A stretch of 32,000 nt of DNA, from positions 630,001 through 662,000 of the forward strand of contig OY970322.1 in NCBI GenBank assembly GCA_963716945.1. Direction: 5' to 3'. Under the pieces are notes generated by a model. That model had not been told where the DNA came from, made no database searches, and saw nothing but the letters and a program-made list of their open reading frames with translations. Source of the DNA: Candidatus Saccharimonadota bacterium. GTDB taxonomy: Bacteria; Patescibacteriota; Saccharimonadia; Saccharimonadales; UBA4665. The position numbers were made by a program, and so were the translations under genes. This document shows, in pieces, positions 1 to 32,000 of the stretch (positions are counted from its first letter, which is position 1; each line of letters starts with the position of its first letter).

Positions 1-679
1 TATTGCCCGGCGCGAACGGGTTTGCCGTGCCTCCGCCGCCACCGCTTCCGCCCGTACCTCCGCCGCCAGTTCCGCCGGTCCCACCGCCACTGCCGCCACC
101 GCTTCCTGTGCCTGTCGATCCGCCACCGGTACTGCCAGAACCGCTGCCGGTCTGGCTGCCGCCGGCCGGTGCCGGCGAAGTCGGAGTCTCTTCCGCGACT
201 TCGGTAAAAACGAAATGATTATTATGGCGCGTGGCTTTCAGAATCCTCTTTACGGCCGGCTTAATTTGGCCGCCCGCCGGTTCTTCGGGTTCAACTTCGA
301 CGGGTTTATCTTCGTTACAGTCGCCGAGCGCTTCTTGAGAGTTGGCTTTGGCCTTAATAGCACGATGGACTTTTCTGGCGCCATCCTTACAGACTTCAAC
401 CAAAGTAAAAGTCTGATTATTAGGTATAACGGCTCCGCTTTCGGAACTCCTAACTATTACCTTGCCGTACTCTTGGACTTGGGGCGTCCGGCTCATGGTA
501 GCTATTTCGTGAGGCGTGCTGGCATCTGCTGCAGCTAAATCAGGCGTAAATACTAAAGCTTCGGTGGCAGCCAGCGGGGTAATAATAGCCATGCCCGACA
601 TTACGGTAGCGCTTGCTGCGCGGGCGTGCTTGATCAAGTTGCCGGCAAAAGCGGCCGGGTAAGGTCCAGTTTCGCTCAT
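1..679 (-). CDS. Hypothetical protein with N-terminal hydrophobic segment and Gly/Ser/Thr-rich low-complexity tail; 3' end runs off the window
   Basis: My own minus-strand translation from ATG 679-677 (MSETGPYPAAFAGNLIKHARAASATVMSGMAIITPLAA...GSGSGSTGGGSTGTGSGGGSGGGTGGTGGGG...) stays open to base 2. GAGGA at 694-690 lies 10 nt upstream of the ATG. The ORF is absent from the supplied track (no stop inside the window). The Pro-rich + strand ORFs 3..218 and 22..207 are its mirror image. Confidence 0.6.
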   Translation of the reverse strand, partial: MSETGPYPAAFAGNLIKHARAASATVMSGMAIITPLAATEALVFTPDLAAADASTPHEIATMSRTPQVQEYGKVIVRSSESGAVIPNNQTFTLVEVCKDGARKVHRAIKAKANSQEALGDCNEDKPVEVEPEEPAGGQIKPAVKRILKATRHNNHFVFTEVAEETPTSPAPAGGSQTGSGSGSTGGGSTGTGSGGGSGGGTGGTGGGGTGGSGGGGGTANPFAPGN

Positions 680-707
680 ATGATCGATGTCCTCATTAGG
701 CTACTAT

Positions 708-736
708 AATTTAACATAAAAACGCATGTTTGTATA
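708..736 (-). promoter_or_regulatory. Putative promoter, a diverged copy of the cassette promoter module, here with a ~28-nt SD-containing leader
   Basis: The minus strand reads TATACA-17 nt-TAAATT (CTATACAAACATGCGTTTTTATGTTAAATTAT). This aligns with the module at 9466-9500 (CTATACAAATACCACGTTTTGTGGTATTTTAT). Confidence 0.35.
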
Positions 737-775
737 GTTTTTACATCTCTGTTGATGCTCCTCAATATCACGGTT

Positions 776-1465
776 TTAACGAATGTCGTTTGACGGATTA
801 CGAAGACTTACTTGTACCGAAGCGATTAGTTTAGCTGCCCCTCTATCGGTTAAGAAGAAGTCGATCGGCCGCGCATCCGGTTTAATCGAAGCGACTACTT
901 CAAACGGAGCATGTTCGACATATCTATCCCGGTCAAAACGAAACCTTTCATAGTCATATTGAACGATAACCGGGGCGACGGGAGACTCGCTGCTAGGATA
1001 TACGGCAAACCCGCACTCTTCTAGCCGGCGTTCCGGGCGGCGTTTGCGGCCTTGGTTGACGTAAGCCGGAGTATGGCTATCAAAGCGGAAATGGAGTACC
1101 GGTCCTAGAGGAGTCGACCCTACGCCTTCAAGCGGTTCGCCGGAAGCCTCTCGGTTATATGTGCTGCCTTTCGGGGTAAGTGTTCTGAGAGCGCTCCAGT
1201 GTTCATCGGAAAGTATAGGTACGGCTAGTTCCTGCTCAAGCTCCGCCGCTTCTTGTAATGCTTGCTCGTCCCCCAGAATGCGGCCGACACTGCGGAGTGC
1301 GAGCACCTTATCAGGAGCAGGCTCAAGCGACGTGGCCATAACTCTGAGTACTTGGGCCAAGTCAGGGTTTTCGGCAATAGCTAACTCCCCTAGGCCAATG
1401 AGTTTAGCCGAGAAAGGCTGGCTGGCGGCCTCCAATTCGCCAAGTCTTGCATCCAAACTGCTCAT
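776..1465 (-). CDS. Hypothetical protein (229 aa), no family recognised
   Basis: ORF 776..1501 in the track. I place the start at the internal ATG 1465 (MSSLDARLGELE...) because a promoter module ends 7 nt upstream and there is no SD. Confidence 0.7.
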   Translation of the reverse strand: MSSLDARLGELEAASQPFSAKLIGLGELAIAENPDLAQVLRVMATSLEPAPDKVLALRSVGRILGDEQALQEAAELEQELAVPILSDEHWSALRTLTPKGSTYNREASGEPLEGVGSTPLGPVLHFRFDSHTPAYVNQGRKRRPERRLEECGFAVYPSSESPVAPVIVQYDYERFRFDRDRYVEHAPFEVVASIKPDARPIDFFLTDRGAAKLIASVQVSLRNPSNDIR

Positions 1466-1501
1466 AATATATAAAATACCACAAAACCTGCTATTTGACA
1501 A
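1466..1501 (-). promoter_or_regulatory. Cassette promoter module, leaderless
   Basis: Minus strand: TTGTCA (1501-1496), 17 nt, TGTGg-TATTTT (-10 at 1478-1473), then 7 nt to ATG 1465. Confidence 0.55.
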
Positions 1502-1528
1502 GTATATTACTTCCGAGTATCGGCCAGA

Positions 1529-2065
1529 TCAAATAGCGGGTTCAAGCAGCACGCCGTTCTTCGACACGGAGGGTTCGGTGCAGAGGTTGCGGTTCCAGCA
1601 GCAGGGGCGGCGTTTGCCGCTTTCGAGTTTCGAGCAGCCGACTTCTATGCGTCTCTGGCGGGTTTCGGACTTGCCGGTCGAACGTATCCAGCGCATCCAT
1701 TCCCAGCGGGCCATAGGCGTGATTTGCTGCCAGAGGTCCTGCACCCGTTCCGGGGCGGCCGCGAGGGCATTCTTCAAGTCGGCCGGCAGTTCGGGCTCGG
1801 GCCAGTCTTTCATCGGTTCGATTGCCAGCATTACCGTGTCACCGACATCGGCTTTGGCGTTTTTGAGCAGGCCGGCGTCGACCCTGAACCAGTGGCTTCC
1901 CTTGCCGTCCGGTTCAAGCGGGGTCTGGAAACGGAAGCCGTTGATCGTGCCCTCGACCATCGCCTGGCCGCGTGACGGCAGCTTGGCGCTGGCGCTCTCC
2001 GGCAGCCGCAGGATGGTCCACGAGCCGATTTTGGACAGCTTGGCTTCGAAACGAATTGACGGCAT
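1529..2065 (-). CDS. DUF1905 / YdeI (OmpD-associated) family protein
   Basis: The N-terminus (FEAKLSKIGSWTILRLP...GQAMVEGTINGFRFQTPLEPDGKGSHWFRV) is typical of DUF1905. The C-terminus (PADLKNAL...WEWMRWIRSTGKSETRQRRIE) is typical of YdeI. GGAG lies 8 nt upstream of ATG 2065. Confidence 0.8.
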   Translation of the reverse strand: MPSIRFEAKLSKIGSWTILRLPESASAKLPSRGQAMVEGTINGFRFQTPLEPDGKGSHWFRVDAGLLKNAKADVGDTVMLAIEPMKDWPEPELPADLKNALAAAPERVQDLWQQITPMARWEWMRWIRSTGKSETRQRRIEVGCSKLESGKRRPCCWNRNLCTEPSVSKNGVLLEPAI

Positions 2066-2219
2066 GGTGCTGACTCCTTAGTTTAGGGGGTTATGCCCAG
2101 TTTAATAATATCAAAATCCGCGGGCCGCCGTTAGCACAAGGCCGCTGTAATATTATTCATTGAGCCTTCTACCCTACTCCGATAGGATTGGGACTGTATC
2201 GTAACGCAAGGAGGGCACA

Positions 2220-2762
2220 ATGGCACAGCTATCAGGCAAGAAAGTAGCTATCTTAGTCGACAACTATTTCGAGGAGGCGGAGTTCACGGGGCCGCTCAAG
2301 GCACTCCAAAAAGCCGGCGCCACGGTGGAAGTCGTCGCGGCCGAGCCCAAGAACGGCAAGGTCCAGGCGCTTAACCATGTCAAGATGGGCAAAAGCTTTC
2401 CTATAGACAAAACTTTGGACGAGGCCGAAGTCGAAGATTATGACGCTCTGGTTTTGCCCGGCGGCGCCATCAATGTCGACCAGCTGCGTATGCAAAGCAA
2501 GGCCCGAGAATGGGTCAGAAGCATCGCCAAGGATGGCAAGCCGCTGGCGGTCATCTGCCACGCCCCATGGGTACTTGTCAGCGCCGGCTTGGCCCAAGGC
2601 CGCAAGCTGACCAGCTATTTCACTATCCAGGACGACCTTATCGACGCGGGCGCCGACTGGGTTGACGAACAGGTCGTGGTTGACGGCAATATCATTACCA
2701 GCCGTAAGCCGGACGACATTCCGGCCTTTAACGAAGCTTTGATATCGATGTTGGCGGTCTGA
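2220..2762 (+). CDS. DJ-1/PfpI family protein (type 1 glutamine amidotransferase-like, YhbO-type)
   Basis: The protein has KKVAILVDNYFEEAEF, DALVLPGG, a nucleophile-elbow AVICHAPWVL and a VVVDGNIITSRKPDD pattern. GGAGGG lies upstream of the ATG. Confidence 0.9.
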   Translation: MAQLSGKKVAILVDNYFEEAEFTGPLKALQKAGATVEVVAAEPKNGKVQALNHVKMGKSFPIDKTLDEAEVEDYDALVLPGGAINVDQLRMQSKAREWVRSIAKDGKPLAVICHAPWVLVSAGLAQGRKLTSYFTIQDDLIDAGADWVDEQVVVDGNIITSRKPDDIPAFNEALISMLAV

Positions 2763-2818
2763 CATGTCAGAGGCTCGTAAAGCCGGCGCCAAGCCGCCTA
2801 AGCAATAAGGAGGATTAC

Positions 2819-2965
2819 ATGCTACGAATAATTGTTGGAGTACTGTTAGCTTTTTGGATAATCGGTCTGTTGGCGCACATTGCCGGCGGCTTCATTTACA
2901 CGTTGTTGGCCATAGCCGTCATCGTGTTTATTTACGACAGCTTAGTCAGAAGCCGGTCGGTCTAG
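2819..2965 (+). CDS. Small membrane protein, lmo0937-like family (48 aa)
   Basis: Not in the ORF track. ATG 2819 is preceded by AGGAGG (2809-2814). My translation is MLRIIVGVLLAFWIIGLLAHIAGGFIYTLLAIAVIVFIYDSLVRSRSV, with stop TAG at 2963-2965. It has two hydrophobic helices and a basic tail, like lmo0937-type peptides. Confidence 0.7.
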   Translation: MLRIIVGVLLAFWIIGLLAHIAGGFIYTLLAIAVIVFIYDSLVRSRSV

Positions 2966-3058
2966 GCCGAGATTTGCCTGTTCTTACACCCAGAAAAAGC
3001 AGACGGATGTCTTCATAGGCTTGCTATTGGATATGAGGGTATATAAATGACCCTAATA

Positions 3059-3580
3059 TTATTTTTTAATAACAGTGAGAATCTCAGATTTTGTATCTAA
3101 GAAAATCCAGTCCGGTGATTTTAGGACTTCATTCACGCAGGCTACCATCGTTTGTTCTATTTCGTGGGCGTCTTCTCTAGCCGTTCTTCCTATAGGGCAG
3201 ATAGACAGTATGCCGTCCGGACGGATCACCCTTGTACACTCTTGAAAGAAACCGACTATCTCCCCAGGATCTTTGCCCCATAAAGGTAAGCTGTAGGTTG
3301 CCAGAGCTATATCAGCCGATGCATCAGGCACAGGTAAGTCATCCAGTTGAGCGAGGATTAGACGTGTGGCAGACTTGCCTTGCCTGGCTTCTTGCAGCAC
3401 ATCGGGGTTTTCATCAAATCCTGTAACGGTGGCTTTTACTCCTCGTGCCGCAAGGTCTGACGCAAGATCGTTATAACCGCACCCCAAGTCGTAAACCACC
3501 ATGCTTTCAAAGATGCCAACGGGTAACTCATGAGAGCGTAAGACATGGTCTAAGCCACCGCCTAACGAGGGAGTATGCAC
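3059..3580 (-). CDS. Class I SAM-dependent methyltransferase
   Basis: Motif I is VVYDLGCGYNDLASDLAARG. The later segment RVIRPDGILSI also fits. The GTG start lies 8 nt after the stop of the upstream gene, which suggests co-transcription. Confidence 0.8.
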   Translation of the reverse strand: MHTPSLGGGLDHVLRSHELPVGIFESMVVYDLGCGYNDLASDLAARGVKATVTGFDENPDVLQEARQGKSATRLILAQLDDLPVPDASADIALATYSLPLWGKDPGEIVGFFQECTRVIRPDGILSICPIGRTAREDAHEIEQTMVACVNEVLKSPDWIFLDTKSEILTVIKK

Positions 3581-3588
3581 GTGATAGA

Positions 3589-4290
3589 TTAACCGTCTAG
3601 CGTCGGAATATGTATCTTTCGCGCAGGCTCAGGCCCCACGTCGTGCAGAGGTTCAGAGCCGACATATATTATCTGTACGTCCGGGCCTACAAATCTCTGG
3701 TCAGCGCCTGCTTGATAGGCCTCTTGGTTACGTATAACGCCAGGCCAAGTCTCAGGTCTTTCGGTTGGCAAAGCTCCTCCGTCCAGCTCTTGCAGGACTT
3801 GTGTGGCACGAATAATTCTAGCCAGGTCTTGCTCGAAACGGCTCGCCGGCCTTGCAGCTATTATGTCTCCGCGTAACGTTGACCAAGGCATATCATAGCT
3901 GCCATCGGTAGGGTCTGAAGGGTCGGCATCTCCGCTAGAGTTATGCCGCTGAAAGCCTGTATTAAAGGTCACGGACACCCGGGGTTCTCGGTAGGAACCG
4001 CCTTGAAATCTAGGCCTCATCTCAATAAAGAAAAAATGGTCTTCGGTCTTGCCGCTGCCATCAAAGAAAACCGCCCCATTTAAAACAGCGGTATCCAATT
4101 CATCCGGTTGCAACGGTTCTCCCGTGCGGATGGATGATAAGACTTGCGCTAGCTCTACGGCAGCGTCAATCTGTCTGTTAATTTTATCGCCGTGTGTTGC
4201 AACGACATCAAGGCCCCAGTTATCTATGAACAAACTAGGTTGGGTATCGGTGCGAAAATCATTCCGGGACTCTATAGCTGCGGCTGACAT
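3589..4290 (-). CDS. Hypothetical protein (233 aa)
   Basis: ORF 3589..4326 in the track. I place the start at ATG 4290 (MSAAAIESRND...), which sits 7 nt after a -10 box. Confidence 0.65.
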   Translation of the reverse strand: MSAAAIESRNDFRTDTQPSLFIDNWGLDVVATHGDKINRQIDAAVELAQVLSSIRTGEPLQPDELDTAVLNGAVFFDGSGKTEDHFFFIEMRPRFQGGSYREPRVSVTFNTGFQRHNSSGDADPSDPTDGSYDMPWSTLRGDIIAARPASRFEQDLARIIRATQVLQELDGGALPTERPETWPGVIRNQEAYQAGADQRFVGPDVQIIYVGSEPLHDVGPEPARKIHIPTLDG

Positions 4291-4326
4291 GTTTACAAAT
4301 ATGACAGAAACAGCTAAAAAAGTCAA
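4291..4326 (-). promoter_or_regulatory. Putative leaderless promoter
   Basis: Minus strand: TTGACT (4326-4321), 17 nt, CATATT (4303-4298), then 7 nt to ATG 4290. Confidence 0.45.
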
Positions 4327-4381
4327 GCAAGGGGCAAGGAGATTATAACAAGTGGACTTCTCAACTTAGTTGTTGTCTGTA

Positions 4382-5245
4382 TCAACCCAAAGCGTGCGTC
4401 TCGAACTGGGCGTACATGGCCTCGAAATATTCCTGGGTGTATTCTTCCTCTAATGGTGCGCCGATCCGCTTGCAAAATATCGGCGCCCAGGCCAGGTTGA
4501 TAGCCGAGGCCGCGTAGGCGATGTCTTCCCGGATTGACCCGCCCAGCTGCTCGTACTGCCGTTTGACGTGGGGCCAGACCGGCCGGTCGGCCAGTTGGTA
4601 CAAGCTGAGAGAGGGGTTCGTGACTGTGAAATCGCCCCAGTCAACCAGGCCATGGACATGCCCGGTGCCGTCTACTTGCGTGTTGCTCAGGGTAAAATCC
4701 GCATGGCTCAGGGTGTTTGCGGAGGCCGATTTCAGGAGCTTGTCTTCCAAGTAGCTGGCGGCCTTTTTGACCCGAGCATTAACGCCCCGATCAGGTTCTT
4801 CGCGCATGACCAGGCCGGCCTTGTCTCCCAGGATATGTGCCAATAACTTATCTTTGTCTCCGAAGGTGCTTTGCCAGCGCCTGACGTAGGTTTTGGACCG
4901 GGTATGCAAGGCGAAGATAATCTTGCCTAAATCTTCACCAAGCCTTTTCGTTTGCCGCTCATCGAAATCAAGTATCGCCGCCCGGGCGCTGGTCCCCGGA
5001 ACGCGTTCCATACGGTTGCAGTAAACGTAGGCCTTGCCGTCTATTTTCCAGTTGCCTGCACCTACGACTTCCAATAACTTTGGAATGGTACAGCCGATGC
5101 TTAGGCCTTCGCCCTTCAGGCTGCCCAAAAAGCTTAGCTGTTGCTGTTCGTTTATGCCGTTAGCTTCGACAAGGTAAAACTTCTTGACCGCGCCGGCCGA
5201 GTCCGCGACGACAATCCCTCCGTGGCCCTCACCGATAATTTCCAT
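4382..5245 (-). CDS. Aminoglycoside phosphotransferase (APH)/choline-kinase family kinase
   Basis: It has a glycine-rich loop (GEGHGG), a lysine in AVKKF, a catalytic loop HADFTLSN (HxDxxxxN) and VDWGD (the DFG equivalent). Confidence 0.8.
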   Translation of the reverse strand: MEIIGEGHGGIVVADSAGAVKKFYLVEANGINEQQQLSFLGSLKGEGLSIGCTIPKLLEVVGAGNWKIDGKAYVYCNRMERVPGTSARAAILDFDERQTKRLGEDLGKIIFALHTRSKTYVRRWQSTFGDKDKLLAHILGDKAGLVMREEPDRGVNARVKKAASYLEDKLLKSASANTLSHADFTLSNTQVDGTGHVHGLVDWGDFTVTNPSLSLYQLADRPVWPHVKRQYEQLGGSIREDIAYAASAINLAWAPIFCKRIGAPLEEEYTQEYFEAMYAQFETHALG

Positions 5246-5527
5246 AATAAAGCAGATACCTATAAGCCCTAGCTTAGGCTAGCGGTTCGCAGCCTTTCCT
5301 TGCTTCAACATGTTAACTATACAGGCAGAACGAAACGTCAGGCAATGCTGCCGGTGCGCGGGCACTGCCAGCTTTAATTTACTCTGCGGGTTCGGACTCT
5401 AGGAGGTGGGCTACGACTCTATGCGTAGTGAATAATCTAGTTCCGAAGTCTTTTCTATCGGTGTCGTGAACGCCAAGCTTTCCTGGCTGCGAACAATAAA
5501 GTCTTTGTAAATAATAAAAGGCTTAGT

Positions 5528-5977
5528 TTAACGGCCGATACTTATCATTTGGCCGGCCCCCCACTCGTTTAGGCCGTCTGCCGGCGCTACGCCCATAACA
5601 CTCTCTATACTTCCCGACGGGCCTCTTAATAAAGGCCGAAGCTCCGGTTCGGCTAAGCTTACGTCACCCCCAAGAACCATGGACCAAAATACCTCTTGAG
5701 CCAAACGCGCCCCGTGCATTACCTCGCCCAAGGCGCTTGGGGCTGTCCTTTCGGTATAGGTCTCACCCATTACCGGCACCTGTAGGTAAATTATATCTCG
5801 GAGGAGGGCCTCGCCAATGTAGGGAGGTGAAGTGTCTGCGTAGGCCGGTGCTATGAACCGTACTCCTTCATCCGGCCTTAACCAAGTATCGCTTTGAGCA
5901 TGCAAGCCTGCAGCCGCTTCGGCCGCATCATGCGTAAAGCCTTCTGGCGGGGAAATGCCCTGGTAAGAAACTCCCAT
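5528..5977 (-). CDS. Hypothetical protein (149 aa)
   Basis: ORF with ATG 5977 placed 6 nt after an extended -10 box. No family recognised. Confidence 0.65.
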   Translation of the reverse strand: MGVSYQGISPPEGFTHDAAEAAAGLHAQSDTWLRPDEGVRFIAPAYADTSPPYIGEALLRDIIYLQVPVMGETYTERTAPSALGEVMHGARLAQEVFWSMVLGGDVSLAEPELRPLLRGPSGSIESVMGVAPADGLNEWGAGQMISIGR

Positions 5978-6063
5978 ATCTATATTATATCATATAAATA
6001 CAATATAGTAAATCTTAACTCCTATTCCGGGGCCTGCCCAGATGATTTGGTTATAATTTGATT
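5978..6063. promoter_or_regulatory. Divergent leaderless promoter pair
   Basis: Minus strand: TGaTATAAT (-10 at 5989-5984), then 6 nt to ATG 5977. Plus strand: TATAAT at 6052-6057, then 6 nt to ATG 6064. No SD on either side. Confidence 0.45.
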
Positions 6064-6624
6064 ATGGCCCAAATTATTATCGATAGTAAGCTGACGCTTT
6101 CGGAGGCGTTAAACGGTTCGGCGGCACCCGAAGAGGTTATCGCAGCCCTTGCGATTGTAGACATAAGGTACCTCGGCTTTGATAATAGAATCCATCAAGG
6201 CCAAATAGTAATACACAAAGCGCTGCGAGCCGAAGTAGCCGGCATCTTCAAACAGCTATTGCTCAATAAATTCCCTATCTTTAAGGCCGTGCCGATCGTG
6301 GCTTATGGCTGGGATGACCACAAGAGCATCAAGGACAACAATACCTCGGCTTTTAACTACCGGAACGTGTTCGCCACGAACCGGCTCTCCAACCATTCCT
6401 ACGGCAGAGCCATAGACATCAATCCGTTGGTAAATCCTTATGTGACCGAAGACGGCATAGTCAGGCCCGCCGGGCCGGAATATGATCCCGCCGCCAAAGG
6501 CGCCATCGCCGACGGCGACAAAACCGTAAGTCTATTTCTTGATTGCGGCTGGGAATGGGGCGGCCACTGGAAAGAAGAATACGGCTACGTTGACTATCAG
6601 CACTTTCAGAAACCGGTTCCCTAG
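6064..6624 (+). CDS. M15 family metallopeptidase (VanY / D-Ala-D-Ala carboxypeptidase-like)
   Basis: SNHSYGRAID matches the SxHxxGxAxD zinc motif exactly. The downstream VDYQHF supplies the DxxH ligand. I place the start at ATG 6064 rather than the track's TTG 6058. Confidence 0.8.
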   Translation: MAQIIIDSKLTLSEALNGSAAPEEVIAALAIVDIRYLGFDNRIHQGQIVIHKALRAEVAGIFKQLLLNKFPIFKAVPIVAYGWDDHKSIKDNNTSAFNYRNVFATNRLSNHSYGRAIDINPLVNPYVTEDGIVRPAGPEYDPAAKGAIADGDKTVSLFLDCGWEWGGHWKEEYGYVDYQHFQKPVP

Positions 6625-6657
6625 TCTAGATACTTCTGGGTCTCGAAATTCTTAAAT

Positions 6658-7155
6658 TTAGCTTTGGATTTCCCGTAGCAGCTTATCGCCCACGTTATTC
6701 GTAAAGCCAAGCTCCCGGTATAAGGGTATTAAAGTATTGGTTGGCGCTAATTCCGTAGCTAATCGCTTAGCCCCAAGGGCATCGGCAATCCGAACCCTTT
6801 CCCGAACTATAGTTCTGGCTAAGCCTCTATGCCTATGCCGAGGACTTATCATTAAGTGGCTCAATTCGCCAAAGACGGTTATATGTTTCAACGTTAACAG
6901 CCCTATACCGACAAGCTCGTTCTCGTTTGAGGTTCTTACCCCTACTTCAATAATATGATCCCCATAGATATCAGGACTTCCAGAGGGCCAACTGGCGCGA
7001 TCAAGCCCAGAGCTAGATGGTCCGTTCACTTCCTCGTCGAGTGTACGCAGCTCTTCTCTTCCGGCTTCTGCACCGCTTGCAAAATAGTAACCGACCGGCA
7101 GCTCCAGCCGGTTATAGGTAACTGCAACCTCCGGGCTGATAGCAAGCTGCGCCAT
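6658..7155 (-). CDS. GNAT family N-acetyltransferase
   Basis: The acetyl-CoA binding motif A is MISPRHRHRGLARTIVRERVRIADALG, followed by LYRELGF. I place the start at ATG 7155 (MAQLAISPEV), directly downstream of a promoter module. Confidence 0.85.
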   Translation of the reverse strand: MAQLAISPEVAVTYNRLELPVGYYFASGAEAGREELRTLDEEVNGPSSSGLDRASWPSGSPDIYGDHIIEVGVRTSNENELVGIGLLTLKHITVFGELSHLMISPRHRHRGLARTIVRERVRIADALGAKRLATELAPTNTLIPLYRELGFTNNVGDKLLREIQS

Positions 7156-7194
7156 AATAAACAAAATAATACCACAAAAAGCATTATTTGCATA
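7156..7194 (-). promoter_or_regulatory. Cassette promoter module
   Basis: The minus strand reads TATGCAAATAATGCTTTTTGTGGTATTATTTTGTTTATT-ATG. The TATTTT at 7168-7163 lies 7 nt before ATG 7155. Confidence 0.5.
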
Positions 7195-7205
7195 GGGCTT
7201 ATGCT

Positions 7206-7229
7206 TGGCTCCCGGACTGGATTTGAACA
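7206..7229 (-). repeat. Displaced copy of the tRNA-Asn 3' end (T-arm plus acceptor plus CCA), att-like direct repeat
   Basis: TGTTCAAATCCAGTCCGGGAGCCA aligns with the tRNA 3' end GGTTCGAATCCAGTCCCCGGAGCCA (12878-12854) at 21 of 25 positions, in the same orientation. There is no matching tRNA 5' half upstream. Confidence 0.7.
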
Positions 7230-7299
7230 AATTAAAATAGGCCTGAAATTGGTAAAGAGCTCAACAAGCCATAGGTACATGGCATTATAAGCCAAAATA

Positions 7300-7314
7300 T
7301 GCTATAATATATTT
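7300..7314 (+). promoter_or_regulatory. Putative leaderless promoter (extended -10)
   Basis: TGcTATAAT (hexamer at 7303-7308), then 6 nt to ATG 7315. No SD. Confidence 0.45.
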
Positions 7315-8655
7315 ATGTACCGCCCAGACTTTACAGACTTTGCCCCATATCAGGGTGCGCCTAATGCCGCCGTCGTATCAGGTTTCATTAATTATGGTGC
7401 CAACCACGAGGCAAAAACTGTCCTCAGCGACGTTTATTTGCAGCAGCCAGGCGAGCTGTTGCGCCCAGTAACGGTAGCTAAAACCGTTATCGCCTGGCAA
7501 GGACCTGAGCCCGCGTGGAAGATACCCATTAAAGACGTTATCCAATACAGTGAGCGCAGTTTGGCAAAAGGCGGTATCGTCGAGCCTGGTTTAATCGATG
7601 GTGAACGCGGTCATCAAGTTACTGCCTGGGCAGCAATGGCAAGCCCGGCTGATTTACTGGTGCAGCGGGCCATGGTTGGCTTTTTCAGTAACTGGAGTCT
7701 CGAGTCACCCGAACAATCGGTGCAAAAACTTTATAGGGTTGGCGGTGGTGATCGTGCAAAAGCGCCACTAGTCAGACACCGGCTATATGATTTGCTCTGG
7801 AATAGCACTACTGGTTACTCAATTGAAGGCCTCAACGAAGTCATGGTAAGAGAAGGCCATCACCCAACAACACTGGCAAGGAAGCTTGAGGGTCTGGACC
7901 AGGAAGGGATTATAGAAGTTCGGTCGAAAAGCATCGGTTACAATCCTGTCATGAAAGTCACCGATAGCGAATACCGCCACGTAGCGATCGGCTTCTTAGA
8001 CACTAGCTTGGAAACGCAAGCAGCATATGCTGCCGCTCAAGAACTTGGCATCGACGCCACCATAACTGTTGACGACTTTGTTAATAAGGCTATGGAACAA
8101 ATGCCCGGTGCTGACCCAGTAGTATTACGCAAGTATATAATCGGCAGTTTCAGCGAGGGAACCAATCACTTCCCTGGCTTGCAGCCTGTCGATAGGTTGG
8201 GCATACCGATTTCAGATCTCAGTGTTGTCGAGCTATCTCCTGACGTGCGTCAGGCTGTTGGCGAGCTTGTAATTGGCGTGGGCAAAATTTTAGCCGGCGA
8301 AGGTCTGCTTCCTTATGTTAAGGAAGCGCAAAGAATTATGGGTAACCCCTCGCAAGTGCGCGAGCTAATTGCTAAAGCCGGTAGGTTTTCGGCTGTAAAG
8401 GCTGGGCACTTTCATGGCAGTGAGCGGCTGACTAATCAAATGAGAAGCATTTTGGAAACCGGGCCACAGACTGCTGAGAGTATGAGAGCCGAACTAGTAG
8501 ATCGGTACGGCCGCATGATCGGTCATGAGAGAATACACGCCATTCTGAATGAGCTTGTTAGTACCGAAAACATAGGTACTGCCTATGAACCTGTCCATCC
8601 TCATTCGGCTATCACGCGTAAGGTCTACAAAATGCAGGCTCAGCAGGAAAGCTAG
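7315..8655 (+). CDS. Hypothetical protein (446 aa) with two winged-helix-like segments
   Basis: Long clean ORF. The segments RHRLYDLLWNSTTGYSIEGLNEVMVREGHHPTTLARKLEGLDQEGIIEVRS and QMRSILETGPQTAESMRAELVDRYGRMIGHERIHAILNELV resemble wHTH layouts by eye. No catalytic motif recognised. Confidence 0.75.
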   Translation: MYRPDFTDFAPYQGAPNAAVVSGFINYGANHEAKTVLSDVYLQQPGELLRPVTVAKTVIAWQGPEPAWKIPIKDVIQYSERSLAKGGIVEPGLIDGERGHQVTAWAAMASPADLLVQRAMVGFFSNWSLESPEQSVQKLYRVGGGDRAKAPLVRHRLYDLLWNSTTGYSIEGLNEVMVREGHHPTTLARKLEGLDQEGIIEVRSKSIGYNPVMKVTDSEYRHVAIGFLDTSLETQAAYAAAQELGIDATITVDDFVNKAMEQMPGADPVVLRKYIIGSFSEGTNHFPGLQPVDRLGIPISDLSVVELSPDVRQAVGELVIGVGKILAGEGLLPYVKEAQRIMGNPSQVRELIAKAGRFSAVKAGHFHGSERLTNQMRSILETGPQTAESMRAELVDRYGRMIGHERIHAILNELVSTENIGTAYEPVHPHSAITRKVYKMQAQQES

Positions 8656-8704
8656 GTAGAAGAGCCGGCCACGAAACCTGGCCTGTCTCTGTTGGTGCTT
8701 GGTC

Positions 8705-8734
8705 TGGCTGCCTTTAGTGGACGCACTTCGCAGC
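8705..8734 (-). repeat. Cassette 3' element copy
   Basis: The minus strand reads GCTGCGAAGTGCGTCCACTAAAGGCAGCCA and starts 20 nt after the stop of 8755..9465. It aligns with the copies at 12354-12325, 11919-11889 and 10178-10150. Confidence 0.5.
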
Positions 8735-8754
8735 TTACGTCATGAGTAACCGGA

Positions 8755-9465
8755 TTATCGTGAGGCGATTATCAGTAGACTACCGGCATGACCGCCTAAT
8801 TTTCTTATTATGTCTTCGTGCCTTTCGGCGTTAGTATCGTCGGGCTCGCCAGCTTCGATATCAAATTGAGCCTCGCGCGAAGCGAAGCGCGGCCTTAAGC
8901 CGGCCATCTTTAACATCTCGGCTATGGCTTGGGCATTTCTATCGTAATCAAAAATTACGGCCCGGCCGTCCGGAGCAAGCAGCCTGGCGACTTCGTTGGT
9001 CATAACCTGCTCGTCATGATTATGTTCGCAGCTCGGAGCGGATGATTTATCGTATACGCGGGAAATGTAAACTTCGTTAGCGATCGCGCCGGGCAGGCCA
9101 TACCTTAAATTTTCCTCGGAGGGGTCGTCTAAGTTTCTGCCAAATGACCTTTCCCGTTGGAGGGTTATATTTTCGCCGGCTCTCTGACTTCGCAATCTCT
9201 CAAAAGCGACTTTCGCTCCGAGTTCGTAGTATCCGAAGCTGAAGTTCTCCAGACCTATATAGCGACTTAGCCCGCCGAAATTACGGTTTAAACCGTTGGG
9301 ATGCATGCCGGGACCTATTTCAACCAGGCACCAGACCGGTGCGGCTACTCTGTATTCGGCGTACTCGAATGGATCGATGAGATCGCTTGGATTTATCTCA
9401 AGCGCTTGCCTAATTCCTAATTCCTTGTCGACCGGATTCAAAGCCGCAACCCCAGGCGTTGACAT
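8755..9465 (-). CDS. Probable class I SAM-dependent methyltransferase
   Basis: LVEIGPGMHPNG is motif-I-like, and VARLLAPDGRAVIFDY fits the later MTase strand. I place the start at ATG 9465 (MSTPGVAAL), 6 nt after the module -10. Confidence 0.65.
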   Translation of the reverse strand: MSTPGVAALNPVDKELGIRQALEINPSDLIDPFEYAEYRVAAPVWCLVEIGPGMHPNGLNRNFGGLSRYIGLENFSFGYYELGAKVAFERLRSQRAGENITLQRERSFGRNLDDPSEENLRYGLPGAIANEVYISRVYDKSSAPSCEHNHDEQVMTNEVARLLAPDGRAVIFDYDRNAQAIAEMLKMAGLRPRFASREAQFDIEAGEPDDTNAERHEDIIRKLGGHAGSLLIIASR

Positions 9466-9500
9466 AAACATAAAATACCACAAAACGTGGTATTTGTATA
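9466..9500 (-). promoter_or_regulatory. Cassette promoter module with a perfect 9-bp inverted repeat
   Basis: The minus strand reads TATACAAATACCACGTTTTGTGGTATTTTATGTTT-ATG. The arms AAATACCAC (9495-9487) and GTGGTATTT (9481-9473) are exact reverse complements separated by 5 nt. Confidence 0.55.
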
Positions 9501-9525
9501 GTGATTATGCTTGGCTCAAGATATA

Positions 9526-9561
9526 GGTCTGGGCTAGCTGCCTTTACGTCCCTGGCGCGCC
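9526..9561 (-). repeat. Cassette 3' element, variant copy
   Basis: The minus strand reads GGCGCGCCAGGGACGTAAAGGCAGCTAGCCCAGACC, downstream of the stop of 9581..10042. It shares TAAAGGCAGC..CAGACC with the 8705-8734 copy. Confidence 0.4.
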
Positions 9562-9580
9562 TGATGATTACGTATAGGTA

Positions 9581-10042
9581 CTATTGTACCGGCGGCCAGA
9601 CTTGTTCGGGGTCTCCTTCAATTCGAGCCATAAGTACTTGGTCCATTCCTTGATAGGTTATGCAAGTACTACCGTGAATCGGAAAAGTCGTAAGTCGATC
9701 CCAAGGCATATCAGCCAACTCCGCCGCTCTAGCCAGATGCTCATCCGGACCATAGTCTGATTGTATAAATTCCGCCTTCCATCCTATTTCTCGAGCTACA
9801 CTCTCCAGCGCTTTAGCAAAACCGCCGATTTTAGGCGTAATAAATTCCAAGTTTCTAAAAGCGGCAACAGCAAGCGATGTTTTTATAAGTTCGGCGTTTG
9901 GTAGCCTATCTTCTCCGTTGTCAGTATGGATTTCCAGGATTGCCTTGGCCCACCAAAGTCCTATAGCCTCATATACATCCTTGGCTTCCCCTACGGGCTT
10001 AAGGACTTCTCGTCCGCCTTCAAATCTTGCATCCGCAGCCAT
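9581..10042 (-). CDS. Hypothetical protein (153 aa)
   Basis: ORF 9581..10051 in the track. I place the start at ATG 10042 (MAADARFEGG), downstream of a consensus promoter. Confidence 0.7.
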   Translation of the reverse strand: MAADARFEGGREVLKPVGEAKDVYEAIGLWWAKAILEIHTDNGEDRLPNAELIKTSLAVAAFRNLEFITPKIGGFAKALESVAREIGWKAEFIQSDYGPDEHLARAAELADMPWDRLTTFPIHGSTCITYQGMDQVLMARIEGDPEQVWPPVQ

Positions 10043-10080
10043 AATTATCATATTATATAAAAAACTTCAATAATTGTCAA
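10043..10080 (-). promoter_or_regulatory. Consensus sigma70-type promoter
   Basis: Minus strand: TTGACA (10080-10075), 17 nt, TATAAT (10057-10052), then 9 nt to ATG 10042. Confidence 0.6.
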
Positions 10081-10149
10081 TAATTAAAGGGTAAGATAAA
10101 AAATCCGGCAGCGTGAATGCGGACCGGGTGTTTCGTCGAGTTTGCGATG

Positions 10150-10178
10150 CGGCTCCCCCAGTGGGTGAGCTGCGCAAT
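10150..10178 (-). repeat. Cassette 3' element copy
   Basis: The minus strand reads ATTGCGCAGCTCACCCACTGGGGGAGCCG and starts 3 nt after the stop of 10182..11048. It can form the hairpin GCTCACCC-ACT-GGGGGAGC with one mismatch. Confidence 0.5.
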
Positions 10179-10181
10179 AAC

Positions 10182-11048
10182 TTAGTAAATGGACGGGATT
10201 GCGCGGGCCTGCTCGATTCTATCGATCGCTACTTCGGTACTACCGTCCCAGAAGGCTAGGAGCATTGGCATAATGCTGCCACGCCATCTAACTCCTAGGC
10301 GAAGTGTTGGACAGCCGCTGCCCGAGCTGCATTCTTTGGCCTTTTGTTTGGCCCAGGGCGTTAGATCTACGCTTTCTTGGCGGGCATCTAATACTAAATG
10401 CTCGGGATCTATGACATCATTTGCTCGAGATTCACTCATCAGCCTAGAAGGTATGCCGACAAACTTGCTAAATTCAGGCCGGCCGGGTCTTCCCTCGACA
10501 GTGTCATTTATCATCGCCAGACGAGATATTAATCTGCTGCTATTCCTGACAATTTGTTCATTGGCCGACTGCTCGTAACCACTGTCTTGTAGAAGAAAAT
10601 TAAATATGCTCCGTATAGCTAAATTGGCATCCTGCACGGCTGCACTAGCATTGCGCAGGCAGCCTCTCGCGATGCGGACAGCCTGCTGCTGCGTCGCATC
10701 AATGGAGCCTGCCATGGCCTCCCGGAACGGATTAGTCAATCCATTATCAATTGGGTCCGGAAACCGTCCAAAATAGTAATAATCCCTGCCCATCTCCATC
10801 CAGATAGGTACATATTGGTTCGCAGCTGCACTAGTAGAGCGGCTGAAAACATGATCACTTTTAGACACCGACCTAGCAAGCTCTGACGCAACAGCATAAC
10901 CTAGGGGAGCTAACATGTACGTATCAAAGTCTGGGTAAAGCCGGCCTATTGCATGAGGAGTAGACTTGGCATCTGCTATTCTTTGTTCTAGGTCGTTAGA
11001 AAAAGCTTCTGAGTCAGCAGCTTCTTGCATAAACGCTTCGAAAGCCAT
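10182..11048 (-). CDS. Hypothetical protein (288 aa)
   Basis: ORF 10182..11066 in the track. I place the start at ATG 11048 (MAFEAFMQEAADSE), 6 nt after the module -10. Confidence 0.7.
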   Translation of the reverse strand: MAFEAFMQEAADSEAFSNDLEQRIADAKSTPHAIGRLYPDFDTYMLAPLGYAVASELARSVSKSDHVFSRSTSAAANQYVPIWMEMGRDYYYFGRFPDPIDNGLTNPFREAMAGSIDATQQQAVRIARGCLRNASAAVQDANLAIRSIFNFLLQDSGYEQSANEQIVRNSSRLISRLAMINDTVEGRPGRPEFSKFVGIPSRLMSESRANDVIDPEHLVLDARQESVDLTPWAKQKAKECSSGSGCPTLRLGVRWRGSIMPMLLAFWDGSTEVAIDRIEQARAIPSIY

Positions 11049-11083
11049 AAAAATAAAATACAACAAAAAGCAGTATTTGACAA
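11049..11083 (-). promoter_or_regulatory. Cassette promoter module
   Basis: Minus strand: TTGTCA (11083-11078), 17 nt, TATTTT (11060-11055), then 6 nt to the ATG. It is preceded by AGCC and then GGGAGCCA (11095-11088). Confidence 0.55.
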
Positions 11084-11230
11084 GGCTTGGCTCCCATGAC
11101 GTTGATCAATTGGGACCAGATTAAGTCAGAAATAATAGAGATGTGTCGGGTAGTTAAAACTTCACAGCAGTTTAATATTAAAGAAGCTGAGGGCCGTGGC
11201 TAGAATCCGGGTAAGTATTCAGAGCCGAAG

Positions 11231-11812
11231 TTAAGAACCTACAACTTTACCCGTGCAAATGTTTCTATATTGGCTGGGATTAAAAGTCTGTCCATATTGC
11301 GGGAAATACCATTCAACAGCGTTATAGGACGGTTTGCCCTGGCACATACCTAGATTGAACGCTACGACAGTTGCTTGTTCTGTAGTGCCATCGGCCACAT
11401 CTTCATTACCCATTACGTAGTCAGTCATTCCTGTGCCTGTAGCCTGTGTGCCTCCCCATGACTGCCAGGTTATATTAGTGACTATGCCAGTGGGGTCACC
11501 TCCATTATTGATTATTTGAGGCTTCACGGTGCCGTAACCTTGCTGACCCGTGTCAGGCGGCCCCCATAGCTGCCCAAGTACAGGACTTGGCGTGTTAGTT
11601 GTTGTGTCTGAGCCCTTCTCTGCAGTATTAGAATTGTTGCTGGCAGTAGCCCGCTTTTTGCTTGTAGTTGTAGCGGTTACTGAAATAGGACTTGTTTTGC
11701 GGTCTTTTTGATAAACGTACCAGCCAGCGCCTATTATAAGAACAAGCAGAGCTATTATTGATAAAATGCTAACAACTCCGAAACCTTCTTGTTTACTGTG
11801 ATGTTTGCCCAT
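11231..11812 (-). CDS. Membrane-anchored exported protein (193 aa), unknown function
   Basis: It has an N-terminal TM helix (GFGVVSILSIIALLVLIIGAGWYVY) followed by a Thr/Ser-rich linker. A -10 TACTAT (11825-11820) lies 7 nt before ATG 11812. Confidence 0.75.
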   Translation of the reverse strand: MGKHHSKQEGFGVVSILSIIALLVLIIGAGWYVYQKDRKTSPISVTATTTSKKRATASNNSNTAEKGSDTTTNTPSPVLGQLWGPPDTGQQGYGTVKPQIINNGGDPTGIVTNITWQSWGGTQATGTGMTDYVMGNEDVADGTTEQATVVAFNLGMCQGKPSYNAVEWYFPQYGQTFNPSQYRNICTGKVVGS

Positions 11813-11888
11813 GTCATTTATAGTATCAAACGACCATACTGCAATTGAACCGAATAAATTCCTAGAGATTAATAGAGGCGAGCTTTCC

Positions 11889-11919
11889 TGACTCCCTCCT
11901 AATGGACGAGCTGCGCAAC
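11889..11919 (-). repeat. Cassette 3' element copy
   Basis: The minus strand reads GTTGCGCAGCTCGTCCATTAGGAGGGAGTCA and starts 22 nt after the stop of 11942..12280. Confidence 0.5.
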
Positions 11920-11941
11920 TTTTGTGAAGCAGAATTCATTA

Positions 11942-12280
11942 TTAACTTACATCTGGTGAATGAGGAGGTTCAGGTGCATCAGCAGCATCGAGCAAACGAT
12001 TAAGCTGGTTAATACTTTCTTGTGAACTGAGTCGCTCGATTGCCTCAATGGCAGATTCACCGGTTTGCAAATCTGTTTTTCTATATGGACAAGCCAAGCA
12101 GCCTAGAGTTAAAGCGAGTGTGGCCCTTTGATAATCCGCACTCATTTCGTTATAAGTTATTTCAAAGCCGGTAGGGTATTTGGCACAGACCATATTACCG
12201 TTTGCATTAGAGTATGGTCTTTGTACTACGGCACGTACTTGACAAGTGTCAAACGCTTTTTGAGAGCGACTTTTTTTCAC
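11942..12280 (-). CDS. Hypothetical protein (about 112 aa). The start is ambiguous: GTG 12280, or the conserved ATG 12284, which is out of frame.
   Basis: The ORF body is in the track (11942..12301). The module-positioned ATG 12284 is in the +1 frame relative to the body, across an A7 run (12277-12271). GTG 12280 is the first in-frame start after the promoter. Confidence 0.55.
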   Translation of the reverse strand: MKKSRSQKAFDTCQVRAVVQRPYSNANGNMVCAKYPTGFEITYNEMSADYQRATLALTLGCLACPYRKTDLQTGESAIEAIERLSSQESINQLNRLLDAADAPEPPHSPDVS

Positions 12281-12284
12281 GCAT

Positions 12285-12320
12285 AAAACTAAAAATATCA
12301 CAAAAAGTGATATTTGACAA
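12285..12320 (-). promoter_or_regulatory. Cassette promoter module with a perfect 9-bp inverted repeat
   Basis: Minus strand: TTGTCA (12320-12315), 17 nt, TGTGa-TATTTT (12297-12292), then 7 nt to ATG 12284. The arms AAATATCAC (12315-12307) and GTGATATTT (12301-12293) are exact reverse complements. Confidence 0.55.
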
Positions 12321-12324
12321 GGTA

Positions 12325-12354
12325 TGGCTCCACCTAGTGGACGAGTCTCGCAAC
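12325..12354 (-). repeat. Cassette 3' element copy ending in tRNA-like GGAGCCA
   Basis: The minus strand reads GTTGCGAGACTCGTCCACTAGGTGGAGCCA and starts 10 nt after the stop of 12365..12814. The next promoter module follows after 4 nt. It contains the hairpin TCCAC-TAG-GTGGA. Confidence 0.55.
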
Positions 12355-12364
12355 TGCCAAGTTT

Positions 12365-12814
12365 CTAATATTCTGCTGTTTCATCCTGCGGGAATACCGC
12401 CTTCAATCTTTGAAGAAGAAACCATGCTCGTCTGTCGTCAATGAAATCAGAAAAAGTGCTATTGCAATCCTCATCCATTTCGTCATAGTGCACCCTTCCG
12501 TCATCTTTCAGCGTGATGTGTCCTTCGGCTATTTCATCGTCATGCAGCGAAAGCTGGGCTATGTCGTGATTATTGTAATCCAAAGCCTCGGACGTCTCGG
12601 TCATTAGATAAAATGCATAACGTTTCTGCTCGGGAGCAAATGCCAATCCCGCCAATAGTTTAGGCCGTAACGGCTCAAGTAATATATCAGCTATTCTAGT
12701 GCCAAAGTCTCCCGTGCGGGTTTGGGGATGCTCAAGTGCATTAAATAGGACGAAGTTTCTAAGATCCTGAAGATAATCGCCTTCAAAACGGGGAGCTTCA
12801 TAGACATCCGGCAT
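12365..12814 (-). CDS. Hypothetical acidic protein (149 aa)
   Basis: ORF with ATG 12814, 6 nt after the module -10. It is the first gene after the tRNA. Confidence 0.7.
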   Translation of the reverse strand: MPDVYEAPRFEGDYLQDLRNFVLFNALEHPQTRTGDFGTRIADILLEPLRPKLLAGLAFAPEQKRYAFYLMTETSEALDYNNHDIAQLSLHDDEIAEGHITLKDDGRVHYDEMDEDCNSTFSDFIDDRRAWFLLQRLKAVFPQDETAEY

Positions 12815-12849
12815 AAAACTAAAATACCATAAAAAGTGATATTTGGCAA
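12815..12849 (-). promoter_or_regulatory. Cassette promoter module abutting the tRNA
   Basis: Minus strand: TTGCCA (12849-12844), 17 nt, TATGg-TATTTT (12826-12821), then 6 nt to ATG 12814. The -35 box begins only 4 nt after the tRNA CCA end. Confidence 0.55.
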
Positions 12850-12853
12850 TTTA

Positions 12854-12928
12854 TGGCTCCGGGGACTGGATTCGAACCAGCGACCTAGGCGTTAACAGCG
12901 CCCCGCTCTACCGCTGAGCTACCCCGGA
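12854..12928 (-). tRNA. tRNA-Asn (anticodon GTT), 75 nt, CCA encoded
   Basis: I folded it by hand. The parts are: acceptor TCCGGGG/CCCCGGA, D-arm GCTC-AGCGGTA-GAGC, anticodon arm GGGCG-CTGTTAA-CGCCT, variable AGGTC, T-arm GCTGG-TTCGAAT-CCAGT, discriminator G, then CCA. Confidence 0.93.
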
Positions 12929-12947
12929 ATAGTGATTGAACTTGTCT

Positions 12948-12975
12948 ATTCTAACGGCTTAATAACAGATTGTAA
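12948..12975 (-). promoter_or_regulatory. Possible tRNA-Asn promoter
   Basis: Minus strand: TTACAA (12975-12970), 16 nt, TAGAAT (12953-12948), about 19 nt upstream of the mature tRNA 5' end. Confidence 0.3.
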
Positions 12976-14235
12976 ATGCTCTTGCTGAAGACCGCGCGGT
13001 TTGTTGGTACAATAATTAATGCTATGCAGGATGACGCGCCGAATCCGCCGCCAGATGAACCGACCGTTGAGCCCGTCGACGAACCGACAGACGAAACCGG
13101 CAAATCCGCGGTTACGCCCTTGCCCGGGCCGCAAGAAACGCTACCGGTTCCGGCGCCCAAACCGCCGCGCAACTGGAAGCGATGGCGCAAAGTAGCGGGC
13201 CTCGTAGTTCTGATTATTATCGTCGCGGTTGGGGCCTGGCTGTGGGGCCGGCATGGCGGCCCGCCCAAAAAAGCCGCTTCGACGGCCAGCCAAGCCGTAA
13301 CGATGCCTAAGAAAACTGCGGCGGCTGCGGCCAAAGTCCAAGGCGTCCAGCTCGACCCGAACAAGGATTACGGCAACAAATACGCCAACGGCATCCTGCC
13401 CGTCGGTGACGGCAAATACGTTACGTCCGGCCCTAAGCAGGGCTATGTCTATGCCTGCAGCCAGTATGCCCAGAACCTGTCCGGCGGCCAGGGCGGCGCC
13501 AGTACCCGCGGGCCGTGGTTCACGGATAATAACACCGAGTATAACGTCAACGAGAAGCTGCATGTCGAGGGCAGCGTCATGTGGCAGGCCAGCTTTTCGG
13601 ACGTCCTGTCCGGCGGTACGCGGACTATCATTACTAATGATTTGCCCGACCACCCGACCGGTATTTTCCCGATTATGACGACCGACCCGGCCTACGCTTA
13701 TGACCACAACCCCAATACCATTAAGGGCCAGACCCTGACCTACGTCCTCAATGCCGACCCGGTTTACGGTTCGCCCAGCTGTATGGGCGGCGAATCGGGC
13801 ATCATGCTGACCGGCGTGGCGCTGTTTAACGCCTTTGATGCCGGCGGGCGTGACGCCGGGGCCTGGGAAGTCCAGGACGCGTGCGACGGGCATCCGCAAA
13901 CGGACGGCATTTACCACTACCATACCTTGAGCGCTTGCATCAAAGACACCAGTGTCCGGACCGTCATCGGCTATGCCCTCGACGGCTTCCCGATTACCGG
14001 GCCGGAGGTCGGGCCGAATAATATCCTGACGACGTCGGACCTCGACGAGTGCCATGGCCTGACCAGCCAGATTAACCTCGACGGCAAGCTGGTTACGATG
14101 TACCACTATGTCATGACGGAGGATTTTCCGTACTCCGTCAGCTGTTTCCGCGGTACGGCTATCCAGCCGCCTGACCTGGCGCTAGCCCGGCCAAGCCAGT
14201 CCGGCCAAGGGCAAAAGGCGCCGCCTAAGCCTTAG
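12976..14235 (+). CDS. YHYH-motif protein, membrane-anchored (alternative start ATG 13024)
   Basis: It has a Pro-rich N-terminus, a TM helix (VAGLVVLIIIVAVGAWLW), and then the signature DGIYHYHTLSAC plus a second MYHYVMT. A possible TTGAAC-17-TTAATA promoter lies at 12936-12964. Confidence 0.8.
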   Translation: MLLLKTARFVGTIINAMQDDAPNPPPDEPTVEPVDEPTDETGKSAVTPLPGPQETLPVPAPKPPRNWKRWRKVAGLVVLIIIVAVGAWLWGRHGGPPKKAASTASQAVTMPKKTAAAAAKVQGVQLDPNKDYGNKYANGILPVGDGKYVTSGPKQGYVYACSQYAQNLSGGQGGASTRGPWFTDNNTEYNVNEKLHVEGSVMWQASFSDVLSGGTRTIITNDLPDHPTGIFPIMTTDPAYAYDHNPNTIKGQTLTYVLNADPVYGSPSCMGGESGIMLTGVALFNAFDAGGRDAGAWEVQDACDGHPQTDGIYHYHTLSACIKDTSVRTVIGYALDGFPITGPEVGPNNILTTSDLDECHGLTSQINLDGKLVTMYHYVMTEDFPYSVSCFRGTAIQPPDLALARPSQSGQGQKAPPKP

Positions 14236-14696
14236 CGGACGGATTTGAGGGCGGCAGCCGTGCGGCGGGCGTCGTCGCGGGCCTTGAGGGTTTGGCGTTT
14301 GTCGTAGCGTTTCTTGCCGCGGCCGACCGACAGGCGGAGTTTGATGAAGCGGCCGCCGGTCAGGATTTCCAGCGGGACGATGGTTTTACCCTGTTGTTTG
14401 GCGGCTATGAGGGCTTCGATTTCGCGGCGTTTGGCCAGCAGTTTGCGGGCCCGGGTCTGGTCGGTTTCGTTAATCGGGATGCCGGACGTGCCTGAGATAG
14501 TGGCGTTTATCAGGAAGAGCTCGCCCTGCTTGACGGTGACGTAGGCGCCCCGCAATTGGCCGTGGCCCATGCGCAGGGCCTTGGTCTCGGCCCCGCTCAG
14601 TTCCAGGCCCGCCACCAAAGAGTCGCCGAGCTCGTAATCGTGGCTGGCGCGGCGGTTGGTGATGCGCTTGGTCTGGTGGGGCTTCTTCTTGGCCAT
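14232..14696 (-). CDS. smpB: SsrA-binding protein SmpB
   Basis: The sequence NRRASHDYELGDSLVAGLELSGAETKALR...RARKLLAKRREIEAL...GKTIVPLEIL...GRGKKRYDKR is the SmpB pattern. I place the start at ATG 14696 (MAKKKPHQ). A -10 TACAAT (14709-14704) lies 7 nt upstream. Confidence 0.9.
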   Translation of the reverse strand: MAKKKPHQTKRITNRRASHDYELGDSLVAGLELSGAETKALRMGHGQLRGAYVTVKQGELFLINATISGTSGIPINETDQTRARKLLAKRREIEALIAAKQQGKTIVPLEILTGGRFIKLRLSVGRGKKRYDKRQTLKARDDARRTAAALKSVR

Positions 14697-14760
14697 AACG
14701 CTTATTGTAACTGAGGAGCCGATTATAGACAAGAGGTATATTTAATTATATAATAATTAT

Positions 14761-15300
14761 GTGAACCGTATATTCGCTGAGACCGCAGACTATGCCCGGG
14801 CCGAGTTAATCGATGTTATGTCAGGCGTAGTAACGCGGTTTCCTAGCCTGCGCCATATAAGCGAGAATCTTGATTCGCCTTCTCACGTTTCGGCGCGCTG
14901 GCGTCATTCATCAGTCCCGGCCGCGGCGATTACGAACTGGGTAAGCTACGCGGGTATTGCTGAGTCCGGCCGGCGACCCAAGGACTATCCGGAAGCCGCT
15001 ATACTGGGGATTTCGAAAGAAGAAGTCGATGCTTACGCTGCTGAACATGGCGGCCAGCACGCCGTCGCGTATGTCCTGGGGAGCCGGGTCATTATAGGTA
15101 CCATGCTAGAAGATGAAATCTTCGGCGTCAGTGAGGATGGCGAGCAATACAGAGTGGCGATGGGTATCGGCAAGGGTGTCCTCCAGGCTACGGCCGGGCT
15201 GTACCTACCTCATAAAAGGCTGTGGGTACCATCAGCGCCGATTGAGGATATGGGACGAATGCCGGCTGACCAGGTTCCAGTCACCGTTCCCTTCCTTTAA
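14761..15300 (+). CDS. Hypothetical protein (179 aa)
   Basis: The ORF has a GTG start 6 nt after TATAAT (14749-14754). No family recognised. It ends 4 nt from the convergent hydrolase gene. Confidence 0.55.
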   Translation: MNRIFAETADYARAELIDVMSGVVTRFPSLRHISENLDSPSHVSARWRHSSVPAAAITNWVSYAGIAESGRRPKDYPEAAILGISKEEVDAYAAEHGGQHAVAYVLGSRVIIGTMLEDEIFGVSEDGEQYRVAMGIGKGVLQATAGLYLPHKRLWVPSAPIEDMGRMPADQVPVTVPFL

Positions 15301-15304
15301 ATTA

Positions 15305-16405
15305 TTACTGGTTAGCGGCGAATTCCTGCTTGGCAGTGTTCATCAGGCTGGGGTCGTGCAGGACTTGGGCGCGGTAGTACCAGTATTCGGCGCCCCAGAG
15401 GTCGATGTTGCGCATGCCGGTGGCTTTGCCGTAATTGACGACGGCTTTGAAGCGCTGGGCGTTGAATGACTTGTTCTGCTCGGCCAGGCTGGTTTGGGGG
15501 ACGGTTTTGCCGTCCGGCGCCCAGGCTTCGGCCTGGAGTTCGCCGATCATCATGTCCTTGTGGTCGGCCAGTTTTTGCCAGCCGGCCAGGAAGCCGTAGA
15601 ACCAGGCCGGGAACGGGTATTCCAAATAGCGGTGCGTCACGCCGGCATCCCAGACGCGGCGGTAAATCGAGATGCTGAACATGTCCGGCTGCGGCTGCTT
15701 GACCGGAATGCCGACGGCGTTGTCGCTGCGGGCGACAATAACCGGGTGCTTCGGGTCAAGTTTCTTGACCAGGTCGTATTCGCTGATCAGGCGTTGGCGG
15801 TCGAAGTTGGTGCAAGTGCCGAAACCCTGCAGGAAGTATTCGTTCTCGACTTGGTAGGCTTCCAGGCTGGGCGAATTCTTGTAACGCTGGACGACCTTTT
15901 GCATGAAGGCTTCAAGTTGCGGCTGCCATTGGCTGTCGGGGGCATTGGTATTGACCCAAGACGGCGAGTGGCACTCCGGCCAGCGCGGCTGCCGCAGACC
16001 GACGGTCAGGATAATCTTGGCGTGGGCGGCTTCGGCCTTCTGGAATTCCCAGTCCAGCTGGCTGAAGTCGTACTGTCCCGGCGCCGGCTCCATGTCGCTC
16101 CAGTAGCTGACCAGGCGGAACTGCTTGACGCCGATGCCGATCAGGGCATCCATGGCCTGCTCCGGGTTGACGCCGAGGCTTTGGGCGTAATCGGGGATGA
16201 AGCTGACGCCCAGCTGCAGCGGCTTGCCCGATTCGGTATGGATATACCACTGGGCGATGCCGTACATCACGCTGACCAGCAGGAAAACGATGATAACTAT
16301 AACGCTGACGATCTTGTGCCACCAGTTCTTACGCCAGTAGCGGCCCGGCCAACGTTTTAAGCTGGATGCCAGCCGGTTGATATACATTGGGACAGGCTTT
16401 GCCAT
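15305..16405 (-). CDS. Membrane-anchored TIM-barrel glycoside hydrolase (GH5/GH42-like clan GH-A)
   Basis: It has an N-terminal TM helix (IVSVIVIIVFLLVSVMYGI). VENEYF is an acid/base-type motif, GELQAE is a candidate nucleophile, and the YWSDMEP/QYDFSQLD pattern is typical of cellulase-like barrels. Confidence 0.7.
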   Translation of the reverse strand: MAKPVPMYINRLASSLKRWPGRYWRKNWWHKIVSVIVIIVFLLVSVMYGIAQWYIHTESGKPLQLGVSFIPDYAQSLGVNPEQAMDALIGIGVKQFRLVSYWSDMEPAPGQYDFSQLDWEFQKAEAAHAKIILTVGLRQPRWPECHSPSWVNTNAPDSQWQPQLEAFMQKVVQRYKNSPSLEAYQVENEYFLQGFGTCTNFDRQRLISEYDLVKKLDPKHPVIVARSDNAVGIPVKQPQPDMFSISIYRRVWDAGVTHRYLEYPFPAWFYGFLAGWQKLADHKDMMIGELQAEAWAPDGKTVPQTSLAEQNKSFNAQRFKAVVNYGKATGMRNIDLWGAEYWYYRAQVLHDPSLMNTAKQEFAANQ

Positions 16406-16425
16406 ATAATAAGTTTAAGGTTTCA

Positions 16426-17265
16426 ATGAAAATAAGTATTGTCATCCCAGTATACAATGAAGCGGCCCAGCTTGGGGCCTGCCTGTCGGCGATTGCCGCC
16501 CTGGACGTTGCACCCTACGAAGTGATCGTCGTCGACAATAACTCGACCGACGGGACGGCCGGCATCGCCGCGGCTTTCGGCTTCGTCAAGCTGCTGCGCG
16601 AGCCTAAGCAGGGCGTTGTCCATGCCCGCAACCGCGGTTTCGATGCCGCCCGCGGCGACATCATCGGCCGGATTGACGCCGATACTTTGCTGCCGGCCGG
16701 TTGGGCGGCCCAGGTTCTGGCTATTTTCGAGGACGAAACGGTGAGTGCCGTGTCGGGGGCACCGCATTATTATGATTTCGCCTTGGCCGGCTTGGCTGAC
16801 GCGGCCGACTTTTATGTCAGGGCCCGGCTGGCACGCAAGCTTGGCGACACTAACTTCTTGTGGGGCGCCAACATGGCCGTCCGCCGTTCGGACTGGCGCA
16901 AAGTCCGTTCCCTGTTGTGCGACCAAGGCCAGATGCACGAGGATTTCGACCTGGGCATCCACTTGCAGGCCATCGGCCTGAAAGTCGCTTATGACGAGAC
17001 GCTATTGGCCGGCGTGTCGTCCCGGCGGCTCGATACCAGTTTTGTAGACTATGTCCGCTACACCCTGGCCAGTCCCAGGACTTATGCCTTGCACGGTTTG
17101 CGCAGCCGCCGCCATATGTACCCGGTTCTGGCGCTGTGCTGGTTGATCTACGTGCCGGGCCGCGTGATCTACCGCGGTTACGACCCGGCGACGGGCACTT
17201 TTTCGTGGAACCAATTGCTGGCTGCCGGCAGTTCGCGCGTCGATCCGACCATCAACGTCGCCTAG
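16426..17265 (+). CDS. Glycosyltransferase family 2
   Basis: MKISIVIPVYNEAAQLGACL...YEVIVVDNNSTDGT is the classic GT2 N-terminus, and a DxD-like RIDADT is present. I place the start at ATG 16426 rather than the track's 16387. Confidence 0.85.
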   Translation: MKISIVIPVYNEAAQLGACLSAIAALDVAPYEVIVVDNNSTDGTAGIAAAFGFVKLLREPKQGVVHARNRGFDAARGDIIGRIDADTLLPAGWAAQVLAIFEDETVSAVSGAPHYYDFALAGLADAADFYVRARLARKLGDTNFLWGANMAVRRSDWRKVRSLLCDQGQMHEDFDLGIHLQAIGLKVAYDETLLAGVSSRRLDTSFVDYVRYTLASPRTYALHGLRSRRHMYPVLALCWLIYVPGRVIYRGYDPATGTFSWNQLLAAGSSRVDPTINVA

Positions 17266-17840
17266 GCCTGAGGATTGGAAACGTAGCCGCCGCTATCGGT
17301 CGGTATCGGGTGGCAGCTGGCCCAGAGGCCCTGGCGGGCAGCCATGGCTGACTGTTCGTCGGCTGAGAATTGCGCCGATTTGGTAAATGGGAAATAGGGG
17401 TAATAAAAACCGTAGCCTTCCTGGATCAGCTTCTCATTGACCAGCGTGCCGTCCGGCAGGTAAACGTAGCGCAACAGGCGGCCGTAACGGTCGCGGTCGG
17501 TGCTTAACGAATCCGAAACCAGCCTGACCGGGCGGCTGCCGATAATGCTCTTGGTGAAAGCGGCCGCGGCCGGACCGTAGCACTGGACCGGCGTGTCGGG
17601 CTTATGGGTTTCGGGCGTGTCGACACCGACGAAACGGACCTTTTCGACCTTGCCGTTCATGTTGACTGCGATGGTATCGCCGTCAACGAAATGGTTTATG
17701 CCGTACAACCCGGGCTGGGCGCCGATTGCCGCTCGGCCGGCCCGGCCGAGCCAGTCTGCCCTATGGACAACCAGCAGGCTGCCCGCGATTAGCAGTACTA
17801 AGGTCCAGACGTAAGGTTGGCGGTAGTAGCGTTTGCCCAT
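17262..17840 (-). CDS. Thermonuclease (staphylococcal nuclease/SNase family), membrane-anchored
   Basis: VDGDTIAV...VRFVGVDTPET...DRYGRLLRYVY...NEKLIQEGY is the SNase signature, with an N-terminal TM helix. ATG 17840 lies 1 nt after the upstream gene's stop. Confidence 0.85.
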   Translation of the reverse strand: MGKRYYRQPYVWTLVLLIAGSLLVVHRADWLGRAGRAAIGAQPGLYGINHFVDGDTIAVNMNGKVEKVRFVGVDTPETHKPDTPVQCYGPAAAAFTKSIIGSRPVRLVSDSLSTDRDRYGRLLRYVYLPDGTLVNEKLIQEGYGFYYPYFPFTKSAQFSADEQSAMAARQGLWASCHPIPTDSGGYVSNPQA

Positions 17841-17841
17841 G

Positions 17842-18354
17842 CTAGGCACTAACTAACGACATTACCTCCTGGCGGTCAAGTTTCAGACCGTTAATTTTAA
17901 TGTATTCTTCATGTTCGCCGGGCGGTTCAAGCTTGGCGACGATCGATTCGAACTGCTCTTCGGTCATGCCGACCTGGTAGCCGTTGCGGCTGTCGGTGGC
18001 GTTGACGGCCCGGCGTTTGGCGGTTTCTTTGGGCAGCGTAATCCATAACAAGACCGTTTCGGCGCCGTTGCGGGCAGCGATGTCGCGCATTTTTTGCCGG
18101 TCGGCGTAGAAGTTAAAATTCGTGTCATAAACAACGCTTTTGCCGGCCGCCAACAGCTCGGCGGCCCGCCGGTTCAGCCGGTCGTAGAGCTCCAGGCTTT
18201 CGGCCTGCGAGTGCGTCGGCTGTTTGAAGAGCTTGTGCCGCTCGGCATCGGCCCAGACGTGTACCGCCCCCGTGGCTTCGGCGATTATTTTGGCAGCGGT
18301 AGTCTTGCCGGCACCCGGGTAGCCGATGAACAGGTACAGCTTCGGTTTAGTCAT
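17842..18354 (-). CDS. P-loop kinase (AAA_33 / zeta-toxin-like ATP-binding protein)
   Basis: The Walker A motif is FIGYPGAGKTT. I place the start at ATG 18354 (MTKPKLYL; the alternative is 18360). A -10 TACAAT (18367-18362) lies 7 nt upstream. The rest of the track ORF overlaps the upstream gene. Confidence 0.75.
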   Translation of the reverse strand: MTKPKLYLFIGYPGAGKTTAAKIIAEATGAVHVWADAERHKLFKQPTHSQAESLELYDRLNRRAAELLAAGKSVVYDTNFNFYADRQKMRDIAARNGAETVLLWITLPKETAKRRAVNATDSRNGYQVGMTEEQFESIVAKLEPPGEHEEYIKINGLKLDRQEVMSLVSA

Positions 18355-18422
18355 AACCATTATTGTAGCAAAGCCGGCCCCAGACTTGACAAGTCGTGTT
18401 AACGTATTTCTTAAATATATTT

Positions 18423-18992
18423 CTAGAAGTCGATACCCTTGTTGGCCAAGAACTTGTCGTCGAAATGGTGCTTGAGCTTGTGCATGTCGGTGGCGATATC
18501 GACTTGGCCGAGCAGCTTTTCCGGAAAGTTCCGGCCGGTCAGGCACAGGCTGGTCTTGGGCGACCGGTTATCAATAAGTTTTTCCAGATGCTTAAGGCTT
18601 AGCAGCCCGTCGTTGACGGCATTATTGATCTCATCGCAGATGACCAGGTCGTAGTCGCCGCTGGCGGCGCAGTGCAGCGCTTCGGCGTAGGTCTCGAGGG
18701 CGGCGGCACGATGCTGCTCGTCACTGATATGCTGTTCGCTCAGGTCGCCCGCCTGGTAAAAGCCCTTGCCGCCCTTGTAAAAGTGCAACTGGTCCTTGAA
18801 TAGGGGCTGGATGTCGCGGATAAAGACGTGCTCGCCGACGCCCCAGTACTTGATGAACTGGATAAAGGCCACCTTGGAGCGGTTACCGAGCGCGCGGGCC
18901 AACAGCCCGAGCGAGGCGCTGGTCTTGCCTTTGCCGTCGCCGGTGTAAATGATTACGACCGAGTCCTTGGTCTTATAATCCTCAAAAGCCAT
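18423..18992 (-). CDS. Cob(I)yrinic acid a,c-diamide adenosyltransferase-like protein (CobO/BtuR family)
   Basis: The P-loop-like segment YTGDGKGKTSASLGLLARALG is followed by VAFIQFIK...GE and LVICDEIN, as in CobA/CobO/BtuR proteins. Confidence 0.8.
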   Translation of the reverse strand: MAFEDYKTKDSVVIIYTGDGKGKTSASLGLLARALGNRSKVAFIQFIKYWGVGEHVFIRDIQPLFKDQLHFYKGGKGFYQAGDLSEQHISDEQHRAAALETYAEALHCAASGDYDLVICDEINNAVNDGLLSLKHLEKLIDNRSPKTSLCLTGRNFPEKLLGQVDIATDMHKLKHHFDDKFLANKGIDF

Positions 18993-19008
18993 ACTTAATA
19001 TAGTATAG

Positions 19009-19260
19009 CTAAACGAGTTTGTGGGCTTTGAGGGCGGCGTCGATGCGCGGGCGGTCGAAGCCGATGATGATGTCGCCGCCGATGTCGAGGACGGGGATGC
19101 CGCGCTGGTCGGATTTCTCGACGGCTTCCAGGCCGGCGGCCGGGTCTTTCTCGACGTCCTTATCGGTGTATTTAACGCCGAGTTTGTCGAGGTATTCCAT
19201 CGCCGCGTGGCAAAAGGCGCACCATGTCGCGCTATAGACGGTTACTTGCGGGTTACTCAT
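19009..19260 (-). CDS. Glutaredoxin-like protein (NrdH/YruB type)
   Basis: It is 83 aa, with a CxxC active site (WCAFC) after a beta strand (VTVYSA) and a GIPVL cis-Pro region. Confidence 0.85.
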   Translation of the reverse strand: MSNPQVTVYSATWCAFCHAAMEYLDKLGVKYTDKDVEKDPAAGLEAVEKSDQRGIPVLDIGGDIIIGFDRPRIDAALKAHKLV

Positions 19261-19266
19261 GCCCTT

Positions 19267-19296
19267 ATAGTATCACTATACTTTGTAAAGTGTCAA
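19267..19296 (-). promoter_or_regulatory. Putative leaderless promoter of the glutaredoxin-like gene
   Basis: Minus strand: TTGACA (19296-19291), 18 nt, TACTAT (19272-19267), then 6 nt to ATG 19260. Confidence 0.5.
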
Positions 19297-19321
19297 TCAC
19301 CTCTGGTTTTGGGACTAGGGG

Positions 19322-19358
19322 TTGCGTGATATAGATCACATCTGTTATACTAAGCGTA
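19322..19358 (+). promoter_or_regulatory. Putative atp operon promoter (leaderless) with an inverted repeat in the spacer
   Basis: TTGCGT (19322-19327), 18 nt, TATACT (19346-19351), then 7 nt to ATG 19359. The inverted repeat GTGAT-ATAG-ATCAC lies at 19326-19339. Confidence 0.5.
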
Positions 19359-19670
19359 ATGACTAAGACGACCGCGCCTAGCAAGACGCCCTCGCCTGCC
19401 GAAACGGCAAAGCCTCACTCCGCGATGGGCGACACCAAAAGCCCGACTATGGTATTTATCGGCGCAGCACTTGATATGAGCTGGCGGCTGGCTATCGTGG
19501 TTCTGGTGCCGGTCATCGGCGGTTTTGCGCTTGACCGCCACTTTGACACCAGCCCGTTGTGGAGCCTTGCCGGTTGCGGATTGGCGGTTGCCGGCGTGAT
19601 TGGCGTTATCAGGCAGATGCTCCGCGAAGTCAGCCAAATGCCGGTAACGAATAAGGGGCAGCACTCATGA
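19359..19670 (+). CDS. AtpZ/AtpI-like small membrane protein of the ATP synthase operon
   Basis: It occupies the first position in the atp operon and has two TM helices (WRLAIVVLVPVIGGFALD and LAGCGLAVAGVIGVI). Its stop overlaps the atpB start (ATGA). Confidence 0.7.
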   Translation: MTKTTAPSKTPSPAETAKPHSAMGDTKSPTMVFIGAALDMSWRLAIVVLVPVIGGFALDRHFDTSPLWSLAGCGLAVAGVIGVIRQMLREVSQMPVTNKGQHS

Positions 19671-20530
19671 TCGGCGGACTGCTAACCCATTTCGGCGACA
19701 GCGGCCCGGTGGTACATGTCTCGCCGTTGCCGGTTTTTCACCTCGGCGGTCTTACGATTACCAACTCGATTCTCTATGGCTGGGTTTGCGCCGCGGCCAT
19801 TTGCGTGCTGATGATTGCGGCCGCCCGCCGGGTGACGGTCAAGCCTAAAGGCGGCCTGGTGCAGTTCATCGAAGTCGGCGTCGACTTTATTACCAACCTC
19901 GTCGAGAGCGCCTTTGACAATAAGGAAGTCGGGCGCAAGTACGTGCCGTTCTTCGTGACTATATTTTTCTTCATCCTGCTTAATAACTGGCTTGGGCTGC
20001 TGCCAATCGTCGGCGAAGGCTTCCAGTCCGGCGGCAACCCGCTGCTGCGGCCTTTCACCGGTGACCTTGACGGGACTTTCGCCATGGGCGTGGTGACTAT
20101 GGCGCTGGTCTACGGGGCTTCGATTCGTGAATCCGGCGGCCTGCGCCGTTATCTCCGGCATTTCTTCGTCGGCAGCCCGGCCAACCCCCTGTATCTGGTG
20201 ATCGGCATCCTGGAAATGTTTACCGATCTGACTCGGGTGCTCAGCCTGTCGCTCCGGCTTTTCCTGAACGTGACCATCGGCGAGATCGTAATCGCCGTGT
20301 TCGCTTATCTGGGCCACGTCTTGGCGCCGCTGACGGCCCTGCCCTTTACGCTCATCGAACTGTTCATTGCGGCCCTGCAAGCCTATATTTTTACCGTTCT
20401 GGCGACCATGTACCTGGCTATCGCCGTTAACCACGCCGGCGAGCACGCCGGGGACGTGGACTTGACCGAAGATGACGTTCCTGAAACAATGGGGGCAACA
20501 GCCTCGGGAGCAGCGCATGGGCAGGCTTAA
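19667..20530 (+). CDS. atpB: F0F1 ATP synthase subunit a
   Basis: It is polytopic. The essential Arg motif LSLSLRLFLN is present, and operon position fits. Confidence 0.92.
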   Translation: MIGGLLTHFGDSGPVVHVSPLPVFHLGGLTITNSILYGWVCAAAICVLMIAAARRVTVKPKGGLVQFIEVGVDFITNLVESAFDNKEVGRKYVPFFVTIFFFILLNNWLGLLPIVGEGFQSGGNPLLRPFTGDLDGTFAMGVVTMALVYGASIRESGGLRRYLRHFFVGSPANPLYLVIGILEMFTDLTRVLSLSLRLFLNVTIGEIVIAVFAYLGHVLAPLTALPFTLIELFIAALQAYIFTVLATMYLAIAVNHAGEHAGDVDLTEDDVPETMGATASGAAHGQA

Positions 20531-20575
20531 GGACGGCATCGAAATAAGTAAGTTAAATAAGGAGTTAATCAAATA

Positions 20576-20803
20576 ATGGTAATCGCAGACGCAGTCAACA
20601 CAGCAATTATTGGTAAAGGCCTGATGATCGGCGGCGGTTTCGTCGGTCCCGGCATCGGTATCGGCCTGATCGGCGGCAACTATTTGCAGGCCGTCGGGCG
20701 CAATCCGGAAGCGGCTAAGTTCCTTGGCCAGGCCCTGATTTTCGTGGCCATCGTCGAGCTTTTCGGGCTTCTGGCTTTCGCATCAATTTTCATCGTCAAA
20801 TAA
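20576..20803 (+). CDS. atpE: F0F1 ATP synthase subunit c
   Basis: It is a 75-aa hairpin with an RNPE loop and the carboxylate in AIVELFGL. GGAG lies upstream. Confidence 0.92.
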   Translation: MVIADAVNTAIIGKGLMIGGGFVGPGIGIGLIGGNYLQAVGRNPEAAKFLGQALIFVAIVELFGLLAFASIFIVK

Positions 20804-20822
20804 AGGACTAATTCGAGACTAA

Positions 20823-21356
20823 ATGCTACACGCTTTCATGAACTTCGGTGACAGCTCTTCCGGTCTCGGCGCTTTGGGCGTCGACGGCCAGGCTTTTCTA
20901 ATCCAGTTGATTACTTTCATACTGGCTTTCCTGGTGCTGCAGCGCTGGGCTTTCGGTCCGATTCTCAAGGTCTTGCGCGAACGCCGCGAAACCATTGAGA
21001 GCGGTGTCAAGCTCGGCGAGCAAATGCAGAAGGACAAGGCCGAACTGGAGGCCAAAGTCGAAAAGACCCTGCACGAAACCCGGCAGCAGGCCGACGCCAT
21101 CATCGGGGGCGCCCAGGACACGGCCCGCCAGACCGTCCGCGAGGCCGAAGACAAGGCCCGCGAAAAAGCGGCCGGCATCCTCAAGGACGCCGAGGAGCGG
21201 ATTGCCCAGGACACGGCCCGCGCCCGGCAGAAACTGGAGAAGGACCTGGTCGGTTTGATTTCCGACGCGACCGAAGCCATTATTGACGAAAAAGTCGACG
21301 CCAAGAAGGACGCCCAGCTGATTGACCGTGCGCTCAAGGAGCGGCAGACGGCATGA
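20823..21356 (+). CDS. atpF: F0F1 ATP synthase subunit b
   Basis: It has an N-terminal TM helix followed by a long charged coiled coil, and operon position fits. ATGA overlap with atpH. Confidence 0.85.
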   Translation: MLHAFMNFGDSSSGLGALGVDGQAFLIQLITFILAFLVLQRWAFGPILKVLRERRETIESGVKLGEQMQKDKAELEAKVEKTLHETRQQADAIIGGAQDTARQTVREAEDKAREKAAGILKDAEERIAQDTARARQKLEKDLVGLISDATEAIIDEKVDAKKDAQLIDRALKERQTA

Positions 21357-21757
21357 AACAGCCCCGTACCAAAATCGCCCGGGTTATCGCCGATCAGACG
21401 CTTCAGGACGGCCCGTCAAAGAAGCTCGGCCGCGAAATAGCGGCTTACCTGCTGAGAGAAGGCCGTGTTAACGAGCTGGATTCGGTGCTGCGCGACGTGC
21501 AGGCCGATTGGGCTGCCGCCGGCTATGTCGAAGTCTTGGCAGCCAGCGCCCACGAACTGACCGGCGCCGTTAAGGCCGATATTGCCAAGCGGGTCAAGCG
21601 CCTGCAGCCGGCTGCCAAACGGATTATCGTAACCGAAGTCCGCGACCCGGCAGTGATCGGCGGCGTCAGGCTAAGTTTCGCTAACCAGCAGCTTGACCTG
21701 AGCGTCCAGGCGAAACTGAACAGATTTAAACAATTAGCGGCTACAGGAAAGGACTAA
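21353..21757 (+). CDS. atpH: F0F1 ATP synthase subunit delta (short, 134 aa)
   Basis: Position between b and alpha. The C-terminal segment DPAVIGGVRLSFANQQLDLSVQAKL matches the OSCP/delta pattern. Confidence 0.75.
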   Translation: MKQPRTKIARVIADQTLQDGPSKKLGREIAAYLLREGRVNELDSVLRDVQADWAAAGYVEVLAASAHELTGAVKADIAKRVKRLQPAAKRIIVTEVRDPAVIGGVRLSFANQQLDLSVQAKLNRFKQLAATGKD

Positions 21758-21760
21758 AGC

Positions 21761-23314
21761 GTGCCAGAACTATCGATTACCGAATTATCAGATGACATCA
21801 GGGCGGCGATTGCCGACTTGAAACAACGGCCGGAGATCGAGAACGTCGGCGTCGTGACCCGCATCGGCGACGGCGTGGCCTGGGTTTACGGCCTTAGCGG
21901 TGCTGGTTATAGCGAAATGCTGGAAATCGAAGGCGTCAACGGCCAGCCGGTAACAGCTTTTGCGCTTAATCTAGGCGAGGATGAGATCGGCGCCGTATTG
22001 TTGGGCGAAGACACCGAGGTCAAAGCCGGCGCCAAAGTCCGCCTGAGCGGCGAAGTCTTGGAAGTGCCGGTCGGGCCGGAACTGGTCGGCCGGGTCGTCG
22101 ACCCGTTGGGCAATCCGCTCGACGGCGCCGGGCCGATTAAGGCCAGAGCCACCAGCCGCGTCGAGCGCCCTGCCCCCGGCGTACTGGACCGCAAAGGCGT
22201 CCATGAGCCGTTAATGACCGGTATAACCGCGGTTGACGCCATCGTGCCGATCGGGCGCGGCCAGCGCGAACTGATTATCGGCGACCGCCAAACCGGCAAG
22301 ACAGCCGTAGTCGTTGACACTATGGTCAACCAGGCCAGGCAGAAGACCGGCGTCATCAACATTTACGTCGCTATCGGCCAGAAACTATCGAAGGTAGCCG
22401 CCCTGCAAGAACGCCTCAAGCGCGAGGGCGTCATGGACCAGACGATTATCGTCGCGACCAGCCCGGCCGACCCGGCCGCCATGCTTTACCTGGCTCCGTA
22501 TGCCGGCTGCGCGATGGGCGAATATTTCCGTGATAACAAGCAGCACGCCTTGATTATTTACGATGACCTGACCAAGCATGCCGCGGCTTACCGCCAGATG
22601 TCGCTGTTGCTGCGCCGGCCGCCGGGACGCGAAGCCTACCCGGGCGACGTTTTCTACTTGCATTCCCGCCTATTGGAGCGCTCGGCCAAACTTAGCGACA
22701 AGCTTGGCTCCGGCTCGCTGACGGCTCTGCCGATTATCGAGACCCAGGCCGGCGACATCAGCGCCTATATTCCGACCAACGTCATTTCGATCACCGACGG
22801 CCAGATTTTCCTCGAGACCAACCTGTTTTACCAGGGCATAAGGCCGGCTATTTCGGTCGGTTTAAGCGTTTCCCGCGTCGGCGGCAGCGCCCAGACCAAG
22901 GCTATCAAGGCGGCCGGCGGCGGCCTGAAGCTGGCCTTGGCCCAGTTCCGTGAATTGGCGGCTTTCAGCCAGTTCTCGACCGACCTGGATGCCGAAACCC
23001 GCCACACCATCGAACGCGGCCAGCGCCTGACCGAACTGCTTAAGCAGCCGCAGTACACCCCCTACTCTATCTGGGAAATGTACTCCAGCCTCTACGCCGC
23101 CACGCAGGGCGCCTTTGACAGCGTGCCGCTTGAGAAGATTAAGCCGGCCGAAGAGGCTCTCCACCGCGAGCTCAAGAGCAAGCACGTTAAGCTGACCGAG
23201 GCTCTTAACACCGGGGACAAGCCGACCGATGCCCAGAACGACACCGTCCTGAAAGTCGCCAAAGCGATTGCCGACAGCTACAAAACCGCCAAGAAAGCCG
23301 GCAAGGAGCAGTAG
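21761..23314 (+). CDS. atpA: F0F1 ATP synthase subunit alpha
   Basis: Walker A is GDRQTGKT, and the sequence is highly conserved ([23 protein letters not shown]). GTG start. Confidence 0.95.
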
Positions 23315-23319
23315 ACCCA

Positions 23320-24186
23320 GTGGCCAGCACGATTACCCTTAAACGCCGGATTGCCTCCATCAAAGGTACCCGGCAAATCACCAAAGCCATGGAGCTGGTC
23401 AGCGCCAGCAAGCTGCGGCGCGCCCAGGAATACGCCAAGCGCAGCCGCGACTACCGCGACCTGGCCTATGACCTGCTGAAGAAGCTTAACGCCATGAGCG
23501 AAGTCGAGCGGCTGCCGTTGTTCCGCAAGCGGCCGGTCAAAAACCGGCTGTATATCGTCATTACCAGCAACACCGGCTTGGCCGGCGCCTACAATGCCAA
23601 TGTCCTGAAGCTTCTGACCCACGGTTTGCAAAAGGACCGGGCCGACAAGGTCAAGAGCCATGTAATAACCGTCGGCAGCAAGGCCGCCCAGCTGGCCCGG
23701 CGCCTGAGCGATGTCGACCTGATGGCCGTTTATCCGCCGTTCGGCGACCAGCCGACGGCCAACGACGTGCGGCCCATCCTCAACATGGTCATTGACGAAT
23801 ACACCGACGAATCGATTGACGAAGTCCACGTGCTTTACACCAACTTTAGGTCCAACCTGGTCCAGGAAGTCCAGGACCTGCAGCTGCTGCCGGCGCCGCT
23901 GATGGACGTTGACAGCGCCGCCGCGCCGATCAGCAACTTCGAACCGGACGTCGAAACCGTTATTCAGGAAGTAACCACCCGCCTGATCGAAGCCCAGATC
24001 TGGCAGGCTATCCTGGAAAGCCTGGCGTCCGAACACGCCATGCGCATGATCGCCACCAAAAATGCTACCGATAACGCTAATGACCTGATTGATGATTACA
24101 CCTTGGCTTTGAACACCGCCCGACAGGCTACCATAACCCAGGAACTGGCCGAGATTACCGGCGGCGCGGAGGCACTCAATGGCTAA
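23320..24186 (+). CDS. atpG: F0F1 ATP synthase subunit gamma
   Basis: The N-terminus IKGTRQITKAMELVSASKLRRAQ and the C-terminus ITQELAEITGGAEAL are gamma signatures. GTG start. Confidence 0.93.
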   Translation: MASTITLKRRIASIKGTRQITKAMELVSASKLRRAQEYAKRSRDYRDLAYDLLKKLNAMSEVERLPLFRKRPVKNRLYIVITSNTGLAGAYNANVLKLLTHGLQKDRADKVKSHVITVGSKAAQLARRLSDVDLMAVYPPFGDQPTANDVRPILNMVIDEYTDESIDEVHVLYTNFRSNLVQEVQDLQLLPAPLMDVDSAAAPISNFEPDVETVIQEVTTRLIEAQIWQAILESLASEHAMRMIATKNATDNANDLIDDYTLALNTARQATITQELAEITGGAEALNG

Positions 24187-24192
24187 GCTTAA

Positions 24193-25620
<1,428 letters not shown>

Positions 25621-25622
25621 AG

Positions 25623-26054
25623 GTGTTCCACTTCCAGCTGGTCAGCCTTAGCGGCAAACAATTCGATGAAGACGTCTATGAGGTCATTCTGCCGACGCTG
25701 GACGGTGAAATCGGTGTTCTCCAGGACCACATGCCGCTGGTCAGCGTCGCCAAAACCGGCGTTATCGCCGTCCGCCGCAACCCCAAAGACCCTGATAGCC
25801 AACGGGACTACTTCGCCACCAACGGCGGCGCTATAGAAGTTGAAAACAACAGCCTGCGGGTTCTGGTCGATGAGGCCGACCACGCCGACGATATCAATGA
25901 AGCCGAAGTCCAAAAAGCCTTGGAGCGGGCCCAGAAGATGAAAGCCGAAGCCAAAGACCAGATTAGCCTGGAGCACGCCCAGACCTTGGTCGACCGCCAA
26001 GCCGTCCGGCTGCAGGTCGCCGGCCTGCGGCGCCAGCAGCACCGCAAGCGCTAA
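25623..26054 (+). CDS. atpC: F0F1 ATP synthase subunit epsilon
   Basis: Operon position, a beta-sandwich N-terminus (ILPTLDGEIGVLQDHMPL) and a helical C-terminus. GTG start after GGAG. Confidence 0.9.
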   Translation: MFHFQLVSLSGKQFDEDVYEVILPTLDGEIGVLQDHMPLVSVAKTGVIAVRRNPKDPDSQRDYFATNGGAIEVENNSLRVLVDEADHADDINEAEVQKALERAQKMKAEAKDQISLEHAQTLVDRQAVRLQVAGLRRQQHRKR

Positions 26055-27337
26055 AAGGCGCCGGCCCGGACCTTGATTTGGATCAGTTCTCGGAGTTTGG
26101 CCTCGTCCTTTTCGAGCTGCTTGGGGTCTTTATTGCTTAAGATACCGTCAATAATCAGTCCCCCGCCGTTGTTGGCGAATAGGGCGATATCACCCGGTTT
26201 GGCCTTGCAGACCAGGCTGACCGTGCTTTCGAGTTTCTCGGCTTCTTCAAGGCCCTCGATGGCCGTAATTTCGCCTTCCTGGTCGGCATAGATATTAATC
26301 GCGTAAGCGTGGGCCAGCAGCTTGTCGGGCATGGTCGGCTTAATGTTCAGCCTGACGGCCAGGTCATTATAGAAGTGCTTAATCCCATACGCCTCGCGGT
26401 ACATGGCTTCGCGGTAGCCGCCGATACGGGCGCCCAGTTCGATGATTTTCCAGCCTTGCAGGGTCCGGAAGAGCTCTATATGCGTGGTCGTGGCCCGTAA
26501 GTTGAGGGCTCTGATGGCACCCCTCGAGGCTTTGAAGGCGGCCTCGGATTCGGCGTCCGGCAAGTCGGTCGGTACCAGTATCCGGTAGCTGTAGAAACCC
26601 GGCAGGCCGAGCGAGTGGGCCGTAACTACTTCTACCAGCGGCAGACAGAAGATCTCGCCGTCCGGCATAACGTAAGCGTCGGTCGAGTACATCTTGCCCT
26701 GCATCATCTCTTCGACCAGTACGCTCGGCGTAAAGTGCCGGTGTTTGCGCGAGTAAACTTCGTGAATAACTTGGAAGGTATGGCGCAGGCAGGTCTTGAG
26801 CTCGTCCAAGTTGTGGCATTCGGTTACCAGCAAGGCGTCTTGCAGGTCGCTGGGCTTGACGATTAGCGGATAGGTAAAGTCCTTGATCAGCTCTTCCAGC
26901 TTCGGCAAGTCGGTCTCCTCGAGGTGTTGGTAAAGCGGCGTCAAATCCTTGTCGTAATTGCTAAGGCGGTCGCGCATCAACGGCTTCTCCGTCGCCCATA
27001 GCAAAGAGCTCTCGGACGGGGTATTGACGTATGGCACGAACGGCACGACTTGCCTGAAGCGGTGCATAGCGTCTTCGTAGCGGCAGGTTACGGCCAGCAG
27101 CCGGTCGGTATAGGGCTTCAGCGTCCGTTGCAGCTCGTCCGGATTATCGAAGTCGCAAACCACTTCCTCGAACAGGCCGCTGGCATCCTTGGGCCGGCCC
27201 GCAAAACCGGCATAGCCCGAATGGACTAGCGACAGGCCTTTCAGCTGGCGGTTCATCGTCTCGCTTAAGGTTTTGACTGCCTCCACGAGGGCAGGTTCAA
27301 CCGTGTTGATAGTTAGGATGATATCCCGATCTTGCAT
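26051..27337 (-). CDS. ATP-grasp domain protein (ligase of unknown substrate)
   Basis: It has YPLIVKPS, VLVEEMMQG and IIELGARIGG segments in ATP-grasp order. I place the start at ATG 27337 (MQDRDIIL), with GGAG 9 nt upstream. The track start at 27385 lacks an RBS. Confidence 0.75.
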   Translation of the reverse strand: MQDRDIILTINTVEPALVEAVKTLSETMNRQLKGLSLVHSGYAGFAGRPKDASGLFEEVVCDFDNPDELQRTLKPYTDRLLAVTCRYEDAMHRFRQVVPFVPYVNTPSESSLLWATEKPLMRDRLSNYDKDLTPLYQHLEETDLPKLEELIKDFTYPLIVKPSDLQDALLVTECHNLDELKTCLRHTFQVIHEVYSRKHRHFTPSVLVEEMMQGKMYSTDAYVMPDGEIFCLPLVEVVTAHSLGLPGFYSYRILVPTDLPDAESEAAFKASRGAIRALNLRATTTHIELFRTLQGWKIIELGARIGGYREAMYREAYGIKHFYNDLAVRLNIKPTMPDKLLAHAYAINIYADQEGEITAIEGLEEAEKLESTVSLVCKAKPGDIALFANNGGGLIIDGILSNKDPKQLEKDEAKLRELIQIKVRAGAF

Positions 27338-27691
27338 TCTTTTGCTCTCCTGATGTCTGTTGGCCGGCACTCGGCGCGGCGGCATATCGGACTGCTTAAG
27401 ACCAATATGTAAGGATGATATTTATCACAGATAAAGAATTATACTCCACCTGCCGAGACATAGCAATGCCGGTTTCGCAGGGGCTTCTTAGGCGGCGATT
27501 TGGACTTGCCGGAACTCGGGACCGTGTTTGCCGTCAATGACTTCCCGATGTCCGAGTGGCTGACCGACGGCTCAATCAGGCTGCTAACCATAACGGATAA
27601 ATAAACCCAAAGACCGGCACCTGATGGCAAAAGCTTTACAAACGTGGTAACTACAGCTATTCTTATGACATTAAATAAGTGGAGGTTCCAA

Positions 27692-28387
27692 ATGTTTATT
27701 GGAAGACGCAAGGTAGCCACCGTTGTGGCTGAGTTTCTAGGAACGGGAGCGTTGACGCTTCTGATATTGAGCGTACAGCGCTCTACTATAGGCGTGCCGT
27801 TTTTTGTAGCGGCCGCGGCCGGTCTGACGCTGGCATTAATGGTATTCGCTTTGGGGGAGGCTTCGAGCGGCTACTTTAACCCGGCTGTGACTTTGGGCCT
27901 CTGGACGGCTCGGAAGCTCGAGTCCGCTACGGCGATTGTCTACATCGCAGCCCAATTCTTGGGCGGCTGGGGAGCCTACTACCTCTACACGTACCTCGTC
28001 AAGAGTACGTTGCAGCCGGTAGGCGGCCACTTCGCCGGCCGTATCCTGGTGGCTGAGGCCGTCGGTACGCTTGTGTTCAGCTTCGGCGTGGCCGCTGCTG
28101 TTTACCAGGGCTTAAGCCGGGCTGTGACGGCTTCATTTGCCGGCCTGGCATTAATGGTCGGTATCGTAGCGGCTTCACCGGCTGCTATCGGTCTGCTTAA
28201 CCCGGCGGTTGCCTTGGGCGTACGCGCCTGGGTCTGGGGAACATACGTACTTGGCCCGGTAGTCGGTGCCATCATCGGTGTCAACCTTTACGCCCTGCTC
28301 TACGCAGAGCCTGCCAAGGCTAAAGTCGTCAGCGCTTCAACCGCTCCGGCGGCTAAGTCTTCGGCCAAGAAAAAAGCTAAGAAATAG
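27692..28387 (+). CDS. MIP family channel (aquaporin / glycerol facilitator)
   Basis: It has two NPA boxes (FNPAVTLG and LNPAVALG) and six hydrophobic segments. I place the start at ATG 27692, with GGAGG 7 nt upstream. Confidence 0.88.
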   Translation: MFIGRRKVATVVAEFLGTGALTLLILSVQRSTIGVPFFVAAAAGLTLALMVFALGEASSGYFNPAVTLGLWTARKLESATAIVYIAAQFLGGWGAYYLYTYLVKSTLQPVGGHFAGRILVAEAVGTLVFSFGVAAAVYQGLSRAVTASFAGLALMVGIVAASPAAIGLLNPAVALGVRAWVWGTYVLGPVVGAIIGVNLYALLYAEPAKAKVVSASTAPAAKSSAKKKAKK

Positions 28388-28412
28388 TTTCTACTAAATT
28401 CTAGCGCCAAAA

Positions 28413-28440
28413 GCTGCCTGGTTTGTCCGGGCAGCTTTTA
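28413..28440 (+). terminator. Rho-independent terminator after the aquaporin gene
   Basis: GCTGCCTGG-TTTGT-CCGGGCAGC is a 9-bp stem with one G-T pair, followed by TTTTA. It is preceded by AAAA, so it could act in both directions. Confidence 0.55.
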
Positions 28441-28547
28441 TGTTGGGCCGTCTAATAAGTTGAAAACATTTAAACAAAATGATATGATTTGGTTTAATTG
28501 GTTTATCAGGGTGGTTATAACAAGTTAAAAAAGTAGGGATTTCCCTA

Positions 28548-29906
28548 ATGAACGAACTTCTGCAAGCCGTCGTTGACGATCCCTGGGGGGCTGTGGCTGA
28601 TACCCTGCCCAAAGTAAGGTCGTGGGCCGGACCGCTTATAGCTGACCACCTGTCGGAAACACCCCCGGAAGACCGTACTTGGACAGAGGGCGCTATAGTC
28701 GCCGTACTTAGTCTTACCGACAAGGGGGACGGCCTGGCGGCGCGCCGGAGCCGCAAGGGCCCTACCGAGCACGGCCAGGAACTCGACCGCGACGCTGACG
28801 TAAATTTCGTTACTTCCCAGCAAAAGTCATTAACCGCCAATGGCGAAGTCTCGCCTACTCACATTCTGATCAAAGAAGCTCGTGAAATAGCCATGGACGA
28901 GTTAAGGGATTGGGGGGCCAGAAATGGCAAGAGCACTGCGTCGCTCTGGCGCGGCAAGCAAAAAACCACAGTCGAAATGACTACCCTAAGCGCGGCTAAC
29001 TCGCCGCTTGCCCAAAGGGGCGATCTTATCAGATGGGGAGCTTCGCTAGGCACTGCTCTAGAGTTGACGAGTTTTGCTGAAACAGTATTTGACTATATGA
29101 AGAAGGACGATAAGGGCGACGAACCTGCCACCGCCCGTAACAGTAGAGCCAGAGAGCTGTCGGCCGGCCGGCTTAACAAACTAGCCGAACTGGTGGCCAA
29201 AAAAGCTCCCAACCTAAGAGCTTCCGATGTTACTTATGCCGGTAAACGCTTAGTCGAAGGATCATCGGCTTTAGCCTTCTTGAGGCCGGATAACCCTGTT
29301 TTGCCGACTGCCATATATATCGTGGGCAGTGTGTGCGATGCCCTTGACGGGGCCTTGGCCCGAGCCAGAGGCGAAGATGGTATCGATGGCGAAATAGAAG
29401 ATTTAGAGGCCGACCTAGAGCAGCAAGTGGCAGCCTTGACGGCCCTAGGCGCTATAGCTCTCAAGCGTGGCAATATGGTGGCTGCCACCAATTATGCTGT
29501 GGCTATCATGACTACGGCCGTAGTTTCTTCATCTAGGGCTGAGGCTGAGTCGTCCGGCTTTATAGTGGCAGAAGGCGGTATCGGCACCAGGCTCGGCCGC
29601 GGTATTACGATTGGGATTGGGATGGGCCTCAATAGACACCAAGACGCGGCTGACATCGCTAGCGCTACTCTGGCATCAGGCAACGTTAATACTATCAAAG
29701 AGCGCCGTCATGCGGCTCGGTACGGTGAAGAGTCGCCACACTGCAAGGCTATAAACATGGATGCTGATTTCATGGCCAGAGCTGCGAGGCGCCGGGAAGC
29801 CGCCCTACCATATGTGCAAGCCGGCTTGGCTATCGGCTCGGCTTTGCTGGCTTACAGCGCTCCGCAGATGGTGGCCCGTACGGCCGGGGCAGAAGCCAGT
29901 CTTTAA
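28548..29906 (+). CDS. CDP-alcohol phosphatidyltransferase-like protein carrying the signature motif twice
   Basis: The second copy, DALDGALARARGEDGIDGEIEDLEADLE, fits DxxDGxxAR-x8-G-x3-D-x3-D exactly. The first copy, DKGDGLAARRSRKGPTEHGQELDRDAD, fits with a 9-residue spacer. Confidence 0.65.
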   Translation: MNELLQAVVDDPWGAVADTLPKVRSWAGPLIADHLSETPPEDRTWTEGAIVAVLSLTDKGDGLAARRSRKGPTEHGQELDRDADVNFVTSQQKSLTANGEVSPTHILIKEAREIAMDELRDWGARNGKSTASLWRGKQKTTVEMTTLSAANSPLAQRGDLIRWGASLGTALELTSFAETVFDYMKKDDKGDEPATARNSRARELSAGRLNKLAELVAKKAPNLRASDVTYAGKRLVEGSSALAFLRPDNPVLPTAIYIVGSVCDALDGALARARGEDGIDGEIEDLEADLEQQVAALTALGAIALKRGNMVAATNYAVAIMTTAVVSSSRAEAESSGFIVAEGGIGTRLGRGITIGIGMGLNRHQDAADIASATLASGNVNTIKERRHAARYGEESPHCKAINMDADFMARAARRREAALPYVQAGLAIGSALLAYSAPQMVARTAGAEASL

Positions 29907-29915
29907 ACTTTTCAG

Positions 29916-32000
29916 TTAAATTTTGCCCTCTAGAAGGTCGTCTTCAAAATTCTTAATGCCGTCAATGTCCTGGCCGTAATGGCCGGTATCCGGGAAGTTC
30001 AGTGCCATGATGTGCTGCCAGACGGCCGTGACCAGCCGTTTGAGCCGGTCGATGTCGGCTTGGTCCGGTGTGAACGATCTGGATAGCTGTTTCGGGTCTT
30101 CGGCTTCCAGGTAGACCATCTGGCCGCCGGCCGTGCCGTACTGGCTAAAGCCGGGGTGCTGGCCGGCTAGCAGAGCGTAGAATGTCAGCTGGAGTTTTTG
30201 GTTATGGGCCTTAATGACGCTGTTCTTATCTTTGGTGTCGAAGCTGGGCAGCGGTTTGCCGGTCTTATAGTCGATAATTGTCATCGAGTTGCCGGCTAAG
30301 TCAACCCGGTCGAGTTTGCCCCGCAGCCGGGCCGGGCCGACGCGGACATCGCGCAGGTCCTGTTCCGGCAAACTACCCTTGGGCAATATGTACCCGTAGT
30401 CTTTGAACAGCCTGTCCAGTACCTGCCTGCCCTGCTGCTCGAAACGCCGGTATTCGCTTGGTGCCAGTTGCTGGGCTTTCAGTGACGCCGTGAAGTCGCG
30501 ACTGACCGCGGCCAGTTCGAACATATCTTTATTAATCAGTTTTTGGGCGGTTTCCATAGCGCTGTGCATGGCCGTGCCGTAAGCCAGGTTGACCGACTTG
30601 GCTTCCGGCAGCCGGAGCAGGTTGCGTTCCTTGAAATACTGCGGGCCGCCCTTGCGCAAATTTAAGAAGTTAAGCAGGTGGGTAACGCTAAGGCTGTAAG
30701 TTTCCAGACGGGCCTTGAGGATAGCCTGTTCTTGGCCGCCGTCAAGGGATGGCCAGCGCAGGTTCTCTTCAAGCACTTCGACCAGTTTGGTCTTGTCGGT
30801 TTCAGCGATCTGCCTAATGTCAAACGCGCTTTGGATAATCGGACTGACGGCCACGTCTTTGCCGGCGTGGTCGAGGTGATAAGCGCTGACCGTAATCGAC
30901 GATTTGGCCCGTGTCAGCGCTACGTACATCAGCCGCACGTAATCGTCCTGGTCGTCGCCGGCCGGCTGGAGCGGCAGGTTGGCCGGCGGTTTGCGGCCGC
31001 CGGCTTTGGGCCGCCAATTGTCTTCTATGGCGTCAATGACGTAAACACCGTCGAACTCCAGGCCTTTAGCCTTATGAACGGTTAGCAGCTGGACGGCCCG
31101 GTCACCGGTAATAAACGGCGATTCGTCAGCCACGACCAAGCCGTTGACACGGTTAATCTCGATGAAGCGAACCAGCTCGGCCAGGGTGGGCTCGCCGGTC
31201 TTGGCAAAATCATGGACCAAAGCCCGGAGCAGCTGTATGGCCGACAGGCTGTGGAAATAACGGCTGGCCAGTTCGGTACCGCCGCCGGCGAAGTAGTCTT
31301 TCAGCGGCGACCCGTAAGCCTTGCTCCGCCTGAGGCCGATTAAGTGTTCCAGCGTAATAGCCAGCGGCTGGTTGGCGGCCTGTCCGGCCAGCCAGACGAA
31401 CCATTCGCCGAGCTGCTTCAGTTCGGGACGGTCGCTGTCTAACAATGATTGCAGCCAGTCGCCGCGCTTATAATTGTCGGCTGCCAGCCGCCAAAGCACT
31501 GACGGCTCAATGTCCCACATCGGGTGGCGGATAATCTGGTGGATAAGCGCGTCGGCGGCCTGGTTGTCGCCGTCTTGGATCGCCTGCAGCAGCCGGGCTG
31601 CCAGATAAACCTGGTTAATCACCTCGTGCTCCAGGATGTTAGCCTGCTGCTCATAGCGTACCGGCACGCCGAGCTGCTGCAGGATACCGGCCATCTTGAT
31701 CAGGCTGTCATGGCCGCGGGCCAGCACGGCCAGCTCTCTTTCCGGCGTATAGGCGCCCTGGATATCGCGGGCGATTTGGCTGAGCTGCAGCTCGCGCGAG
31801 TTATAGCTGAGCGCCCTGATGGAGCCCTTGCCGGCCGGCGGGTTGGCGGCTACCAGGTCCTTGTTCAGGCCGGCATCCTGCTTTACCAGACGGTTTTCGG
31901 CCTGCTCAATCACTCTTTTGGAGCTGTCCAGCACGGCCTGCGTCGAGCGGTAGTTTTTTACTAATATGATACGTTTCGCGTCCGGGTAACGCCGCTTGAA
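29916..32000 (-). CDS. UvrD/PcrA-type superfamily 1 helicase with a C-terminal PD-(D/E)XK (RecB/AddA-like) nuclease; N-terminus lies beyond the window
   Basis: The frame stays open upstream of the track start to base 32000 and reads ...KNYRSTQAVLD (the helicase NYRS motif). VHKAKGLEFDGVYV and YVALTRAK are late helicase motifs. The C-terminus has LDRVDL...IIDYKTGKP and QLQLTFYALL, which are nuclease motifs. Confidence 0.85.
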   Translation of the reverse strand, partial: FKRRYPDAKRIILVKNYRSTQAVLDSSKRVIEQAENRLVKQDAGLNKDLVAANPPAGKGSIRALSYNSRELQLSQIARDIQGAYTPERELAVLARGHDSLIKMAGILQQLGVPVRYEQQANILEHEVINQVYLAARLLQAIQDGDNQAADALIHQIIRHPMWDIEPSVLWRLAADNYKRGDWLQSLLDSDRPELKQLGEWFVWLAGQAANQPLAITLEHLIGLRRSKAYGSPLKDYFAGGGTELASRYFHSLSAIQLLRALVHDFAKTGEPTLAELVRFIEINRVNGLVVADESPFITGDRAVQLLTVHKAKGLEFDGVYVIDAIEDNWRPKAGGRKPPANLPLQPAGDDQDDYVRLMYVALTRAKSSITVSAYHLDHAGKDVAVSPIIQSAFDIRQIAETDKTKLVEVLEENLRWPSLDGGQEQAILKARLETYSLSVTHLLNFLNLRKGGPQYFKERNLLRLPEAKSVNLAYGTAMHSAMETAQKLINKDMFELAAVSRDFTASLKAQQLAPSEYRRFEQQGRQVLDRLFKDYGYILPKGSLPEQDLRDVRVGPARLRGKLDRVDLAGNSMTIIDYKTGKPLPSFDTKDKNSVIKAHNQKLQLTFYALLAGQHPGFSQYGTAGGQMVYLEAEDPKQLSRSFTPDQADIDRLKRLVTAVWQHIMALNFPDTGHYGQDIDGIKNFEDDLLEGKI

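Follow-up and report, generated by a model that had tools for sequence, protein, structure and literature searches.

A tRNA-Asn gene in Saccharibacteria as a probable integration hotspot of a large serine recombinase, with integron-like cassettes that lack a recombinase

One-gene units beside tRNA-Asn

The window analysed here is a 32-kb stretch of a 1.1 Mb Saccharibacteria genome. It carries on its minus strand a gene for tRNA-Asn(GTT) at 12854-12928 (ARAGORN; Rfam tRNA, 69.3 bits), whose 3′ end, CCAGTCCCCGGAGCCA, constitutes the left half-site of attB, with the core GGAGCCA at 12854-12860. Beside it, at about 3-12.9 kb of the window, lies an island with a GC content of 0.43-0.53, against 0.56-0.62 in the flanks, in agreement with the roughly 10 kb of AT-richer DNA that a sequence-only reading had described here. 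The island holds an array of eight junctions with one-gene units between them. As that reading had stated, the units are mutually unrelated and the window shows no recombinase; none appeared when every ORF of any size was scanned against Pfam.

A repeat search places five junctions, all found where they had been reported, in one family (D1; 12821-12860, 12292-12331, 11055-11094, 9472-9511 and 7166-7205) and adds a previously missed member at 1473-1512. GGAGCCA by itself is not significant (6 found, 4.8 expected); the significant part is what flanks it. The consensus of the 29-nt module that follows the core and a short linker has 4 matches at ≤3 mismatches, while shuffles lead one to expect 0.00, and the repeats at this locus are real and far above chance. 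The module contains -35 and extended -10 boxes as well as a 9-bp palindrome that leads into a T-run; it may stop upstream transcription and start a leaderless mRNA, and its palindrome shows no significant covariation. At junction 0 (12815-12853; all junctions lie on the minus strand) the linker is TAAA and the module (12821-12849) reads TTGCCA, 17 nt and TGgTATTTT, with an ATG 6 nt after it, which implies a leaderless mRNA. Junction 1 (12285-12324) has the linker TACC, the module at 12292-12320 and a perfect palindrome, AAATATCAC/GTGATATTT (z = -2.1), and junction 3 (11049-11095) consists of GGGAGCCA, the linker AGCC and the module at 11055-11083. Junction 5 (9466-9517; z = -3.1) is made up of GAGCCA, the 11-nt linker AGCATAATCAC and the module at 9472-9500, and junction 7 (7156-7205) of the 11-nt linker AGCATAAGCCC and the module at 7166-7194; the flank AGCATAAGCCC also follows tRNA-Asn in the related loci L010 and L087 and, offset by one base, in L117. 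The two linker classes of 4 and 11 nt, as well as the 13-nt identity GAGCCAAGCATAA between 9517 and 7211 at the two 11-nt junctions, had been described correctly, and over related loci the linker is bimodal, with 3-5 nt or 11-12 nt.

The units lie on the minus strand with one exception. The ORF of cassette A (12365-12814, 149 aa, no Pfam match) has homologues with 90-93% amino acid identity and a dN/dS of 0.09-0.12 in L002-L005, where the contexts differ; its nucleotide identity to L005 is 89%, compared with 71% for smpB of the same hosts. Judged from these comparisons, cassette A is a genuine gene that has been shared horizontally as a cassette. Cassette B (ORF 11942-12301, no Pfam match) has a long frame from a GTG at 12301, and the frame opened by the ATG at 12284 lasts 11 codons before a stop at an A7 run; it is probably a frameshifted or decaying gene. 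Cassette C (ORF 11231-11812, 193 aa) has an N-terminal membrane helix and its own TTGCAG/TATAAA promoter, the ORFs of cassettes D (10182-11048, 288 aa) and F (8755-9465, 236 aa) have no Pfam match, and cassette E (9581-10080) contains a 153-aa ORF (9581-10042) and a promoter of consensus sequence at 10052-10080 (TTGACA, 17 nt, TATAAT). ORF G (7315-8655, plus strand, 446 aa) runs opposite to the array and has no leader, its TATAAT lying at 7303-7308, and is a distant homologue of the cassette preceding cassette A in L002 (22% identity, E = 1e-9). Junction 7 drives the ORF of a GNAT acetyltransferase (6658-7155; Pfam PF00583). Further out, a sixth copy of the module (1473-1501, minus strand), which lacks GGAGCCA, precedes an ORF at 776-1465, and the adjacent OmdA gene (1529-2065) shares 47% identity with a cassette common to the arrays L009, L032 and L042. 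This copy suggests that the variable zone extends to at least about 0.8 kb. The degenerate relics at 5473-5495 and 3014-3031, by which the sequence-only reading had extended the accretion zone, were not recovered at ≤3 mismatches, which leaves both the relics and an extension drawn from them unsupported.

The 30-nt element and the recombinase of related loci

The junction repeats had been taken for re-copied tRNA ends. Only at 7206-7229 (minus strand) does this hold: TTCAAATCCAGTCCGGGAGCCA, a partial copy of the tRNA-Asn 3′ end from the T-loop to CCA that was read from the sequence, agrees with the tRNA at about 20/23 positions and was missed by an ungapped search because of an indel. At the other junctions GGAGCCA is the sole sequence shared with the tRNA, and the repeats are for the most part the end of the coding sequence of a large serine recombinase (LSR). 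A conserved 30-nt element, GTTGCGAAGCTCGTCCACTAGGNGGAGCCA, ends in GGAGCCA wherever the flank is still recognisable, and it has 2 matches in the window (12325-12354 and 8705-8734, with GGAGCCA or a variant at the end) against 0.07 expected. Its opposite strand encodes W-L-P-L-V-D-E-L-R-N, and the base that varies most in the element is the third of the proline codon. In L008 an ORF at 6000-6410, homologous to an LSR C-terminus, runs through the element, and in L122 GTTCGCAACGTGTCCACTAGTGCGAGCCA|TAACTGAC lies within the LSR gene. Furthermore, most members of one LSR cluster (≥90% identity) end in varied tRNA-antisense tails, while its members P0286 and P0288 end in …SQLWLPLHTSISN and …SQLWLALVDTLRT instead. 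By all these signs the element is an LSR coding tail, i.e., the P arm of attP remaining in attR.

In the window (minus strand throughout), P arm 1 (12325-12354, GTTGCGAGACTCGTCCACTAGGTGGAGCCA, antisense WLHLVDESRN) ends in the core, and the same element also ends the LSR gene in L122; P arm 6 (8705-8734, GCTGCGAAGTGCGTCCACTAAAGGCAGCCA) reads WLPLVDALRS in antisense. P arm 2 (11890-11919, GTTGCGCAGCTCGTCCATTAGGAGGGAGTC) is degenerate, with 8 mismatches and the core mutated to GGAGTCA, as is P arm 4 (10150-10179, TTGCGCAGCTCACCCACTGGGGGAGCCG), with the core mutated to GGAGCCG. The TGATCAACGTCATGG preceding junction 3 resembles an L114-type P arm carrying a deletion, and the P arm at junction 5 is unrecognisable. 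The mutated cores and the state of junction 5 indicate that the array is probably partly fossil.

The sequence-only reading had left the mechanism open, and it is here that the relatives are informative, since they carry an LSR exactly at the tRNA-Asn site. In at least 10 related Saccharibacteria loci (L043, L046, L047, L049, L059, L066, L090, L109, L114 and L115) an LSR with the Pfam domains Resolvase, Recombinase and Zn_ribbon_recom lies against tRNA-Asn; the LSR genes read into the same tRNA 3′ end, and the tail of the integrated LSRs is replaced by tRNA antisense (…WLRGLDSNQRP). The LSR of L090 is interrupted, with a frame of just 92 aa reading into the tRNA. L114 shows attL, a 6.5-kb element, attR and then a small cassette. 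The contig L123 has 7,223 bp, lacks a tRNA and is apparently circular, since its ends overlap by 28 nt. It encodes SpoVG, Rep and an LSR whose gene contains attP, and it shows the unintegrated form, as do two other contigs; L121 resembles L123. Read from these sequences, the LSR gene evidently extends across its own attP, and the P arm that ends in the core GGAGCCA is formed by the final codons of the gene, W-L-P-L-V-D-E-L-R-N…. Integration evidently fuses the body of the gene to the tRNA, so that the predicted protein ends in …WLRGLDSNQRP, and leaves the 30-nt tail as attR at the opposite end of the element. Because attP lies inside the gene, integration trades the C-terminal tail for tRNA antisense. 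Members of the looked-up LSR clusters are absent from the contig of the window (0 found), and the full elements L121-L123 lack the module.

How the array may have been built

The 3′ flanks of the tRNA are highly variable. Relatives about 90% identical in the flanking genes have none of the island content in common beyond the tRNA and the module, so the gene order at the locus is far from invariant. Cassette A occurs in two other contexts (three in all), with homology that runs from core to core and ends at GGAGCCA, and four further shared cassettes also end at the core. P arms also cluster elsewhere, with 6 in 6.4 kb in L002, 5 in 4.9 kb in L009, 5 in L006 and 3 each in L034, L042 and L117, and as to arrays outside the window, 14 of 35 genome matches are found downstream of tRNA-Asn and share its strand. 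Across related loci totalling about 0.9 Mb the module has 36 matches at ≤6 mismatches; every one is downstream of tRNA-Asn and on its strand, and all but three are 3-13 nt past G(G)AGCCA. The link of the module with the core and with the tRNA-Asn locus is tight, and it does not count as an ordinary promoter.

Serial site-specific insertion at the tRNA-Asn terminus, as first proposed, is still the best reading. We consider it probable that the tRNA-Asn 3′ end is the attachment site of a family of small integrative elements and that the array was built by repeated recombination, with cassettes moved in trans, i.e., that the locus is an LSR-driven integration hotspot with integron-like cassettes that lack a recombinase. 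The family, of Saccharibacteria and other CPR bacteria, would comprise elements of about 6.5-7 kb with an LSR, a rolling-circle Rep and SpoVG, and repeated recombination at the GGAGCCA core would have given rise to the eight junctions. Most units would then be single-gene cassettes rather than whole elements, each made up of a 3-12-nt linker, the 29-nt promoter module, a leaderless ORF, the 30-nt P arm and GGAGCCA. Full-length elements may supply the LSR in trans, by which cassettes would be inserted, excised and reshuffled at the core, behaving like integron cassettes or cis-mobilisable elements. Canonical LSRs join no sites other than attP and attB, and serial insertion beside an occupied tRNA would require a putative tolerance for the right half-site. 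Against the LSR reading stand this requirement, the lack of a recombinase in the window, the full elements without a module, the degenerate P arms and a palindrome without significant covariation. In addition, the module, which forms the right arm of each cassette, is unlike the right arm of the LSR elements (LSR coding sequence), and the true tRNA copy at 7206-7229 is not predicted by an LSR event.

It is unlikely, if the best placed of the alternatives, that the units are immobile deletion remnants of full 6-7-kb recombinase-bearing elements. CPR genomes abound in truncated remnants of recombinases, the best 120 matches to the L008 C-terminal fragment all being 100-240 aa, P0065 is a Rep/LSR deletion fusion, several P arms of the window are degenerate, and L114 and L008 hold full elements alongside small units. 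However, random deletion would hardly place the module repeatedly 3-12 nt past the core or the stop codons of ORFs against the P arm; the module is missing from full elements, and a given one-gene unit, bounded from core to core, turns up again in unrelated arrays.

We likewise doubt that the cassettes were swapped by RecA after DNA uptake, with the junction of about 75 nt (P arm, core and module) as homology arms. Natural competence occurs in the Saccharibacteria phylum and would favour such an exchange, as would junctions conserved across species and a window without a recombinase. Yet the arms are short and 80-90% identical, cassette A beside the tRNA shares leftward only the 7-nt core with its other contexts, and rightward the homology stops 3-5 nt past the core even where there is no module.

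Very improbable is a true integron, or another system in which an unseen tyrosine recombinase recognises a folded site. The layout resembles an integrase-less cassette array, and the tRNA copy at 7206-7229 is a typical leftover of tyrosine integrases, but no tyrosine-recombinase signature was found in the window (Pfam) or in about 0.9 Mb of related loci (heuristic), the P arms fold no better than shuffled sequence and have no attC-type fold, the cassettes have their own promoters, and the site demonstrably forms the end of a serine recombinase gene. That ordinary promoters follow GGAGCCA by chance can be dismissed as already refuted: GGAGCCA alone occurs at a chance rate and the module at 1473 lacks it, but the module is expected 0.00 times, adjoins the core and is restricted to the tRNA-Asn locus in relatives, and the spacers of other island promoters differ from its own.

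Relation to known systems

Integrative elements with an LSR (serine-integrase phages and mobile elements) share with the family described here the Resolvase, Recombinase and Zn-ribbon domains, a short core common to attP and attB, the occurrence of free (apparently circular) and integrated forms, and small elements carrying replication genes. They differ in that the target here is the 3′ terminus of a tRNA gene, that attP lies inside the recombinase gene, whose tail is swapped for tRNA antisense, and that the site gathers tandem one-gene units without a recombinase. In the streamlined genome of Prochlorococcus, hypervariable tycheposon islands beside tRNA genes are formed by successive integrations that push older elements inward, leave scattered att fragments and degraded integrases, and in a minority of tycheposons use large serine recombinases (bioRxiv 10.1101/2020.12.28.424599). 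The tRNA-Asn locus is like these islands in all four respects, i.e., the setting, the inward push, the att and integrase remains and the use of an LSR. Tycheposons, however, are multi-kb and flanked by partial tRNA copies, whereas here single genes carry a standard promoter module and the repeat mimics the recombinase tail rather than being a tRNA copy.

Integron arrays, including CALINs, are likewise one-directional, with unrelated single-gene cassettes each ended by a conserved recombination site, shared and reordered between genomes, and their recombinase can be missing. The integron-like array of the sequence-only reading is borne out in its layout and recombinase-less cassettes but not as an integron: an IntI tyrosine recombinase is lacking, the 30-nt site is linear and without an attC-type fold, the tRNA end plays the role of attI, and a promoter on each cassette means that there is no common Pc. 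CIMEs, which occur at the att sites of streptococcal ICEs, are att-flanked units without recombination genes that accumulate in tandem alongside recombinase-bearing elements, on which they rely in trans; they use tyrosine integrases and are larger, decayed ICEs. The units of the window resemble them in att flanks, lack of a recombinase, tandem accretion and a presumed dependence in trans, and differ in being compact, with one gene and a dedicated conserved 5′ module. In SSV-type archaeal integrases, which are tyrosine recombinases targeting tRNA genes, attP also lies inside the integrase gene, so that integration alters the gene, which is split and inactivated. The LSR described here shares the alteration and the tRNA target, but only its last 10-37 codons are exchanged and the tRNA antisense gives a similar tail.

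Taken together, single-gene inserts bounded by scars at tRNA-Asn would be a way in which the reduced genomes of Saccharibacteria swap accessory genes.

Repeats of the tRNA-Asn island

The only tRNA of the window, tRNA-Asn(GTT), lies on the minus strand (12854-12928), and the DNA on its 3' side forms an island (about 3-12.85 kb) with a GC content of 0.43-0.53, compared with 0.56-0.62 (about 0.58) in the flanks. The high-coordinate side of the window harbours smpB, the ATP synthase operon and other core genes according to Pfam; the island ORFs mostly lack a Pfam family, the exceptions being a GNAT acetyltransferase, an M15 peptidase, an APH-type kinase and a methyltransferase. Among all sizeable ORFs of the window, Pfam recognised neither a recombinase nor a transposase or phage gene, in agreement with the sequence-only reading as regards recombinases. 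That reading had proposed that the 3' end of the tRNA is copied anew in front of successive units of a promoter and an ORF. Its junctions could each be confirmed on the minus strand, and a repeat search groups them in one family with a sixth copy at 1473-1512; the relics it had suspected at 5473-5495 and 3014-3031 were not recovered in mismatch-tolerant searches of the window. The copying of the tRNA end itself stands only in part, since most copies are just the last 7 nt of a second, 30-nt repeat; the sole true copy of tRNA-Asn, from T-loop to CCA (TTCAAATCCAGTCCGGGAGCCA), is found at 7206-7229, a hint that one or more events were of a different type.

By itself, GGAGCCA occurs at chance level in the window (6 copies against 4.8 expected), so that the signal resides in the sequence flanking it. 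The 30-nt element (GTTGCGAAGCTCGTCCACTAGGNGGAGCCA), which follows ORF stop codons, matches twice (12325-12354 and 8705-8734) against 0.07 expected, and degenerate copies lie at 11890-11919 and 10150-10179. The 29-nt promoter module matches four times at up to 3 mismatches against 0.00 expected; it consists of TTGYCA, 17 nt and TGnTATTTT, and the ATG follows only 6-7 nt further on, implying leaderless mRNAs. In about 0.9 Mb of related loci, all 36 module matches (up to 6 mismatches) are situated downstream of tRNA-Asn on the tRNA strand, all but three of them 3-13 nt past G(G)AGCCA, while the upstream core flanks of these loci contain none at the same tolerance, which bears out the earlier view that the module is more than an ordinary promoter. 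The linker between core and module is bimodal (3-5 nt or 11-12 nt), and its long class, AGCATAAGCAC, also occurs 3' of tRNA-Asn in the related loci L010 and L087 and, shifted by one base, in L117. The module spacer carries a 9-bp palindrome, AAATAYCAC-N4-5-GTGRTATTT, that forms a hairpin in the majority of copies (z as low as -3.1). In the module hairpin 85.6% of cells pair, yet covariation lies within controls (49 of 500 shuffles), so an RNA terminator hairpin and a protein-binding palindrome are indistinguishable. That modules mark where cargo is cut out of full elements was rejected, as none is present in the recombinase-bearing elements L121-L123.

Island genes without a module (10052-10080, 5984-6012 and, on the plus strand, 7279-7308) likewise place their -10 box 6-7 nt ahead of the ATG and lack Shine-Dalgarno spacing, so that leaderless expression seems general in the region. 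In the one-gene unit cassette B (12250-12301), the frame opened by the leaderless ATG at 12284 closes after 11 codons, immediately beyond an A7 run, and the 119-aa frame starts at a GTG (12301) inside the promoter; this frameshifted-looking unit could be a decaying gene or reflect slippage at the homopolymer.

The attachment site and its recombinases

Read antisense, the 30-nt element encodes W-L-P-L-V-D-E-L/F-R-N/T, its most variable base being the third position of the proline codon; the slight codon periodicity (entropy 0.67 at third positions compared with 0.56 and 0.49) carries no weight in its identification. At Paceibacteria-type loci, conservation stretches to about 115 nt, the last 37 codons of the ORF, with synonymous changes, and in L008 the ORF (6000-6410) carries on past GGAGCCA for 100 further codons. 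A tblastn search with the C-terminal fragment from L008 retrieved opposite-strand ORFs that immediately follow tRNA-Asn in L046, L047, L109, L114 and L059, whose C-termini run into the tRNA (…SCTDGQLWLRGLDSNQR) as the antisense of its acceptor and T arms. These ORFs abutting tRNA-Asn are large serine recombinases (LSRs) of 507-547 aa: Pfam identifies Resolvase and Recombinase domains in L046 and Resolvase, Zn_ribbon_recom and Recombinase in L049, and recombinases bearing such domains are also found at tRNA-Asn in L114 and others; the free forms L121 and L123 encode them too. At least three LSR subfamilies with about 27% mutual identity occupy the same position at tRNA-Asn in ten loci. Within one LSR cluster (at least 90% identity) most members have differing tRNA-antisense tails, and two end in …SQLWLPLHTSISN… and …SQLWLALVDTLRT…, the reading of the 30-nt element itself. 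In the DNA of these two members the element is followed by the core and then by recombinase coding sequence, in L122 as GTTCGCAACGTGTCCACTAGTGCGAGCCA joined to TAACTGAC. From the antisense reading, the LSR tails and this attP order it follows that the 30-nt element is at once the P arm of attP and the coding tail of the recombinase C-terminus, and GGAGCCA is the common core of the attachment sites.

The four kinds of site are related by exchange at this short core. The attP of L123 reads …GTAGGGGGAGCCA joined to TAACTGAC, the attL of L046 joins tRNA…CCCCGGAGCCA to the same TAACTGAC, the attR of L114 joins …GGAGGGGGAGCCA to AGCATTAACAC, and an unoccupied-looking tRNA flank, as expected of attB, is seen in L087 (…GGAGCCA followed by AGCATAAGCAT); the junctions of the window are of the attR type. 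Full elements exist in both free and integrated states. L123, a contig of 7,223 bp, is devoid of a tRNA and has ends that overlap by 28 nt; carrying the recombinase, Rep and SpoVG, it fits the free circular form, and L121 is another tRNA-free example from a different lineage. In L114, the integrated order is tRNA, recombinase, Phage_CRI-type Rep, SpoVG and an FtsK-gamma protein up to an attR at +6.47 kb, whose arm encodes WLPLHDSIRN and is followed by a small Dabb cassette and a degenerate arm. It is unusual that attP lies within the recombinase gene, the tail of which is exchanged for tRNA antisense on integration; no description of an LSR gene spanning its own attP with such a tail swap was found in the searchable literature.

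Recombinases at least 90% identical to one another (P0280-P0292) bear about ten different tRNA-antisense tails, which indicates that the same element recently entered differing tRNA-Asn genes, i.e. different hosts. On hundreds of CPR contigs (P0014-P0133) this recombinase family is represented solely by its last 100-240 aa, and in P0065 such a piece is fused to the N-terminus of Rep. In L115, a group I intron (12048-12325; Rfam RF00028, 69.8 bits, E = 1e-17) splits the anticodon loop of tRNA-Asn, and the recombinase still adjoins the 3' exon; the same intron is suggested in L119, L076 and L099, and the tRNA-Asn of the window is intron-free (equivalent position 12894/12895).

A recombinase with Resolvase, Recombinase and Zn-ribbon domains is thus present at this site in relatives and absent from the window, which has eight junctions, att-type unit boundaries and no recombination gene. 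No member of the LSR clusters of six relatives was found on the 1,099,440-bp contig of the window by exact-cluster look-up, which a distant LSR would escape. The Pfam families with at least two members among 114 neighbouring ORFs include no recombinase, and viral contigs gave neither P-arm pattern matches nor relatives of the L046 LSR. An RNA role of the P arm, whether tRNA-like or as a terminator, was rejected for want of a consistent fold: five P arms fold no better than shuffles (z -1.6 to +0.25) and have no common structure, and at gathering thresholds Rfam reports only tRNAs in the window and 12 loci, with nothing for the 30-nt element or the module.

Distribution and exchange of cassettes

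In a pattern scan with one genome per species, the 30-nt element was found in 35 loci, about half of them from Saccharibacteria and several from other CPR lineages; 14 of these loci carry it on the strand of a tRNA-Asn gene, 0.5-3.7 kb downstream. Arrays of P arms are common, with six in 6.4 kb in L002, five in 4.9 kb in L009, five in L006 and three each in L034, L042 and L117. A metagenome scan anchored on smpB yielded 80 related loci, most of which keep smpB followed by tRNA-Asn, and homology with the window ends at the tRNA or the module. Thirty smpB-anchored loci, window included, extend at least 1 kb past the tRNA; canonical P arms occur in 5, modules in 6 and a recombinase in 7, and 13 have at least one of the three. 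The tRNA-Asn 3' flank is extremely variable across loci. In keeping with the sequence-only reading, this holds even for close relatives: L041 and L042, with about 90% nucleotide identity to the window in smpB and the neighbouring gene, share nothing beyond the tRNA and the first module. The locus thus combines adjacency to a tRNA 3' end, atypical composition and variability between close relatives next to a conserved flank.

Independent assemblies often end at or just after tRNA-Asn (L001, L041, L047, L048, L063, L064, L067 and L071), as one would predict for populations in which different sequences follow one and the same tRNA, and a 20-kb Logan contig encoding the window's proteins terminates inside the tRNA. 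The YHYH-domain gene between smpB and tRNA-Asn (12976-14235) is a second, separate insertion at the locus; in most relatives only about 50-60 nt separate the two genes, and a YHYH homologue follows smpB only in L080 and L081. Towards the other end, the C-terminal OmdA half of a DUF1905/OmdA gene (1529-2065) is 47% identical to a cassette common to the L009, L032 and L042 arrays, and the adjacent ORF (776-1465) is preceded by a module without a core, so that the variable zone may extend past the GC-rich genes near 2-3 kb.

The exception to unshared content is cassette A, a unit with a 149-aa ORF (12365-12814), which is known from three settings: in the window it comes immediately 3' of the tRNA, in L002-L004 it is flanked by a 431-aa ORF and a VbhA/Fic pair, and in L005 a 300-nt insert precedes it and a different ORF follows. 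In the comparison of the window with L002, its homology spans from GGAGCCA to GGAGCCA plus 3 nt. With a dN/dS of 0.09-0.12 it is under purifying selection, and its 89% identity between the window and L005, where smpB is 71% identical, indicates horizontal transfer. Four further cassettes are common to arrays in different neighbourhoods, with boundaries at or within 5 nt of the core (L006/L053; L029/L035; L009/L032/L042; and a 230-nt non-coding unit); cassette types in relatives include acetyltransferase, kinase, peptidase, Fic/VbhA and HicAB. A non-coding unit (about 230 nt in L069, L090, L044, L024 and L035) starts with GACCAAGCA…, has a hairpin …GACCGGGTTCC.TGACC… and in several genomes stands 3' of either tRNA-Asn or a P arm. 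In the window, P arm 6 is followed by the conserved 5' start and the hairpin of this unit (about 8650-8704); the unit may function as a terminator or small RNA.

Proposed mobilisation of the cassettes and likeness to integrons

One-gene units lacking a recombinase would be moved in trans by the LSRs of full elements, and serial insertion would be possible if these LSRs tolerate any sequence to the right of the core; the module may insulate and express each cassette. Against this mechanism stands that canonical serine integrases are strict on both half-sites, that the right arm of the cassettes is unlike that of the recombinase elements, that several P arms of the window are mutated, and that the tRNA copy at 7206-7229 is a true one. 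No circular cassette junction turned up.

The integron-like character proposed earlier is upheld in function, the array resembling integron cassette arrays and cis-mobilisable elements, but not in membership. Integrons have an IntI-type tyrosine recombinase beside the array, whereas Pfam finds none at the window's array and a heuristic search of the related loci (regex and tblastn with XerC, XerD and lambda Int C-termini) gave no tyrosine-recombinase signature. Their attC sites are imperfect inverted repeats that fold single-stranded, unlike the P arms, and their cassettes are mostly promoterless and served by a common Pc, whereas here every unit brings a -35/-10 pair of its own, placed 6-7 nt ahead of the ATG. 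The nearest described analogue are the tycheposon-shaped tRNA islands of Prochlorococcus (bioRxiv 10.1101/2020.12.28.424599); nothing on this tRNA-Asn locus was found in the literature on Saccharibacteria.

A more far-reaching view, which we consider rather doubtful, is that CPR bacteria including Saccharibacteria possess an equivalent of the integron based on serine recombinases, which arose independently of integrons as a system dedicated to gene capture. The tRNA-Asn end would then act as an attI-like docking site and the 30-nt mimic of the recombinase tail as an attC-like site, each single-gene cassette would bring a combined terminator and leaderless-promoter module, and recombinases on small plasmid- or phage-like elements would capture, excise and reshuffle the cassettes in trans.

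The array is real, and it is both widespread and useful. Saccharibacteria, whose genomes measure about 1 Mb, live on other bacteria, and their gain and loss of genes is poorly understood. The tRNA-Asn locus looks like a main entry point for their accessory genes, one that is recognisable phylum-wide by a 30-nt signature, and the module could serve as a portable signal for the expression of leaderless genes. Judged from sequence, the recombinase, attP and the tRNA-Asn attB would together make up a natural site-specific integration system in bacteria for which very few genetic tools exist.

Follow-up and report, generated by a model that had tools for sequence, protein, structure and literature searches.

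A 24-nt direct repeat of the tRNA-Asn 3' end lies at 7229-7206 on the minus strand of the window, by which we mean the whole 32,000-nucleotide stretch of DNA analysed here. It is very probably a displaced and decaying tRNA-Asn 3' end (T-loop, T-stem, acceptor strand and GCCA) left by site-specific insertion at tRNA-Asn, whose flank would be a recurrent insertion point. The initial annotation had called the repeat the footprint of integration into a tRNA gene, and this is backed by foreign GC content, ORFans, similar fragments in relatives and pairs of empty and occupied sites. The 5.6 kb between tRNA and fragment is however not one island bounded by two att copies: inside it lie at least six more junctions, of a second type, and a native-type terminator flank. 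With at least seven junction scars in the window, the evidence supports a stack of many insertions. The features of the locus follow in array order, the tRNA first and then from 12853 down to 6658; M denotes a promoter module and P a 31-nt element, both described below.

12854-12928, minus strand: tRNA-Asn(GTT), intact, CCA encoded; head of the array and putative integration target (ARAGORN, sequence)
12853-12325, minus strand: cassette 1, comprising M1, the 149-aa ORF and P
12815-12853, minus strand: module M1, directly after CCA; TTGCCA, 17-nt spacer, TGgTATTTT and 6 nt to the leaderless ATG at 12814
12365-12814, minus strand: cassette 1 ORF, 149 aa, ORFan; same gene in a Logan contig
12325-12355, minus strand: P element AGTTGCGAGACTCGTCCACTAGGTGGAGCCA at the cassette 1/2 junction, M2 immediately after (nhmmer E=1.4e-5)
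12324-11889, minus strand: cassette 2, comprising M2, a possibly frameshifted ORF and P
12284-12324, minus strand: module M2, with the perfect 9-nt palindrome AAATATCAC-TTTTT-GTGATATTT
11942-12280, minus strand: cassette 2 ORF, in frame from GTG 12280
11889-11920, minus strand: P element AGTTGCGCAGCTCGTCCATTAGGAGGGAGTCA, GGAGCCA end decayed (nhmmer E=8.7e-6)
11888-11088, minus strand: cassette 3, comprising the 193-aa ORF and GGAGCCA
11231-11812, minus strand: cassette 3 ORF, 193 aa, with an N-terminal membrane segment and a low-complexity region
11088-11094, minus strand: GGAGCCA junction, left arm degenerate, directly before M3
11087-10151, minus strand: cassette 4, comprising M3, the 288-aa ORF and a weak P
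11049-11087, minus strand: module M3, leaderless ATG at 11048
10182-11048, minus strand: cassette 4 ORF, 288 aa, ORFan
10151-10177, minus strand: tentative, weak P-like remnant just past the stop of the 288-aa ORF (nhmmer E=0.12)
10150-9512, minus strand: cassette 5, comprising the 153-aa ORF and TGAGCCA
9581-10042, minus strand: cassette 5 ORF, 153 aa, with its own TTGACA-N17-TATAAT promoter
9472-9518, minus strand: junction TGAGCCA, AGCATAATCAC (native-type tRNA flank) and module M4, leaderless ATG at 9471
9511-8705, minus strand: cassette 6, comprising the AGCATAATCAC flank, M4, the 238-aa ORF and P
8755-9471, minus strand: cassette 6 ORF, 238 aa, ORFan
8705-8735, minus strand: P element AGCTGCGAAGTGCGTCCACTAAAGGCAGCCA, terminal junction of the P-type array (nhmmer E=4.1e-6)
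8656-8704, minus strand: native-type tRNA-Asn 3' flank with a terminator hairpin (GACCAAGCACCAACAGAG...GGCCAGGTTTCGTGGCC, at 8667-8683)
7315-8655, plus strand: 446-aa ORFan, convergent with the array and divergent from the fragment
7206-7229, minus strand: T-type fragment, a decayed tRNA-Asn copy from T-loop to CCA (TGTTCAAATCCAGTCCGGGAGCCA; sequence alignment, fuzzy search)
7156-7205, minus strand: AGCATAAGCCC native-type flank and module M5, leaderless ATG at 7155
6658-7155, minus strand: GNAT acetyltransferase, 165 aa, driven by M5 (Pfam Acetyltransf_1 2.3e-8)

Aligned with the tRNA-Asn 3' end (minus strand 12878-12854, GGTTCGAATCCAGTCCCCGGAGCCA), the fragment matches at 21 of 25 positions; the alignment has a single 1-nt gap, and both copies are on the minus strand (direct orientation). 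The differences are two substitutions, plus an indel and a substitution in the acceptor strand. The 14-nt core TTCRAATCCAGTCC occurs exactly twice in the window, in the tRNA and in the fragment, and 0.21 matches would be expected in the window if two mismatches were allowed. A fuzzy search with the 25-mer at up to 4 edits returned only the tRNA and the fragment site, and at the same setting none of 60 first-order Markov shuffles held a match. Sequence, shuffles and core count thus bear out the match and the orientation first reported. ARAGORN found one tRNA in the window, the tRNA-Asn(GTT) at 12854-12928 on the minus strand, and no full, foldable tRNA across 7206-7290; a permissive Rfam E-value scan of 6900-7500 gave no tRNA match, and the alignment holds no D-arm, anticodon arm or 5' acceptor strand upstream of the fragment. 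With no cloverleaf found by either program, a second tRNA or pseudogene at 7206-7290 is ruled out, and the earlier description of a displaced 3' fragment stands. Placing a canonical T-loop (TTCAAAT) leaves the acceptor strand (CCGGGA) one base short, which makes the fragment a decayed copy that corresponds exactly to no functional tRNA end. The promoter module said to follow it (7194-7156) is indeed there, and the similarity between fragment and tRNA runs beyond CCA into this module.

The DNA on the two sides of the tRNA differs in composition, with a GC content of 0.43-0.51 across about 7000-12900 against 0.54-0.63 to the right of the tRNA, and of about 0.48-0.54 further left, down to about 2900. 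To the right lie core genes, namely YHYH, smpB, a GH42-like gene and the ATP synthase operon, the YHYH protein and SmpB being the upstream neighbours of tRNA-Asn. By the relatives of its YHYH protein, the window belongs to soil-type Candidatus Saccharimonadales; a synteny search based on it was uninformative, because in those relatives tRNA-Asn does not adjoin the YHYH gene. The six cassette ORFs and the 446-aa gene belong to no accepted Pfam or NCBIfam family, one sub-threshold match aside, and no paralogy that would indicate tandem duplication was found among the cassette proteins. In Pfam and NCBIfam searches none of the ORFs, whether in the interval or elsewhere in the 32-kb window, showed a recombinase domain, with no Phage_integrase match in the window, and there is likewise no recombinase in the 16 kb between the tRNA and PhoU-PstSCAB of the matching Logan contig. 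Both Logan contigs, from ERR11523672, break off within the tRNA.

The array from 12853 to 8705 consists of six unrelated cassettes, all on one strand, most of them combining a sigma-70 promoter module and its leaderless ATG with a single ORF and a terminal (G)GAGCCA junction. The window holds three to six cassette junctions of the P or GAGCCA type, besides one T-type fragment. A promoter scan places a sigma-70-like site with TG within M1, at 12849-12821. In cassette 2 the ATG of M2 (12284-12282) opens merely an 11-codon frame and the ORF is possibly frameshifted relative to it; the Logan gene caller gives only 83 aa for this ORF. Cassette 3 has its own promoter, which is not of the M type. The protein of cassette 5 has a 36%-identical homolog at +193 to +597 after tRNA-Asn in a metagenomic locus (L116). 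M4 carries the perfect palindrome AAATACCAC-GTTTT-GTGGTATTT, and its junction is 84% identical to 7168-7211. The flank AGCATAATCAC between the M4 junction and its module also follows the live tRNA-Asn in four relatives (L123, L073, L098 and L107), and the flank at 8704-8656 has its homolog immediately behind the live tRNA-Asn in four others (L117, L131, L132 and L163). The flanks found both here and beside live tRNA-Asn in relatives are AGCATAAGCAC, the commonest immediate flank among the matches listed, and GACCAAGCACC plus a terminator. Since the flanks behind the scars of the window match those of live tRNA-Asn genes, the scars still carry their former tRNA neighbours.

The promoter module reads TTGnCA, a 17-nt spacer with AAATAyCAC-N5-GTGrTATTT, an extended -10 TGnTATTTT, and 6-8 nt to an ATG. 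Six copies are present in the window against 0.01 expected, each of them on the minus strand to the left of the tRNA, and the promoter scan flags three of the six. In five of the six, (G)GAGCCA stands upstream at a nearly constant spacing; these five instances belong to the tRNA end at 12854, the junctions at 12325, 11088 and 9512, and the fragment at 7206-7229. Neither the 19 kb on the right-hand side of the tRNA nor about 170 kb of other Saccharimonadales loci contain the module, and we accordingly rejected it as a generic promoter of the lineage. The same module stands directly after CCA in at least 13 metagenomic tRNA-Asn loci; matches in viral contigs were single and in AT-rich DNA, and we read them as chance. 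The ORFs driven by the module are mutually unrelated, those with a match being a luciferase-like enzyme, a GNAT acetyltransferase and a NUDIX protein, and the others ORFans.

The P element spans 31 nt, AGTTGCGAAG-NNN-GTCCACTAG-N-GGGAGCCA. Metagenomic loci hold at least 21 copies, all in tRNA orientation and all within 362 kb of sequence downstream of the tRNA, with none in 327 kb upstream among the matches listed and none in IMG/VR viral contigs. An nhmmer model built from 21 metagenomic copies finds three in the window, on the minus strand (E 4e-6 to 1.4e-5), plus the weak one at 10177-10151, and does not match the fragment at 7206-7229. P sits 10-30 nt past an ORF, and what comes after it is either a promoter module or a native-type terminator flank. 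The simplest case is the single unit of L171, with tRNA, module, a 146-aa ORF, P, and the native flank AGCATAAGCAC with terminator; arrays of module, ORF and P are found in L123 and L186. The element is conserved in sequence, and inspection of 24 copies showed no conserved pairing that would make it a hairpin.

Further evidence came from scanning metagenomes with the 3'-terminal 30 nt of the tRNA as query, which returned at least 120 loci. Of those listed, 93 have at least 500 nt of downstream sequence and form the denominator for the counts of fragments and recombinases below. The smpB gene lies directly upstream of tRNA-Asn in most loci listed, and the downstream content is highly variable. 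Defining a T-type fragment as a direct copy of the tRNA 3' end that is 18 nt or more in length, we found such fragments downstream of an intact tRNA-Asn in 17/93 loci among the matches listed; the control counts, among the same loci, were two upstream (both strands) and one downstream on the opposite strand. In three pairs of loci the insertion could be read by comparing an empty with an occupied site: 6,477 nt exactly after CCA, ending in a T fragment (L108 empty, L150 occupied); 5,264 nt exactly after CCA, again ending in a T fragment, here with the same TTCAAAT T-loop variant as in the window (L131 and L187); and 3,257 nt exactly after CCA, with a T-type fragment (L073 and L107). These pairs show the T-type fragments to be old tRNA ends that insertions have displaced. 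A fourth pair (L085 empty, L168 occupied) has a 524-nt insert that ends in P and sits precisely where CCA meets the flank. The exact empty counterpart of the window, tRNA-Asn followed directly by M5 and the GNAT gene, was not found in relatives among the matches listed. At least three junction types are in use at tRNA-Asn, in the anticodon loop, in the T-loop and at the CCA end.

The age of the scar can be gauged from the 446-aa gene beside it. Only seven homologs are known, each near a tRNA gene or a tRNA-Asn fragment, and the closest (85% identity) is in L191. There the block runs from GAGCCA with a terminator flank through the 446-aa gene to a divergent T fragment (CCGGTTCGAATCCAGTCCCCGGAACTA, at 5901-5920), a promoter module and a leaderless gene, in this case for a methyltransferase, with two further P junctions beyond. 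Because fragment and 446-aa block are common to the window and L191, the scar predates the split of both genomes, which fits the decay of the fragment and agrees with the earlier suggestion of an old copy. The left arm of the window fragment can be aligned only ambiguously with the conserved left arm of L191 and L150. We also considered the 446-aa protein as a recombinase and rejected this, as it falls into no Pfam or NCBIfam family and lacks a credible relative in the PDB; it shows no similarity to the distal genes of a serine-recombinase element in L196, and its AlphaFold (AF2) model (pLDDT 44) is too poor for a fold search.

Taken in order, the locus could have been assembled as follows. 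Initially AGCATAAGCCC, promoter M5 and the GNAT gene would have stood downstream of tRNA-Asn. An element of which only the terminator flank and the 446-aa gene are left would then have integrated with a crossover in the T-loop, supplying a new tRNA 3' end as it inserted into or at the end of tRNA-Asn and displacing the old one. Finally, about six small cassettes may have been inserted successively, exactly after ...GGAGCCA, each bringing a promoter and a leaderless ORF and ending in ...GGAGCCA, in three cases within the 31-nt P element. Newer DNA would thus enter beside the tRNA, with older insertions pushed outward. A counterpoint is that the distal scar (21/25) has decayed less than the proximal junctions; the model can accommodate this only if P-type junctions at no time contained more than about 7-18 nt resembling the tRNA.

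The enzyme behind these events is most likely a recombinase acting in trans, and relatives offer candidates. One locus (L147) has a tyrosine integrase (Pfam Phage_integrase 6e-27) beside a 41-nt fragment reaching from the anticodon loop to CCA, and a homolog of this integrase is present in L094; motif and phmmer scans of the at least 120 loci found tyrosine integrases only in these two, and none in arrays. In a viral contig (L060) the 3' part of tRNA-Asn is present as a 41-nt copy (95%) without the tRNA; this is the only true tRNA-Asn-derived fragment among the viral 18-mer matches, the others being mostly chance matches in coding sequence or real phage tRNAs. A large serine recombinase (LSR) with Resolvase, Recombinase and Zn_ribbon domains is convergent with tRNA-Asn and overlaps its end in 12/93 loci among the matches listed. 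As the stop codon of the LSR falls inside the tRNA, its tail WLRGLDSNQRP is encoded by the antisense strand of the tRNA end. The LSR belongs to a large, conserved family (1,605 matches, the best 120 of them at 71% identity or more), and the 1.10-Mb source contig of the window is not among these best 120 of 1,605. In L196 the LSR is accompanied by two further proteins, one AAA_25 and one of the DnaG zinc-ribbon type, adjoining tRNA-Asn and smpB, and no direct repeat of the tRNA end surrounds the element. LSR integration normally leaves, and needs, no long direct repeat; given this and the lack of a repeat at L196, we can only infer the enzyme for the T-type duplication. A broader reading, which we hold tentatively and with some doubt, is that Saccharimonadales carry an integron-like cassette system on tRNA-Asn, detached from its recombinase, with capture in trans exactly at the CCA end, possibly by the tRNA-overlapping LSR.

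Site-specific insertion has to be weighed against the idea that (G)GAGCCA and the module together form a portable promoter or regulatory cassette, copied before unrelated genes by duplication, gene conversion or homologous recombination. The tRNA-like bases would then have travelled with it, the founding copy having been located immediately behind tRNA-Asn, and no site-specific integration would be required. Such a history would account for the similarity that continues past CCA into the promoter and for the spacing of (G)GAGCCA before five of the six modules in the window; the module is moreover a good sigma-70 promoter with an extended -10 and a palindromic, operator-like spacer, and the window has no recombinase. 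We nevertheless consider it unlikely. The 31-nt P element upstream of GGAGCCA is conserved across many genomes and also occurs without the module, joined straight to native terminator flanks, whole cassettes are placed exactly after CCA in the empty and occupied pairs, and the fragment includes 17 nt more on the T-arm side than would be required for a promoter unit. Strict polarity and confinement to the 3' side of the tRNA point in addition to targeted insertion.

It is also improbable, decidedly so in our view, that the fragment is the remnant of a tandemly duplicated second tRNA-Asn gene that lost its 5' two-thirds. Whole tRNA-Asn duplications do occur at this locus, as L145 shows, and the fragment has the orientation of the tRNA and is followed by AGCATAAGCCC, a native-type flank also present after live tRNA-Asn genes of relatives, all of which a pseudogene would explain. 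It would not explain why there is no trace of a D-arm or anticodon arm upstream, nor why the DNA between the copies is compositionally foreign and unrelated, and in the occupied members of the three pairs the similarity starts in or just 5' of the T-loop, the usual pattern of att duplication. Chance resemblance of a GC-rich 24-mer to a tRNA end has nothing but the short length in its favour and can practically be dismissed, given the empty shuffles at up to 4 edits, the low expectation for the 14-nt core at two mismatches, the homologous fragment conserved in L191, and the many analogous fragments in relatives, nearly all in one orientation. A displaced tRNA-Asn 3' end is the reading we retain.

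Islands flanked by a direct repeat of a tRNA 3' end are familiar from P4-type integrases and from the Yersinia HPI at asn tRNA genes, and Williams is said to have set out sublocation classes of tRNA integration sites in 2002. The locus described here shares with them an intact tRNA at one end, a direct partial copy from T-loop to CCA at the other, foreign composition, and accessory and ORFan cargo. It differs in having no integrase and in the at least six further junctions of another type inside the interval, and its scar is decayed and heads a further unit of promoter and gene. Integrons have intI beside the array, and their promoterless cassettes rely on Pc and end in attC, an imperfect palindrome. 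The likeness lies in a unidirectional array of short, mostly single-ORF, unrelated cassettes at one fixed insertion point, the newest beside the insertion site and each ending in a conserved element resembling a recombination site. In contrast to integrons, there is no intI by the array, the insertion point is a tRNA end and not attI, P is conserved in sequence and not as an attC-type hairpin, and every second cassette or so has its own promoter and a leaderless start. Elements of the phage-integrase type with an LSR adjoin the same tRNA-Asn end in relatives (the 12/93 loci listed) and are absent from the window.

Closer in organisation are the tycheposon islands of Prochlorococcus, which adjoin a tRNA and in which each new integration at the shared site displaces the older elements outward, leaving partial tRNAs and degenerate remnants scattered within (bioRxiv 10.1101/2020.12.28.424599). 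Their integrases are tyrosine recombinases, with a minority of large serine recombinases; the elements carry their own integrase and often a replication module, and the host has a streamlined, small genome without other mobile elements (bioRxiv 10.1101/2020.12.28.424599). Repeated integration at one tRNA, a partial tRNA and remnants are seen in the window too. Here the units are however single-ORF cassettes of 0.4-0.9 kb with a shared promoter and 31-nt end and without an integrase, and an element with integrase and primase/helicase occurs only in relatives (L196), the replication module being absent from the window. Membership of either the tycheposons or the integrons fails, because there is no element-borne integrase, intI or attC-type site and the cassettes bring their own promoters. 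The fragment is a classical att repeat of a tRNA island, ordinary when taken alone, and a tRNA-linked accretion island is a kind already known. Cassettes of promoter, ORF and P at the CCA end, without a recombinase, may be something new; a literature search for tRNA islands or cassettes in Saccharibacteria found no relevant description.

Saccharibacteria live as ultra-small epibionts and have genomes of about 1 Mb; to our knowledge little is known of how they gain genes. Judging from the window and about 40% of the 93 loci listed, the tRNA-Asn 3' end next to smpB is a main entry point for foreign genes in soil Saccharimonadales. For annotation this calls for caution, as an apparent island between a tRNA and a repeat can be many stacked events. 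Should the integron-like reading hold, these ~1-Mb epibiont genomes would contain a hypervariable array of self-expressed accessory genes. If the cassettes are truly mobile, they would amount to a compact system of gene capture in which expression is built in, and their ORFan cargo would offer a defined place in which to seek host-interaction or defence functions.

In relatives of the source genome, large serine recombinase genes run convergent with tRNA-Asn and their stop codon falls within the tRNA, so that the antisense of the tRNA-Asn 3' end encodes the recombinase's C-terminal residues, WLRGLDSNQRP. These recombinases, about 545 aa long, belong to a very large, conserved family (1,605 matches, the best 120 of which have an identity of at least 71%).

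Large serine recombinases
about -41/-65 to +1400/+1600 from the tRNA end: ORFs in the metagenomic tRNA-Asn loci L080, L084, L099, L108, L143, L161, L164 and L170
10001-11638: gene in a further relative, L196

A copy of the tRNA-Asn sequence is also carried by a predicted viral contig of 37 kb, L060 (IMGVR_UViG_3300033074_000763). The copy, 41 nt at 95% identity (7078-7118) with 35 nt exact, spans the anticodon loop to the CCA of the window-type tRNA-Asn without a tRNA being present, and it looks like an attP. The contig also has LysM lysin, SLT and N6/N4 methylase genes, and the 10 kb of it that were inspected showed no integrase.

Homologs of the 446-aa ORFan that lies beside the displaced tRNA-Asn fragment are likewise found near tRNA genes or tRNA-Asn fragments. 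Four of them (L005, L192-L194) have a tRNA gene for Gln, Arg or Ser at a distance of about 0.3-2 kb. At L191, where ARAGORN detects no tRNA, the homolog is flanked by tRNA-Asn fragments instead of a tRNA gene.

Homologs of the 446-aa ORFan
L005, 3353-4654
L192-L194, near 10001-11320
L191, 6140-7477

Mini-inserts of about 120-300 nt were observed directly 3' of the tRNA-Asn terminator in several relatives, and are in tandem in L135, L166 and L185. Within them the 5' half of the T-arm is present as one inverted and one direct copy, and an 18-nt repeat, ATCCAGTCCCCGGAGCCA, closes them. In the five of these loci that were scanned (L092, L139, L176, L177 and L189), the mini-insert matched no Rfam family.

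Mini-inserts
tRNA end to about +120..+300: L086, L089, L090, L092, L135, L139, L176, L177, L185 and L189

In many related Saccharimonadales a group I intron splits the anticodon loop of the tRNA-Asn gene itself (Rfam Intron_gpI, 51-87 bits), including about 30 among the 120 loci listed (L071-L190), and because of this intron ARAGORN overlooks such genes. The tRNA-Asn of the window is intron-free. In most relatives smpB is the immediate 5' neighbour of tRNA-Asn. The window has a 419-aa YHYH-domain gene (12976-14235, plus strand, opposite to the tRNA) between the two, and the 5' side of the tRNA therefore differs from relatives too.

Group I introns in tRNA-Asn (Rfam Intron_gpI)
L161, 1683-1968
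L176, 712-993
L092, 2157-2312

On the 3' side, two copies of the promoter module have a spacer (window 9473-9495 and 12292-12316) that forms a perfect 9-nt palindrome, and these spacers differ by a compensating T/A versus C/G change. The palindrome could serve as an operator or as a recombinase site, or it could be a hairpin; a terminator scan also called 9495-9473 as a hairpin with a T-run. Many genes of the source genome look leaderless, with a TATAAT-like -10 element 6-8 nt upstream of the ATG and without a Shine-Dalgarno sequence, and across the window such starts are common to core and island genes.

Leaderless-looking starts (examples)
14722-14761
10052-10080
7279-7314

A GC-rich repeat run with a 12-nt period, CCGCCACCGCTTCCGCC..., occupies the left edge of the window (36-149) and probably encodes a low-complexity protein segment.

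In L145, two tRNA-Asn copies lie inverted to each other about 3.3 kb apart. Mirror-image promoter modules and GAGCCA junctions occur between them, a layout suggesting that the array was the centre of an inversion or duplication.

tRNA-Asn copies in L145
715-744, plus strand
4005-4034, minus strand

The Logan assembly of sample ERR11523672 is broken within the tRNA-Asn gene on both sides, with one contig (L001) ending at window about 12902, in the D-arm, and the next (L023/L024) starting at about 12882, in the T-arm. Strain heterogeneity at this site may account for the break.

Follow-up and report, generated by a model that had tools for sequence, protein, structure and literature searches.

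A short sequence element that recurs between the genes of a low-GC island appears, from sequence comparison, to mark the borders of swappable gene cassettes; it derives from the 3' end of tRNA-Asn, with 5-6 nt inserted. The hosts of these cassettes are tiny-genome Saccharibacteria. We consider it probable that integrative elements encoding a large serine recombinase (LSR) insert at the tRNA-Asn 3' end, and that the element is their P arm plus core, i.e., the left half-site with the crossover core on the mobile-element side.

Within the window (the whole 32-kb stretch of DNA that was analyzed), the island has a GC content of 43-50%, versus about 58% in the core, and begins directly 3' of tRNA-Asn. 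The initial annotation had described four alignable elements within 3-22 nt of ORF stop codons. All four (e1-e4) were confirmed in position and on the minus strand (4/4), starting 10, 22, 3 and 20 nt past the stops of ORFs 12365-12814, 11942-12283, 10182-11045 and 8755-9465, respectively. A degenerate pattern covering them matched four times in the 32 kb, always within the island, against 0.23 matches expected, and none of 100 shuffled controls contained four matches. An independent repeat search sorted the same copies into families D3 and D6. A profile built from element copies of other genomes re-detected three of them, at 12355-12325 (E 2.3e-7), 11922-11895 (E 6e-5) and 8732-8715 (E 3e-3), and missed the diverged copy at 10178-10150. 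The features of the island, with their sources of evidence, are as follows:

12854..12928, minus strand: tRNA-Asn(GTT) (ARAGORN; Rfam tRNA, 69 bits)
12815..12853, minus strand: junction and promoter module 1 (TTGCCA-17-TG-TATTTT, 7 nt, ATG) (repeat family D1, pattern search, promoter scan)
12365..12814, minus strand: cassette ORF1, 149 aa (ORF list)
12325..12357, minus strand: e1, GCAGTTGCGAGACTCGTCCACTAGGTGGAGCCA, near-canonical copy of the putative P arm with exact GGAGCCA end (pattern and profile)
12284..12324, minus strand: promoter module 2 (TTGTCA-17-TG-TATTTT) (repeats, pattern search, promoter scan)
11942..12283, minus strand: cassette ORF2, 113 aa counted from the ATG (ORF list)
11889..11922, minus strand: e2, AAAGTTGCGCAGCTCGTCCATTAGGAGGGAGTCA (pattern and profile, E 6e-5)
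11231..11812, minus strand: cassette ORF3, 193 aa, own promoter TTGCAG/TATAAA (ORF list, sequence reading)
11088..11110, minus strand: putative degenerate copy ATTGATCAACGTCATGGGAGCCA with GGAGCCA end, adjoining promoter module 3 (GGAGCCA match at 11088-11094)
11046..11087, minus strand: promoter module 3 (repeats, pattern search, promoter scan)
10182..11045, minus strand: cassette ORF4, 287 aa (ORF list)
10150..10178, minus strand: e3, ATTGCGCAGCTCACCCACTGGGGGAGCCG, diverged (pattern and repeat family D3)
9581..10080, minus strand: cassette ORF5, 156 aa, promoter TTGACA-17-TATAAT (perfect) (ORF list, promoter scan)
9512..9561, minus strand: rearranged degenerate copy (..ACGTAAAGGCAGCTAGCCCAGACC..TTGAGCCA) (repeat families D1 and D5, pattern search)
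8755..9465, minus strand: cassette ORF6, 236 aa (ORF list)
8705..8734, minus strand: e4, GCTGCGAAGTGCGTCCACTAAAGGCAGCCA, diverged (pattern, repeat family D6, profile, E 3e-3)
7315..8655, plus strand: reverse-oriented cassette gene, 446 aa, with no assigned function (ORF list, homology searches)
7206..7230, minus strand: tRNA-Asn 3'-end remnant TGTTCAAATCCAGTCCGGGAGCCA, a B-type arm without the insertion (sequence reading, repeat and GGAGCCA searches)
5473..5495, minus strand: possible truncated relic (TTGTTCGCAGCCAGGAAAGCT) after ORF 5528-5977 (reading only, weak)

Each unit of the window combines one gene with a leaderless promoter and a P arm, and at least six to eight such units are stacked. 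The tRNA gene has its own promoter (TTTACA-17-TAGAAT, 12976-12948, promoter scan), and the predicted promoter module 1 drives leaderless ORF1. Repeat, pattern and promoter searches bore out the earlier observation that the 12325 copy adjoins a promoter module exactly as the tRNA end does. The copies were also said to end uniformly in the tRNA heptamer, which holds for the 12325 copy only, the others ending in GGAGTCA, GGAGCCG and GCAGCCA. Of the four copies, three have diverged and could be inactive. The variant at 9561-9526 and the deleted relic at 5495-5473, which had been proposed from the letters, are on the same kind of reading plausible degenerate copies; the former belongs to the 9512-9561 copy, after which come the usual junction, AGCATAA, and promoter module 4 (9466-9511). 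The assignment of 11088-11110 as an element copy likewise comes from reading the letters. A terminator scan reported none at e1-e4, in agreement with the view that they are not intrinsic terminators, and the confinement of the copies to the island does not fit a REP-like repeat either.

Element loci were collected from genomes (45) and from a metagenome scan (at least 120 further stretches). The family, with consensus AGTTGCGAAG-NN-CGTCCACTAG-N-GGGAGCCA, is widespread, with about 156 public loci, mostly of Saccharibacteria, among the matches listed. Among these same matches, 156 loci had at least one profile match and 37 had several, never on mixed strands; tRNA-Asn accounted for 33 of the 38 tRNAs in element loci, and in 31 of the 33 loci holding it the element lay 277-9579 nt downstream on the same strand. 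A strict pattern found one element locus per genome, even on contigs of 0.7-1.9 Mb, so this is not a motif that follows most genes, the outcome that would have pointed to a generic element. Nor do copies always sit at ORF 3' ends, as had been suggested for checking: in related arrays they also occur upstream of the start of reverse-strand genes, and the tie to ORF 3' ends is therefore incidental.

The element is recognizably a modified tRNA end. Locus L038 has a clean tRNA-Asn 3' end (AGTTCGAATCCAGTAGGGGGAGCCA), from which the canonical element differs by an added G, an added GNNCG and one substitution; L007, L026 and L031 contain AGTTCGAAG variants. In the left arm, CGAA and GAGCCA are 20 nt apart in the element versus 15 nt in the tRNA, so that the distal GTTCGAA motif of the P arm lies 5-6 bp further from the crossover. 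In serine integrases, the motif bound by the zinc-ribbon domain is 5 bp nearer the centre in attB than in attP (Rutherford et al. 2013, PMC3783163), and the element, whose distal motif lies 5 bp farther out, reproduces this published geometry. On the chromosome, the tRNA-Asn 3' end itself (GGTTCGAATCCAGTCCCCGGAGCCA) provides the B arm of the attachment site.

Recombinase genes are linked to these sites in L057, L103, L173, L174, L175/177/178 and L170-L172. L057 and L103 each encode a recombinase of 492 aa in which Resolvase, Recombinase and Zn_ribbon_recom domains are found (63% mutual identity); the gene adjoins tRNA-Asn, and the element lies 9.1 and 6.2 kb downstream, respectively, beside a tRNA-type terminator flank. 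L173, L174 and L175/177/178 have the same layout; the islands of these related loci are 5.5-9 kb long, with the element at their far end. The C-terminus WLRxLxSNQ, present in 67 of 122 recombinase homologues, is the antisense translation of the tRNA end, and that of P0088 (WLPLVDALRN) is the antisense of the element; the recombinase ORF thus spans the crossover. Free forms were also recovered: L171 and L172 represent a single circle of about 4.1 kb, circularly permuted, that encodes Rep and LSR, and L170, a putative episome, has genes for Rep and LSR plus a single intact attP whose P arm is canonical. The intact attP of such episomes consists of the element joined to the recombinase gene's own 3' end, and their Rep protein belongs to the REP_ORF2-G2P family. 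By reading, the L170 attP has a weak TTGC(G)AA-like motif on both arms, with weakly visible dyad symmetry. The attB-type flank AGCATAAGCAC.. occurs 3' of tRNA-Asn in L020 and 3' of elements in L008, L027, L034 and L057. The att quartet is therefore consistent, with attP in L170 and the L171/172 circle and attL/attR in L057, L103 and L173-L175; a single crossover would interconvert attP, attB, attL and attR, and the left half-site is longer in attP, with the distal motif about 5 bp further out. The element-linked recombinases are LSRs, enzymes that act on double-stranded sites. Single-cassette circles were searched for and none was found.

Cassette boundaries coincide with the core. A toxin-antitoxin cassette common to L005 and L018 (about 89% identity) is homologous only from GAGCCA to GAGCCAT, and in more than ten further locus pairs homology ends 0-3 nt from the element 3' end in both partners. 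The breakpoints fall within GAGCCA(T). ORF1, which has no protein family match, has a homologue with about 90% DNA identity in a different array (L002), where homology stops 3-5 nt past the GGAGCCA of e1; L002 also holds, in forward orientation, a distant homologue of the 446-aa gene. The island is hypervariable among close relatives. L125 matches the window in smpB and the next gene (89-90% identical), in tRNA-Asn (identical) and in architecture, and shares no cassette with it; L174 is syntenic upstream of the tRNA and has nothing in common downstream. An additive island of this kind, lying 3' of a tRNA with tRNA-derived repeats between units, uses the same tRNA-Asn site as the autonomous elements with integrase and replication genes. 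The initial annotation had favored a recombination site paired with the tRNA end and had likened it to attC; the former part, including the bounding of cassettes, stands on tRNA-Asn ancestry, the 31/33 same-strand loci, homology ends at GAGCCA, the variability of the island among relatives and the att forms of the linked recombinase, and the attC and hairpin analogy does not hold.

Under the LSR reading, the free form would be a small Rep-encoding circle whose attP joins the P arm to the recombinase gene 3' end. The recombinase would exchange strands inside GAGCCA with the identical core at the acceptor/CCA end of the tRNA, and the 5-6 bp spacing of the distal motif would be how it tells attP from attB. 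Integration would leave an intact tRNA adjoining the recombinase gene (attL) and place the P arm at the far border of the insert, beside the former tRNA flank (attR). Catalysis by the element-linked LSR is what the linked genes and sites suggest, and the crossover dinucleotide would lie within GAGCCA(T). The window stack may have arisen through successive site-specific insertions at the tRNA, or else through accretion with partial excision, and recombinase-less single-gene cassettes would have accumulated by one such route; stacking would have been catalyzed in trans or in the past. To our knowledge, attL and attR are not partners for attP with canonical serine integrases, so that a further assumption is required to explain serial stacking at a single tRNA.

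Neither the 32-kb window nor most related arrays contain a recombinase gene, and the sequence right of the elements (the right-hand arms) is poorly conserved, both of which count against the LSR reading, as do the divergence of three window copies and the failure to find single-cassette circles. The first of these would be expected if the copies were inert scars, left by full-size recombinase elements that integrated repeatedly and then lost recombinase and Rep by ordinary deletion, with nothing acting now and spread by natural transformation and homologous recombination between genomes, the conserved junctions serving as homology. This explanation is unlikely, even if several features agree with it. 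Several window copies are degenerate; promoter modules of one array are more like one another than like those of orthologous cassettes elsewhere, and the 5' homology of the ORF1 cassette begins only about 15 nt inside the ORF, which suggests homologous exchange or gene conversion; and a passage of PMC10187176 describes Saccharibacteria as naturally competent. However, internal copies of many arrays stay near-canonical across species and even phyla, as neutral scars would not, and homologous recombination across junctions of 30-80 nt would give less sharp breakpoints than those observed, which lie within a few bases of GAGCCA on both cassette sides.

An RNA element at mRNA 3' ends, i.e., a tRNA-like acceptor minihelix ending in GCCA that acts in processing, stabilization or termination, had been the earlier alternative and is very improbable. 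The usual place after a stop codon, the tRNA-like end, the hairpins of some variants (-11 kcal/mol for the CTC variant, -16 kcal/mol for e3) and the intrinsic terminator that comes next in many species speak for it. However, the most frequent variant is less stably folded than its shuffled versions (-4 kcal/mol, z +1.2), and among 94 distinct copies 76.1% of pairing cells were filled, against 75.9% in shuffles, with one compensatory cell and two of seven pairs unpaired in most copies. The hairpins that had been drawn are thus not conserved, and there is no covariation; an Rfam search gave no family match to the element, the terminators that follow are displaced tRNA-Asn terminators, and neither the single locus per genome nor the copies upstream of reverse-strand gene starts suits such a role.

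An integron-type attC, which a tyrosine integron integrase would recombine as folded single-stranded DNA, the tRNA end serving as attI, is scarcely credible and already contradicted: same-orientation repeats between mostly single-gene cassettes with diverse accessory cargo, and GTT at the element start, recall one, but there are no inverted-repeat arms and no conserved R''-L''...L'-R' hairpin with extrahelical bases (folds are weak and inconsistent), GTTGCGA does not fit the RRR of GTTRRRY, boundaries lie at the 3' GAGCCA and not at a 5' G|TT, tyrosine recombinases were near 0 of about 170 loci, among which no platform of adjacent intI, attI and promoterless cassettes read from Pc was seen, and here the cassettes have their own promoters and the linked enzyme is a serine recombinase.

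Among known systems, the serine integrases (Listeria A118/LI, Bxb1, phiC31) share the Resolvase, Recombinase and zinc-ribbon domains, the conversion of attP and attB into attL and attR at a short common core, and an attP half-site whose distal motif lies about 5 bp farther out from the crossover than that of attB (PMC3783163). Unlike in those systems, insertion here is at the extreme 3' end of a tRNA gene and not in a protein-coding gene, the P arm evidently copies its own target, the recombinase ORF spans the crossover, the right-hand arms are poorly conserved, and the elements take the form of a 4-6 kb circle resembling a Rep plasmid or of an island of 5-9 kb in CPR bacteria; stacked recombinase-less tandem units are also not expected under a strict attP x attB rule.

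Tandem units have precedents elsewhere. In staphylococci, the Ccr serine recombinases of SCC elements target the 3' end of one conserved gene, rlmH/orfX, and SCC elements form tandem composite islands in which direct repeats of the integration-site sequence lie between units that in some cases lack recombinase genes. The likeness extends to the serine enzyme, the conserved gene 3' end and the recombinase-less units between direct repeats, whereas here the target is tRNA-Asn, the host phylum and repeat sequence are different, and most units comprise a single gene (0.25-2 kb), with a leaderless promoter for each. In the CIME or accretion-mobilization model of streptococcal ICEs, att-flanked units without a recombinase adjoin the site of an autonomous element, as here, and may be mobilized in cis if the outer att sites recombine; those ICEs, unlike the present elements, use tyrosine integrases and conjugation, and no link of the element to transfer machinery was found. 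Prochlorococcus tycheposons (bioRxiv 10.1101/2020.12.28.424599) are likewise integrative elements with replication genes at tRNAs, with newer insertions pushing older material distally, partial tRNA copies between units and islands hypervariable among close relatives. However, 910 of their 937 elements have tyrosine recombinases, and neither the tyrosine recombinases of that family nor the tycheposon replication modules occur here, where the recombinase is of the serine type and Rep of the REP_ORF2-G2P family; their repeats are plain partial tRNAs and not a conserved modified copy, and a regular single-gene cassette architecture is not described in 10.1101/2020.12.28.424599. Integron arrays (attI/attC, IntI) resemble the island in their fixed chromosomal site, conserved end repeat and same-orientation, mostly single-gene accessory cassettes, and differ in having a tyrosine enzyme, a folded attC hairpin, another crossover position, cassettes that are not self-promoted and an integrase gene beside the platform.

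One internal site of the window, at 7206-7230, is a true tRNA remnant and not a P arm, which the simple insertion scheme does not predict. On its 3' side lie AGCATAAGCC.., then promoter module 5 (7153-7205), then a gene for a GNAT protein (6658-7152).

The window's sole tRNA, tRNA-Asn(GTT), is followed immediately on its 3' side by 8 kb of 43-50% GC, compared with ~58% GC in the core at 13-32 kb, which includes smpB and the ATP synthase operon. The four copies of a ~30-nt element reported in the initial annotation (e1 to e4) are all present at the positions given there, starting 3-22 nt past stop codons, and a degenerate pattern spanning them matched four times in the 32-kb window versus 0.23 matches expected. 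That all copies end in the same heptamer as the tRNA proved exact for e1 and did not hold for the other three; three of the four have diverged. A promoter module recurs five times in alternation with the element copies, and the minus strand carries the cassette features, one cargo gene being noted as plus. Decay of the copies from proximal to distal is visible in the window and absent in two other loci (L042 and L125), and was therefore not used.

Features of the window
12928-12854, minus: tRNA-Asn(GTT)
12815-12853, minus: promoter module, conserved
12365-12814, minus: ORF1, the first cassette ORF
12325-12357, minus: element e1
12284-12324, minus: promoter module, conserved
11889-11922, minus: element e2
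11046-11087, minus: promoter module, conserved
10150-10178, minus: element e3
9466-9511, minus: promoter module, conserved
8705-8734, minus: element e4
7315-8655, plus: cargo gene of the 430-446-aa family
7206-7230, minus: true tRNA-Asn 3'-end remnant, no 5-nt insertion
7153-7205, minus: promoter module, conserved
1465-1503, minus: promoter module, conserved

Judged by its sequence, the element derives from the tRNA-Asn 3' end as a modified copy. Locus L038 carries AGTTCGAATCCAGTAGGGGGAGCCA, made up of the T-loop and T-stem, the acceptor strand, the discriminator G, and CCA. One added G, a 5-nt insertion, and one substitution turn this sequence into the canonical element, AGTTGCGAAG-CTCG-TCCACTAGGGGGAGCCA. 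From CGAA to GAGCCA there are 20 nt in the element and 15 nt in the tRNA, and some element variants retain AGTTCGAAG.

A strict pattern was scanned against one genome per species, which yielded 45 loci, ~35 of them in Saccharibacteria and the others in Omnitrophota, Planctomycetales, Prolixibacteraceae, and one Paceibacterota contig. With this pattern each genome gave one element locus, even where contigs reached 0.7-1.9 Mb. At least 120 further stretches came from a metagenome scan. With a profile HMM, at least one copy was detected in 156 loci, two to five copies in 37 of them, and mixed strands in none; spacing between copies was 235-2086 nt among the arrays listed. Most tRNAs in element loci were tRNA-Asn (33 of 38), and the element lay downstream of it on the same strand in 31 of these 33 loci. 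A generic signal after most genes, which the initial annotation named as the finding that would count against it, is at odds with a single, tRNA-Asn-linked locus per genome. In an Omnitrophota MAG (L047, 360-760) a group I intron splits the anticodon loop of the tRNA-Asn (Rfam, 72 bits), which ARAGORN overlooked, and a small cassette with the element at its end comes next. An Omnitrophota chromosome (L035, 3382-3880, minus) has two small element-bounded cassettes, with no tRNA-Asn found within 1 kb upstream; one of its copies is lengthened to 48 nt by a 19-nt insertion (GTTGCGAAAC-TTCATTATGGTGCGCTTTG-CGTCCATCTCGGGGAGCCA).

Comparisons between loci placed the element at cassette borders. In more than ten pairs among the 170-odd loci, homology stops 0-3 nt from the element 3' end in both partners. 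For a toxin-antitoxin cassette common to L005 and L018 (~89% identical), homology opens directly after the GAGCCA of two different upstream elements and closes directly after the GAGCCAT of the cassette's own degenerate element. A homologue of ORF1 (~90% DNA identity) occurs in a different array on metagenome contigs L002-L004, which has six element copies with the consensus GTTGCGAAGCTCGTCCACTAGGGGGAGCCA; against L002, homology of the ORF1 cassette stops at GGAGCCATACYT and on the 5' side starts only ~15 nt within the ORF. Two copies in the L002-L004 array sit upstream of reverse-strand gene starts, which argues that the element tracks cassette borders and not mRNA 3' ends.

Cassette content was found to turn over. 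In the organism of L125, smpB and the next gene are 89-90% identical to those of the window and the tRNA-Asn is identical, and none of its four or five cassettes of window-type architecture is shared with the window. Locus L174 is syntenic with the window from smpB to the ATP synthase operon; downstream of the tRNA it has nothing in common with the window and carries a recombinase island instead. Relative to these two close relatives the window has extra genes at 12976-14235 (plus) and 14761-15300 (plus), located between smpB and tRNA-Asn (a YHYH-domain protein) and between smpB and the next conserved gene, so that the upstream side of the tRNA is not fully stable either. Array cargo is typical accessory material, and the flexible pool includes toxin-antitoxin pairs, Fic proteins, acetyltransferases, methyltransferases, and hydrolases. 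The 430-446-aa family gave no Pfam, NCBIfam, or PHROG match; its window and L002 members are 21% identical (E 2e-12), have opposite orientations in the arrays, and by eye look like several winged-helix domains.

Features of the other loci
L002, 1911-3206: cargo gene of the 430-446-aa family
L049, ~2741-2756: true tRNA-Asn 3'-end remnant, no 5-nt insertion
L038, 3219-3243: true tRNA-Asn 3'-end remnant, no 5-nt insertion
L057, 7842-9320: recombinase ORF spanning the crossover point
L103, 5175-6653: recombinase ORF spanning the crossover point
L170, 1193-2692: recombinase ORF spanning the crossover point

No recombinase was found in the window's own array, and a search for a recurrent one beside the arrays of the first 46 loci (ORF clustering, Pfam on 145 neighbouring ORFs, and motif regular expressions) returned only IS transposases. 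A recombinase came to light only in the locus set enlarged by the metagenome scan. Both L057 and L103 code for a 492-aa large serine recombinase (LSR) with Resolvase, Recombinase, and zinc-ribbon domains (63% mutual identity). In each locus the gene adjoins the 3' side of tRNA-Asn in opposite orientation, with its final codons overlapping the tRNA, and the element follows 9.1 kb (L057) or 6.2 kb (L103) beyond it, with a tRNA-type terminator flank next. A protein search returned 1251 relatives at E<=1e-30, and the same layout was seen in the three checked on long contigs, with the element 5.5 kb (L173), 9.0 kb (L174), and 8.8 kb (L175/177/178) downstream. The island of L173 (2787-8470) holds a restriction-modification pair (DNA methylase and MvaI_BcnI), with an RVT_1 (reverse-transcriptase) gene just past its distal element; that of L174 has a UvrD/PLD-type helicase-nuclease and that of L057 AAA/DUF2130/GIY-YIG genes, a cargo that suggests defence.

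Translated in antisense, the tRNA end reads WLRxLxSNQ, which forms the tail of 67 of 122 LSR homologues, and the tail of homologue P0088, WLPLVDALRN, is the element in antisense. Since the ORF runs across the crossover point, its C terminus switches from ..W-LPLVDxLRN in the free form to ..W-LRRLDSNQ(Q/R)P once integrated. In about nine homologues that are more distant, the tail reads a different tRNA (WLGRRDSNPR). The P0088 locus, L170, is a contig of 5.9 kb that carries a Rep gene (REP_ORF2-G2P) along with the LSR, four cargo genes, and one intact site, a canonical element joined to the LSR 3' end. Homologue P0113 is carried on L171 and L172, circular permutations of one ~4.1-kb circle with a 30-nt terminal overlap; no circular cassette contigs were found, terminal overlap being confined to the L171 plasmid.

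All four att forms were thus observed and are mutually consistent: attP (element/recombinase arm), attB (tRNA/terminator flank), attL (tRNA/recombinase arm), and attR (element/terminator flank). In serine-integrase sites the zinc-ribbon-domain motif lies 5 bp nearer the crossover in attB than in attP (Rutherford et al. 2013, PMC3783163). Our left arms show this shift directly, the tRNA end being the B arm (chromosomal side) and the element, the P arm (mobile-element side), having its distal motif 5-6 bp outward. The right arms are poorly conserved; the relation is visible for the left arms only. Mechanistically, we class this as a serine-integrase att system, in which we infer catalysis by the LSR and a crossover dinucleotide somewhere within GAGCCA.

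Canonical serine integrases join attP with attB only, and stacked units that lack a recombinase therefore need one of three extra routes. The tRNA arm could stay a target regardless of the right-hand sequence, recombinase modules could be lost following each integration, or accretion could be combined with partial excision via outer sites. Window-type islands behave like SCC composite islands and tRNA-proximal additive islands (e.g., tycheposon-built). It is conceivable, although we consider it rather unlikely, that a serine-recombinase counterpart of integrons exists in Saccharibacteria and in some Omnitrophota, Planctomycetota, and Bacteroidota. The tRNA-Asn 3' end would then be a permanent capture site, usable after every insertion because recognition would rest on the conserved tRNA arm. 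Small Rep plasmids would supply the enzyme in trans for inserting, stacking, excising, and exchanging single-gene cassettes that lack a recombinase and have their own leaderless promoter and 30-nt pseudo-tRNA P arm. The likeness to integrons is one of outline. The element itself, initially proposed to be attC-like, shows none of the structural features of attC.

The initial alternative of an RNA processing or stability element found no support, and the proposed hairpin was not conserved. Among eight variants folded, the commonest reached -4 kcal/mol, poorer than its shuffles. On 94 distinct copies the proposed stem had 76.1% of cells paired versus 75.9% in shuffles, with one compensatory cell and two of seven pairs broken (in 65 and 57 copies), and RNA structure was rejected on these folds and counts. 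Rfam, at gathering thresholds on 17 sources and permissive thresholds on L035, matched only tRNAs and one group I intron. The elements are not intrinsic terminators: a scan showed no terminator-like site coinciding with e1-e4. The terminator after the element in other species is the conserved tRNA-Asn terminator, AGCATAAGCAC plus hairpin, which in L020 follows tRNA-Asn itself. The forward frame of the element closes with TAG and the reverse, WLPLVDVLRN, is open and equals the recombinase tail in the attP state; for array copies a coding role was rejected on G-run length variation. A dif/Xer-like site (no XerC/XerD-type arms by eye) and a phage attP (no match in pattern scans of IMG/VR viral contigs) were likewise discarded.

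Saccharibacteria and other CPR bacteria have ~1-Mb genomes and, to our knowledge, their acquisition and exchange of accessory genes are poorly understood. Our results point to tRNA-Asn as one conserved hotspot served by an apparently undescribed serine-integrase family on tiny Rep plasmids; full-text literature searches returned no description of this element/LSR system. With the 30-nt signature, automatic delimitation of cassette arrays, and hence of the flexible gene pool, is possible in metagenomes. The att pair is exceptionally easy to read, attP being the target with its distal motif moved 5 bp, and naturally illustrates how serine integrases tell the two sites apart. The pair is a candidate orthogonal integrase/att system, too, and could become a genetic tool for CPR bacteria. 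Should recombinase-less cassettes indeed move in trans, the system would amount to an integron-like platform on another enzyme class, and an integron counterpart would give these reduced genomes a dedicated gene-acquisition platform.

The true tRNA-Asn remnants inside islands are not predicted by simple attP x attB recombination and may reflect a second kind of integration or homologous exchange. The promoter modules consist of TTGnCA (-35), 17 nt, TGnTATTTT, 7 nt, and ATG, a layout that implies leaderless mRNAs. Four of them come straight after GGAGCCA: one at the tRNA end, one following e1, and those at 11088 and 7206. Within an array, modules are more alike than are modules of orthologous cassettes from different arrays, a hint of further homologous exchange. 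In other species the tRNA-Asn terminator region is similar to the module, and a palindrome in its spacer co-varies between copies (AAATATCAC/GTGATATTT versus AAATACCAC/GTGGTATTT).

Follow-up and report, generated by a model that had tools for sequence, protein, structure and literature searches.

Terminator-promoter junctions as probable heads of single-gene cassettes in an array at tRNA-Asn of a Saccharibacterium

The cassette array and its predicted promoter modules

The window, that is, the whole stretch of 32,000 nucleotides that was analysed, comes from a 1.1-Mb contig of a Saccharibacterium and contains a cassette array between SmpB plus tRNA-Asn on one side and DUF1905 on the other. The GC content of the array is lower than that of the flank. 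The minus strand carries six copies (M1 to M6) of a ~40-bp module, which start at 12849, 12320, 11083, 9500, 7194 and 1501. The features are as follows:

12854-12928, minus: tRNA-Asn (GTT), by ARAGORN (Rfam, 69 bits)
12812-12849, minus: module M1, with -35 TTGCCA, -10 TATTTT and ATG at 12814
12365-12814, minus: cassette ORF 1, 149 aa, no Pfam match
12325-12354, minus: 3' element GTTGCGAGACTCGTCCACTAGGTGGAGCCA (nhmmer, E=1.6e-6)
12282-12320, minus: module M2, with ATG at 12284 and a perfect 9-bp hairpin (12315-12293, -7.9 kcal/mol)
11942-12284, minus: cassette ORF 2, with a frameshift in the A7 run 12271-12277
11895-11919, minus: degenerate 3' element (..GGAGGGAGTCA; nhmmer, E=7e-3)
11046-11095, minus: GGGAGCCA remnant (11095-11088) and module M3, with -35 at 11083 and ATG at 11048
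10182-11048, minus: cassette ORF, 288 aa, no Pfam match
10151-10177, minus: weak 3' element (..CACCCACTGGGGGAGCCG; E=0.9, borderline)
9581-10080, minus: cassette with a 156-aa ORF and a different, consensus promoter (TTGACA-17-TATAAT), common to L160
9463-9517, minus: GAGCCA-AGCATAATCAC linker and module M4 (type B), with -35 TATACA and ATG at 9465
8755-9465, minus: cassette ORF, 236 aa, no Pfam match
8705-8732, minus: 3' element (TGCGAAGTGCGTCCACTAAAGGCAGCCA), then gaccaagcaccaacagag and a hairpin end-piece common to L147
7153-7230, minus: tRNA-Asn 3' remnant (GTTCAAATCCAGTCCGGGAGCCA, 7230-7208), AGCATAAGCCC linker and module M5, with ATG at 7155
6658-7155, minus: cassette ORF, GNAT acetyltransferase
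1529-2065, minus: DUF1905/OmdA gene; in the relatives L162, L046, L132 and L126 it is conserved as the distal border of the array
1463-1501, minus: module M6, an exact match to the consensus of an earlier note on this DNA, with ATG at 1465, heading a 229-aa ORF (776-1465)

The six blocks and ATGs described in the earlier note are all present, and dinucleotide shuffles gave no module match (chance expectation 0 versus six seen). The promoter parts are a -35 (TTGTCA or TTTACA), a spacer of 17 nt and a TRTG-type extended -10 (TGTGgTATTTT); a promoter scan of the window listed M1, M2, M3 and M6. In M5 the ATG lies 10 nt past the hexamer. Comparison of the downstream proteins revealed no mutual relationship, in agreement with the note. 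The ORF start that it had assigned to 12284 does have a module and an ATG, but as sequenced this ATG opens 11 codons only; with A6, ORF 2 reads MREKSRSQKAFDTCQVRAV... and matches a module-led homologue in L123. A diverged seventh copy had also been proposed at 736-708. The family profile misses it at E<=10, and the ATG is ~30 nt off, behind a Shine-Dalgarno-like GAGGA; the site is a remote relative at most, and not leaderless.

The module family comprises 64 copies from soil and other metagenomes. Most copies were ascertained with a bias, since the pattern used for the metagenome search left no freedom in the right arm or the outer part of the left arm; family counts refer to sequences and not to independent mutations. 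The copies are clearly homologous, many being identical across 30 nt, and L142 and L122 have private promoter variants in common. Hardly any of the proteins encoded downstream are related to one another. The ATG lies 6-7 nt past the -10 hexamer in 58 of the 64 copies (6 nt in 41, 7 nt in 17), and in 54 of these 58 it begins an ORF that is at least 60 aa long or runs off the contig. An ORF-opening ATG at this distance fits leaderless promoters, and the earlier reading of the modules as leaderless sigma-70 promoters with an extended -10 appears well supported by geometry and comparison. Transcripts would have the A of the ATG as their first nucleotide and be leaderless mRNAs without a Shine-Dalgarno site.

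The inverted repeat across the promoter spacer

The family consensus forms a perfect 9-5-9 dyad with its centre in the spacer; the 5-nt spacing is kept in most copies. In the window, the two perfect 9-bp palindromes reported earlier, at 12315-12293 and 9495-9473, are exact. The latter, in M4, forms a hairpin of -9.3 kcal/mol followed by a T-run, and is terminator-like by the terminator scan, which flagged no other window module. The arms of M1 (12844-12822) are weak at -2.8 kcal/mol, and the hairpins of M3 (11078-11056) and M5 (7189-7167) and the left arm of M6 are decayed. Four of the six modules in the window fold weakly (-2.3 to -4.2 kcal/mol), so most module copies in this genome may have a promoter role only.

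The T versus C difference between the two perfect palindromes had been taken as covariation. It does occur in both arms of these two copies. In 59 distinct members of the family, however, this pair is C:G 35, U:G 14, U:A 2 and other 8, and covariation in the stem is no better than in shuffles. When G·U is allowed, 94% of stem cells pair. Left-arm substitutions comprise 50 transitions and 16 transversions, versus 96 and 320 in neighbouring control columns (odds ratio 10.4, p=1.8e-16), and the bias is found both at left-arm A positions (19:2 versus 42:121, p=1e-8) and at C positions (31:14 versus 17:43, p=6e-5). By A>G and C>T changes in the left arm, the DNA dyad symmetry is lost and G·U pairs on the sense strand are kept. 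The left arms AAGTGCTAC, AAATGCTGC and AAGTGCCGT, found in copies outside the search-pattern selection, pair fully with GTGGTATTT via 3-4 wobbles. Left-arm positions are 66-100% conserved (78-100% without column 16), and the linker and discriminator columns beside them are nearly saturated with changes.

The consensus stem has an energy of -9.9 kcal/mol with just three G-C pairs, and T-rich columns lie 3' of it in the family alignment; the T-run would equally resemble the AT-rich discriminator of a leaderless promoter. Meanwhile, unrelated hairpins (-10.6, -9.6 and -10.5 kcal/mol), each followed by a T-run, occupy the same slot in related cassettes. In L162, the slot is filled by AAAAGACTTC-TTCG-GAAGTCTTTT with a T-run, both behind the tRNA and behind five or more cassette ends. 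Another hairpin with a T-run is present at 19 of 39 junctions lacking the palindromic module, compared with 3.1±1.6 in shuffles.

The strand-specific G·U tolerance, the T-run and the unrelated hairpins in the same slot suggest that the repeat is an RNA terminator stem fused to a promoter, and not an operator; the hairpin, a secondary option in the earlier note, is the one favoured by the data. Each module would then be a compact terminator-promoter junction at the 5' end of a single-gene cassette, in which AAATACCAC-N5-GTGGTATTT followed by TATTTTT would form a sense-strand RNA hairpin and U-tract of about -10 kcal/mol. This structure could stop transcripts from the tRNA or the upstream cassette, leaving each cassette insulated. 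The 3' arm of the hairpin would be the extended -10, fixed by promoter function, with the 5' arm kept complementary, so that G·U transitions would be tolerated and true covariation would be absent.

Cassette boundaries and large serine recombinase elements

M1 starts 5 nt past the CCA end of tRNA-Asn. The core ..GAGCCA precedes M1 to M5, being supplied by the tRNA-Asn end at 12854, by tRNA-end-like 3' elements (12354-12325 and 8732-8705) or by remnants (11095-11088, 9517-9512 and 7230-7208). The earlier note had overlooked this sequence ahead of each of the five modules. The preceding cassette is closed by a conserved 30-nt 3' element, GTTGCGAAGCTCGTCCACTAGGGGGAGCCA, whose conservation lies in sequence, without stem covariation. 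An identical tRNA adjoins SmpB in L132 and L160-L165, and its 3' end, ..CCCCGGAGCCA, is the anchor of the cassette array and its putative attB.

In L129, L131, L132 and L160-L165 the flanks are syntenic and the cassette content varies. Homologous cassettes in different contexts of L129 and L126 show homology from just past GAGCCA to the next ..GAGCCA, and L131 versus L161 differ by a single-cassette indel exactly at AGCCA. Homology boundaries between relatives also indicate that modules move intact with the downstream ORF. Judged from these comparisons, the site is a fast-changing integration hotspot present in many Saccharibacteria genomes. The cassette at 9581-10080 shares 82% amino acid identity with that of L160; its homology spans the -35 to the stop codon, and the edges are promoter and stop codon, not GAGCCA.

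L163 corresponds to L164 with an additional 6,262 bp. This insert lies exactly after the tRNA ..GGAGCCA and ends in a 3' element of the GTTGCGAGACTCGTCCACTAGGTGGAGCCA type; between L163 and L164, one flank has 4 differences in 10,590 nt and the other none in 78 nt. The insert encodes a large serine recombinase (LSR) with Resolvase, Recombinase and Zn_ribbon_recom domains, and a rolling-circle Rep related to the Reps of small ssDNA phages. Three further homologues (L166-L168) have the same layout, in which the LSR 3' end overlaps a tRNA gene. The 3' element stands at the far end in all four LSR contexts, and the palindrome is absent from the ends of the LSR elements. The 3' element is the family-wide cassette end and, it seems likely, a P-arm-like att sequence, which in LSR elements would be the P arm of the att site.

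We propose that the array grows by site-specific recombination at the GAGCCA core, catalysed by the LSR of small integrative elements; single-gene cassettes without a recombinase may move in trans or as passengers of LSR elements. By inspection, the 5' sides of small cassettes do not resemble the P' side of LSR elements, so the cassettes are no more than candidate substrates of that LSR. The proposal as a whole, with terminator-promoter junctions heading the single-gene cassettes of an LSR-built array at tRNA-Asn, is put forward with moderate confidence from sequence comparison.

Alternative explanations and known systems

The earlier note had preferred the palindrome as an operator for a dimeric repressor. 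In this reading the protein would sit across the -35/-10 spacer and control the cassettes jointly. The perfect consensus dyad with its mostly constant spacing, a position typical of promoter occlusion, and conservation of sequence, beyond structure, in many genomes would suit such an operator. However, symmetry-preserving double changes are not above chance, and the left-arm changes break the DNA dyad and favour G·U pairing on one strand only, some copies with 3-4 left-arm differences still pairing fully as RNA. In addition, L122 and L130 are shifted in arm spacing and register, unrelated hairpins occupy the slot in other cassettes, and the window cassettes yielded no gene for an HTH or other DNA-binding protein. 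Promoter function already constrains the right arm, so that a conserved left arm can be explained without any protein, and we regard the operator as improbable. A fold of the top strand as ssDNA, serving recombination or replication instead of transcription as in integron attC sites and rolling-circle origins, is quite improbable: the wobble signature suits any single-stranded top strand and the L163 element does encode a rolling-circle Rep, but homology boundaries place the crossover at GAGCCA, upstream of the entire module, which travels intact with its ORF. Moreover, LSR element ends lack the palindrome, the T-run is always 3' of the hairpin, and the same-slot neighbours resemble ordinary terminators, one with a UUCG tetraloop. 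The clear homology of the copies might also mean that they are recent copies of one strong promoter, with a functionless left arm and a palindrome kept by shared ancestry. This we find very improbable, as the neighbouring unconstrained columns are nearly saturated beside a conserved left arm and differ from it about tenfold in transition-to-transversion ratio.

As regards array growth, no dedicated recombinase would be needed if cassettes were exchanged through RecA at the repeated ~75-nt junctions once DNA had been taken up, the LSR prophages merely sharing the tRNA target. Neither the window nor L150, L160, L161 or L162 contains a recombinase gene, one shared cassette (that of 9581-10080 and L160) is bounded away from GAGCCA, and the small-cassette 5' ends are unlike LSR P' half-sites, all of which agree with such a route. 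Nevertheless, the single cassettes are inserted at precisely the point used by the LSR element and end in the 3' element that also terminates it. This 3' element is present at the far end of every LSR context, and its conservation in sequence without stem covariation is as expected of a protein-binding site. We therefore consider exchange of this kind unlikely, though a serious contender.

Extended -10 (TRTGn) sigma-70 promoters drive leaderless mRNAs in Actinobacteria and Deinococcus. The modules share with them the -35, 17-nt spacer and -10, the TG extension, and a predicted +1 that falls on the start codon, without a Shine-Dalgarno site. In contrast, ~40 bp of near-identical sequence here precede dozens of genes with no relationship to one another, spacer and -10 also serve as hairpin and T-run, and module and gene move together as a cassette. 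Like Rho-independent terminators and terminator/promoter insulators, the modules have a stem-loop of about -10 kcal/mol with a U-tract directly 3' of a gene or tRNA, the structure being maintained through G·U; unlike terminators, the stem is A/U-rich with 3 G-C pairs only, and its 3' arm shares its bases with the extended -10 of the next promoter.

The array resembles integron arrays (IntI, attI, attC) and CALINs in its co-oriented, mostly single-gene cassettes of unrelated functions, each ending in a conserved recombination-site-like repeat, in the anchor-proximal position of new units and in the frequent lack of an adjacent recombinase. It differs from integrons in having neither a tyrosine IntI nor attC (no R/L boxes, no GTTRRRY), in its anchor, a tRNA 3' end, in the associated enzyme, an LSR, and in cassettes with their own promoter and insulator. 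The SCC composite islands of staphylococci lie at rlmH (orfX) and are built by Ccr large serine recombinases. As proposed for the array, LSRs insert the DNA at the 3' end of a conserved gene, units in tandem are split by repeated att cores, and a recombinase is missing from many of the units; this LSR and Ccr were compared by Pfam domains only. Here, however, the target is tRNA-Asn (also tRNA-Gln and tRNA-Trp), the lineage is Saccharibacteria, and units go down to 0.5-1.2 kb with one gene. With tRNA-linked islands and tandem prophages, which use tyrosine integrases, the array has in common a tRNA 3' end as attachment site, a GC content below that of the flank and a displaced tRNA-end remnant inside the island (window 7230-7208), whereas its crossover lies at the very end (GAGCCA) and not in the anticodon or T loop, and it combines a serine recombinase with a cassette-scale array.

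Probable promoter modules downstream of the tRNA-Asn gene

Six blocks of the form TTGTCAAATA-N5-TTTTGTGgTATTTTA were confirmed on the minus strand of the window, and dinucleotide-preserving shuffles gave no match. In all six copies, referred to here as modules M1-M6 (about 40 bp each), an ATG lies 6-10 nt downstream of the block.

Modules of the window (all on the minus strand)
M1: block start 12849, ATG 12814; starts 5 nt past the CCA end of the tRNA-Asn gene (12854-12928)
M2: block start 12320, ATG 12284
M3: block start 11083, ATG 11048
M4: block start 9500, ATG 9465
M5: block start 7194, ATG 7155
M6: block start 1501, ATG 1465

The sequence ..GAGCCA stands directly upstream of each of M1-M5. 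The region of about 700-12850, which we call the array because it consists of stacked, mostly single-gene cassettes behind the tRNA-Asn, has a GC content below that of the flank, and its genes are mostly small, co-oriented with the tRNA and of unrelated or unknown functions. A diverged seventh module, placed by the earlier note at 736-708, had to be discarded: the family profile does not detect it, and the start about 30 nt downstream is Shine-Dalgarno-led. The ATG claimed at 12284 is present, but as sequenced it opens only 11 codons, the frame being shifted by a run of seven A (12271-12277). With six A in place of seven, the full 113-aa M2 ORF is restored and aligns with a module-led homologue at L123 (L-numbers denote comparison loci from metagenome and genome searches, mostly of Saccharibacteria relatives). 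The homopolymer sits five codons into the gene and could be a sequencing error, the mark of a pseudogene or a phase-variable switch.

A sigma-70 promoter scan of the window listed M1, M2, M3 and M6, with 9 of 12 matches and a 17-nt spacer; the -35 elements of M4 and M5 are TATACA and TATGCA. TATTTT follows TGTGg or TATGg in all window copies but M3, which has GTTG, and in nearly every one of the 59 aligned copies. In the family of 64 copies, the distance from the -10 hexamer to the ATG is 6 nt in 41 and 7 nt in 17, and in 54 of these 58 the ATG opens an ORF that is at least 60 aa long or continues past the contig end. The proteins encoded behind the modules are almost all unrelated to one another. 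At such a distance, the usual +1 coincides with the A of the ATG, and the reading of the modules as extended -10 leaderless promoters without a Shine-Dalgarno site, with a predicted transcription start at the ATG, is therefore well supported by the sequence. Several core genes outside the array (window 14761, 18992, 16405 and 7315) likewise begin a few nt past a -10-like box and lack a Shine-Dalgarno site, and GGAG motifs are present at operon-internal genes (e.g. window 24214 and 2220). Leaderless first genes may be general in the source organism.

A strict pattern scan of metagenome contigs gave 39 loci, nearly all of them true relatives. The pattern used for the genome collection was too loose, in that the matches listed included AT-rich genomes and ordinary Firmicutes promoters; the useful Saccharibacteria loci among these matches were L015, L038 and L046. 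The module pattern had no match in viral contigs, which rules out a phage promoter family within the viral collection scanned. The whole intergenic unit is about 75 nt long and reads stop..aaaGTTGCGAAGCTCGTCCACTAGGGGGAGCCA-gac-TTGTCAAATACCACTTTTTGTGGTATTTTAtttttATG; a second subtype reads GCCA-AGCATAAGCAC-TATACAAATACC... No RNA family was matched in Rfam by the modules or by the conserved 30-nt sequence that closes a cassette (3' element), either at the gathering threshold or at E<=1, the tRNA alone being matched. In the literature searched, no description of the modules, the 3' element or the array was found, an absence that is not proof of novelty.

The inverted repeat across the promoter spacer

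The perfect palindromes at 12315-12293 (M2) and 9495-9473 (M4) are exact on re-check, and the palindrome, being the family consensus, is more than a chance feature of these two copies; however, the covariation claimed for it is not above that of shuffles among the 59 distinct modules (alignment A1). At the position cited for covariation, the pairs are C:G in 35 modules, U:G in 14, U:A in two and other in eight. When G·U is allowed, 94% of the stem cells in the alignment pair. The left arm carries 50 transitions and 16 transversions versus 96 and 320 in the control columns (linker, -35, loop, discriminator and post-ATG), giving an odds ratio of 10.4 (p=1.8e-16; counted per sequence, not per independent mutation). 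The bias is seen at A positions (19:2 versus 42:121) as well as at C positions (31:14 versus 17:43). Read on the sense strand, each such left-arm change preserves pairing as G·U; on the opposite strand, it would give an A·C mismatch. In addition, AAGTGCTAC, AAATGCTGC and AAGTGCCGT, from copies outside the search pattern, pair fully with GTGGTATTT via 3-4 wobbles. The right arm, which is the TRTG extended -10, hardly varies, and for most copies it was fixed by the search pattern, an ascertainment bias.

After the stem, T is the majority base in six of columns 34-40 (54-100%), and column 35 is mainly A. The consensus stem has an energy of -9.9 kcal/mol (fold z=-3.4). Within the window, a strong stem is confined to M4 (-9.3 kcal/mol) and M2 (-7.9 kcal/mol), the other four copies being weak; the stem has only three G-C pairs, and a terminator scan of the window flags only M4. 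Other cassettes have, in the same slot, unrelated hairpins of -9.6 to -10.6 kcal/mol followed by a T-run. Overall, a hairpin plus T-run is present at 19 of 39 junctions without a palindromic module, compared with 3.1±1.6 in shuffles.

Of the two options in the earlier note, a hairpin or a dimeric repressor operator, the hairpin is favoured by the wobble-preserving changes of the left arm and by the unrelated hairpins with T-runs in the same slot. Most likely, the repeat is an RNA terminator stem that overlaps the promoter and would end transcription from the preceding cassette. Because this stem overlaps the promoter, the left arm would be conserved without covariation, and a repeat that looks like a covarying operator can instead be a terminator stem under such a constraint. 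Binding of the palindrome by a dimeric repressor is improbable. The consensus is a 9-5-9 dyad, as an operator could be, but L122 and L130 depart from it in register or loop length, double changes are not in excess, and left-arm transitions that destroy the symmetry of the duplex are tolerated; moreover, Pfam revealed no HTH or other DNA-binding domain among the window ORFs of at least about 150 aa. A further candidate function of the palindrome, that of a recombination crossover, was rejected: the entire module moves with the downstream ORF and homology begins at GAGCCA, so the crossover is not in the palindrome.

In L162 (10591-16130), the palindromic module is replaced, behind the tRNA and behind at least five cassette ends, by AAAAGACTTC-TTCG-GAAGTCTTTT, a highly repeated hairpin with a UUCG tetraloop (-10.6 kcal/mol) that also occurs at about position 190 of L122. 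At several L162 junctions, the next gene has a longer leader and an AGGAG-like Shine-Dalgarno motif. The dyad of the palindromic modules also spans the spacer of some Clostridia promoters of the GTDB scan (L078, L048, L025 and L069; TTGACAAATACCACTTTTTGTGGTATTAT and ..ATCACATTTTGTGATATTAT), for which the search pattern had left the tetramer of the left arm free. Convergence on one terminator-in-promoter design may account for these dyads, as may chance.

Cassette boundaries and the variable locus

Pairwise comparisons place homologous cassettes in differing surroundings. In the cassette shared by L129 and L126, homology runs from just after GAGCCA to the next ..GGGGGAGCCAAGA; L142 and L122 have private promoter variants in common downstream of unrelated sequence; by contrast, the cassette common to window 9581-10080 and L160 is bounded by its own promoter and stop codon. 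The first cassette after the tRNA in L131 is the second in L161, and the two loci are set apart by one [linker-module-ORF-3' element] unit, about 640 nt long, whose insertion point is exactly AGCCA. The 3' element, which ends in ..GAGCCA, is conserved as sequence without stem covariation (53 copies) and is read as an att arm. It was also considered as a structured T-arm/acceptor mimic, since the consensus folds; however, GAGC of the outer stem is fixed in the 53 copies while its partner GCTC varies to GTAC, GTGC or GTTC. A conserved RNA helix was therefore rejected, and the element is treated as a putative sequence-specific site. At window 7208-7230, within the array, a piece of the tRNA-Asn 3' end survives as a 23-nt remnant (GTTCAAATCCAGTCCGGGAGCCA; 2 nt deleted), directly followed by a AGCATAAGCCC linker and M5. 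Similar remnants were found in L127, L147 and L162, and the presence of such tRNA ends within arrays agrees with recurrent recombination at that site.

The close relatives of the window SmpB are named Candidatus Saccharibacteria or Patescibacteria. The block ATP synthase...CobA-AAA_33-SNase-GT2-GH42-like-SmpB-tRNA-Asn is kept in L129, L131, L132 and L160-L165, and in these loci the gene content past the tRNA-Asn varies from genome to genome. The far flank of the array is marked by a DUF1905/OmdA gene. SmpB directly adjoins the tRNA in L132 and L160-L165; in this genome only, a 419-aa YHYH-domain gene (window 12976-14235) lies between the two.

Modules and 3' elements in three related arrays
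L160: 8 modules
L161: 5 modules and 7 3' elements
L162: 7 3' elements and 0 palindromic modules

Recombinase elements and comparison with known systems

L163 carries an insert of 6,262 bp (10591-16852, GC 0.43) that L164 lacks; outside it, the two loci show 4 differences in 10,590 nt upstream and 0 in 78 nt downstream. The insert lies exactly after the tRNA ..GGAGCCA, between this sequence and gaccaaggg, and ends in GTTGCGAAGCTCGTCCACTAAGGGGAGCCA, the core being repeated at the far end. It encodes a large serine recombinase (LSR) of 492 aa with Resolvase, Recombinase and Zn_ribbon_recom domains, a rolling-circle Rep that is 33-44% identical to the Reps of 5-9-kb ssDNA phages (bajarodino viruses and Ralstonia filamentous phages) and a GIY-YIG protein; it also contains an internal GGAGCCA junction followed by a small passenger cassette. 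The insert probably represents a Saccharibacterium prophage of inovirus-like type. The anticodon or T loop of the tRNA was rejected as the crossover point of this insert, whose far end has no displaced tRNA half and whose junction is exactly after GGAGCCA. The four differing bases (L163/L164 10543-10555) swap the anticodon stem of the tRNA-Asn in a compensatory manner (GGCGC/GCGCC to GTGGC/GCCAC), and the second allele also occurs in L129 and L148; the swap might reflect gene conversion linked to the insertion.

The LSR has more than 1,000 homologues. In three further contexts (L166-L168), the 3' end of the LSR gene overlaps a tRNA gene (Asn twice, Trp once), with a 3' element 3.4-9 kb away. 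Two natural insertion polymorphisms (L163/L164 and L161/L131) fall at the same point, and the LSR is associated with tRNA and 3' element. The LSR ORFs run into the opposite-strand tRNA gene (L163 10549-10590; L166-L168 near 11440-11510), and their last ~14 to ~22 codons, depending on the locus, are tRNA antisense, so that integration completes or alters the C-terminus of the recombinase. An LSR at the array junction is absent from the window and present in the relatives L163 and L166-L168. From these arrangements, we infer that the LSR acts on the cassette and tRNA sites. The 5' ends of the small cassettes are unlike the P' side of the LSR elements, so that cassettes without a recombinase may travel as passengers, by alternative att pairings or by homologous exchange. 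Mid-array, a 446-aa ORF lies on the opposite strand (window 7315-8655, plus strand); considered as a recombinase, it had no Pfam match, and a weak (24%) relative lies at the end of the L161 array.

Three known kinds of element come together in the unit, and the resulting arrangement is not seen in any one of them by itself. Extended -10 leaderless promoters and intrinsic terminators are both known, but in the module both would use the same bases. The cassette array resembles an integron; however, no Phage_integrase domain (IntI) was found either in the window or in the L150 and L160-L163 flanks, the 3' element is linear and, by inspection, lacks a complementary partner or attC features, and each cassette has its own promoter module rather than being promoterless with a common Pc. 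A resemblance to SCC composite islands lies in the LSR at the 3' end of a conserved gene, present here in relatives, and precise insertion at such a 3' end with a short repeated core is seen in L163/L164 and L161/L131. We tentatively propose, at somewhat under even chances, a previously undescribed, integron-like gene-capture platform of Saccharibacteria, in which cassettes of the form [terminator fused to leaderless promoter]-ORF-[30-nt att arm ending GAGCCA] would be stacked at the CCA end of tRNA-Asn, and of other tRNAs, by a family of LSRs acting in trans from small ssDNA-phage-like elements. Each captured gene would thereby be insulated and would need no ribosome-binding site for its expression.

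The Saccharibacteria, which are ultrasmall epibionts, have genomes of about 1 Mb, and to our knowledge little is known about their gene gain and expression control. If about 40 bp indeed both terminates transcription and starts it without a leader, the module could be a portable part for bacteria that are hard to engineer, and the short attachment core of this integration hotspot together with the candidate recombinase family is a possible tool for site-specific integration. The cassette pool appears to turn over fast, and comprises a phosphotransferase-family (APH) protein, acetyltransferases, methyltransferases, glyoxalase-like enzymes, deaminases and many unknowns; speculatively, this cargo may reflect life on antibiotic-producing hosts. 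The cargo with Pfam matches (window 2220-7155, the L160-L162 arrays and L150) consists mostly of small-molecule-modifying or detoxification-type enzymes, namely the APH phosphotransferase family, GNAT, SAM methyltransferases, DJ-1/PfpI, glyoxalase-like 3-dmu-9_3-mt, cytidine-deaminase-like, RibD_C and NUDIX; many cassettes are without a known family. At the contig edge of L150, zeta-toxin and type I R-M genes (with a fused M-S gene) flank the array.
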